Below are positions 1-37,833 of a DNA stretch of 37,833 nt, in pieces. A program made the translations under genes and the position numbers. The notes beneath the pieces were generated by a model. The model was not told the origin of the DNA. It did not search any database and saw nothing but the letters and a program-made list of their open reading frames with translations. Where the stretch lies: assembly GCA_052055015.1 (NCBI GenBank), contig JBQJIT010000061.1. The stretch is one strand, 5' to 3'. Every line of letters starts with the position of its first letter. Positions within the stretch are counted from its first letter, which is position 1. The DNA is from Malassezia furfur (taxonomy: Eukaryota).

Positions 1-1369
1 TCGGCGTGCGCGTGCTGCTCTCGTGGTGGACGCTGTGGGGCGAGGAGCTCACGACCAGCACCGGGCTTGCGACATCGATGGACCGCATCGAGCTACGTAC
101 GTGCCCAGCTGACACCCAGTGCGCGAAATGCATGCGCTGCTCACGGCGTGGCACGTCGACGCCCGCGCCGTGTGGGCCTCGCTGTCCGTGCACCACTCGC
201 CGCTGCTCCTCGTGCTCGGCGAGCGCTTCATCATGCACCCTGTGTGCTCTGCGGCGCTGTGGATCGCGATGGACGTCGCGGCGGGCCTGGCGCTTGCCGC
301 CGTCGTCCACCGGCGCGCGTCGCAGCAGCCGCAGACGCCGTTCCTGACGCCCGCAGCGGTCGCGGCCTGGTACGTGGCGCGCTAACGCAGTTACTGGCTC
401 AACCCCTACACGATTGCGTGCTGTGCGGCCAAGTCGATGGCGACGCTGCGCGCCCTGCTCGTCGCTGCGTCGGTGCTGTCCGCCGTGCACGGCGCGTCGT
501 GGGGCCTGGCGCTCGCCCACACGCTCGGCACGCTGCTGTTCCTCACGCCCGCGATGCTCACGCCCGCGCTCGTGCTGCTCGGCGCGGACACGCACACCGC
601 GTACGGCCGCTGGCGCGCGCACTTTGGCGTGCGCCGCAGCGATGCGTGGTGGATGTGGACGCGCGCGGTGTGCGTGCGCATGGCGGCGGTGCTGGGCGCC
701 GGGCTGCTGGCGTCGTGGGTGCTTTCGCGCGACGCGAGCGGGCAGTTTGTGCGCAGCGTGTACGGCAGCCGCCTGCTGTTCGACGACCTGGCGCCGTCGT
801 CCGGCCTTGCGTGGTACTTTTTCGTGCAGATGTTTGAGCACTTCCAGTCGTTCTACGTGCTCGTGGTCAACGCCCACATGTGGGCGTACATGGTGCCGCT
901 CACGATCTACTACCGGTACGTGGTGTGCTGACGCAGCTCCGACCCGCTGTTTGCCGTGACGCTGCTGTACGGCATCGTGTGCCTCTTCCAAAACTACCCC
1001 TCGCTGAACGACACGGCGCTGTTTGTCGCGCTGTGGAGCGTGTCGGCGGGGCGCCTCGCCGACTGTACGTGGGCCACTGACACAGACTTGCGGCATCCGA
1101 TGGTCACGACGCTGCTCGTCGCGTACGCGACGCTGCTCATGCCCGCGTTCCACTACCTCTGGCTCTACGCGGGGTCGGCGAACGCCAACTTTTCCTATGC
1201 CGTCAACCTCGTGCATGCGCTCGGCATCGGGAGCCTCGTGCTCGACGCGGCGTGGGCGTGGGGGCACGAGCGCTGGGAGCGCGAGCGGCCGGCGGTGCCT
1301 GCACCGCCGCCCGACACGCCGCCCAAGCAGCCAGGCGCACGGCGCCGGCGTATCGTAGTGCAGCGCTAG
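1..1369 (+). CDS. GAB1: GPI transamidase subunit PIG-U/Gab1, 5'-partial; introns 97-119, 370-390, 916-936, 1065-1085
   Basis: Removing four GTACGT..CTRAC..CAG introns joins the ORF pieces into one hydrophobic protein with PIG-U-type motifs: HHSPLLL, YWLNPYTI, PSSGLAWYFFVQMFEHF, YPSLND, HYLWLYAGSANANFSYA. Stop TAG 1367-1369. The first intron is the least certain. Confidence 0.88.
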
Positions 1370-3459
1370 CGCGGAAACCAGGGGTGCCCGTGCGCCCCTT
1401 GCTCTGGCCGCCAAGGGCCGTGTGGCGCACGCAGCCGGGTATCGAGGCGCGCACACACGTGCGCGAGGTCGTCGAGCGCCGCGGCCGCCTCGTACGGGCA
1501 CAGCTGCGTCCAGGCGTCGCACCGGTACGCGTTCGCCTCGGAGATATGGCGCGCGCATGCAGTGAGGTGCGCATGCACCGCCGCGCGCGGCTTCTCGGGG
1601 CCCATGGAGGCGCGTGCATACGCCGTCCACGCCGTCCACAGTGCGGCGCCCGCGCACGGCGCCACGTCCGGCCGCATGACGTACAGCGACGCGGGCGGCG
1701 ACCACGCAGGGCGGCGCAGCCACTTGACGCGGCGCAGGAACGCGGCCTCGGCACACTCTGGCGCGATGGCGGCGTCCGCGGGGCCGTACAGGAGTAGGTA
1801 CAGCTGCGCATAGGCGGCGCAAAGCTCGGCGTGCGCGGCGCACTCGGCGGCGCAGCGGCGCAGCGGCGCACCCGTGTCGTCCGCGCGCGCCGGCAGCGCA
1901 AGTAGCGCCTGCGCGTTGGCGACGCGCTCGCGGAACGTCTCGGCGAGCAGGTAGTACTGTGCGGCGCGCTCCGTGTCGGCATACAGCGCGAGGTCGAAGC
2001 CCGCACCGATGATGTGTGTCTGCTGCACCAGCGCAAAAAAGCGCACGACGTACGCAAACGTCTGTTCGGAGAACGCGTGCGGCGCCAGTGCGTGGTGGAC
2101 GTCGGTGCCGATCTGCAGCGCCTCGTCCGCGAGGTCGGCCCACGTCGCGTACGCCTTGGAAAAGAGGCGTTTCTGCCGTGCGCGGTTCATAAGCAGCGTC
2201 GAGAGCAGCTGCACAAGCAGGCCCGCAAACCGTTCGAGGAAGCGCTGCGTGTGTGTCGCGACGAGCGAGCCTGCGTACCGCTGCTGCACCCACTCGAGGC
2301 GCACGAGGATGTCCTGCATCGAGACGCCTGCGACGCTGTCGATGGCAGCGAGCGCGACGTGCTCGAGGTCGTGCATCCCACTCGCAGATGTGCGCCCGTC
2401 GCTGATGCACGTCTGCGCCAAGGAGCGCACGAACGGGATCATGGCGTGCCGCTCAAAGGCAAGCGCTGCATGCGTCAGCACGCCGAGCCACGCGAGTACG
2501 TCGTCGGACGATACGATGCGCAGTGCGAGTGGGATGTCGGTGCACAGCACGTCGCGCCACCGCGTCCACGTCGTCGGTGCGTCCTGCGGCGTAAGCGGGC
2601 GCAGCGGAATGTGCGACGAATACGTGCGGCTCAGCGTCACGTCGAACAGGCCCTGCACGGCCGGCGGCCCGTGCGCAAGGAACGGCGACTGGAGCGGCAG
2701 GGGTGTGTCGTTTCCCGGCTCCAGCATCGCCCAGAAGCGCGCGCACCGCTCACGCTGCAGCTCGGCGCGTGTGACGTCCGGCGCGGCGGTGCAGAGCGCC
2801 GCGAGGCACAAAAGCCACGCCTTTTTCATCGCGAGCCGCGTGTGCACGGCACGCGTGCCATCTTCATCGACTTCGGCCGCCGCACGCATTGCCGCGTCCA
2901 GTTGCGCGGCGATGTCGGCGATCTCGACGCCGTCCGGGAGCGCCAGGCCACCGGGGTCGCCGCAAAAGTCCTCGCCGTCCAGCACGTGCTGCCGCAAGAG
3001 CTCGTGGTACTGCAGCGCGCAGCACTTGGCCGTCGCCAGCAGAAATGCAGTGAGGGCTGCGTGCGTCCAGTGGGGCGACGCCGGGGTGCGGTGCACGACG
3101 TAGCGGTGGTAGTACACACAGGTGTACAGTGTCTGACCGAGCGCGGCGCCGTGCATCCACTCGATCTCGAGCGCCAAGAGGCGGTCAAGCACAAAACACA
3201 GCTCGGGTGTACTGAGCTGCGCAGGCACGTCGCGTGGTGCGTGCACGCGGTCGCGCGCATCGATGAGGGCGGGGGGGTAGTCCATGCCGCCGTCCATGGC
3301 CGGGTCCATCACCTCGAGCGCGTGCATGAGCCGCTGGAGCGTGAAGCCCTGGGATGCCACGACCTGCTCGGGCGCGAGGCCTGCGTCAGTGTGCGCCGAC
3401 GTACCGTGCACGGCGTCCCAGAACACGTGCGTCGCGTCGCTGTAGTCTTCCTCGCTCAT
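1366..3459 (-). CDS. MAK10: NatC N-acetyltransferase auxiliary subunit Mak10/NAA35
   Basis: ATG at 3459 (MSEEDYSDAT). Mak10 motifs: FTLQRLMHALEVMDPAMDGG, EWMHGAALGQTLYTCVY, EDF, GFDLALY. No intron is needed. Confidence 0.88.
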   Translation of the reverse strand: MSEEDYSDATHVFWDAVHGTSAHTDAGLAPEQVVASQGFTLQRLMHALEVMDPAMDGGMDYPPALIDARDRVHAPRDVPAQLSTPELCFVLDRLLALEIEWMHGAALGQTLYTCVYYHRYVVHRTPASPHWTHAALTAFLLATAKCCALQYHELLRQHVLDGEDFCGDPGGLALPDGVEIADIAAQLDAAMRAAAEVDEDGTRAVHTRLAMKKAWLLCLAALCTAAPDVTRAELQRERCARFWAMLEPGNDTPLPLQSPFLAHGPPAVQGLFDVTLSRTYSSHIPLRPLTPQDAPTTWTRWRDVLCTDIPLALRIVSSDDVLAWLGVLTHAALAFERHAMIPFVRSLAQTCISDGRTSASGMHDLEHVALAAIDSVAGVSMQDILVRLEWVQQRYAGSLVATHTQRFLERFAGLLVQLLSTLLMNRARQKRLFSKAYATWADLADEALQIGTDVHHALAPHAFSEQTFAYVVRFFALVQQTHIIGAGFDLALYADTERAAQYYLLAETFRERVANAQALLALPARADDTGAPLRRCAAECAAHAELCAAYAQLYLLLYGPADAAIAPECAEAAFLRRVKWLRRPAWSPPASLYVMRPDVAPCAGAALWTAWTAYARASMGPEKPRAAVHAHLTACARHISEANAYRCDAWTQLCPYEAAAALDDLAHVCARLDTRLRAPHGPWRPEQGAHGHPWFPR

Positions 3460-3549
3460 GCGGACCTCCACGTCATGGCGCGACGCATCGGGCCATCGGG
3501 CACGACCTGGCCAGAGTGGAAGGCGGCGCTCCACACCCCGCACCAGCAC

Positions 3550-4806
3550 ATGCCCGGCTACGACCCAGTGCGCGATTCGCGCGGAGCCGATGCGGCGCCG
3601 CACGAGGCGCCCGACACGGACACGAGTGCGCCCGGTGTGAGTGCACCCACCTCTGTGCCCATGCCGCAACCAAGCGCGCCCGCGCCCGCCGACGCCAAGC
3701 CGATCCCCTACCAGCCCAAGTACCGCTGGAGCCAGCCCGACTCGGTGCTGCGGCCCATCACGCAGGCCGAGATCGACGAAGTGAAGGCCAACTCGCAGAA
3801 CCCGATGCGGTACCTCGACCGCCCCGCGGAGATGCCGCGCGTCGGCCGCGTGCGCCCGCGCAAGCATACGATGGACAACAGCGAGGCGGTCGCCGACCAC
3901 TACAACAAGCGGCGTGACGTCGGCCGCGAGGCACGCGAGGCGTCACCTATCCTACCACTCAAGCGCTTCAACAACTGGATCAAGTCGGGCCTGATCGCCA
4001 TGTTTGCGCGCCCCGCGCGCGATGCCAAGGCGAACGCGCGCGTGCTCGACATGGGGTGCGGCAAAGGCGGTGACCTGCTCAAGTGGGACCGGCAACACCC
4101 GTCGCTGCTGGTAATGATTGACATTGCCGAGGTGTCTGTAGCACAGGCGCAGCAGCGCTACGATGCGGGGCACTTCAAGTGGCCTGCGGCGTTCTTTGCG
4201 TTTGACTGCTTCCGCGAGCCGCTGGCGTACCACATCCCCGAGGAGATGCTGGAGCCGCAGTTTGACACGGTCACGATGCAGTTCTGCATGCACTACGGCT
4301 GGGACACGGAGGAGCATGCGCGCATGATGCTCGAGAATGCCACCAAGCACCTACGCCTGGGCGGCACGTTCCTAGGGACGACGCTCGACGCCGACACGCT
4401 CATGGCGCGTCTTGAGGCGCTGGACGATGCGGATGCGCTGGCGTTCGGCAACGACAACTACCGCATTGAGTTTGAGCATCGGTACGCGCCGGGCGAGAAG
4501 CCGTTCGGGAACAAGTACCGCTTCTGGCTCGAGGACGCGGTGGACGATGTGGCCGAGTACGTCGTCGACTGGCCGACGTTTGAGCGCCTCGCGAACGAGT
4601 ACGGGCTGCGGCTGCTGTACAAGGCGCGCTTCGACCAGGTGCTTGCCGACGGCTATGCGCGCCCGCAGCTGCGCTCGCTGCTCGAGCGCATGCGTGTGAT
4701 CGACGCCGAGGAGGTCGCGCAGACGGGCGTGGTGACGCCCGCGATGCCGCCGGCGCTATGGGATGTGTGCACGTTGTACATAGGCTTTGCGTTTGAGAAG
4801 GTCTAA
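3550..4806 (+). CDS. ABD1: mRNA cap guanine-N7 methyltransferase
   Basis: Motifs VADHYN, SPILPLKRFNNWIKS, VLDMGCGKGGDLLKW, QFCMHY, EYVV. Start taken at MPGYDPVRD (3550); an in-frame ATG also exists at 3475. Confidence 0.93.
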   Translation: MPGYDPVRDSRGADAAPHEAPDTDTSAPGVSAPTSVPMPQPSAPAPADAKPIPYQPKYRWSQPDSVLRPITQAEIDEVKANSQNPMRYLDRPAEMPRVGRVRPRKHTMDNSEAVADHYNKRRDVGREAREASPILPLKRFNNWIKSGLIAMFARPARDAKANARVLDMGCGKGGDLLKWDRQHPSLLVMIDIAEVSVAQAQQRYDAGHFKWPAAFFAFDCFREPLAYHIPEEMLEPQFDTVTMQFCMHYGWDTEEHARMMLENATKHLRLGGTFLGTTLDADTLMARLEALDDADALAFGNDNYRIEFEHRYAPGEKPFGNKYRFWLEDAVDDVAEYVVDWPTFERLANEYGLRLLYKARFDQVLADGYARPQLRSLLERMRVIDAEEVAQTGVVTPAMPPALWDVCTLYIGFAFEKV

Positions 4807-4815
4807 TGGCGCTGC

Positions 4816-7800
4816 CTAGCAGTTCAGTACCGCGTGGCACCGCGTGCACAGCGGCTCAGAGGGCGCGCGCTGGTGCTTCCAGCACCGCGGGCACTTTTCC
4901 AGCGGCGACGGGCGCAGCGATACACCGCCATGCGGCAGTGTGCGCCGCCACGCTGCGGGCTGCGACTCGACGGAGGCCGCATCGGTGTGCAGGCACACGG
5001 AGGCGACCAGCAGGACGTCGGCGAGCTCGTCGAGGTACGGCGTGAGGAACGCCGCCTCGTCGTCCGACACGAGCAGGTTGACGGCGCACTCGGGTGCGGA
5101 CTTGACCAGTCTGGGTGAGTGGGGCGCGACGTACTGCTCGTTCTTGCACTGCGTCAGCAGCGTGTAGACGTCGGAACGGATGCGAAGGATGCGCCGCATG
5201 TCGTCCGCCGCCTGTGGGTCGTGCCACGCCGGGTCTGCGGACTGCCACCCGCGCGTGAACACCGAAGGGACCGTCTCGCCCGGCGCCGGGTCGGCCGTGC
5301 GCCCGTCGCGGTACCAGTGGATGTCCTCGGCGAGGTGCGGCAGGATCGGCGCGAAAAGGCTCGTGAGCGTCGAGAGGATCCGGTCGAGCACCGCGCGGAT
5401 GGCGTCGCTCCGCACGCCGCCCGCGTACAGTGGGTCCTTGGCGACGTCGAGGTACAGCGCCGAGAGCGTCGTGGTGACAAACTCATTGAGGCGGCGCGAG
5501 ACTGGGTCAGCGAAGGCGACGTACCTTTGGCAAAGTCGTACTGGGCGTAGGCGTCGCGGCACGTCGTCTCGAGGACGTAGAGCTCGTGCAGGACGTAGCG
5601 GTCAATCAGCGTGCGCTCCTCGGGGAGGGGAACGCCGCGCGGCACCCCGCCGAGGTTCGCGAGGAGGAAGCGCGCCGAGTTGCGCAGCTTGCGCACCTCG
5701 TCGCTCGCGTGCTTCATGATCAGTGGGCTGATAGGAATGTCGCGCGTGTAGTCCGTCTTGGCGGCCCACCAGCGCAGGACGTCGGTGCCGAGCGGCGCGA
5801 CGCCCTTTTTCGCGTCGCCATACAGGAAGGTGTCGGGGGTGACGACGTTGCCGAGCGACTTGGACATCTTGCGGCCCGCCTCGTCGACGACAAACCCGTG
5901 CGTAAGCAGGTGCGCGTAGGGCGCCGCGCCGTCGCACGTCGCGACGCGCGTCAGCAGCGACGACTGGAACCAGCCGCGGTGCTGATCGGTGCCTTCGATG
6001 TACACGCCTGCGCATGTGCCGGGCGCGCACAGCTCGAGGCCGCGCGCCTTTTGCAGCGTCGCCCACGACGAGCCCGAGTCGAACCAGACGTCGAGCGTGT
6101 CGTGCTTGACGACCCACTGGGCGCCCGGCGTGCGGTAGGCGGGCGCGACAAACGTCTCCGCAGGGAGTGTCCACCACACGTCGGTGGTCTGGTGCTCGGC
6201 AAAGACGCCCAGGATGTGCCGCACATTGTCCTCGGTCAGCAGTGCCTCGCCCGTCTCGGCGTTGTACACGGCCGGGAGCGGCACGCCCCATGCGCGCTGC
6301 CGCGAGATGCACCACTCGGAGCGCCGCCCGACGAGGCTCTTGAGCCGGTTGCGCCCGGTGGCCGGCACAAAGAGCACGTCGTCGAGCGCGCGCTGCGCGG
6401 CAGGGCCGACGTCGGACAGGTCCGCAAACCACTGCGCCGTGGCACGCACGAGCAGCGGCTTCTTGGTGCGCCAGTCGATCGGGTACGAGTGCCGGTACGG
6501 CTGCTCGCCCAGAAGCATGCCGTGCTCGTGCAGGAGACGCACCATCGCTGCGTTCCCGTCGCCGAGCGCCTCCTGCCCGTCGAGCTGCGCGAGCGCCGCC
6601 TGCAGCGCATCCGTCGTGCCCATGCCCTCGGGGACGCGCATGCGCCCGTGGTCGTCGATCGGCGACACCACCCCGCGCTCCGCGAGGCGGCCGGACTGCA
6701 CCCACAGCTCATAGTCCTCGTGGCCGTGCGCGGGCGCCATGTGGACGACACCGGTGCCTGACGAGGTCGTCACGAACGGCGCAGCGACGATCTCGCGCAC
6801 CTCGCCGGGCGCCATCAGCCCAAACGAGTACGCGGCCCCCACGAGGTCCGCGCCCATGCACGTCGCGACGCGCTCCGTAGGGCCGAGGCGCGCACGTTCG
6901 CCGCGCACGGCCATCCCCAGCGGGACGTCGGCGAGCGCCGCCTGCAGCTCGCTGGCGACGAGCAGCAGCTCGCCGTTCTCGCAGCGCACAAGCGCATACT
7001 CTGCGTCGGGGTGCACGGCGAGCGCCATGTTGCCCAGCAGCGACCACGGCGTCGTGGTCCACACCGCGAGGTGCACCGGCTCCTCCACGCCGAGCGTGCG
7101 GGCGAGCGCGTCGTGCGGCTGGAGGCGGAAGCGCAGGTAGGCACTGCGGCTGCGGTGCTTTTCGTCGTACTCGATCTCGGCCTCGGCGAGCGCCGTGTGC
7201 GACGACGGCGACCAGTACACGGGCCGGTAGTGCTGCTCAATGAGGCCCTGGCCGACCATCGTGGCAAAAACCTCGAGCTGCGTCATCTCATACGCGAGGT
7301 CCATCGTGCGGTAGGTGTGCGCCTCGTCCCAGTCGGCCATGATTGCATAGTCCTGGAACGCGGCACGCTGGCCGCGCATCTCGCGCTGTGCGACGCTGCG
7401 CGCCGCCGCGCGGACGTCGGTCGCGCTGAGCGTCTGGCCGCCGGCCTCGGCGACCGCCTTGAGCTCGATCGGCAGGCCGTGGCAGTCCCAGCCGGGCATG
7501 TAGCTACGAGGTGAGCGTGGTCGACGTACTGGACGCGGCGCCCCTGCAGGACGTGGAAGCGCAGAATAAAGTCTTTGAGCATCTTGTTCAGTGCATGGCC
7601 TGTGTCAGAGCGGCGGCGCGCTGCGTACCCATGTGCAGGCTCCCGTTCGCATAGGGCGGCCCGTCGTGCAGCACTAAGTCCGGCTGCCCATCGCCGCCGA
7701 GGTGCGCGCGCTGCCAGCGGTACAGGTCGGTGGTCGTCGCTGGGCGGAAGAGCGGCTCGCGCTCCGTTGCGCGCGCGCGCAGGCTGAAGTGCGTGTGCGG

Positions 7801-7920
7801 AAGATGCAGCGTGTCCCTGTACGAGTGCTCTGTGTCTGGCGGCTGCGGCCGCGCGAGGACGCGCGCGCTGGTGCACAGGCGGCGCACCGGCGCGCGCAAC
7901 GCCGACCAGCTGGGCGCCAT
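4816..7920 (-). CDS. ISM1: Mitochondrial isoleucyl-tRNA synthetase; introns 7600-7628, 7504-7529, 5502-5524, 5111-5134
   Basis: Arg/Ser-rich N-terminal presequence. After splicing: [20 protein letters not shown] (HIGH motif), PGWDCHGLPIE, WTTTPW, WCISRQRAWG, KMSKS, and C-terminal CPRCW..CTRC zinc finger. Confidence 0.93.
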
Positions 7921-7980
7921 CCGTGCGAAAGGAAGCGAGCTGACTCAGCCTTCGTCCGACTTACTTTTTTCCGCCGGAAG

Positions 7981-8807
7981 ATGAGCGATTGGGGTGCGTC
8001 GCCGTGGGTCTGACCAGCAGAGAACGACGACGAAGTGCAGCCTGTGCCGCGCGTCGTGGGCCGCCGTCGGTTCGAGGACGAGGACAAAGAGGAGGAGCCT
8101 GAAGATTGGGACGCGGAGGAGGAGGAGAAGCCCAAGCCCGCGCCGGTGAAGCCCGCACCCAAACCCGCGGCGCGTCCGGGGAAGGCCAAGAAGAACTTTG
8201 GCAAGGGCACCGAGATCAACCGCCGTGGTGTCGCTGGCGAGGAGACGGGTCTTGAGGACTGGGAGGGCCCGATCGATGAGGCGGAGCGCAAGCGCCGGCA
8301 GCGCGAGGCCGAGCTCAAGTCCGACCTGGACAACGCCGCGGCGCTCTTTGGCGGCGTGCAGTTGGACGAGGAAGAGCCTGCGCCCAGCAAGGCGGCGGCG
8401 CCCGCCGCGAGCTCGGAGCTTGCGCAGGCGCAGCCGACCACCAAGGAGCAGTGGGAGAAATATGCCAACGACGTCTACGAGGCGTACGTCAAGCCACAGG
8501 CGAGCCGTGGGGGCTTTGACAAGCATTTCTTCCCGCACTTCCTCACGCTGCTCACCTCCAACGGCCTGCGTGACGTGGACATGCGCAAGGGCTCGACGAA
8601 GCTGCGCGAGGCCGCCGAGGCCAAGGTCAAGGCGGACAAGGAGCTGAAGCGCACGGGCGGCAACAAGACGGTGGCCGCCGCCAAGGCGAAGCCGAAGCAG
8701 GTCGGCACCTCCAGTGCCAAGAACACGTACGTTCTACCTTACTCATTACCAGTTTCGACCTGGAAGCCTACGGAGACGAGGCGCTCGACGATGACGACTT
8801 TATGTAG
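7981..8807 (+). CDS. HCR1: Translation initiation factor eIF3 subunit J; introns 7994-8020, 8727-8752
   Basis: Spliced product starts MSDWENDD, has acidic EDWD patches and SDLDNAAALFG, and ends with the typical eIF3j ..DDDDFM-stop (TAG 8805-8807). Confidence 0.9.
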
Positions 8808-8833
8808 GGGATGGTTGGTATACAGATGCCTGC

Positions 8834-10462
8834 TTAGGTTTGCGTAATGAGCAGTGCTCGCACCCGGCCGAGCGCATCCTGGGCCCATGCATTGTATACG
8901 CGCAGGCCGCGACGCACCTGCGCGAGCAACTCGTCGATGGCCGCGGGCGGCGCTGGTGCACCGGACAGCGCCGTGTCGCCGGCATGCGCCTTGATCGGCG
9001 AGACGCCCGGCGCAGGGAGCACGCTGTGGTGCTCAGCGGCGCGCAAATCGTCGACTTCGACCACCTCATCCGCGTGCAGGTCCAGCTTCCAGCCGCGGAC
9101 GACGCACTCGTGCGCATCGGCGGCGAGCCACTGGTACCAGTACAGCGTAATGGGTGCCGTCGACAGATGCCACAGCGCGTGCGCATCGATCAGGCGGAGC
9201 ACCGGCGGGAAATCGAACAGTTCGAGACCGGGCAGCACAAACATCACAAGCACCAGCACGATAAGCCGCCGGCGCTGCGCGTCCGAGAAGTAGGGCACGA
9301 AGCGCGTCGCTGCGCGCGAGGCTGCATGCGCCTCGCCGCCTTTGTCCTTGAGCAACGCCTCGGCCTGCTCATGGCCGCTGACGCGCAGCGCCAGCGAGCG
9401 CACAAAGTGGGGCGCAAACGCCGCAGCGAGCCACACCAGATTGTGCAGGACGCCGACGGCAGTACACGCGGCCATGTTGTACGAGTAGTCGAGACGCCAG
9501 TGGGACAAGAGGTAGAGCACATGCAGGACCCATGCACCCCCACACACGGCGAGCCAGCGCTGGTAGGTCTGTGTGCCCGGAGTGATGTATGCGATGCGGC
9601 AGCCCGTGAAAAACAGGCCGGAAAGGAGCACGGCAGCGGCCAAGAAGTAGTCCAGGCGCTCGGTCCACCACAAATCGCGCGTGTGGAAGAGGGCACTGGC
9701 GGTCCATGCAGCGATGCTGATCCGCGCATGACGCAGGTAGGCCGCCTTCAGTGGATAGGTGCTCGGCACCTGCTCGCGCAGTAGGTGGCGCAAGGCGTAA
9801 ACGTGTACCACAAGGTTCAGCACCGAGAAGAGCACCGAGAACGGCTCCTGCATGCCAAGCACCCGCAGCTGTGCCCACTTGCCATAGAACTGCACGGTCT
9901 GCTTGTCGACGCGGGGAAGCCACCCGAGTTGCTTTTGGATGCGCTCCTCGGCCACCTGGCGGATGGTGCTCTCGGGCCACAGCGGCTCGGGTGCGGAGTG
10001 CATCAGCGGAATACACACGCCATTCGTGTCGGAAAACGCCTCGCCCTCACATGCCGGGTCGAGCGTCTGACCGGCGTCGCGCCACGCGAGTTGGCTGTTC
10101 CACCGCTCGTGCTGTGTGCGCAATGCGTCCTGCTCGGCACGCAGTGTGTCGTACACATTGGCACGGATGTCACGCACACGTTTGTGTGCCTCGTTGGTGA
10201 TGCGGTGCGTGCAGTGGTACGCGCAGTTCGACTCACACGTCCAGCCTGTGAGCACCAAGTACCACGGCAGGGGGTCGGACGGCACGATCGTGTCGTCGGT
10301 GAACGGCAGTGGGCGGTGGTTCCGGCAGGTGTCGGTGACGCACGACGCGACGCACCGCTGGAACTTTGGGGAGCGGTCACCTTCCGAGCCAAGCACCCAC
10401 GCCGGGAGCACAGCGAGCACACACACGAGCACGACGCGCATGAGGAAGGTGGGGCCGGCCAT
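8834..10462 (-). CDS. PER1: Per1/PGAP3 GPI-remodelling phospholipase A2-like protein
   Basis: Signal peptide, then SEGDRSPKFQRC, WTCESNCAYHC, VQFYGKW, QEPFSVLFS, FHTRD, TERLDYF, ELFDFPP, DAHALWH. Alternative start at 10441. Confidence 0.92.
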   Translation of the reverse strand: MAGPTFLMRVVLVCVLAVLPAWVLGSEGDRSPKFQRCVASCVTDTCRNHRPLPFTDDTIVPSDPLPWYLVLTGWTCESNCAYHCTHRITNEAHKRVRDIRANVYDTLRAEQDALRTQHERWNSQLAWRDAGQTLDPACEGEAFSDTNGVCIPLMHSAPEPLWPESTIRQVAEERIQKQLGWLPRVDKQTVQFYGKWAQLRVLGMQEPFSVLFSVLNLVVHVYALRHLLREQVPSTYPLKAAYLRHARISIAAWTASALFHTRDLWWTERLDYFLAAAVLLSGLFFTGCRIAYITPGTQTYQRWLAVCGGAWVLHVLYLLSHWRLDYSYNMAACTAVGVLHNLVWLAAAFAPHFVRSLALRVSGHEQAEALLKDKGGEAHAASRAATRFVPYFSDAQRRRLIVLVLVMFVLPGLELFDFPPVLRLIDAHALWHLSTAPITLYWYQWLAADAHECVVRGWKLDLHADEVVEVDDLRAAEHHSVLPAPGVSPIKAHAGDTALSGAPAPPAAIDELLAQVRRGLRVYNAWAQDALGRVRALLITQT

Positions 10463-10636
10463 ACTTCCTGGCCGCGCGTTCCGATTCGCACAAAGGTGCC
10501 TCACAAGCCTTGCCAGCGACACGCAGCACGACTCGGACGCCGCGTGATCGAAGACAGCAGGGAGCGGGCGGCGGGGGCTCGGCGTACATGTTAGACGGGC
10601 CCGGTAGGTCGACGCTTAAATCCTACGGGGTATCTG

Positions 10637-11335
10637 CTAAGAGCTCGGCGGCGCGAAAATCTCGCCGGCCCACGCGGGCGTCGGCTGCGCGTACGACCCA
10701 TTCGCCTGGTGGAGCGTGCCGAGCACCTGGTTCTTGCGCGCCTGTGCGGCGACCAGACGCTCGGCCTCGGTGCCGTGCCGCTCGCCATGCCGCGCGTCCT
10801 TCTTGATCGCATAAGCGACCGTCATGGGGCGGTTCACGAGGAACTGGTTGTTGAGCGCCTCGATCGCCGCATCGGACGCCTCGAACGAGTCAAACGACAC
10901 AAAGCCGTGGTTCTTCGACTCGTTCGTCACGCTGTCGCGCACAATTTTGGGGGTGCCTAGGATGGTCCCAAAGGCATGGAAGGTATCGTACAGCATCCGC
11001 TCGTCCACACTCGCGTCCAAATTCCCCACAAACAAGTTGGCACCAATGTCCAAGGGCTGCTTCGTATCTGCAGCCGCCATATTTACACGGATCGGTTTGC
11101 CAAACAGTTTGATGCCGTTCAGGATGAGACACGCGTACTGCGCATCGACCTCGTTGTGGAACTCAGCAAACGCAAAGCCTTGATGTAGTTGTGATACTCG
11201 GTCTTTGGGCATATACACATGTACCACTTGTCCGGCCTGGTACATGAGCTCCCACATGAGCTCGTCCGTGACGCGCTCGTCCAAGTTGCCGACGTAGCAC
11301 GTCGCATCTTGGTTGCGCTCCATCTCGCGCGACAT
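10637..11335 (-). CDS. HSH49: Splicing factor SF3b subunit 4 (two RRMs)
   Basis: [56 protein letters not shown] are SF3B4 signatures. Confidence 0.95.
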
Positions 11336-11404
11336 GGTGGTGCGGTGCGGTGCTGACTAACCGCGTGCTCCAAAATCCTCGTCGGCAGAAATTCTTCGCT
11401 TCTC

Positions 11405-11651
11405 TTTGAACATAATCCACGGAGGTGCGTTGCCCCTCACTCACGCCGCAGACTCAAAGTTCGGGCTCGGCGACTCGTACCGACGTCCGCGTTCCCGTCT
11501 CCAAGACGAAAAACCCACCGGTAGGTGGGCAGGTGTGGGTGCGTCTGGGGCATTTCCTGCCGTCCTGCCGCTCTCCTTCGGGATAGAGCGACGGATGGCA
11601 GTCGAGATCACCCTAGATGTGCCCTCATTTGGGTCGTGTGTTCAGACACTG
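11405..11651 (+). ncRNA. H/ACA box snoRNA, snR37-like (predicted guide for the LSU rRNA Psi2944-equivalent), with a 27-nt intron at 11425-11451
   Basis: Guide hairpin: lower stem GGAG|AC/GTCTCC, pocket TCAAAGTT (11454-11461) and CGTTCCC (11490-11496), upper stem CGGGC/GTCCG. H box AGACGA (11504-11509) lies 14 nt from the pocket top. Further hairpins include a C-UUCG-G capped stem, and ACA is at 11646-11648 plus 3 nt. The pocket pairs with conserved LSU GGGAACG[U]G AGCU. The 5' end is approximate. Confidence 0.78.
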
Positions 11652-12439
11652 GCTTGACCAGACCGCCTTGCAGGAGTGCGGAATGGGCACAGGACCAATA
11701 TTTCTGCTCAGTCAGATTGTATACTAAGGTGTGTACAGGCTACATGCCGGCCTTGCCTCGTGAGAGACCTTAAGTCTACGCTAGGATGTGCACACAGTGT
11801 CGCCCCAAACTGTATTACTTTGATGATCGACCAACGAAGTACAGCCAAACAACCTCTTCATCACTGAGCATCACCAGCAAGGCCGGCAGCCGTGTCGGCG
11901 AACGATTTACTAATATACAGGACTCGGTCGCATTCATGCGTAATTACGTAGTCTGATAGATCTGGGCAGCGCAGTTCGCCTCAGCATAGGGTCGTGCCGA
12001 GACGCGGAAGGAAAAAGGGGCCTAGCGTGGTTGTCGAAATAATTGCCTATAGGGCACACGGCGAGGCGCGGCGCGGGCGCGGGGCTCCGCGCAACGCAGT
12101 GGGGCCCGATGGCCCCGCGCGGTCGACTGCGCACGCCCAGATTTTCTCAAATTCCGTGTGTGGGACGACGAAAGACGCGTAAACGGGAGTGAAATATCGG
12201 CCGAATCCATCTGGATATGCGCATTGACCCCACATTTTGACCAAAATGCGCTGATCCGCCAATCAAAACAAATAATCAGACCAGGGCTGGAAGTGTTGAC
12301 ACGCGAATGCCTAGCGTGGATAGACCAATGACAATTACCGCTCTTCGTTGGGACGCAGGTGTGGGAAGAAACCACATTTTCACAAACTTCATACAAAAAA
12401 GCAAAACAGACCATCCGACCGACCCCACAGACCACTGCC

Positions 12440-14221
12440 ATGAATCTCCGCCATATGGTCTACGGTGCACCCGTAGGTTTTCGGACCTACGGTGTGGCCC
12501 TCCTCGCCTCCATCGGTGGCTTTCTTTTCGGATGGTACGTCTTTGTTGTATTTCGTGAACCATGCTAACACACGCGAAGGGACACTGGTCAAATTGCTGA
12601 TCTGATGCTCATGGAGGACTTTATGACGCGTTTTGCGGAATATTCTCCTGATCCGACCGACCCTCTGCGTTTCCCGTACAAGTGGAACATGTGGAAGGAA
12701 GGTCTGATTGTTGGTCTGCTCAGTATCGGTGCCATCGTCGGATCTCTGCTCGGATCGCCCGTTGGTGACATCTTTGGTCGTCGTCATGGTATCTTCTCTG
12801 GGTGCATCATTATGTTTGTTGGTCTGATCATCCAAGTCGCCTCGGACCACTCGTGGATTCAGCTCGCTATCGGCCGTCTTGTGACAGGTGTTGCAATTGG
12901 CTGGCTCAGTGCGACGGTGCCGATCTACCAGTCTGAAACTGTGCCGCGCCAAGTTCGTGGTGCCTTGGTGGGATCGTTCCAGCTGTTTATTACCCTCGGC
13001 ATTCTGCTGTCGTACCTGACCTGCTATGGTACGCGCTACTACAGCAGCGGTGGCGAGCTCACTACGCCGGCATGGAACAACAAGGAGCCGACCTCTCGTG
13101 GCGAACCCCCTTCATCGGCACAATGGCGAGTACCTATTGGTTTAGGCTTTGCTTGGACCTTGATTCTAGCCGTCGGTATTTGGTTCTGCCCTGAAAGCCC
13201 GCGTTGGCTCGGCAAGCAGGAGCGTTACAACGAGATGCTTACCGTGCTGGCCAAGATGCGTGGTGTTGAAGAGGACGAGCCCTATGTGATGACCGAGTAT
13301 TATGACATCAAGCAGGAAGTCCTTGCTGAGCTCGAGCTTGAGAAGAAGAATCTCTTCGACTGCTTCCGCCTTGAGAACAAGACCTTGTACCGCACTTTGC
13401 TCGGTATGCTCATCCAGTCGGGCCAGCAATTGACCGGTGCCAACTACTTCTTCTACTACGGTGCCACCATCTTCCAGTCTGTCGGTATTTCCGACTCTTA
13501 CATTACCCAAATTATTCTCGGCGCGGTGAACACGGGTACGACGTTCTTGGGTCTGTGGGCCATGGACCGGTTTGGTCGTCGCTTTTGTCTGCTGCTGGGT
13601 GCCGCGTGGATGGTCATGTGGCTGATTATCTTCGCCACGGCAGGTGTTGTGGGTAACCCGATCGCGTTCGACTTGCCGGGCTCGCCGCCGAACCCGGACC
13701 ACTCGGATGACTATAACAAGTCGATTGGTACGCTGATGATCTGCTCTGCCTGCTTCTACATTCTGGCATTTGCCAGTACGTGGGGCCCGGGTGCTTGGAT
13801 TACCATCTCCGAGTTCTGTGCGCCGGAGACGCGTGGAATGCAGTTCTCGCTCGCGACGATGTGCAACTGGATTTGGAACTTCTGCATCGGTTTCTTCACG
13901 CCCCCCATCACCGGTGACATCAACTTCTACTACGGCTACATTTTCGTTGGCTGCAATACCTTCAACTTCCTGCTCATCTACTTCTGCCTTTATGAGACGG
14001 CCAACCTTACGCTGGAGGCCGTCAACACGATGTACCTTGACCCCAGCGTCAAACCTTGGAACTCGACCAAATGGGTTCCGGAAGGCTATACCTCGCGTCG
14101 CGGCATTAAGCAAGACATTGATGCGAAGGTGCGTGAAGTGGGTGGAGATGCGCGTCTGCCGGATCCGGAGATGATGAACAAGTCGACCGGGCTCCGTCTC
14201 CAAGATCGGGACCTGGAATAA
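12440..14221 (+). CDS. MFS sugar porter (hexose transporter family); intron 12535-12579
   Basis: Spliced N-terminus ASIGGFLFGWDTG; motifs DIFGRR, GRLVTG, PIYQSE..RG, PESPRWL, QQLTGANYFFYYG, DRFGRR, ETANLTLE. Confidence 0.93.
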
Positions 14222-14489
14222 GCCAATATCCAGTTTCCCTCAAAACTGTCGCGTAAAAAATCTAAATGGGTTTCTGTGCACATACTTTGAACAATTTTAC
14301 AGGCAAGCCTGCTTCGCGCATCCACACAATCTATGCATGATGGCCATTGATCTTCTGTATTGTTCATATACGTATGTAATGCCAGCATGTGCTTGCCTTT
14401 CTCTGTCGCGGATAGGGTGCAGTGTAAAGAGTGACGACACTAAGAGTCTTCTACGGATCGCCCAACGGTGGCGGAATATTAAGGGAAAA

Positions 14490-16372
14490 TTAGCGAGCAT
14501 CCTCTTCGATGCTTCGATTTTGCGTCATCTCATCGTACTCAAGTCCAGAGGTGGGCCCATTGGGAACAGGCATAGCAGTGTGACGAGCCGAGTCGAGCCG
14601 CGCACACGTCTTGCCGTCACGCGAAAGGGGTGGCACATATCCAGTGGCCGGTCGCCGTGACGCAGCAGTGTGCCGCAACGAGTCATACTCGGCCGCGTAG
14701 GGGATCCCTGAACTCCCCAACGAGAAGTTTGAGGCGAGATTGCGATGTCGCATTGGAAGATAGCGCGTAACGGGGGGATGAGTTGGAGGCAAGGCTTCAG
14801 TAGAAGCACTTTTCAGCATGGGATGGACAGGCAAACCGGATGCGGTCGAGGAGGCCAGCTCAGTCGATCCGGGTTCGCCAAAATACGTCGAACGCGACTT
14901 TTTCAACGGACGCTCGCCAAAGCTGTCCCGAGCCGGGATGAGCGGGTCAACAGCGGTGGCCTCGGGCGGTACCGATGCGTCGACGGGTGTCTGTCGGTTA
15001 GTAATGTGCCCCGTGGACGTAAAAACATACCGAGTAGGCGCTGGATGGAGCCGTATACCCTTCCTTCTTGCCTGGCAAAGCATGCTTGGGCAAAGGAAGC
15101 GATGGGCGAGACTGGGATGCAAGCGTAGGCGACGCATACCCCACCGAATGGCGCTTGGACTGGGGGTTTGCCCAGCGCATTTCGGCAGACATGGTCGGGC
15201 TGTACCTACCGTTGCCAAACGAGGGCGAATAGGAGGCACGGGGGGAGTGGGGCATGTAAAATGCATGATAGTTGAGATCGTGGGAGGCGGTAGGGTAGGA
15301 GGACGGACCGCCTGTCAAAGGCATAGAGGCACGACGCTGCTGGTCGTGCAATGGAAACGGTGGCCGGTCCGGCACGATCGACACAGATCGCGACGTATAC
15401 AAACGCGAGTCAGGGGTAAGGCCCGGCGGTCGCAACCTGGTGGAGATTTCGGAAAGCGATGGAAGGGCCGAAGGAGAACGCGAATCGCTCCACGTGCCCT
15501 CCGAAGCCCCTCTCCCATACATGCCTGAGGGTGAAGTCAACGGCGCATGGGTAGGGCTCGCTGCTGCACCAAAAACGGGGCGGTTGAGCGATTGGATCGG
15601 GGCAGAGGAGCTGGGTGCCGAATGAGGGGAAAACGAAGCAGGCTGAATCGAGCGCGGCACAGACTTGGTATCCAAACGAGGAAGAGTTGTCGGTTTGAGC
15701 AGTTTTGATGGAGTGCCATTCTTGGACAGCGTTGCTTGCCGCCCTTCGTTGTGATCATCGCTCTCTGCCGAGGCAGGCTGGCTGAGAAGGGAGCTAACAG
15801 CCACCGAACCCCCCGGCGATGCCAGGACCGGCTTGGCGGATTCCTTGGCCGTGCCCTTCTTCTCGTCTGAAGTAGCCCTAGGCTCGGGCTTAGCCCCGTC
15901 TGGGATGACGACACGGGCAAATGTCCGCTGGTTCTTTGCGGCCGAAGCAGCAAGGTTGGAGTGTAGAACAGTGAGCTGGCGCAGGATCTCTTCGTTGCGC
16001 TCTGGCGTGTCAGAGTGCACCGTCTGACAATGCTGTCGCAAGTTGTCGAGACGGGAAAAAGCCTTTTGGCAGTGACACTGGAAAGGACGTTCTCCTGTGT
16101 GCTTGCTGCGGTGTTAGTGGCGAGACCCTGCAGAAAACATACCGAACATGGCGAGCCAAGTGTTCGCTGCGTGTGAACACCATACGACAGTCGCCGAACC
16201 CAGAGCATTGGAAGACGGTGGTGCTTCCGGACCCTGAATTTGCGGGTGCCCCGGACGAGCCTTTGGCATCGGAGCTCCGCGCGGCCTTGGCCGGCTTAGT
16301 ATTCACTGGGTTGTCCCCACCGTTCGCAGCCCAGGAACGCGAGTCCTGCTTAACAGTGGAAGCGGACTGCAT
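14490..16372 (-). CDS. C2H2 zinc-finger transcription factor, Usv1/Rgm1/NsdC-like; introns 16106-16142, 14991-15030
   Basis: Splicing gives [54 protein letters not shown] followed by a Ser/Pro-rich tail. Both introns start GTATGT and have CTAAC branch sites. Confidence 0.85.
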
Positions 16373-17369
16373 CGCTTCTGGTGCGGCGGCTGACAGGCGT
16401 CGAAAAGAACTCAGTAACGATGGAGCTTCGGTGCCTAGGGAGCCCCGACGCCGAGTGTACCCCTCGACAACTGCAGGACACGAGGAACGTTCCTAGTCTG
16501 TGGGATTATGCGCGTAGACCCGATATGGCAAATGAAAACTCAGATAGGTCCTACGCGTAGTAAAAGGAATGCAAGTCATCCATTCATGCAGCGAAATAAC
16601 GTGCTTTGCGCCTGCGCCGAGAAAAAAATGCGCGATCCCCTCGACGTATGATCGACTTGTGCGGTACGCCAAAATAGATCGGGGTGCGCCGTGCGCTGAC
16701 GGCGCAATGCGCAGACCCCTGCGATGAACCAAAAATAGATATACCCGTTATACCGGATCAGGGCGGGCGGTACAAATGGAAAAGGGCAAGGATCCCTTTT
16801 CGTGACATGCCGAGTTGATTCAAACCCCGCGTTCGTTGGTCCAATCGAGCAAAGTTTTTGATTGGCGGATACTCGCCGCGTGCTGGGCTGGTCATCGCCC
16901 CAAATAGAATTAGGTCATTCGCCCCTGTAGGTGTTACCCTACGCCAGCCAACCTTGCGGCGCTCAGGCTAGGCATGCACGGCGTGAAATTCGGTCAGGGC
17001 ATCGATTGGCTGAATCCCTATCCCCAGTTGTCACAACAGTGGTGCAGCTGGGCACGGAATGTAAGTGTCTACGTGTGCACGGACAAAATTTGCATTGGTG
17101 GACCATACAGATGTGAGTCAACCGTGCCATTTTTTGTCATGCCAGAGCGATATGAATTGCTTGGGTTAGATGCGCGCCACACGTCGCCAGCTTGGGATAC
17201 ATAACCTCCGACCCAAGCCCCAAGTTGGGGAATATAAGCACCTGAGATCTCGTTGTAGATCGCCCAAGCCTGTCCACTGCGCTCACTGCTCAGCATAGGG
17301 ATTGCGAACGTATGTGTGTACGGCGCATTGTGTACGACGCCTAGCTTATGGAATAAGCAAGTGTCCGAC

Positions 17370-19346
17370 ATGATGAAAGTCGACACCTTACCTCGGAACC
17401 CGGCGGTCCATGCACTGGACCCCCGGTCTTCGACCCATGCACAAGTGCTTCAGCCCTACATTTCCCAATATCACTCCTGGAAGACGGGTGTGCCGTCCGA
17501 TCTATCGGCTGCCCCCTCCAGCCTCCCCGCGCCGGGAACCGAGGCGTCGGTGCCCACGGAGCAGACAGGTTCCGCACCCGCCACCGAAAGCGCGTCGATG
17601 CAAGCGAACCCCACATCGACTCAGAACCAAACGCCGTGGGATGCGGCGCGGGCCTCGGAGTGGTGTGCACAGATGGTGTGCTACCTATGGTATGCCAAAT
17701 CTGCCACGCTGCCCCGTGCGGAACATCCCTTTACTTCGACCTCCCGCCATCGGTCTGAGTCGCAGTCGGAAGTTCGGCCGCGTGGCGCGCTGCATGCGCG
17801 CGGGCGTACACATCGCAGTGCGCACTCAGTATCGTCGCTTAGGAGTATGGCCCCTGCAGGCGCTGCACGGATTCCGTCGCGGCACCAGCTGTACCCGACG
17901 GAGCGCTTCTACACCTTTGTCAAAGACGTGCTGCGCATGACGCAGGTATCCAAGACGGTCATTGCATTTTCTCTACTGTACATTTACCGCTTGAAGGTGC
18001 GGCATCCCAACCTCGAAGGCCAGTGTGGCAGCGAGTACCGCCTCTTTTTGACGTCGCTGGTGCTCGCAAACAAGTTTCTTGACGACCACACGTATACCAA
18101 CAAGACCTGGTCGGACGTGTCACGCATCCCGCTCAAGGAGATCACCAAAATGGAGCTGCAACTCTGGGGTGGCATTGACACGAACGCCAGCGCCACTGTC
18201 GAAGAGTATGCGTGGTGGCAGTCGACGCTCGACCAGCTCACGAGCCAGCGCAGCCTGGACCAGCGCTGGCTCACTGCGACCGACGTCACACCCGCTTTGT
18301 CGCCCAGCTCGTCGTTCAGCGATGTGTCGTCGGCAAGCACGGGTCAGCACTTTACGCCGCCGCCGTCGGCCGTGCCGGAGGTGCGGCCGCCGTGGAGCAC
18401 GGCGCCTGCGTCGACGACGTCTGCGCCATTGGCCAACACCAAGGACTATGCGGGCTTCCGTGCAGCCAAGCGGCGCCGCGCAAGCGACACCGACGACGAG
18501 GGCGTCGCGTGCAAGATCCAGCGCGACACATTGCCCGGCGGCATGCCGCAGATGACGGCGGTGCAAACTATGCAGGCGCCGCCCGTTGTGTCGCCACAGG
18601 ACGGCTGGTCGACGCGTGGGGTGCCGCGCCTTATTATGCCGTCTGAGCCTAACCCGGGCGGTGTCGCCCCGCGGCGGAGCGCCGTCGAATCGGTTCACAC
18701 ACCGAGTCCCGAAGCACGGCGCGGCTGCATGATGTCGTCGCCGAGCGAGCGGCCCAACATTTGGGACATGAAGCTGTCGCATACTTATGGCACGAGCGGT
18801 GCGGGCTTTGCGCCCGAATTGCTCTTGCCGTTTGAGTCGCTGTCGCCGTTTTCCACGCCCCACGACCATGCGTCGACGTCGCCGATGGTGTTTGGCTACT
18901 ACCGACTGGCCGCCGGGTACTCGCACGGGATCCCCGCGTACTGCATGATCAACCCCGTGGGGCTTCATGGCCTCCGCGCGATGGGCACATGCAACCCGGT
19001 GGGCCTGGACGACGCCGCGACGCCGCTGCCGGCGCCTGTGGCCGCCGGTGTGCCCTCTGCGTCGGGGATGCAACGCACGGCGCCGGACTACCTTTCTGCC
19101 ACGACACCGATGCCCGCGTCGTGGGGCAGCGCGACGCCGGTGGCGCACGCACCGTGGCCGCCGACGCCCTACTTTGCATCGCCCGAATACATGGGCATGC
19201 CGGGGGCGGGCGCCAAGCCGACGGCGCTGCCCGTGCACACACAGATGGACGGCCTCTTGCCGCCGCACGGCGCGATGCTGAGCAATCCCGTGTACAGTTT
19301 CCCTGGGACGACCTCGTCTGCCCCCCCGGCCACTGGAATACCCTGA
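17370..19346 (+). CDS. Pho85-type cyclin (Pcl/Clg1-like)
   Basis: Cyclin box FVKDVLRMTQVSKTVIAFSLLYIYRLK..GSEYRLFLTSLVLANKFLDDHTYTNKTWSDVS..EITKME, flanked by long low-complexity regions. The start codon is uncertain. Confidence 0.85.
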   Translation: MMKVDTLPRNPAVHALDPRSSTHAQVLQPYISQYHSWKTGVPSDLSAAPSSLPAPGTEASVPTEQTGSAPATESASMQANPTSTQNQTPWDAARASEWCAQMVCYLWYAKSATLPRAEHPFTSTSRHRSESQSEVRPRGALHARGRTHRSAHSVSSLRSMAPAGAARIPSRHQLYPTERFYTFVKDVLRMTQVSKTVIAFSLLYIYRLKVRHPNLEGQCGSEYRLFLTSLVLANKFLDDHTYTNKTWSDVSRIPLKEITKMELQLWGGIDTNASATVEEYAWWQSTLDQLTSQRSLDQRWLTATDVTPALSPSSSFSDVSSASTGQHFTPPPSAVPEVRPPWSTAPASTTSAPLANTKDYAGFRAAKRRRASDTDDEGVACKIQRDTLPGGMPQMTAVQTMQAPPVVSPQDGWSTRGVPRLIMPSEPNPGGVAPRRSAVESVHTPSPEARRGCMMSSPSERPNIWDMKLSHTYGTSGAGFAPELLLPFESLSPFSTPHDHASTSPMVFGYYRLAAGYSHGIPAYCMINPVGLHGLRAMGTCNPVGLDDAATPLPAPVAAGVPSASGMQRTAPDYLSATTPMPASWGSATPVAHAPWPPTPYFASPEYMGMPGAGAKPTALPVHTQMDGLLPPHGAMLSNPVYSFPGTTSSAPPATGIP

Positions 19347-19594
19347 GGCCCGCCGGCCCCCCTGCAGCGCCCAGAGCCGGATTCTGGGCGAGGATCATGA
19401 AATGGACCATGTCTTTGTAAATGCACTGTTAGCCTATCATTGTATTTCTACGTACCTACGCACCACTGCTTCTGCCCCTCGGCCGCGCCGCGCCCCGCGC
19501 CGCCGCGTGCCTGGGCGGCCGTTCGCGGCGGGTGGAGTCCACGTGGCTTGGTGCACGACGCCGTGTTCGCCGCGTGTGTGTTGGGTGCGCGGCC

Positions 19595-22500
19595 ATGGTC
19601 GTGAGCGGTGCGAAGGCAAAGCCCCACCTGACGCTGCGGAGCGGCATGCAGGTGGGCATCAATGGTGCGTAATGTGCGCCTGACGCAGACTTTGTATACA
19701 TTGCGCTGCCGTGGGCGGTGGGCATGGGCGAGCCGTACGTCGTCGCGCGCGTGATGGACTTTGTCGCGCCCGCGGGCGAGAGTGGCGCGGGTCAGCAGGT
19801 GCGCGCGAACATCTTTCTGCGGATGCGCGACCTGACGCATCGTGCCAACAACGACTCGCGCCTGCTCGTCGCGACGATGCATGCGGAATTATACCCCGTC
19901 GAGGCGATCCGCGGCAAGTGCCGCGTGAAGCACCGCGACCTGATCGGCAACGGCGCCCCGCCGGAACTCGCCGTGTGGAAGCGCAAGGACGACCACTTTT
20001 ACTACCAGCAGCTGTACGACCGTTACATTCACCGCTTCTACGACGTGATCCCAACATGGAAGGTGAAGAATGCGCCGGCAGCGGTGCTCGAAACGCTGCG
20101 CGAAAAGTACTCGTTCATCGTCGCGGAGCCGGCCATCTCGGCAGATCTGTGCGACGCGCTGCGCGGATGCGCCGTGTGCCACGAGTGGGCGCCCAGCGCC
20201 GAGTCGGTGCGCTGCGATACGTGCCGCAAGTACTTCCACATGCACTGCGTCTCGCCGCCGCTGCAGTCCAAGCCCGCCAAGGGGTACAGCTGGTCGTGTG
20301 CGCCGTGTACAAAGCAGCACGATGCGCTTGTGGAAGAGCAGGGCGTCGGCGGTGGTGGCCTGCATTCCGACACCGCGCCGCCCGCCCGCGCGCCGCGGTC
20401 ACAGGCAGCGGCAAGTCGGCGCACGAGCCGCGCGCACCTGTTTGGCGACGTGCCGGCGCCCGCGAGCGACGCGGCGCTGCACACCGCGATGGATCGCGAG
20501 GGACTGCGCTGTTTCCAGGGCTGGCCGTACCGCTACTTTGGCGAGTACACCTCGGCGATGGACGTGCTCGATGCCCACGACTCCATCTACCCCCGCGCCG
20601 TGACGCGGTGTGGGCCCAAGTTCCAGATGCCCGTGCCCAGCTGGGAGGAGCAGCACGAGCTCGCGCCGGGCGAGGCGCGGCGCACCGAAGCGGAGCCGCC
20701 GCAGGACGCCGCGTCGCCGTCGCCGAGCAAGTCGGCGACGCGCATGCGGCGCAAGAGCCAAACCAAAAAAGCGCGGCGCGACGCCGCTAGTGCGATGGAG
20801 GTCGATGACGAGTCCACGCCGACGCCCACCGACACCGTGTACGAGCGCGGAGGGCCCGACACGGTGCACTGTCTGTACCTTCCCCCCGCCGAGCCCAGCG
20901 TCGCCGACGGTGTGGAGACGTACCTGCAGGCGGTGCGTGCGCCGCGCGCGCATTTGCCGCGCACCGACGTCTCGTACATGGACCGCGCACTCGAGCTACT
21001 GTGTGCGCACCACTTTGACACGCACGCGGCCGCCGAGCAGTTTGCGCAGAGCAAGGACGCCGACTTTGGCTACTTCCAGCTGACGTCCAAGGAGAACGAG
21101 AGTCTGGGCAAGGCGATGATGGAGCACGGCGCTGAGATGAGCGCGCTGAAGCGTGCGCTGCCAACCCGAACGCCCGCCGAGATCGTACGCAGCTTGTATG
21201 CGTGGCAGACGTACGTACCCACCCACTGACCCAGCCACCAGCTCGGCGAACGGTGGCGCGCACAGGCGAGTGCACGCGCCGACGGCCGGCGCGGCACGCC
21301 GGCCGACGCCAAACCGCTGCGCGACGTGTCGCCCGCGCGCTCCATCCTGAGCACCGACGAGCTCGACGAGATCCACGACGCGAACCCGGCAGCCAAGCTG
21401 CACTGTGCGTTCTGCAACGTGGCCACCGAGCCGTTCTGGTACCGCGGCTTTATCAACTGGACGGGACGCATGCTGTGTGTGTACTGTGGGCAGCTTTGGC
21501 GCAAGTACGCCGCCGAGACCGCGAGTGTGTTCATCACCGACGCGAAGCGCAAAGCCGCGCAGGAGCACGGCGGCGAGGAGCGCGGGCTCGGTGTGCTGGT
21601 GCCCGTCCACGTCAAGTACACGCCGCGCGCCGCTGCGCCGCACGCCACGACGCTGCAGCCCGGGTGGGCGTCGCCGGCGCCCCCGCCCGTGCCCGAAATC
21701 GGCAAGTGTGTACTGTGCCGCCGGCTGGACCCCAAGCGGCGCCTGCGCAGCTGTGCGCAGTGCGGCATGGCGGCACACCAGGGCTGCATCGGCATCACCG
21801 ACGCCGACATGGATGCCAAAGAGTGGCTGTGCGACGTGTGCCGCAACGACCGCGACCCGAACGTGGCGCTGCTGCCGCACTGTGTGCTGTGCGACGAGGC
21901 AGCAACCGACCGTATGCCCGCCGCGGCGCGCGGCGCGCGTGCCGGCGACGACGACAGCAAGGCAGGGCTGCTGGGCGCACTGGACGTGTACAAGCCGACC
22001 GAGTGCAACAACTGGGCGCACCTCGTGTGTGCGATATGGACGCCCGAGGTGCTGTTTGCGGACGCCAACACGATGCAGCCCGTCGAGGGCGCGAGCAGCT
22101 TACCGCCGTGGCGCTACGACTCGCCCTGTGCGCTGTGCAAGCAGGTGCGCGGCGCGGTCGTGACGTGCGCGGAGCCGACGTGCCGCACGCGCTTCCACGT
22201 CGCGTGCGCCTTCCAGGCGCAGCCGTCGTGCACGCTGGCGTTTGAAATCTTCCCGGTGAAGACGTCGCGGCGCGACTCGGTGCAGACGCTCACGTTCAAG
22301 TCGGAGACGGGCCACATGTGCGCGCAGATCTGGTGCAAAGAGCACCGCGGCGTCGCCAAGTCCAACACTACCTACGACTTCTTTGAGAGCGACGCCAAGC
22401 TCGGGCTCACGGCGCTGCAGGCGTACGCACGCACGCACAAGCAGGTGGCGAACACGTCGCACCGCAACTCGGCCGTCGTCGAATCGTCGCACGCGCTGCT

Positions 22501-22792
22501 GCGCCGCGCGAAGCGCTTCGATGCGGTGCTGCAGGCATGCGGCGGCGCCGGCGCCTACCTGCGCGACGGGTCCCTCCACCCCATGACGCACGGCGAGTCC
22601 GGCGTCAAGATGAACCAAATGCTCTCGACCGAGTCACCTACACAACCTCCTACGTGTATCGAGTGCCACACCGACTGGTCGCCGCTGTGGTGGCCGCTGC
22701 CCGGCGCTCCCGACACGGTGCGCTGCACACGCTGCCACGCGGCGGCGCGCGCGCCCGACGCGCCCGCCGCCGCGGCACTGACCTCCACCTAG
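19595..22792 (+). CDS. SNT2: Snt2-like chromatin protein (BAH, PHD, ELM2/SANT-like, PHD, extended PHD); introns 19665-19688, 21211-21234
   Basis: Spliced BAH start INDFVYIALPW..GEPYVVARV, then IRGKCRVKH and LYDRYIHRFYDVIP; PHD CAVC..FHMHCVSPP..WSCAPC; WPYRYFG..IYPRA; ePHD NNWAHLVCAIW..FHVACA. Confidence 0.88.
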
Positions 22793-22803
22793 CTTCGCAT
22801 AGA

Positions 22804-22835
22804 GCACGTGATAAAACTATACCATGCACGTGATA
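22804..22835. promoter_or_regulatory. Direct repeat GCACGTGATA x2 (E-box/Cbf1-like) upstream of RPL3
   Basis: Identical 10-mers at 22804-22813 and 22826-22835 in the 114-bp gap between the SNT2 stop and the RPL3 ATG. Confidence 0.5.
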
Positions 22836-22906
22836 CGATGGCCGGCGGCGCTCACCTACGGCCGCCGCGCGGTTTTCTTCGACTCGCTACCTCGACGGCA
22901 ACCGCA

Positions 22907-24133
22907 ATGTCTCACTGCAAGGTGTGTACTGACGACGTCGCATGCGAACAGGAATACTAACACTGTGCACAGTTCGAGCACCCTCGTCACGGCTCGCTCG
23001 GTTTCCTTCCCCGCAAGCGTGCCGCGAGCCACCGCGGCAAGGTCAAGTCGTTCCCCAAGGACGACCCCAAGAAGCCCGTCCACCTGACGGCCTTCATGGG
23101 CTACAAGGCCGGCATGACCCACATTGTCCGCGACCTTGACCGCCCCGGCTCCAAGATGCACAAGAAGGAGATCGTCGAGGCGACCACGATCATCGAGACC
23201 CCGCCCATGGTGGTCGTCGGTGTTGTCGGCTACGTCGAGACTCCCCGTGGTCTCCGCTCGCTCACCACCGTCTGGGCCGAGCACCTCTCGGACGAGGTTA
23301 AGCGCCGCTTCTACAAGAACTGGTACCGCAGCAAGAAGAAGGCCTTCACCAAGTACGCCAAGAAGCACTCGGAGAACGGCGGCCAGTCGATCGCCCGCGA
23401 GCTCGAGCGTATCCGCAAGTACTGCACGGTCGTCCGTGTGCTTGCGCACACCCAGCTGCGCAACACCAGCCTCAAGCAGAAGAAGGCTCACCTGATGGAG
23501 ATCCAGGTGAACGGTGGCTCGGTCGCCGACAAGGTCGAGTTCGCGCAGAACCTGTTTGAGAAGACGGTGGACGTCAACAGCCTGTTCACCCAGGACGAGA
23601 ACGTCGACATCATTGGTGTTACCAAGGGTCACGGTTACGAGGGTGTGACCGCCCGTTGGGGCACCAAGAAGCTGCCTCGCAAGACCCACAAGGGTCTGCG
23701 CAAGGTCGCCTGTATCGGTGCCTGGCACCCGGCGAACGTTATGTTCACGGTCGCCCGCTCGGGTCAGGCCGGTTACCACCACCGCACGGAGCTCAACAAG
23801 AAGATCTACCGTATCGGCAACGGTGCTGACAAGGCCTCGGCCTCGACCGACTTTGACACCACCCAGAAGGCGATCACGCCCATGGGCGGCTTCCCTCACT
23901 ACGGTGTGGTGAAGAACGACTTTATTATGATCAAGGGCGCTTGCCCGGGTGTGAAGAAGCGTGTTCTGACCATCCGCAAGTCGCACCAGATCCACACCTC
24001 GCGCCGCGACCTCGAGAAGGTGTCGCTCAAGTTCATCGACACGTCGTCCAAGTTCGGCCACGGTAACTTCCAGACCGCTGCCGAGCGTGAGGCGTTCGAG
24101 GGCCCCAAGAAGGCTCCCGTGGTGTACTACTAA
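22907..24133 (+). CDS. RPL3: 60S ribosomal protein L3 (uL3); intron 22922-22972
   Basis: Spliced N-terminus [58 protein letters not shown]. Strong codon bias. Confidence 0.98.
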
Positions 24134-24591
24134 ACGAAAAGATTCTTGCGTCTTGCGGCATGCTGTCTATACCTGCTAGATGTCCGGCCATTGGACGCGC
24201 TAGTTCGTTTCGTTCCTAGGCTTATAGTGTGTACGCCCTAGCGTGTGCGCATCTACAAAAATGCAACATTTGCTCTCGAACTAGGTGCTCCAGTGGCAGC
24301 AAAGGTCCCTTGGGCTTTTTCGGTTTCTGCGGCAAGCTCCGGGACTGCCACGTGGAGGACGGTTGGGCGAGGGAACGCCCGGTCGCACGAATGAAATGCA
24401 GTCACAGTCTTAATTTGTCTGCAGGCAATGTATCCGGAAGATACATCATTGTACAAATCGGGAGGCCCCCTAAAAACCCCCGATTGTTTGACCAGTGTTT
24501 GTTGATCCTACCAAATATGAAGGGTGCTTGTTCTTGATAGCGATACGAATTAGGGCAACTGATTGCCAAGTTTAAACAAGGTCTATGGCCA

Positions 24592-25345
24592 TTACTTGAT
24601 GACAAGCACGGGGACGGGCGAGTGGCTCACCAGGTACGACGAAACGGTGCCGCTGGTCAGGCCACGCTTCCAGCCAAGGTTGCGCTTGCCACTGGTTGAT
24701 GTGTCAGTATGTCATCCCACAAATTGCAAAATACGTACATCAGCACAAGGTCCACCTTGTGGTAGGTAATGACCTTGAGGAGCGAGGCACGAGCGTCACC
24801 GTGCAGCACGTGCATAGTAACGTTGAAGCCCTTCTCCTTCAGCTTGGCCTTGTAGGGCATCATGCGCTCGACAGCCTGCTGACGCAGCTGGCGGAGCAGC
24901 TCGTTCTGCTTCTTGGTATCGATCGACAGAGGACCCGACACCCAGGGGCCACCCAGCACGTTGGCGGGGAGCACCGTGGTCAAGAAGATGTGGCTGCCAG
25001 GAGCGATCGTCTTGTTGTTGAGCAGGTAGTCGAACGCCTTGTCACCGGCCTCAGTGCCGTCAAGGGCGAGCAGAACCTTGCTCTGGGACTCAGGCAGACG
25101 CTCACCGGGCACACCGACAATCTGCTGCTGGCGGGCCTCCGAGGGGATCGACGCCTTGTCGAAGGGGTTGCTCGACTCCAGCACAGGAGTCTGGGCAATC
25201 TGGTGGACCCTGAAACACGGTTAGAATCGGCTTTTTCTTCACGAGCGAATACGTACTGGCCACCGGGCGTCACATCGCCGCTGGTCGAGGTCTGGTGCTG
25301 CACACCGAAGAAGCCCTGGTCCGACGTGTTCGTAGGAGCAGACAT
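24592..25345 (-). CDS. Universal stress protein (UspA domain); introns 25210-25256, 24692-24738
   Basis: KVLLALDGTEAGDKAF and HGDARASL; after splicing, DLVLIGKRNLG..SGTVSSYLVSHSPVPVLVIK-stop, the typical USP C-terminus. Confidence 0.9.
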
Positions 25346-25628
25346 CACAACGATAATAAGGAGAGGAAACAACCCTCGCACGCACGCTCAAACTTAAACG
25401 TCGCTCCATCGGGAGGCGCACGTGGCATTGCACCAACCCAAGGGCGTACACGCTCAATGACCCAATTTTGCCAGCAGGTTCGTCGCTGCGGCACGGCCCA
25501 ACGCAAATGCACGCAATATGATGCTTAGTCAGCGCATTGCGGCGGTGCATGCGCCGCGCGTGGCATGACGGTTCACCAAGGCCCCGGGGACGAAATGTGG
25601 TATACAAACACTACGCTACAAAAGACGG

Positions 25629-28600
25629 CTAGGGTGTGCGTTTCTTGCGCCCGGCCATCGATAGCTTGATCTTCATGCCAGTCTTGGCAGGTGCACGCGG
25701 CGGCTCGCCCTCCTCCGCGTCCATAGAAGTTTCTAGTGATACAGGTGCTTCCGCTTGGGACTCGTCGGCCTCGGTGGCTGTCTGGTCGCCCTCCTCCTGT
25801 GCCTCGAGCTCCTGCTGGACACGCGCATACGTCTCGTCGAACACGCGCTGCAGCTCTTCGGCATCGTTCCAGACGAGCGATCCCTCCTGGTTGTAGGTAC
25901 GCGCATTGTTGAACATCAAGTGGAAGTCCTTCTTGCACGCCTCCAGCGTCTTGTACGTCCGGTTCTCGATCCGCTTGCGGATCTGGCGCATGGCAATGGG
26001 GTTCGCGATGAGCACGTGGTAGTCGGGGTACTCGCTCTTTTTCGGGATGTCGATGAAGAGCACGCAGCGGCGCCGGCCCGTCTCGGGGTCCTCGCAGTGT
26101 TCCACGGCATGGTAGCACTGCATCAGTGCCGACTTGATCGCGTCGCGCGACTCGTCCACCTTGCGGCGTTTGTTCAGCGCGTCAGAGACGTCCGTCGAGG
26201 ATGCCATTACGCTGCTGCTGCCACCCAGCTTGCGCTTGCCGAGGGCACCGTCAGCGGGCGACTGTGTGCCGGTCGACTCGTCGGTGTCGTCGGTGCCCTT
26301 GGCCCGCTTGCGCCCCAGGCGGGGCGAGTCGGATGCGGAGACGTCGGCGTCGCCCACGTCCGCCAAGCCGGCCTGCTTCAGGCGGCGCTTCTCGGCCCGC
26401 TCGCGCTTACGTTCCACGACCTCGTTCAGGTCCTGGTCGCCCTCGAGGGCACGCAGGAACTGGTCCTCGGTGAGGCCATCGTCGTAGTGTACAACATTGC
26501 GGCGACGCGAGAGCGGCTGCTCGCTCTGGGACCCGTCAATGACCTCGGCATCAAAGTCGCGGCGGTAGAGCTCCGGCAGCTCGCTCTCCTGCATGAGGCG
26601 CTCCGGCATCGGGCCCGTGTGGCCCAATGCACGCCACTCGGCCTCTTCGTCGGCGGCGCGTTCGCGGTCCACCTCTTGGAAGCGCGCGACTTCGTCGGAG
26701 GAGCGCGCGAGAAGCTCGTTGAGGTCGTCGTCGTTCATGTCGCCACGCTCTTCCTCGTCTTCTTCCTCGTTGTCTGCCTCGAGCATCGCACGGAGGAGCA
26801 GCTCGCGCTCGTCGGCAGTGGCCTGGTTGTCGAACTTGCCCGCCTGGATGACCTTGCCGTTGATCTCGAGCTTCGACTGCGCACGTGACAGGATGGTCTC
26901 CTCGACCGACTTTTCCGTGACGAGACGGAGGATGCGCACCTCGACCTTTTGTCCGATGCGGTGCGCACGGTCTTGCGCCTGCAGGTCCTGGTGCGGGTTC
27001 CAGTCCGAGTCGTAGATGATCACCGTATCGGCCGACTGCAGGTTGAGACCGAGACCGCCGGCGCGCGTCGACAGAATGAACACGTCGTACTCCGAGTCGG
27101 GCTTGTTGAACTCGCGCAGGAGCACGGAGCGGTCGTCGGGCTTGGTGGAGCCGTCGAGGCGGAGGTACTTGATGCCACGGAAGCGCATAAAGTCCTCCAT
27201 GATGTCCATGATGGCGGTCATCTGGAAGAAGATGAGCACGCGGTGGCCGGTCGCAAACAGCTTGGGCAGGATGCGGTCGAGCAGCTCAAACTTGCCCGCA
27301 ACACGGTACAAATCGGGCCCGTTCTCCTTGCTCGGGTTGATCGCGGCCTCGACCTGTTCGAAGGCGTATGGGTGGTTGCAGATCTTGCGCAGCTGCATGA
27401 TGGCGTTCTGCAGGCCGCGGATGCCGGTAGGTTTGCTGACCTGTCCGGCGGGGCCGGCATCGCTCATGATCATCTTGTGCTTCTTCATCTGCTGGTAGAG
27501 CTTGACCTGCAGCGCGCTCATGCGGCACTTGATCACCTTCTCCACCTTGTCCGGGAGCTCGGACTCGACGTCCTTCTTCAGGCGGCGCAACAGGAAGGGC
27601 CGCAGCACCTTGTGCAGACGCTTGATGATGAGCAGTGCCTCTTCTTCGTTCAGGCGCATGCTGTTGTCGTTTGTGCCCGTGTTGACGAACGGGGTGTTGA
27701 ACCACTCGTCGAAGCTCTTGATCGAGTTGAAGATCTTGGGCAGCACAAAGTTGAGCAGCGCCCACAGTTCCGGCAGGTTGTTTTGCAGAGGCGTACCCGT
27801 GAGCAGCAGGCGGTACCGGCTCGAGTAGTTCTGCGTGAGCGTCACCGTGAGCTTGCTCTGCGTGTTCTTCATGCGGTGGCCCTCGTCGATGATCATAAAC
27901 GTCCACTTGATCTTGCCCAAGAGGTTCTTTTCCTTGATGATGTACTCGTACGTCGTGAGCAGCACCTGGAAGGTGCCCATCTTGAGCTGCGCCGCGAGCT
28001 GCTTGCGCACGCTCGGCGTGCCCTTGTACACCAGCGTCGACACCGACGGGGCCCACTTGTTGAACTCGTTCACCCAGTTGGTCAGCGTCGAGAGCGGCAC
28101 AATCACCAGGTAGGGGCCGTTCTGCTTCTTCGACTCGATCAGGAAGGTGATCAGCGAGATGGTCTGGATCGTCTTGCCCAGACCCATCTCGTCTGCCAGA
28201 ATGCCGTTCAGCCGGTTGTTGTAGAGCGACACCATCCACTGCAGACCCTTCATTTGGTACTCCTTCAGCTTGCCGCCCACAAGGATGGACGGCTGCTCGG
28301 TGATCTTTTCCGTGTAGCGGTGCGCCACCGAGTAGTAGTCGACGCGGCCCGTGTCCTCTGCCGGGTCGTCCTGCCGCGACGCGCCAAACGTCGTCTCATC
28401 CACCCCGCCATCGGCCGAAATGCGCTTGTCCAGCACGTGGAAGTCGGCGTGCGCCTCGTCGTTCTGCTGCGCCTGTACCGCCTGCGCGAGGTTGTCGAGG
28501 TACGCGTCGGTCTGTTGCAGGAGGTGCGTAATGCGCGTGTCCTTGGCCGTGTCGATCAGCTTCAGGTACGCCTCCTCGTCGTCGGCCTTGAGCGCATTCA

Positions 28601-30069
28601 GACGCTCCTTGGCGATGCGCTCCACGCGCTTTTGTTCCTCGCGCTCGGTGTCCGCGTGGAACTTGAGCACAAGGCGGCCGATGCGGCGCGCCTGGTCGGA
28701 CGCCTTGTTGTGCGCCGCGACCAGGTCCTTGCCGTGCGCACAGATCATCGACAGGTAGTCGGTGTGCCGCTGCTTGGCCTTGCGCTCACGCTCCGTGCGC
28801 TGCTTGCGCTCAAGCTGCTCGGTGACGCGCGCGTCACGCAGCGCCTGCTTCCGGACGCGGCGGAACGCCGAGCGGTCCAGGCCCAGCGTCGTAGCAAGCT
28901 TCATGCTCGCTACCACCTTCTCCCGGAGCTGCTGCTGCCGCTCCAGCAGATGCAGCGACTTGAGCTCAATCAGCGCGCGCACTTTGGCATTGTGTCCGCG
29001 CGCCACGTCGCCGTTCAGCTGTGAAGAGAGCGGCGCATCGTGTGCATGGGCGAGCGCATCGCTAGTCGGCACTTGCGCCATGGTCGACGGGAAGGACTCT
29101 AGCTCACGGATCCGCTGCTGGATCCGCGCCTGGATGAACCGGTCGCGCTCCTCAAGCAAGAGCCGCGCGTCGATCCCGGCAGGCAGCAGACTCGGGATGA
29201 GCAGCCGCTGCTGCATCGACGCCAGGTCGTCGCCCGTCTTGGTCGCAGGCTTGGCAAGCAGCGTAAAAGGGTGCAGGTAGGCATTGTATGGGTACACAGG
29301 GCTCGTCGGGACATCCTTGGGCGTCTCGGCGCGCGGCGCATCGCGCGCGGGCGTCGATTCCTTGGCGTCCGTGGGCGCGGGACTCGGCTTGACCGCCTCA
29401 GGGCCGTTGGCAGCCAGCAGCGCCGCGTGCGAGTCGGCGGCCGCGTCGGCGACCTTGGCCGTGACATGGGACGCGGCGCTGGCGTCGCCGGCCTTGGTAT
29501 CTGTGAGTGTGCTCTGCAGCTGGCCCGACACGGGCTGGTTGCGCGAGAGCTGCTTGAACGCGCCGATCTGGTCCCGGAGCGTGGTGAGTTGCTCGTTGGA
29601 GAGCGCCGGACCGGCGCCGCCAGGGAACGCGACGTTGGCGCCGGGCGCGTTTGCCGGTGCGCTAGCAGGTGCATCGCCTGTCTGCGTTGTCGGCGTGTTC
29701 TTCGCCGCCGACTTTTGCTGCGACGCGAGCTGCTGCATCCGGAGTTGCTGCATATACTGGAATGCCTTGAGCGTCTGCACGAGGGTGGCGTATTCCTGGT
29801 TGGACTGCTCGGTGGCGCCGTTCGCCTTGAGCTGCTGCATGCGCTGCAGGTTAGTGGACAAGGGCCGTGCGACAACGTACCGTAACGATCTGCTGCAGTC
29901 GCTCCTTGGTCATACCGGCGAGCTGACGCTGCGCCTGGATGGGCAACTGGCTCAGTAGGCTAGTGATTCCTTGCGCGCCCGGCGCATTCTCGCCAGTGGG
30001 CGGGACGTGGGGAGTGGGGGGACCCCTAGGTTCTTGGGCCCCCGTCGCTTGCGAAGTTGGGACCTCCAT
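25629..30069 (-). CDS. STH1: SWI/SNF-RSC ATPase (Sth1/Snf21/Snf2 type: QLQ, HSA, SNF2 helicase, SnAC, bromodomain); intron 29844-29880
   Basis: LKADDEEAYLKLID, NGILADEMGLGKT, DEGH, LTGTPLQNNL, STRAGGLGLNLQ, QAQDRAHRIGQ, and bromodomain YPDYH..NARTYN. STH1 versus SNF2 orthology is not resolved. Confidence 0.92.
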
Positions 30070-30448
30070 CGCGTGGGCACGGTCTGGACACTCCGCGGAG
30101 GACCAAGTCGGCTTCGGTGGAAGGGAGGGGGGGGACAAACTCGCGAGGGCAAGGCTTTGCAGCCCACAGACGCGGAGGGGACAGGCCGCTAGTGTTGCTC
30201 TTTAGGTGTTCGCGACGCGTCCAACGTGCAGCGAGGAATTCAGCCGCACTCGCGTTTGGATCTGGGCGCGTTATGTCCGACCTGCGTGCAAACAGGGCGC
30301 CGTGGTTAACCGGGCCCGCCTTGACTCCGCTGATCTCAGCCCGGCCCCCGACGGCCGACACGTTCTGGCCAATCGCTAGGACTCATCAGGTCCTTCCACG
30401 TGATCTTTGTCGTGGGGTACCATGCCACGTGCTGCTCCTATGGACGCA

Positions 30449-32075
30449 CTACGCCTGCAGGTGCAGCGCCTCAACAAACGCCAATAGATCGTCGCGCTTC
30501 ACCTCCAGCACGCTAGAGTCAAAGCGGTCATTGCGCATGCGCGCGTGACTGCTCGCCGCGGCCTCCTGGAAAGCGAGGCCAAACCGGTTGCGGTCCACAT
30601 CACCATAGTCTGCCGCACCAACAATACCCACCACCGTATAGACGTCGCGTGCCTTATCGAGCGCCGCAAGGACAAAGGGCAGCGACTGCAATGAGCGCTG
30701 CTGCTCGGCCAGCTCCGCAGATGCTTCATCCTTGCTCCGCCGCTTGTTTCGCCGCGCCGCCGCGCGCCGCTCGTTCTGCTCGCTGACAATATCGCGCAGC
30801 GCATCGATCAGCCAGAAGCCGAGCCGCGTGAGGGTGTCGGGCTGCACAAAAAGGTGTAGATAAGGACCGTCTTGCAGCACCGTCAGCCGGAAACTGCGCA
30901 GCGTTTTGATAGATTGCTTCACAATAATGCTCACGCCTTGAGCGACAATCGACTGATGCAGCGCTTTTGCGAGCTGGAGCGAGCGCTGCAGAAGATCGAT
31001 GCTCGCCGCTTTTTGCACGTCCATCGCACGGTAGGCTTCAAAGAAGTTTTGTACCCACGTCGCCGAGGGCAGGTTCTCCGCATCGGCATCGGCGCGCGTC
31101 GCATCGGACTCGTCGTCGTCTATGCCGCGTGTACCGACGTGTACGCCAGTATCTTGCAGCGACCATAGATGCCGCGTACCGTACGTAGCCGCACCGCGGT
31201 CAGGCGCCGTATCCACCGCACGCGTACTGGCCACCGAGTCGGTACGCACCACTTGGGTGCCCTCCACTTCAATGCGCACACCGTGCGCGGCTTGCAGCAG
31301 CGCCGAGATGCCTTCAACTGCGTCAGACGCGCTGAGCGGCATGGATCGGAAGCCATAAGACCGTGTGAACGACTTGAACACCAGATCGGTCAGACCATAC
31401 TCGGGCGCAATCGACTCCATGCGGCTCACGAGCGACTTGCGTAGGTCGAGGTCCATGTGTTCGTAGGTCTGGCGGCAGTTGGCAAGCGACAGGCCCATCT
31501 TGGCAAGCAGCCCGCGCAGGCGATTGATGCCCTTTTCGCGCCAGATTCCCAGCTTGGCAGCGACGTAGGAAGTATGGTACATGCTTGTCTCCAAGCTCCA
31601 GTGACGGTACAGAGTGAAGCGAAGCTCTTCGTTCACCACGCGGATGGCCGAGTCGTCGGCGCCGTACATGTTCACGTCACGTAGACCACGCACGTTTACG
31701 GGGCCCGCTTCGTCCGCATTCATGGCATGCACATCCGAAGCAAGCGCAGCTGCGTAGCCCTCGTAGGTGCCCGTGTGGATCGCATTCGTGATGTATTGGG
31801 CCGTGAGACCCAAAATGGCATACCACAGGCTGTCGCGGTCGCCGCGACCCAGTGACACGGCCAGCAAATACATCATTTGTGCAATGCTCATCCCCGTCCA
31901 GCTGCCACGCGCATAATACTTGGCTAAAATGGCACGGTACAGTTGGCGCTGTTCACTGTCGAGATGGCGCGTGCGTTTTCGTGACGCATCTCCATTGGGA
32001 GTGCGGGCGCGCTTTGCGCCATGGGCACTCGTAGGGGTATTAGGAGAAGCATGTCCGTCGTCGTCGTCGCCGTCT

Positions 32076-32108
<33 letters not shown>

Positions 32109-32782
32109 TGATCATGGACATCGTCGCCATCGTCGCCGCGCTCGTCCTCGGCATCCTCCGAATCCGAGTCTGAGTCCGAGTCTGAGTCCACGTCGAACTC
32201 GAGCATCTCATATGCCTCACGCTCACGCCCAAGACGCTCCTCGACTTCGCCATCATCCCAAATATAGATGCGGTCGTTGACGTGCGACGTTGCAAACAAG
32301 TTGCTCAAATTCCATGGACGATGTGAGTCAAGCACATGCAGTATACAGTTTTGCGGGAGGGGTATCGAGGTGGGCAGGGGCATCAGTGAGCCCAGGTTGA
32401 GGAAGACGAGTGTATGGAGCTGCAATTAGTACCACGCGTCGAGCGCGACGCGACGCGTCGCGTCACGTACCTCAAGATGACCCTCGACGTCCTCGGCAAG
32501 GACTTGTTGCAGGGAACGGTATCCATTCACTGGAGCCACGCGGAAAGCAATCTCGTCGTCGGCCAACAGACGCGTAAAGATGCGTGCGGCCGCCAGCGAA
32601 TCCACCTGTGGGGTGGTCAGGATTAACACCGTCGCACCCCCTGGCGCCTCTGCGCCCGGCTCGCCCAGAATGCGCCTCCGTGCGGTACGCAGTATCTGGC
32701 GGTATGCACCGGCATACTCCAGCGTGCCTGACGCGCGTATGCGTGCATCGCCCGTCTCCCGCGGGCGACAGACGAGCACCAT
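30449..32782 (-). CDS. CDC45: DNA replication initiation factor Cdc45; intron 32420-32470
   Basis: VDSLAAARIF, HVLDSHRPWNLSNLF, an acidic insertion, LWYAILGLT, RHWSLETSM, LLAKMG, NRFGLAF. Confidence 0.93.
32056..32104 (-). repeat. (GAC)n microsatellite encoding a poly-Asp tract in the Cdc45 acidic loop
   Basis: Run of GTC triplets on the + strand, giving DDDDDDDDEDGDDDD. Confidence 0.8.
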
Positions 32783-32850
32783 GAAGAACCGCGTCGAGAC
32801 GCGTTTGGATGACTAAACAGGGTATGGAGACGCGTCTTACAAAGACGCGA
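32434..32850. promoter_or_regulatory. Cluster of MCB-like ACGCGT elements around the CDC45 start
   Basis: ACGCGT at 32434 and 32453 (intron), 32570 (exon 1), 32799 and 32830 (upstream), plus ACGCGA at 32845. Confidence 0.55.
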
Positions 32851-34286
32851 GTGTCACGAGCAGGTTCTTGACGTTGGGCAGCGTGTTGCGTAGGTCCAGC
32901 ATGGGGACTCCGTAGGCGTGCATGAGCTGCTCAATGTCCTTGTTGAGCAGGAACACGCCATATTCGTAGCGATACGGCTCCACGCCTTTGCCGTAGAGGG
33001 CAAACGTTCGTGGCCCGGACATGACGCTGATAGGGTCTTGGACGACGGCGCGGCTGCCGACCGGGCGGAGCGGATAGGGCAGTGGGATATGGAGGTAGGC
33101 ACTGGCCAAGACGACAATCTGGGCGACGTATGCCAGTGCAGCTGCACTTTCGTCCAAGGCCGACTTGTGCACCAGGGCGCCTGACCGCTCGTCAGTAGAT
33201 GCGACGCCGTTTGGTAGTGCGAGTCCGGCAATCGAATAGAGTAGATCGCGTGCACTCTCGAGCTGGATGGGGTAGATAAACTCGAGGTCACGCAGAAGGC
33301 GCACGCGGTGCTGCTGGATGGACTGTTCGAGTTCCTCGGCGCGTTTCCTGATGTTAGACAGCGTAGCGACGTACGTGGTCTCAGTGGACGCTTCTTGTGC
33401 CCGTGTGTGGCGCTGCCGGATATCTTGGAGCAGGGCAGCGCCGCGTTCCAAGTTGTCGCGGCGTGTCTGCAATGCCGAGCGTGCTTCAACGACCGCGGCG
33501 CGCGCTGGATAAGATGGGACACGTACCGCGAGACACTTCCTCCTTGCGCAGCTGGACGCGGTGGCGCAAATCCTTGAGTCGTTGTCGAGATTCGAGCTGA
33601 TGGCGCTGCGTTGGTGGTCTGAGACGTACCTTTTCAGCCAGGCCATTGTCGGTGAGGGCATGACCGCACCGCCGCTGCAGTGTATGCAGAGCGTCATGTA
33701 GCGCGTTGAGGTCTCCTTGGACATGCACCACGCTCAGGGCTTGGGCAAGCGTGCAGCTCCTCTGCATGTGGGTCTCCACCATTGAGAGCAGCATCGCACG
33801 GCGGCCGGCTTCCTCGGCGTCGGGCTCGTGTGATGCATCGTTGTGGACTGCGACGTACTCCAACTGGGTATCTGCGCGATTCTGGCGCAAGCCGAGGTAC
33901 ACCAGGTTTGGCTGCGGCTCATACACCGTGCCGAGTTCGGTGCCGAGCGACGGGAGCGTACGCAGGTCAATAAGGACCTCCCAGAGACACGACCAGTGTT
34001 GGCCTGTGCGTACATAGAGTCCCACGAGCAGTTCGGGCGTGTGCGACCATGCCGAGGGTGCAAAGTCGTGTGCGGGCCGGATCGGCGGGCTGGTGTATTC
34101 CCCCCACGACGCCTGTGCGGTGGGTGCGGGCCGTGTGATATAGAACGGGGGCTCGTTGGGCCTGCGTAGGGTCACGAAGCAGGCAGATACGCTCGCCGTG
34201 TCGGATGCCGACGATGCCGTAGACGCCTGTGCGTTGCGCACATGCACCGCCGCGAGATCGGCAAGGCGTCGGTGCGCGGCGGCCAT
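32837..34286 (-). CDS. Vps38/UVRAG (Atg14-family) PI3K complex subunit; introns 33606-33629, 33505-33526, 33348-33374
   Basis: C2-like N-terminus and coiled coil, then LEFIYPI..YSIAGLALP..AAALAYVAQIV..YLHIPLPYPL..GSRA..DPIS..YEYGVFLLNKDIEQL..DLRNTLPN. Confidence 0.82.
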
Positions 34287-34336
34287 GGTGCGGTGCGTGT
34301 GGAGGAAAATGCGCCCATTTCGCCGTGCGAGCCACG

Positions 34337-34977
34337 ATGACCACGGTGCGGCCGTTTGCGGCGAGCGACCTGTTTCATTTCAACAATGTGAACATGGACC
34401 ACTGGACGGAGACGTACAGCAACGGCTTTTACCTGAACTACCTTGCGCAGTGGCCGGACATGATGCTGACGGCGTGTGCGGCGCATTCCGGCAAAATGAT
34501 GGGTTATGTGCTGGGCAAGACCGAGGGCCGCGCGCCCAAGGGCCGCGCCTCGGCAGAGGAGCTCACGCTACACGGGCACGTCACCGCGGTCACGGTCGCG
34601 CCCGAGTTCCGGCGGCTTGGCGTGGCGCAGATGCTGATGGACTTTTTCGAGCTGGTCTCGGAGCGTGTGTACGACGCGTACTTCGTGGATCTGTTTGTGC
34701 GTCCGTCGAATGCGAAAGCGATCCAGATGTACGAGAAGCGCGGCTACTCGGTGTACCGCCGCGTGCATGCCTACTACCGCGGCGGGTCGCCCGACATGCT
34801 CGAGGACGGGCTGGGTACGTTGTGTGCTGACGCAGACATGCGCAAGCCGCTGCCGCGCGACGTGCAGCGCCAAACGGTGCGCAAGAACGGCCACCGCGTG
34901 GTGGTGCGGCCCGAGTACGTGTGTGTGGCTGATGCAGAGCGACCCTTTTCCCACCCATGGTGCGCCCCGGTGTATAG
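34337..34977 (+). CDS. NAT3: NatB catalytic subunit Nat3/NAA20; introns 34815-34835, 34915-34937
   Basis: MTTVRPF..DLFHFNNVNMDHWTETY, HGHVTAVTVAPEFRRLG, FVDLFVRPSN, GYSVYRRV. Splicing restores EDGLDMRKPL. Confidence 0.93.
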
Positions 34978-35031
34978 GTGTGCGTCCAGCACGGCACGTA
35001 GCCGCGATACCATGCTTTGTACGGCTGCTAT

Positions 35032-36050
35032 CTACTTGGGCGGCTGGTACGGCTCCACGAGGTACTTGGAGAGCGACTCGAGCTTGGCAGGCCCGCGCAC
35101 CTCCTCTGTGAGGAGCGGGATTTTGACAATGTTGAAGTCCTCCGCATACAGGTCCTCCATCTCGGCGACGTACTTGTCCTGCATCGCCTTGCGCACGCGA
35201 CAGTGCTCGCACGTCGAGCCCGGCGGCGGGTAGAGGAGCTGGTTGCACACGATGGCGTGGGTATCGATGTCGTACTGCGTGAGTTCCTGGATGAGGCGCT
35301 CAGTCTCGTAGAGCGACAGGAACTCGGCGATACACACGCACACAAACGTGGTCTTATCCGCGTCCTTGAACTGCGAGTTGACCTCGGTGATCACCTGGCG
35401 CATCGACTCGAGCTTCGCAAACATGTCCTCCTGCGAGCCCTGGCCGCCGCCCATCATGTTGGTCAGCTGCGAGAACATGGGCCCGAGGCTCTTGCCAAAC
35501 GTGCTAAACTTGGCGAGCGCCTTCTCGAGCACCGACGGGAAGGAGAGGAAGCGCAGCGTGTGGCCGGTGGGCGCGGTGTCGAACACCACGACGCTGTACT
35601 CCATCGACTTGACGAGCTTCATGATCTCGGCAAAGCCCATCGCCTCGTCGACACCCGGGATGGCGAACGCGAGGTCCTGCATAAACGGCGCCATCGCACC
35701 GCCCTGCTGCTCGGCTGGGGTCAGCGGCGGCCGAACGTACACTGCTCGATCATCTCCTGCATGCTGCTCGTCGGGTCGATCTCCATGGCGCTCAGGTTGC
35801 TGAACCCGTTCACCTTGACCGCCTCGCGCCCAAACTTCTGGCCGAACGCGTCCGAGAGGTTGTGCGCCGGGTCGGTGGAGATCAGCAGGACGCTCTCGCG
35901 CACCTTGGCGAGCTGGATCGCGAGCGCACACGAGGTGGTCGTCTTGCCGACACCACCCTTGCCGCCGCAGAACACCCACTTCAGCGACTTCTGGTCAAGG
36001 ATGCTCTGCAGCGTCGCGGGCTGCGCGTCGTCCACGGTCGTCGTCGCCAT
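35032..36050 (-). CDS. GET3: ATPase Get3/ASNA1; intron 35715-35740
   Basis: [60 protein letters not shown]. Confidence 0.96.
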
Positions 36051-36068
36051 GGTCGTGGGGAAGGAAGA

Positions 36069-36085
36069 CACGTGTTCTCCACGTG
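36069..36085. promoter_or_regulatory. Two CACGTG cores in the 64-bp GET3/IRE1 divergent promoter
   Basis: CACGTG at 36069-36074 (GACACGTGT) and 36080-36085 (CCACGTG). Confidence 0.4.
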
Positions 36086-36114
36086 CGCCGCTTCGCTCGG
36101 TGCATGGGGCGACG

Positions 36115-37833
36115 ATGCGGTGGTGGAGCGCTGCGCGTGTTGTGGTGCTCGTGGTAGGCGCGCTGGCCACGCTGGCCACGGCGCAGGACATGCGCGACCT
36201 GGTGCGCCGCCCCGGCGCATTCGGGCCGCGCATCCCGTACACGAGTCTTCCGCCCGACCCCAACCAGGTGCTCGATCTCGAGCTGTCCAACGTCGTGCTC
36301 GCGACGGCGATCGACGGGCGCCTCCTCGGCATCGACCGCACGAACGGCGCGGTGCTATGGGACCTGTCCGCACACACACACACGGTGCCGGACCTGCTGC
36401 AGCCGCTCGTGTCGACGCACTTTGGCGCACAGCACCGCACGCTTGAGCAGCTCGCCGCAGATGCGGTGAAGTACGGCGACGCCGAGACGCTCCGGGTGCT
36501 AGAGTCTGGCGGGATCTATGTCGTGGAGCCGTCGAGCGGCGGCGACCTCTATATGCTGCGCACGCGCACCGAGCACGGCGAGGTGCGCCCGCAGCTCGAA
36601 AAGATGCCCTTCTCGCTGCCCGATTTGGTCGCGCTGAGTCCGTTTTCGCTGAGCAGCGACGACACGCGCATCTTTGTCGCCGAGAAGCGCACACGCCTCG
36701 TGGAGCTCAATGTGTTTACTGGCACGATCGGGACCGTATTCGACGCCAAGGACGCCTATCTGCACGACTTCCCACCGCCCCAAGCTTCCTACGCCGGGGC
36801 GCGCGCCGACGACCACACGGGCTACGACGCAATCGAGTCGCCGTGGGTGTACGTGGGCCGCACGGACTACACGCTCACCGTGCACGTACGCAGCACGCCG
36901 AACGCGTCGCAGACGCTGCACTACAGCGTGTATGCGCCGAACAGCGTAGACCAGGACATTGCGGCGCTCTGGGCGCAGCACGGCGACCAGATCGACGCGC
37001 ATGGCATCCTCGTCGCGCCCGAGGATAAGGCGCTCGTGTGCTTTGACCTCGCGCACCTCCGCACGGGTGCGCGTGCGTCGCCGCCGCCGATGCCGCCCGT
37101 GGTGTGGACGCGCACGCTGAACACGAGCGTGGTCGACCTGTTCGACGTGGTGTTTGTGCCGCCGACCTCGACGGCGCCCGACACGCCGCTGCTGCGCCCG
37201 GTGGTCGTGCCGCACAACCCCAAGGACCTCGCGCATGTCGTCGAGCAGCAGCGCCGCGGCGTGCCGCGGCAGCTGTCGTCCGCCTACCTCGGCATGTCGC
37301 CGAGCGGCACGCTGTATGCGCTCGGCCGCTCGCGCTACCCCCTCGTGGAGCTGGCGTCGCCCGCGGCTGCGACGCGGGGGCGGCGCACGAGCGCGGACGA
37401 CGTGTCGCTGCAGCCGTGGCTCGGCGGGTACGAAGTGCCGAGCCAGGTGCCGCTGACCGACATTCCGCTGCTCGATGCGCCGCACTACGACCACCGCCCG
37501 CAGATCGGTGCGCCGCCGCCGGTGCCCGTGCTGTCGTGGCACAACGAGGCGACGCGCCTGCTGGTCCTGCGCATCGCCGGCCTGGCGTTCCTCGTGTTTG
37601 TGATTGTGCGGGGCTACCTGTTGATCCGCAAGGACCGCACGCCTCTCATTCTCAACACGGAGACGCTGCACTTTGATGCGGAGCGCCCGCGCGAGGTGCC
37701 CGACAAGGCCAGCGACAAGGCGCCCGAGGCGAAGGCCCCCGAAAAGGCTCCCGAAAAGGCCCCGGCCGTGGCGCGCGCCTCGACGCCCGCGCCCGCCGAG
37801 GCCAACGGCGTAGCGGCGGATGGCACGCCGCGT
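36115..37833 (+). CDS. IRE1: Ire1 ER-stress sensor, N-terminal part (signal peptide, luminal domain, TM); 3'-partial
   Basis: Open frame from ATG 36115 to the window end, so it is missing from the ORF track. [23 protein letters not shown] signal; luminal motifs [76 protein letters not shown]. The kinase/RNase domains lie outside the window. Confidence 0.85.

Follow-up and report, generated by a model that had tools for sequence, protein, structure and literature searches.

Probable spliceosomal introns of only 21 nt in Malassezia furfur

Short introns and their genes

We analysed 37,833 nt of the Malassezia furfur genome (contig JBQJIT010000061.1, assembly GCA_052055015.1; hereafter the window), a stretch that opens within a PIG-U gene and in which 27 introns were modelled. 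The nearest named proteins to the genes of the window are those of M. brasiliensis and M. obtusa, and an Rfam scan and a tRNA scan of the window returned no matches. An initial annotation, made from the letters and open reading frames, had counted 19 of 27 introns at 21-29 nt, and our independent census reproduced this count and found none shorter. The lengths of the 19 short introns are 21 nt (four), 22 nt, 23 nt (three), 24 nt (six), 26 nt (three), 27 nt and 29 nt, while the remaining eight measure 37 nt (two), 40 nt, 45 nt, 47 nt (two) and 51 nt (two). The median over all 27 is 24 nt, and most introns of the window are below 30 nt, as in the ultra-short class.

A log-odds gene-model search with complete ORFs placed 24 of the 27 introns, and three (12535-12579, 16106-16142 and 14991-15030) were placed by hand. 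The search relied on a codon table derived from GC-rich genes and for that reason failed on two genes of low GC content, HXT and the ORF at 15001-16113. A previous version with ad hoc scores had returned spurious introns of 81, 141 and 17 nt and missed several real ones, and it was replaced by the log-odds version. The reading frame, an in-frame stop or a comparison with relatives calls for 14 of the 19 short introns; the other five are mainly motif-based (5111-5134, 7994-8017, 8727-8752, 33606-33629 and 33348-33374). The features are as follows, with scores in bits taken from the intron motif.

1..1369, plus strand: PIG-U gene (GPI transamidase subunit) in five exons, its 5' end beyond the window edge
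97..119, plus strand: PIG-U intron, 23 nt, GTACGT-N6-CTGAC-N3-CAG; frame passes from 0 to 2 across it
370..390, plus strand: PIG-U intron, 21 nt, GTACGTGGCGCGCTAACGCAG; in-frame TAA
916..936, plus strand: PIG-U intron, 21 nt, GTACGTGGTGTGCTGACGCAG; in-frame TGA
1065..1085, plus strand: PIG-U intron, 21 nt, GTACGTGGGCCACTGACACAG; no in-frame stop
3381..3404, minus strand: NAA35/Mak10 intron, 24 nt; no in-frame stop; 25.2 bits
5111..5134, minus strand: probable IleRS intron, 24 nt; branch CTCAC; no in-frame stop; 22.1 bits; moderate support
5502..5524, minus strand: IleRS intron, 23 nt; links the tRNA-synt_1 ORF to the Anticodon_1 ORF over a frame change
7504..7529, minus strand: IleRS intron, 26 nt; branch CTCAC; 3' end TAG; frame change; joint RRVHYMPGWDC
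7600..7628, minus strand: IleRS intron, 29 nt; 5' end GTACGC; frame change; joint HMG/HALNK
7994..8017, plus strand: probable eIF3j intron, 24 nt, after a 13-nt first exon; tandem acceptor CAGCAG; 21.3 bits
8727..8752, plus strand: probable eIF3j intron, 26 nt, near the 3' end of the gene; branch ambiguous; 21.3 bits; motif-based
10638..11335, minus strand: SF3B4 (SAP49/Hsh49) gene, uninterrupted, encoding 232 aa; no other spliceosome component lies in the window
12535..12579, plus strand: intron at the 5' end of a sugar-transporter gene, 45 nt; 22.6 bits; hand-placed; the Sugar_tr ORF opens at 12569
14991..15030, minus strand: intron of a low-GC gene, 40 nt; 23.9 bits; borders the 371-aa ORF 15001-16113; hand-placed
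16106..16142, minus strand: intron of a low-GC gene (ORF 15001-16113), 37 nt; 23.9 bits; borders that ORF; hand-placed
19665..19688, plus strand: BAH-PHD gene intron, 24 nt; in-frame TAA
21211..21234, plus strand: BAH-PHD gene intron, 24 nt; holds the sole stop separating two same-frame ORFs of about 520 aa
22922..22972, plus strand: RPL3 intron, 51 nt; gene-model search
24692..24738, minus strand: Usp-domain gene intron, 47 nt; gene-model search
25210..25256, minus strand: Usp-domain gene intron, 47 nt; gene-model search
29844..29880, minus strand: SNF2 gene intron, 37 nt; gene-model search
32420..32470, minus strand: CDC45 intron, 51 nt; links two ORFs matching Pfam CDC45 (profile positions 1-49 and 52-623)
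33348..33374, minus strand: probable intron of an ATG14-like gene, 27 nt; no in-frame stop; 25.6 bits; motif-based
33505..33526, minus strand: ATG14-like gene intron, 22 nt; branch CTTAT
33606..33629, minus strand: probable ATG14-like gene intron, 24 nt; branch CCAAC at -5; 19.7 bits; motif-based
34815..34835, plus strand: NAT3/NAA20 intron, 21 nt, GTACGTTGTGTGCTGACGCAG; no in-frame stop
34915..34937, plus strand: NAT3 intron, 23 nt; branch CTGAT; joint RPE/AT
35715..35740, minus strand: GET3/ArsA intron, 26 nt; frame change inside the ArsA_ATPase gene

Reading frames and intronless relatives

The PIG-U gene offers the most direct view of the short introns. Matches to the Pfam PIG-U family (PF06728) lie on exons 2-4/5 and are collinear with the profile (positions 51-107, 128-290 and 295-378 of 378), and over its whole length the spliced product can be aligned with the PIG-U proteins of Malassezia and with intronless loci. 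We used as natural cDNAs the intronless orthologous ORFs at three metagenome loci from other Malassezia (L002, L003 and L005), which align without gaps to the spliced PIG-U product and against which the unspliced reading carries exact 7-residue inserts. In a second species, a further locus of 5.5 kb (L001) is interrupted at three of the four PIG-U sites, with intron lengths of 23, 22 and 23 nt, and lacks an intron at the remaining one. Exact 7-residue read-throughs of PIG-U introns recur in the proteins of two relatives.

Re-reading the sequence confirmed the claim of the initial annotation that three PIG-U introns (370-390, 916-936 and 1065-1085) are exactly 21 nt long, as well as its claim that removal of the first two is needed for an open frame, since the in-frame TAA of the one and TGA of the other mean that both must be excised. 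At 370..390, the splice joint creates a C codon in agreement with L002, L003 and L005, and in L001 this site is occupied by a 22-nt intron. The intron at 916..936 is absent from L001, L002, L003 and L005, all of which align gap-free there. The stop-free intron at 1065..1085 corresponds to a 7-residue gap in L002, L003 and L005 and, in yeast GAB1 (9ub7_B) and human PIGU (7w72_U), to one of 7-8 residues; its joint forms the conserved Y of ADYLR, and L001 carries a 23-nt intron there. The first site (97..119) holds a 23-nt intron in L001 as well and is uninterrupted in L002 and L005.

The 21-nt intron of NAT3 at 34815..34835 appears as a 7-residue gap against human NAA20 (7stx_A). The initial annotation had proposed that its removal restores a conserved motif, and the spliced reading EDGL-DMRK does match the EDAY-DMRK of human NAA20. 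Among 30 aligned NAT3 relatives, the insert is absent from 16, including all nine from outside Malassezia. In six it is present as a multiple of three (7, 7, 8, 9, 10 and 11 residues), and the other eight have shorter, frame-shifted or diverging tails past EDG[YF]G, as is expected of a read-through intron. The RPE/AT joint of the second NAT3 intron (34915..34937) resembles relatives ending in QPEAT, QPEDT and QPENT, while read-through forms show PEYV.

In NAA35, the intron at 3381..3404 is an exact 8-residue gap in the intronless L002 and L005, and L001 has a 23-nt intron at that site; alignments of the NAA35 N-terminus to solved structures begin past this intron, which was decided by the metagenome loci. 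Read-through of the probable IleRS intron at 5111..5134 exceeds Staphylococcus aureus IleRS (1ffy_A) by about 6-8 residues at that point. In the ATG14-like gene, 33505..33526 is the only candidate that provides the frame change between ORFs 33489-34379 and 32840-33733. For eIF3j, translation from the ATG at 7981 would meet an in-frame TGA within the first intron (7994..8017), whose placement is based on motif and start codon, and the frame change at 8727..8752 leads into an acidic C-terminus ending in DDFM.

Signals, geometry and chance

All 27 modelled introns begin with GT and end with AG. The 5' splice site is GTACGT in 21 of them and GTGCGT, GTATGT, GTGTGT or GTACGC in the remainder, and a branch motif of the form CTRAY is found in 22, with CTCAC, CTTAT, CTTAC or CCAAC, assigned partly by eye, in the other five. 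The pattern GTACGT-N6-CTRAC-N-CAG given in the initial annotation is borne out in all four 21-nt introns, and in each of them the motif-assigned branch adenosine is, as also stated there, nucleotide 16 of the intron and 5 nt away from its 3' end. Across the short class this 5-nt distance recurs in 12 of 19 introns, and the spacer between the 5' signal and the branch motif is 6 nt in five of 19; for 8727-8752 the branch is ambiguous and a 5-nt spacer is possible. The short introns have CTGAC in 11 of 19 and a GC content of 0.62; the long ones have CTAAC in six of eight, a distance of 6-12 nt from branch to 3' end and a GC content of 0.51.

Chance is excluded as the origin of these signals. The strict pattern GTACGT-N(2-14)-CTRAY-N(1-5)-AG, which was not trained on the introns, has 11 matches in the window against a mean of 0.07 (maximum 1) in 100 dinucleotide shuffles, and each of the 11 falls within a gene on its coding strand, none with a spacer shorter than 6 nt. 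A position-weight scan at 19 bits or more and at lengths up to 30 nt gave 22 matches, none shorter than 21 nt, against a mean of 2.83 (maximum 9) in 200 resamplings, a result that is partly circular because the matrix was trained on the introns that it scores. At a lax threshold of 14 bits the position-weight scan showed no enrichment (218 observed; mean 166.6, maximum 223).

The minimum of 21 nt is reached by four introns, and none was found at 12-20 nt although these lengths were scanned, within a small sample of 37.8 kb plus the one 5.5-kb locus. Introns at L001 are likewise 22-25 nt with none shorter, so that the lower bound near 21 nt proposed in the initial annotation agrees with both data sets, although with so small a sample shorter introns are possible elsewhere in the genome.

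Minimal architecture and competing accounts

We consider it most likely, with a probability of about 0.88, that these elements are ordinary U2-type GT-AG spliceosomal introns cut down to a minimal architecture and recognized by intron definition. Besides the signals described above and their strand bias, two lines of evidence support their membership of this class. Precise removal yields an open frame and a conserved protein, as judged by intronless orthologues and relatives of solved structure, and introns are present or absent at identical sites among relatives, as in PIG-U and NAA35 (L001 versus L002, L003 and L005) and among the NAT3 relatives. The build comprises a near-invariant GTACGT, a spacer that, wherever the branch can be assigned clearly, measures at least 6 nt, a branch motif that is mostly CTGAC and an end that is usually C-N-CAG, which sets the presumed branch adenosine 5 nt from the 3' end. 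The 21-nt class is the sum 6 + 6 + 4 + 5, and longer members of the short class differ mainly in their spacer (6-14 nt). Recognition would most likely proceed by intron definition from three high-information signals only, and neither a polypyrimidine tract nor intronic sequence upstream of the branch would be needed. We infer both the role of the CTRAC adenosine as the branch point and the efficiency of splicing.

An alternative that we regard as improbable is that the stop-free elements with lengths divisible by three (1065-1085, 34815-34835, 3381-3404, 5111-5134, 33606-33629 and 33348-33374) are translated at least in part, as lineage-specific inserts or retained-intron isoforms of the kind seen in public annotations. 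Their frame does stay open, such inserts are recorded in M. brasiliensis PIG-U (P0002), M. obtusa NAT3 (P0131) and the records P0001 and P0130, and multiples of three are over-represented among the short introns (11 of 19, p = 0.024). The elements nevertheless carry the full GTACGT...CTRAC.CAG signal and are sited exactly where intronless relatives and the yeast and human proteins have nothing, while identically built sister introns contain stop codons, and the public records are the output of gene callers rather than protein evidence. Partial retention of these stop-free introns, giving an insert of 7 or 8 residues, is possible. It is much less probable still that the real introns are longer and use nearby donors or acceptors (e.g. 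886-936 or 34815-34867). Alternative GT...AG pairs do reach 18-20 bits in the position-weight scan, but their use would remove amino acids that the intronless relatives conserve, and the alignment gaps span exactly 7 or 8 residues and no more. Least credible of all is a non-spliceosomal origin, whether as pseudogene lesions, assembly errors, or excision of the Ire1/HAC1 type or by the tRNA-splicing endonuclease. Nothing beyond the unusual length favours such an origin, and it has to contend with the same signal on the coding strand of 12 different genes, an excision that precisely restores conserved residues, and introns at the same sites in related species. Moreover, Ire1/HAC1 or tRNA-endonuclease processing calls for conserved stem-loops or a bulge-helix-bulge at both cut sites, and no shared stable RNA fold was found around the four 21-nt introns, whose z-scores range from -0.22 to +1.97 with energies no better than those of shuffles.

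If the elements are spliceosomal introns, the machinery that removes them can be considered in light of their geometry. The 15 nt ahead of the branch adenosine and the 5 nt behind it bear out the arithmetic of the initial annotation: neither a polypyrimidine tract nor about 20 nt of intronic sequence upstream of the branch can be accommodated. Models of recognition for this class must consequently dispense with the polypyrimidine tract. In budding yeast and human, AG dinucleotides so near the branch are considered poor acceptors. We find it doubtful, though worth weighing, that an ordinary fungal spliceosome with very strong signals would be insufficient and that the Malassezia spliceosome is specially adapted, through lost or truncated U2AF, SF1, SF3a/b or RES components or altered snRNAs, so as to impose a hard floor near 21 nt. 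This is suggested by the cramped geometry, by the pile-up of lengths at 21 nt with none shorter, and by the size of Malassezia SF3B4, which at 230-232 aa lacks a C-terminal tail and compares with 272-391 aa in most of the other named Ustilaginomycotina. Against it, the product of the SF3B4 gene in the window, which is 99% identical to M. brasiliensis 'Spliceosome-associated protein 49', matches residues 7-210 of the 424 of human SF3B4 (5z56_4) at E = 7e-78, with both RRMs strongly conserved and only the C-terminal tail missing. SF3B4 is short too in Testicularia cyperi (234 aa) and Tilletia horrida (208 aa), and the Hsh49 of Saccharomyces cerevisiae, which serves long introns, has 213 aa. The conservation of SF3B4 is at most weak evidence for a conventional core. 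In addition, the eight introns of 37-51 nt share their 5' and branch signals with the short class, which points to one machinery for both.

In keeping with minimal but ordinary introns, 21 nt may be a physical floor reached by deletion pressure in a compact genome. A stronger form of this hypothesis, which we put forward only tentatively and think unlikely to hold in full, is that the introns of GC-rich Malassezia are as small as geometry allows for a conventional fungal spliceosome that contains SF3b, and that they are recognized without a polypyrimidine tract and possibly without U2AF. That minimum would equal a 6-nt linker from the 5' splice-site hexamer to the branch helix plus a 3-nt loop from the branch adenosine to the 3' AG.

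Comparison with known systems and consequences for annotation

Introns of this size order are already on record in the genus. The curated annotation of M. sympodialis lists 5350 introns, on average 30 bp long, of which 99% are supported by RNA-seq (PMC5389616, Table 2), the median in M. restricta is 30 bp (PMC9241646, Table 1), and Malassezia annotators have set the minimum intron length to 15-20 (PMC6473144). Means and medians of about 30 bp imply that many introns are shorter than 30 nt. These other Malassezia share the genus, the compact genome and the order of size, but the figures published in the tables are means or medians, with the length distribution given in a supplementary figure (Fig. 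S8 of PMC5389616). Our searches of the literature on Malassezia introns, the Malassezia spliceosome and M. furfur annotation yielded no study of how introns are built in the genus, and no description of the 21-nt floor, of the GTACGT-N6-CTRAC-N-CAG arrangement or of a branch placed 5 nt from the 3' end. In a 2026 paper on the shortest animal introns, whose introduction lists known exceptions below 30 bp, Malassezia has zero occurrences (PMC13644364).

The three signals and their order are those of canonical fungal introns (5' GTRNGT, branch CTRAY, 3' YAG), and the eight longer introns of the window are of that kind. Nucleomorph introns of Bigelowiella natans are 18-21 nt long, and the comparison with nucleomorphs in the initial annotation is a fair one as to length, but the nucleomorph is a relict endosymbiont nucleus with a reduced gene set, whereas Malassezia is a free-living, culturable yeast. 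Ciliates likewise remove GT-AG introns below 30 nt with a spliceosome, so such lengths are workable; their genomes, however, are AT-rich, while the GC content here is 60-70% and an explicit yeast-like branch motif is present. Introns average 25 nt in Paramecium (PMC8997360) and measure 15-16 nt in Stentor (PMC13644364), the latter well below 21 nt, so 21 nt is not a universal limit. Short introns are also reported from myxozoans (median 22 bp), dicyemids and Microsporidia (PMC13644364), in which introns near 22 nt arose independently in compact or fast-evolving genomes; the motifs here are unusually strong by comparison.

These are very probably genuine introns down to 21 nt, near the smallest known in any organism, which gene annotators and the splicing literature largely overlook. 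They provide a concrete anatomy for some of the shortest fungal introns, and make Malassezia an under-used, experimentally tractable system for studying what sets the minimum length of an intron. Should the geometric minimum apply, the culturable and transformable Malassezia would be the first fungal model of minimal-intron splicing, and dozens to hundreds of stop-free introns divisible by three would be mis-translated in public Malassezia proteomes. Very short introns of this type are invisible to ORF-based and to many model-based gene callers. The deposited PIG-U of M. brasiliensis and NAT3 of M. obtusa carry such introns as 7-residue inserts, which points to systematic small errors in the Malassezia proteomes used for allergen, drug-target and comparative work.

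Ultra-short introns in PIG-U and NAT3

The window is GC-rich (0.54-0.71 in 2-kb windows) and carries about 19 tightly packed genes, as judged from Pfam matches and coding potential. It starts within the first of these, PIG-U, whose 5' end is therefore missing and whose exons match PF06728 (Pfam) in the order of the profile. Among named proteins, the nearest to PIG-U (87% identity) and SF3B4 (99%) belong to M. brasiliensis, and the nearest to NAT3 (87%) to M. obtusa. The introns on which the comparison with relatives centres are listed below.

Introns of PIG-U, NAT3 and NAA35, with the effect of retention or the comparison with relatives
97-119, plus strand: PIG-U intron, 23 nt; changes the reading frame
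370-390, plus strand: PIG-U intron, 21 nt; in-frame TAA
916-936, plus strand: PIG-U intron, 21 nt; in-frame TGA
1065-1085, plus strand: PIG-U intron, 21 nt; frame stays open
34815-34835, plus strand: NAT3 intron, 21 nt; frame stays open
34915-34937, plus strand: second NAT3 intron, 23 nt; joint RPE-AT, compared with QPEAT/QPEDT/QPENT ends in relatives
3381-3404, minus strand: NAA35 intron, 24 nt; exact 8-residue gap in the intronless loci L002 and L005

The four elements of exactly 21 nt, three in PIG-U and one in NAT3, have the sequences reported in the initial annotation, and all match its GTACGT-N6-CTRAC-N-CAG build, in which the A of CTRAC is nucleotide 16 and precedes the 3' end by 5 nt. 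As was also proposed there, the first two in PIG-U must be removed for an open frame, TAA lying in 370-390 and TGA in 916-936, and removal of the NAT3 element restores a conserved motif (EDGL-DMRK, versus EDAY-DMRK in human NAA20).

A metagenome scan with alignment of PIG-U proteins yielded seven Malassezia-like loci (L001-L007; 52-57% identity) in which gene order is kept, with NAA35 downstream on the opposite strand. PIG-U is a single uninterrupted ORF in L002, L005 and the covered part of L003. Against these loci the spliced window gene is gap-free at all three 21-nt sites (L003 being covered in part), the unspliced gene carries exact 7-residue inserts, and the residues at the joints agree with those of the relatives (VAA-C-Y/F, YR-S/T-D, ADY-LR). 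Such ORFs would in effect serve as natural cDNAs, and because intronless orthologues supply the joints, we regard the predicted introns as secure. Yeast GAB1 (9ub7_B) and human PIGU (7w72_U) likewise show a 7-8-residue gap at 1065-1085, and human NAA20 (7stx_A) a 7-residue gap at the 21-nt NAT3 intron. The NAT3 insert is absent from 16 of 30 aligned relatives, including all 9 from outside Malassezia; six have inserts of 3n length (7, 7, 8, 9, 10 and 11 residues), and the other eight have tails that are shorter, frame-shifted or diverging straight after EDG[YF]G, as a read-through intron would produce.

Locus L001 comes from a Malassezia of a third kind, at 62% GC. Three of the four PIG-U sites are occupied there by introns, 23, 22 and 23 nt long, and the fourth by none; the NAA35 gene of this locus has a 23-nt intron matching that at 3381-3404. 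Across the whole of L001 (5516 nt, or 5.5 kb), intron signals number about ten, all within 22-25 nt. L002 and L003 (50-54% GC) have almost no intron signals, and their PIG-U and NAA35 lack introns. Intron number, and perhaps length, seems from these loci to track lineage or GC content.

The convergent genes PIG-U and NAA35 have stops that overlap inside GCTAGC: TAG at 1367-1369 on the plus strand for PIG-U, and TAG at 1366-1368 on the minus strand for NAA35. Between the ends of the remaining convergent pairs lie about 10-60 nt (4805/4817, 8806/8835, 34977/35033), so any 3' UTR must extend into the neighbouring gene.

Intron census and splice signals

With codon and intron log-odds combined in a dynamic-programming gene model, complete ORFs containing 24 introns were recovered, the introns falling in 12 of 19 gene regions. 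Two low-GC genes could not be modelled in this way, and their three introns were assigned manually, on motif score and the limits of the ORFs. The resulting 27 introns measure 21 (four), 22, 23 (three), 24 (six), 26 (three), 27, 29, 37 (two), 40, 45, 47 (two) and 51 nt (two). This independent census reproduces the earlier figure of 19 introns at 21-29 nt. Fourteen of these short introns are demanded by frame, stop or comparison with relatives, and five are called mainly from the motif (5111-5134, 7994-8017, 8727-8752, 33606-33629 and 33348-33374), with moderate support for 5111-5134 from alignment of IleRS to 1ffy_A.

The short class (GC 0.62) begins with GTACGT in 16 of 19, ends with CAG in 18 and has a CTGAC branch in 11. 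In 12 of these introns (13 counting the CCAAC of 33606-33629), the branch A, assigned by motif, precedes the 3' end by 5 nt. Length varies almost wholly in the spacer between 5' hexamer and branch motif, which is 6 nt in five introns and at most 14, and 21 nt is the sum 6 + 6 + 4 + 5. The eight introns of 37-51 nt (GC 0.51) have CTAAC in six and 6-12 nt from branch to end, and lie in flanks of lower GC (0.58 versus 0.66 for the short class), for example in RPL3, a Usp-domain gene, HXT and an unknown gene at 15-16 kb.

GC content is only 0.50-0.61 (300-nt windows) in the region 11000-17600, compared with 0.65-0.71 for most of the remaining window. About 1.1 kb of this region shows no coding signal. 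The region also holds a sugar-transporter gene and, at ORF 15001-16113 (minus strand), a gene with no Pfam match and codon usage unlike its neighbours; the introns here are of the longer CTAAC type. Lengths of 3n are over-represented among the short introns (11 of 19, binomial p = 0.024, in a small sample), and six of the 11 lack an in-frame stop; in Paramecium the trend is opposite, stop-free 3n introns being depleted. The first intron of eIF3j has a tandem acceptor, CAGCAG at 8015-8020 (plus strand), giving 24 or 27 nt, one codon apart. In IleRS, probably the mitochondrial enzyme given its N-terminal extension and bacterial-like sequence, a 29-nt intron (7600-7628, minus strand) divides the class I tRNA-synthetase signature between HMG and H.

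An untrained pattern, GTACGT-N(2-14)-CTRAY-N(1-5)-AG, scanned on both strands, matched 11 times, whereas 100 dinucleotide shuffles averaged 0.07 matches and never gave more than 1. Each of the 11 matches falls on a gene's coding strand, and none has a spacer below 6 nt, though 2-5 nt was permitted. By our extrapolation from 0.07 per 37.8 kb, about 15-20 chance matches would be expected in a haploid Malassezia genome of 7-9 Mb (PMC7426719), and signals alone could therefore nearly define introns. With a position-weight matrix, a threshold of 19 bits and lengths up to 30 nt, 22 candidates were obtained, whereas 200 resamplings averaged 2.83 and reached at most 9; this enrichment is partly circular, since the matrix was trained on the introns it scored. 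No window candidate at that threshold was shorter than 21 nt, with lengths of 12-20 included, and at 14 bits there was no enrichment (218 versus 166.6). Of the 22, 19 are modelled introns, and the rest comprise an alternative, overlapping donor (93-119), an AG inside the RPL3 intron and an intergenic site. This last site, at 19426-19455 (minus strand), is a perfect intron-like signal (GTACGT...CTAACAG, 30 nt, 25.6 bits) in a 250-nt gap between the plus-strand cyclin-like and BAH-PHD genes, with no minus-strand gene evident around it.

Probable splicing mechanism and the apparent size floor

These introns are most likely removed by canonical GT-AG splicing through intron definition, in which three strong signals would carry the information for recognition. 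No shared or unusually stable fold was found in the four 21-nt introns and their flanks (z -0.22 to +1.97), which argues against a structure-guided, non-spliceosomal route. SF3a/b contacts roughly 20 nt of intron upstream of the branch, and the initial annotation was right that a 21-nt intron leaves almost no room for this region, which would reach into the 5' exon, or for a polypyrimidine tract, nothing of that kind fitting in 5 nt. In structures of the activated spliceosome, some 50 angstroms separate the branch A from the 5' splice site. To bridge this distance, a 6-nt linker together with the short branch helix may be about the minimum, as may a 3-nt loop for docking the 3' AG beside the branch A; from such structures, a physical, geometric basis for a floor near 21 nt is possible. 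A length of 21 nt is not a universal limit, because Stentor has introns of 15-16 nt (PMC13644364).

The initial annotation had inferred an adapted spliceosome with a size floor near 21 nt, an extrapolation that is tentative. An Rfam scan found no snRNA in the window, which does encode SF3B4 (SAP49/Hsh49; 10638-11335, minus strand, intronless, 232 aa). SF3B4 is a U2 snRNP protein that contacts pre-mRNA near the branch. The Malassezia protein ends soon after its RRMs, missing the C-terminal tail found in most other Ustilaginomycotina (232 aa in M. brasiliensis and 230 in M. sympodialis, versus 272-391 aa in most other named members). This says little, because equally short forms occur in budding yeast (Hsh49, 213 aa), Testicularia (234) and Tilletia horrida (208). 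The two RRMs are highly conserved, matching residues 7-210 of human SF3B4 at E 7e-78, and introns of 37-51 nt with the same signals are also spliced in the window.

Earlier records and read-through annotation

A short-intron class is already on record for Malassezia. The curated annotation of M. sympodialis counts 5350 introns averaging 30 bp, with RNA-seq support for 99% (PMC5389616); the median in M. restricta is 30 bp (PMC9241646), with minimum intron lengths of 20 and 15 set by its annotators (PMC6473144); and a review describes 'very short introns' (PMC7426719). In the literature searched, we found no published analysis of Malassezia intron architecture or length floor. A study of the shortest introns of animals, published in 2026, names ciliates, Microsporidia and dicyemids as the known exceptions under 30 bp and has no mention of Malassezia (PMC13644364); the genus is also absent from the excerpted text of a fungal intron survey that treats length extremes (PMC8476143). 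The window introns are, on sequence grounds, a further, well-dissected case of ultra-short GT-AG introns already implicit for the genus, and what is modestly new is their fixed geometry, together with an apparent floor and the annotation errors that result.

These errors appear in public or predicted proteins, including entries at NCBI for M. brasiliensis and M. obtusa. PIG-U of M. brasiliensis (P0002) has two 7-residue inserts and an unnamed relative (P0001) three; NAT3 of M. obtusa (P0131) has a 7-residue insert and its second intron read through, another NAT3 protein (P0130) likewise reads through the 21-nt intron as 7 residues, and some other NAT3 entries are out of frame past the donor site. 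Judged from the protein letters, the first residues of the inserts would back-translate to GTACGT or GTATGT and the last would fit ...CAG, suggesting that the 21-nt length is conserved in at least two relatives. Ultra-short introns thus seem to be mis-annotated systematically, with the practical effect that deposited Malassezia proteins carry introns read through as coding.

Follow-up and report, generated by a model that had tools for sequence, protein, structure and literature searches.

A candidate snR37-type H/ACA snoRNA of Malassezia with a guide hairpin that may be completed by splicing out a 27-nt intron

Among the closest described systems is the yeast H/ACA snoRNA snR37. According to the preprint in which its structure is described (10.64898/2026.03.20.713187), the 5' hairpin of snR37 guides Psi2944 in helix 90, which was shown experimentally, and the 3' hairpin, which is free of a pseudouridylation pocket, serves as a scaffold for Upa1-Upa2 in yeast. 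The 5' hairpin is 204 nt long and carries a branch (nt 62-174, 113 nt) that leaves from the pocket region, and a 5' leader is present in addition. The same source equates yeast U2944 with human U4521, the predicted target of SNORA10. Introns inside small structured RNAs have been described for other classes: fungal U3 genes, those of Basidiomycota included, have spliceosomal introns within their first stem-loop, on its 5' side, and among small structured RNAs, U3 and U6 are named as the only ones often interrupted by introns (PMC5832005). Whole snoRNAs can also be hosted within introns, as in M. sympodialis, where snoRNAs were reported from introns of NOG2 and RPL7 (PMC8476143). In the literature we searched, which was limited in coverage, there was no report of an intron inside an H/ACA guide snoRNA, and the main text of the fungal snoRNAome paper (PMC5824354) mentions neither snR37 nor Malassezia.

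Here we analyse a locus within a stretch of 37,833 nt, to which we refer as the window. The window is Malassezia DNA, since the protein encoded by its HSH49/SF3b4 gene shares 99% identity with Spliceosome-associated protein 49 of M. brasiliensis and 69% with the protein of M. sympodialis. HSH49 is a 232-aa ORF on the - strand (10637-11335) and the sequence from 11336 onward is thus its divergent upstream gap. The candidate snoRNA lies on the + strand of this 1.1-kb gap, as the divergent neighbour of HSH49, and on the other side the gap is bounded by a sugar-transporter gene with its ATG at 12440 and a Sugar_tr domain. As the + strand of the gap has no ATG upstream of 11424, the host would be non-coding. 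We also searched the - strand for the splice motif of an intron in the HSH49 5'-UTR and found none. All features of the candidate listed below are on the + strand.

In H/ACA RNAs the rRNA stretch on the 5' side of the target is bound by the 3' strand of the pocket, and the stretch 3' of the nucleotide following the target by the 5' strand. The candidate shows the H/ACA layout, with the H box AGACGA (consensus ANANNA, 11504-11509) in the hinge, a 5' hairpin before it and a long 3' hairpin after it. The 5' hairpin is preceded by a putative leader (11405-11420), which belongs to exon 1 in the reading that we favour and whose 5' end is putative as well. The 5' strand of the lower stem P1 comes in two parts. 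GGAG (11421-11424), which would form the last four nucleotides of exon 1, pairs with CTCC (11499-11502) and provides the outer 4 bp, and AC (11452-11453), which would form the first two nucleotides of exon 2, pairs with GT (11497-98) and provides the inner 2 bp. Between both parts lies an element of 27 nt (11425-11451) that resembles a spliceosomal intron. The 5' strand of the pocket is TCAAAGTT (11454-11461) with the guide AGTT at 11458-61. It is followed by the upper stem P2 (11462-11489), which has 9 bp with one bulge plus a loop of 9 nt in the minimum-energy fold of the spliced RNA, by the 3' strand of the pocket, CGTTCCC (11490-11496), and by GTCTCC (11497-11502), the 3' strand of P1 in sequence and fold. 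The H box begins 14 nt past the base of P2 (spacer 11490-11503). A preliminary description made from the letters of the window had placed the boxes, the pocket strands and the intron-like element at these positions, and we found all of them in the sequence as it had said.

If the standard pairing rule is applied to the two pocket strands, the target is the U in GGGAACG-U-G-AGCU. The guide CGUUCCC forms a perfect 7-bp complement with the rRNA segment GGGAACG 5' of the target U, and the guide AGUU pairs with the rRNA segment AGCU 3' of the target U-G by 3 Watson-Crick pairs and 1 G.U, which gives 7+4 bp in total. We take this U to be yeast U2944, a number that we counted from neighbouring modification sites. 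The guide is thus bipartite and its target U falls within the range of 14-16 nt upstream of the H box that is typical of an H/ACA pocket, at a spacing of 14 nt. The string GGGAACG-U-G-AGCU occurs in a probe for the depletion of yeast 25S rRNA (PMC8044721) and is also carried by human 28S rRNA (PMC12477938). We estimated how often such an arrangement arises by chance. The pattern CGTTCCC-N7-ANANNA has 1 match in the window compared to 0.05 expected (a match was seen in 4 of 100 shuffles). If AGTT is required at a distance of 20-40 nt upstream, i.e. AGTT-N(20-40)-CGTTCCC-N7-ANANNA, there is still 1 match on both strands of the window, with 0.01 expected and a match in only 1 of the 100 shuffles.

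The 3' half starts with a small predicted hairpin, CCCACC-GGTA-GGTGGG (11514-11529), which is followed by a long 3' hairpin (11530-11631). This hairpin has a length of 102 nt and is almost fully paired in the predicted fold, with bulges of 1-2 nt only and without a pseudouridylation pocket. We looked by eye for an rRNA target of a 3' pocket and found no convincing match. The 3' tail (11632-11651) contains the ACA box at 11646-48 and three terminal nucleotides, so that ACA+3 corresponds to position 11651. From the base of the long hairpin to the start of the ACA box there are 14 nt, a distance that suits an H/ACA RNA. A lower stem next to the ACA box is possible between AACCCAC (11512-18) and GTGTGTT (11636-42) but is energetically poor: the forced canonical two-hairpin fold, in which this stem is weak, has -84.5 kcal/mol compared to -105.8 kcal/mol for the minimum-energy fold. 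The full-length fold also contained a helix of 10 bp between the leader (11405-14) and the tail (11636-45). We rejected it as evidence, because 15% of the genomic 16-mers pair equally well or better with the G/U-rich tail.

Taken from its guide, boxes and spacing, the sequence very probably encodes a genuine snR37-type H/ACA snoRNA. The preliminary description had proposed a guide of this type; the pocket does pair with 7+4 nt around the expected U, and the predicted 3' hairpin shows no pocket either. Both snR37 (as described in the preprint) and SNORA10 resemble the candidate in that their 5' hairpin carries a guide that targets the U of GGGAACG-U-GAGCU, and in the 3' hairpin, which in the predicted fold of the candidate is free of a pocket as well. 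As in snR37, a 5' leader is possible and there is extra sequence on the 5' side of the junction between lower stem and pocket. Judged from the numbering used in the preprint, the branch of yeast snR37 appears to leave on the 5' side just above P1, which is the place of the Malassezia element. However, the candidate differs from the published features of snR37 in its size (~220 nt compared to 386 nt) and in its guide length (11 bp compared to 16 guide nucleotides in yeast). It has neither a long internal 5' branch nor a recognisable three-helix junction for Upa1-Upa2, and its extra 27 nt are intron-like, whereas the extra sequence of snR37 is a structural branch.

Searches for similar sequences were run on the unspliced DNA. 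The comparison with Rfam models that had been proposed in the preliminary description was negative for the unspliced form: no H/ACA family matched at E<=10, be it in the gap or in the whole window, and the candidate showed no detectable similarity to any Rfam model. At the gathering score there were 0 Rfam matches. Scans with the HSH49 protein returned 141 pattern matches in metagenome contigs and 95 in genome contigs, with 0 confirmed loci in both, and a 30-mer taken from exon 2 had no exact match in the metagenome contigs searched.

The candidate intron (11425-11451) starts with GTGCGT (11425-30), contains CTCAC twice (11436-40 and 11440-44) and ends with CAG (11449-51). In order to judge this arrangement we defined a strict mini-intron motif consisting of GTRNGT, CTNAY and YAG with a total length of 20-35 nt and searched both strands. 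The window contains 8 matches, compared to 1.8 +/- 1.3 in 100 dinucleotide shuffles with a maximum of 5. Out of the other seven matches, four join long ORFs without any alteration. In the eIF3j gene an intron of 27 nt (7994-8020, + strand) joins 105 + 274 codons, in the gene of the class I tRNA synthetase IleRS an intron of 26 nt (7504-7529, - strand) joins 143 + 782 codons, in the GET3/ArsA gene an intron of 26 nt (35715-35740, - strand) joins 258 + 226 codons, and in an ATG14-like gene an intron of 27 nt (33348-33374, - strand) joins 119 + 169 codons, although read-through is also possible in this last case. The GET3 intron is further supported by Pfam, as the upstream exon covers positions 2-76 and the downstream exon positions 96-304 of the ArsA_ATPase profile. 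One more match, at 21211, joins 512+518 codons if its 3' splice site is taken to be the closer CAG, at 21234 (21211-21234). The remaining two (97-119 and 8727-8752) join no ORFs and look spurious.

The candidate intron agrees with these mRNA introns in its details. Its 5' splice site GTGCGT is identical to the one of the eIF3j intron, its CTCAC branch is identical to the branch of the IleRS intron, and it shares its CCGCAG end with a 37-nt intron at 16106-42. Counted to the G of CAG, with which the intron ends, the branch A has a distance of 8 nt with the second CTCAC and of 12 nt with the first one, and the former distance is in line with that of the mRNA introns in the window. Introns of the Malassezia type have GTRNGT, CTNAY and YAG, a length of ~24-30 nt and a branch 5-9 nt from the 3' splice site, all of which we find in the element. 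The mean intron size in the curated annotation of M. sympodialis is given as 30 bp (PMC5389616 Table 2). The claim of the preliminary description that 11425-11451 has the same form as the mRNA introns of the window thus holds for the ORF-joining introns of 24-27 nt. The shuffles give a chance rate of ~2.4e-5 per base and strand for the strict motif (1.8 per 75.7 kb). Within the ~50 nt that matter here a chance occurrence of this motif is improbable, of order 1e-3. It counts against the intron reading that hexamers resembling a 5' splice site are frequent locally, with 7 in 1.1 kb. We also compared the 83-aa frame across the 11424/11452 junction to a protein database, which gave 1 candidate, and none scored.

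We then compared the predicted folds with and without the element. Its removal joins GGAG (11421-24) to AC (11452-53), and the resulting GGAGAC is a perfect partner for GTCTCC, as had been pointed out in the preliminary description. In the spliced RNA the canonical hairpin is at the same time the free minimum-energy fold with -21.2 kcal/mol, comprising a P1 of 6 bp, a pocket of 8/7 nt and a P2 of 9 bp. For the unspliced RNA several versions of the canonical hairpin can be drawn. With the stem GGAGGU/GUCUCC, which contains two wobbles, it reaches -20.9 kcal/mol, and with GGAG..AC around a bulge of 27 nt it reaches -17.2 kcal/mol. Both are 7-10.7 kcal/mol worse than an alternative fold of the unspliced RNA, which buries the guide and has -27.9 kcal/mol. 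An RNA that starts inside the element, where P1 would consist of G-C, C.C and AGAC/GUCU, has -14.3 kcal/mol compared to -18.2 kcal/mol for the free fold. In none of the unspliced versions tested was the canonical hairpin the minimum-energy fold. It had been argued that unspliced RNA offers only a shorter or wobble-rich stem. A perfect 6-bp stem does indeed need the removal of the element, but the gain is smaller than this implied: the unspliced GCAGAC (11448-53) differs from the spliced GGAGAC at one position, which leads to a C.C mismatch, and relative to this intron-internal stem the structural gain from splicing amounts to one base pair.

The effect on the fold is restricted to few deletions. 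We removed 15-45 nt upstream of the guide in 651 different ways and refolded each product. The canonical hairpin became the minimum-energy fold in only 9 of the 651 cases, three of which yield the same product because of a repeated AG. Of these nine, only the deletion of 11425-11451 begins with GT and ends with AG.

The explanation that we consider best, and hold with moderate confidence, is that the locus is the Malassezia counterpart of snR37/SNORA10 and that its 5' hairpin is completed by splicing out an intron of 27 nt. The guide hairpin is probably split by a functional intron, to judge from motif statistics and predicted folding. RNA polymerase II would read the gene from the gap common to the candidate and HSH49. 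The 5' strand of the lower stem P1 would be interrupted by a normal spliceosomal intron of 27 nt (11425-11451), and splicing would join GGAG to AC, so that the 6-bp P1 GGAGAC/GUCUCC could form only afterwards, beside the H box. Together with the pocket of 8/7 nt and the upper stem of 9 bp, P1 would provide the shape to which Cbf5, Nop10, Nhp2 and Gar1 are expected to bind. Exon 1 would be kept, and the mature RNA would span the exon junction and have a length of ~220 nt if its putative 5' end is near 11405. Its 3' half would consist of the long pocket-less hairpin and the ACA, and the RNA would direct pseudouridylation of the U2944 equivalent.

There are other possible explanations for the same arrangement. 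The 27 nt could be retained as a short loop-out, or the RNA could start near 11445, with the intron signals present by chance. With the loop-out, P1 would be formed by GGAGGU/GUCUCC with its two wobbles or by GGAG..AC around the bulge. A 6-bp stem with wobbles does exist without splicing, and yeast snR37, as described in the preprint, bears the large branch (nt 62-174) in the pocket region of its 5' hairpin as well as a 5' leader; as snR37 tolerates 113 nt at what is apparently the same place, the unspliced candidate RNA might work too. However, a full motif of modal length, which is expected only ~2.4e-5 times per base and strand, sits precisely where its removal restores the stem. In addition the insert is almost structureless, its best own helix having 4 bp, and the RNA would favour the guide-burying fold by 7-10.7 kcal/mol. 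We regard retention as unlikely.

The 5' splice site at 11425 could also be used with a 3' splice site farther away, which follows the ACA (TTGAC..CAG, 11654-11673). The whole snoRNA would then be excised within an intron of 249 nt from a non-coding host, its lower stem would be GC.AGAC/GUCU.C, and the proximal CTCAC..CAG would have arisen by chance or be used as a minor alternative. The snoRNAs in NOG2 and RPL7 introns that M. sympodialis has provide a precedent (PMC8476143), a lower stem of 4+1 bp is conceivable, and the locus resembles a spliced host of several snoRNAs, as a further 5' splice site at 11729 and TACTAAT..CAG at 11920 surround a box C/D candidate. This requires, however, that the spliceosome passes over a CAG at the modal distance of 27 nt together with its consensus branch, in favour of a branch, TTGAC, that is non-consensus, when all ORF-joining introns examined use CTNAC or CTNAT, and weak splice modules of this kind number 7 in the 1.1-kb gap. 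Furthermore the match between the exon end GGAG and CUCC would have to be a 1-in-256 coincidence, and the canonical hairpin of such an RNA is not the minimum-energy fold (-14.3 compared to -18.2 kcal/mol). This explanation therefore appears quite unlikely to us. Finally, the features could have come together by chance in DNA that serves HSH49 and its neighbours as promoter or 5'-UTR, with which the missing Rfam H/ACA match in the unspliced DNA and the non-canonical ACA-proximal stem would agree. Chance would, however, have to account for a guide and H-box pattern that is expected 0.01 times per window, for a target at which, according to the preprint, snR37 directs a known, conserved Psi, and for the coincidence of the upper stem, the 14-nt spacing, the ACA distance and a pocket-less 3' hairpin like that of snR37, so that we consider it very improbable.

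An intron completing an snR37-type guide, which is the reading we prefer, has partial parallels in both systems introduced above. The intron proposed for the candidate would be a canonical spliceosomal one, as is described for the U3 genes (SNR17A/B and those of many Basidiomycota). U3, however, is a processing snoRNA of the box C/D class, whereas the candidate would be an H/ACA guide and would carry the U3-type internal intron into the H/ACA class. With intron-hosted snoRNAs, e.g. the reported snR191 in NOG2 and snR59 in RPL7, it would have in common that its production is tied to the spliceosome. The topology, however, would be the inverse, as here the joined exons would become the snoRNA and the intron would be lost. 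If the RNA is spliced as proposed, this would be the first case, in the literature searched, of a spliceosomal intron lying inside the gene of an H/ACA guide snoRNA. It would also imply that the Malassezia introns of 24-30 nt occur in non-coding RNA genes too and that such tiny introns can conceal these genes from annotation with covariance models. In practice this suggests that snoRNA annotation be redone on intron-masked sequence in intron-dense fungi with small introns. Moreover the spliceosome would be tied to the guide for a pseudouridine of the peptidyl-transferase centre, at a locus beside the spliceosome gene HSH49/SF3b4.

The gap contains a second, weak snoRNA candidate of the box C/D class (11782-11869, + strand), which resembles snR67 with an Rfam score of 20.5 bits compared to a gathering score of 55. 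The match has an E-value of 0.11 with 801 bases scanned and of 5.3 for the whole window, and it is the only Rfam match in the gap at E<=10. The guide UGUCGCCCCAA is common to this candidate and the Rfam snR67 consensus, UGAUGA is found at 11821 and CUGA at 11864, and the 5' C box is degenerate. A scan for splice signals showed that the candidate is enclosed by a possible second intron (11729-11920, + strand; GTGTGT .. TACTAAT .. CAG), with taag|GTGTGT at 11729 and TACTAATATACAG ending at 11920. As the box C/D candidate lies between its own splice signals, the gap is perhaps one spliced, non-coding snoRNA precursor. On the sequence evidence this suggests a non-coding transcription unit with several snoRNAs rather than established independent transcription, and one non-coding transcript may be the source of both snoRNAs, the H/ACA one coming from its exons and the box C/D one from the next intron. 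Furthermore, as the candidate Malassezia intron is at the place inferred for the branch in the preprint's yeast snR37, branch and intron could share an origin: an ancestral intron could have been kept as structure in budding yeast, or an ancestral branch could have turned into an intron in the streamlined Malassezia genome. Combining these ideas, splicing would be an obligatory licensing step for the H/ACA snoRNP, since the unspliced precursor would misfold and hide its guide and the lower stem bound by Cbf5 would be made only by the exon-exon junction; branch and intron would have a common origin, and one precursor would give rise to two snoRNAs. We consider this joint reading improbable and put it forward as a conjecture. 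The box C/D candidate sits 130 nt downstream of the H/ACA candidate. In the E-value scan of the whole window it was one of 7 Rfam matches, and the 6 others, which are far under their gathering thresholds, were read as noise.

Five introns of 24-27 nt found in mRNA genes share a GTRCGT..CTNAC..YAG build and jointly are a local reference for the splice signals of this species. Two lie on the plus strand (7994-8020 and 21211-21234) and three on the minus strand (7504-7529, 33348-33374 and 35715-35740), the last of which, 26 nt long, interrupts the GET3/ArsA_ATPase domain (profile 2-76 / 96-304).

The candidate snR37-like H/ACA snoRNA has its ACA box inside a 38-nt pseudo-intron on the plus strand (11636-11673; GTGTGT..TTGAC..CAG), in which the branch sequence, TTGAC, is non-consensus. 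If this pseudo-intron were ever spliced out, the candidate snoRNA would lose its 3' end. In the minimum-energy fold the putative 5' leader (11405-11414) pairs with the tail immediately 5' of ACA (11636-11645, plus strand) in a predicted helix of 10 bp, eight Watson-Crick and two G.U, that encloses the whole candidate RNA. This leader-tail helix is not significant, as 15% of genomic 16-mers pair equally well or better.

Downstream we detected a weak candidate for a snR67-like box C/D snoRNA (11782-11869, plus strand), for which the Rfam snR67 score was 20.5 bits, the gathering score being 55. The 11-nt guide of this candidate, UGUCGCCCCAA, equals the family consensus without differences; UGAUGA occurs internally and CUGA at the terminus, but the 5' C box is degenerate. 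The candidate is flanked by a 5' splice site-like GTGTGT at 11729 and by TACTAATATACAG (11906-11920), which ends at 11920, and therefore may be hosted by a putative 192-nt intron in the same non-coding transcript as the H/ACA candidate.

Further along the gap, 5' of the sugar-transporter gene, 12060-12130 (plus strand) is very high in G+C and in part palindromic (GGCGCGGGCGCGGGGCTCCGCGC..GGGGCCCGATGGCCCCGCGCGG). Close to the start of that gene lies a 45-nt intron (12535-12579, plus strand; GTACGT..GCTAAC..GCGAAG), whose removal connects ..GGFLFG|W with DTGQIADL..; in the downstream exon the Sugar_tr match begins at profile position 15. The 3' end of this intron appears to be AAG, not YAG.
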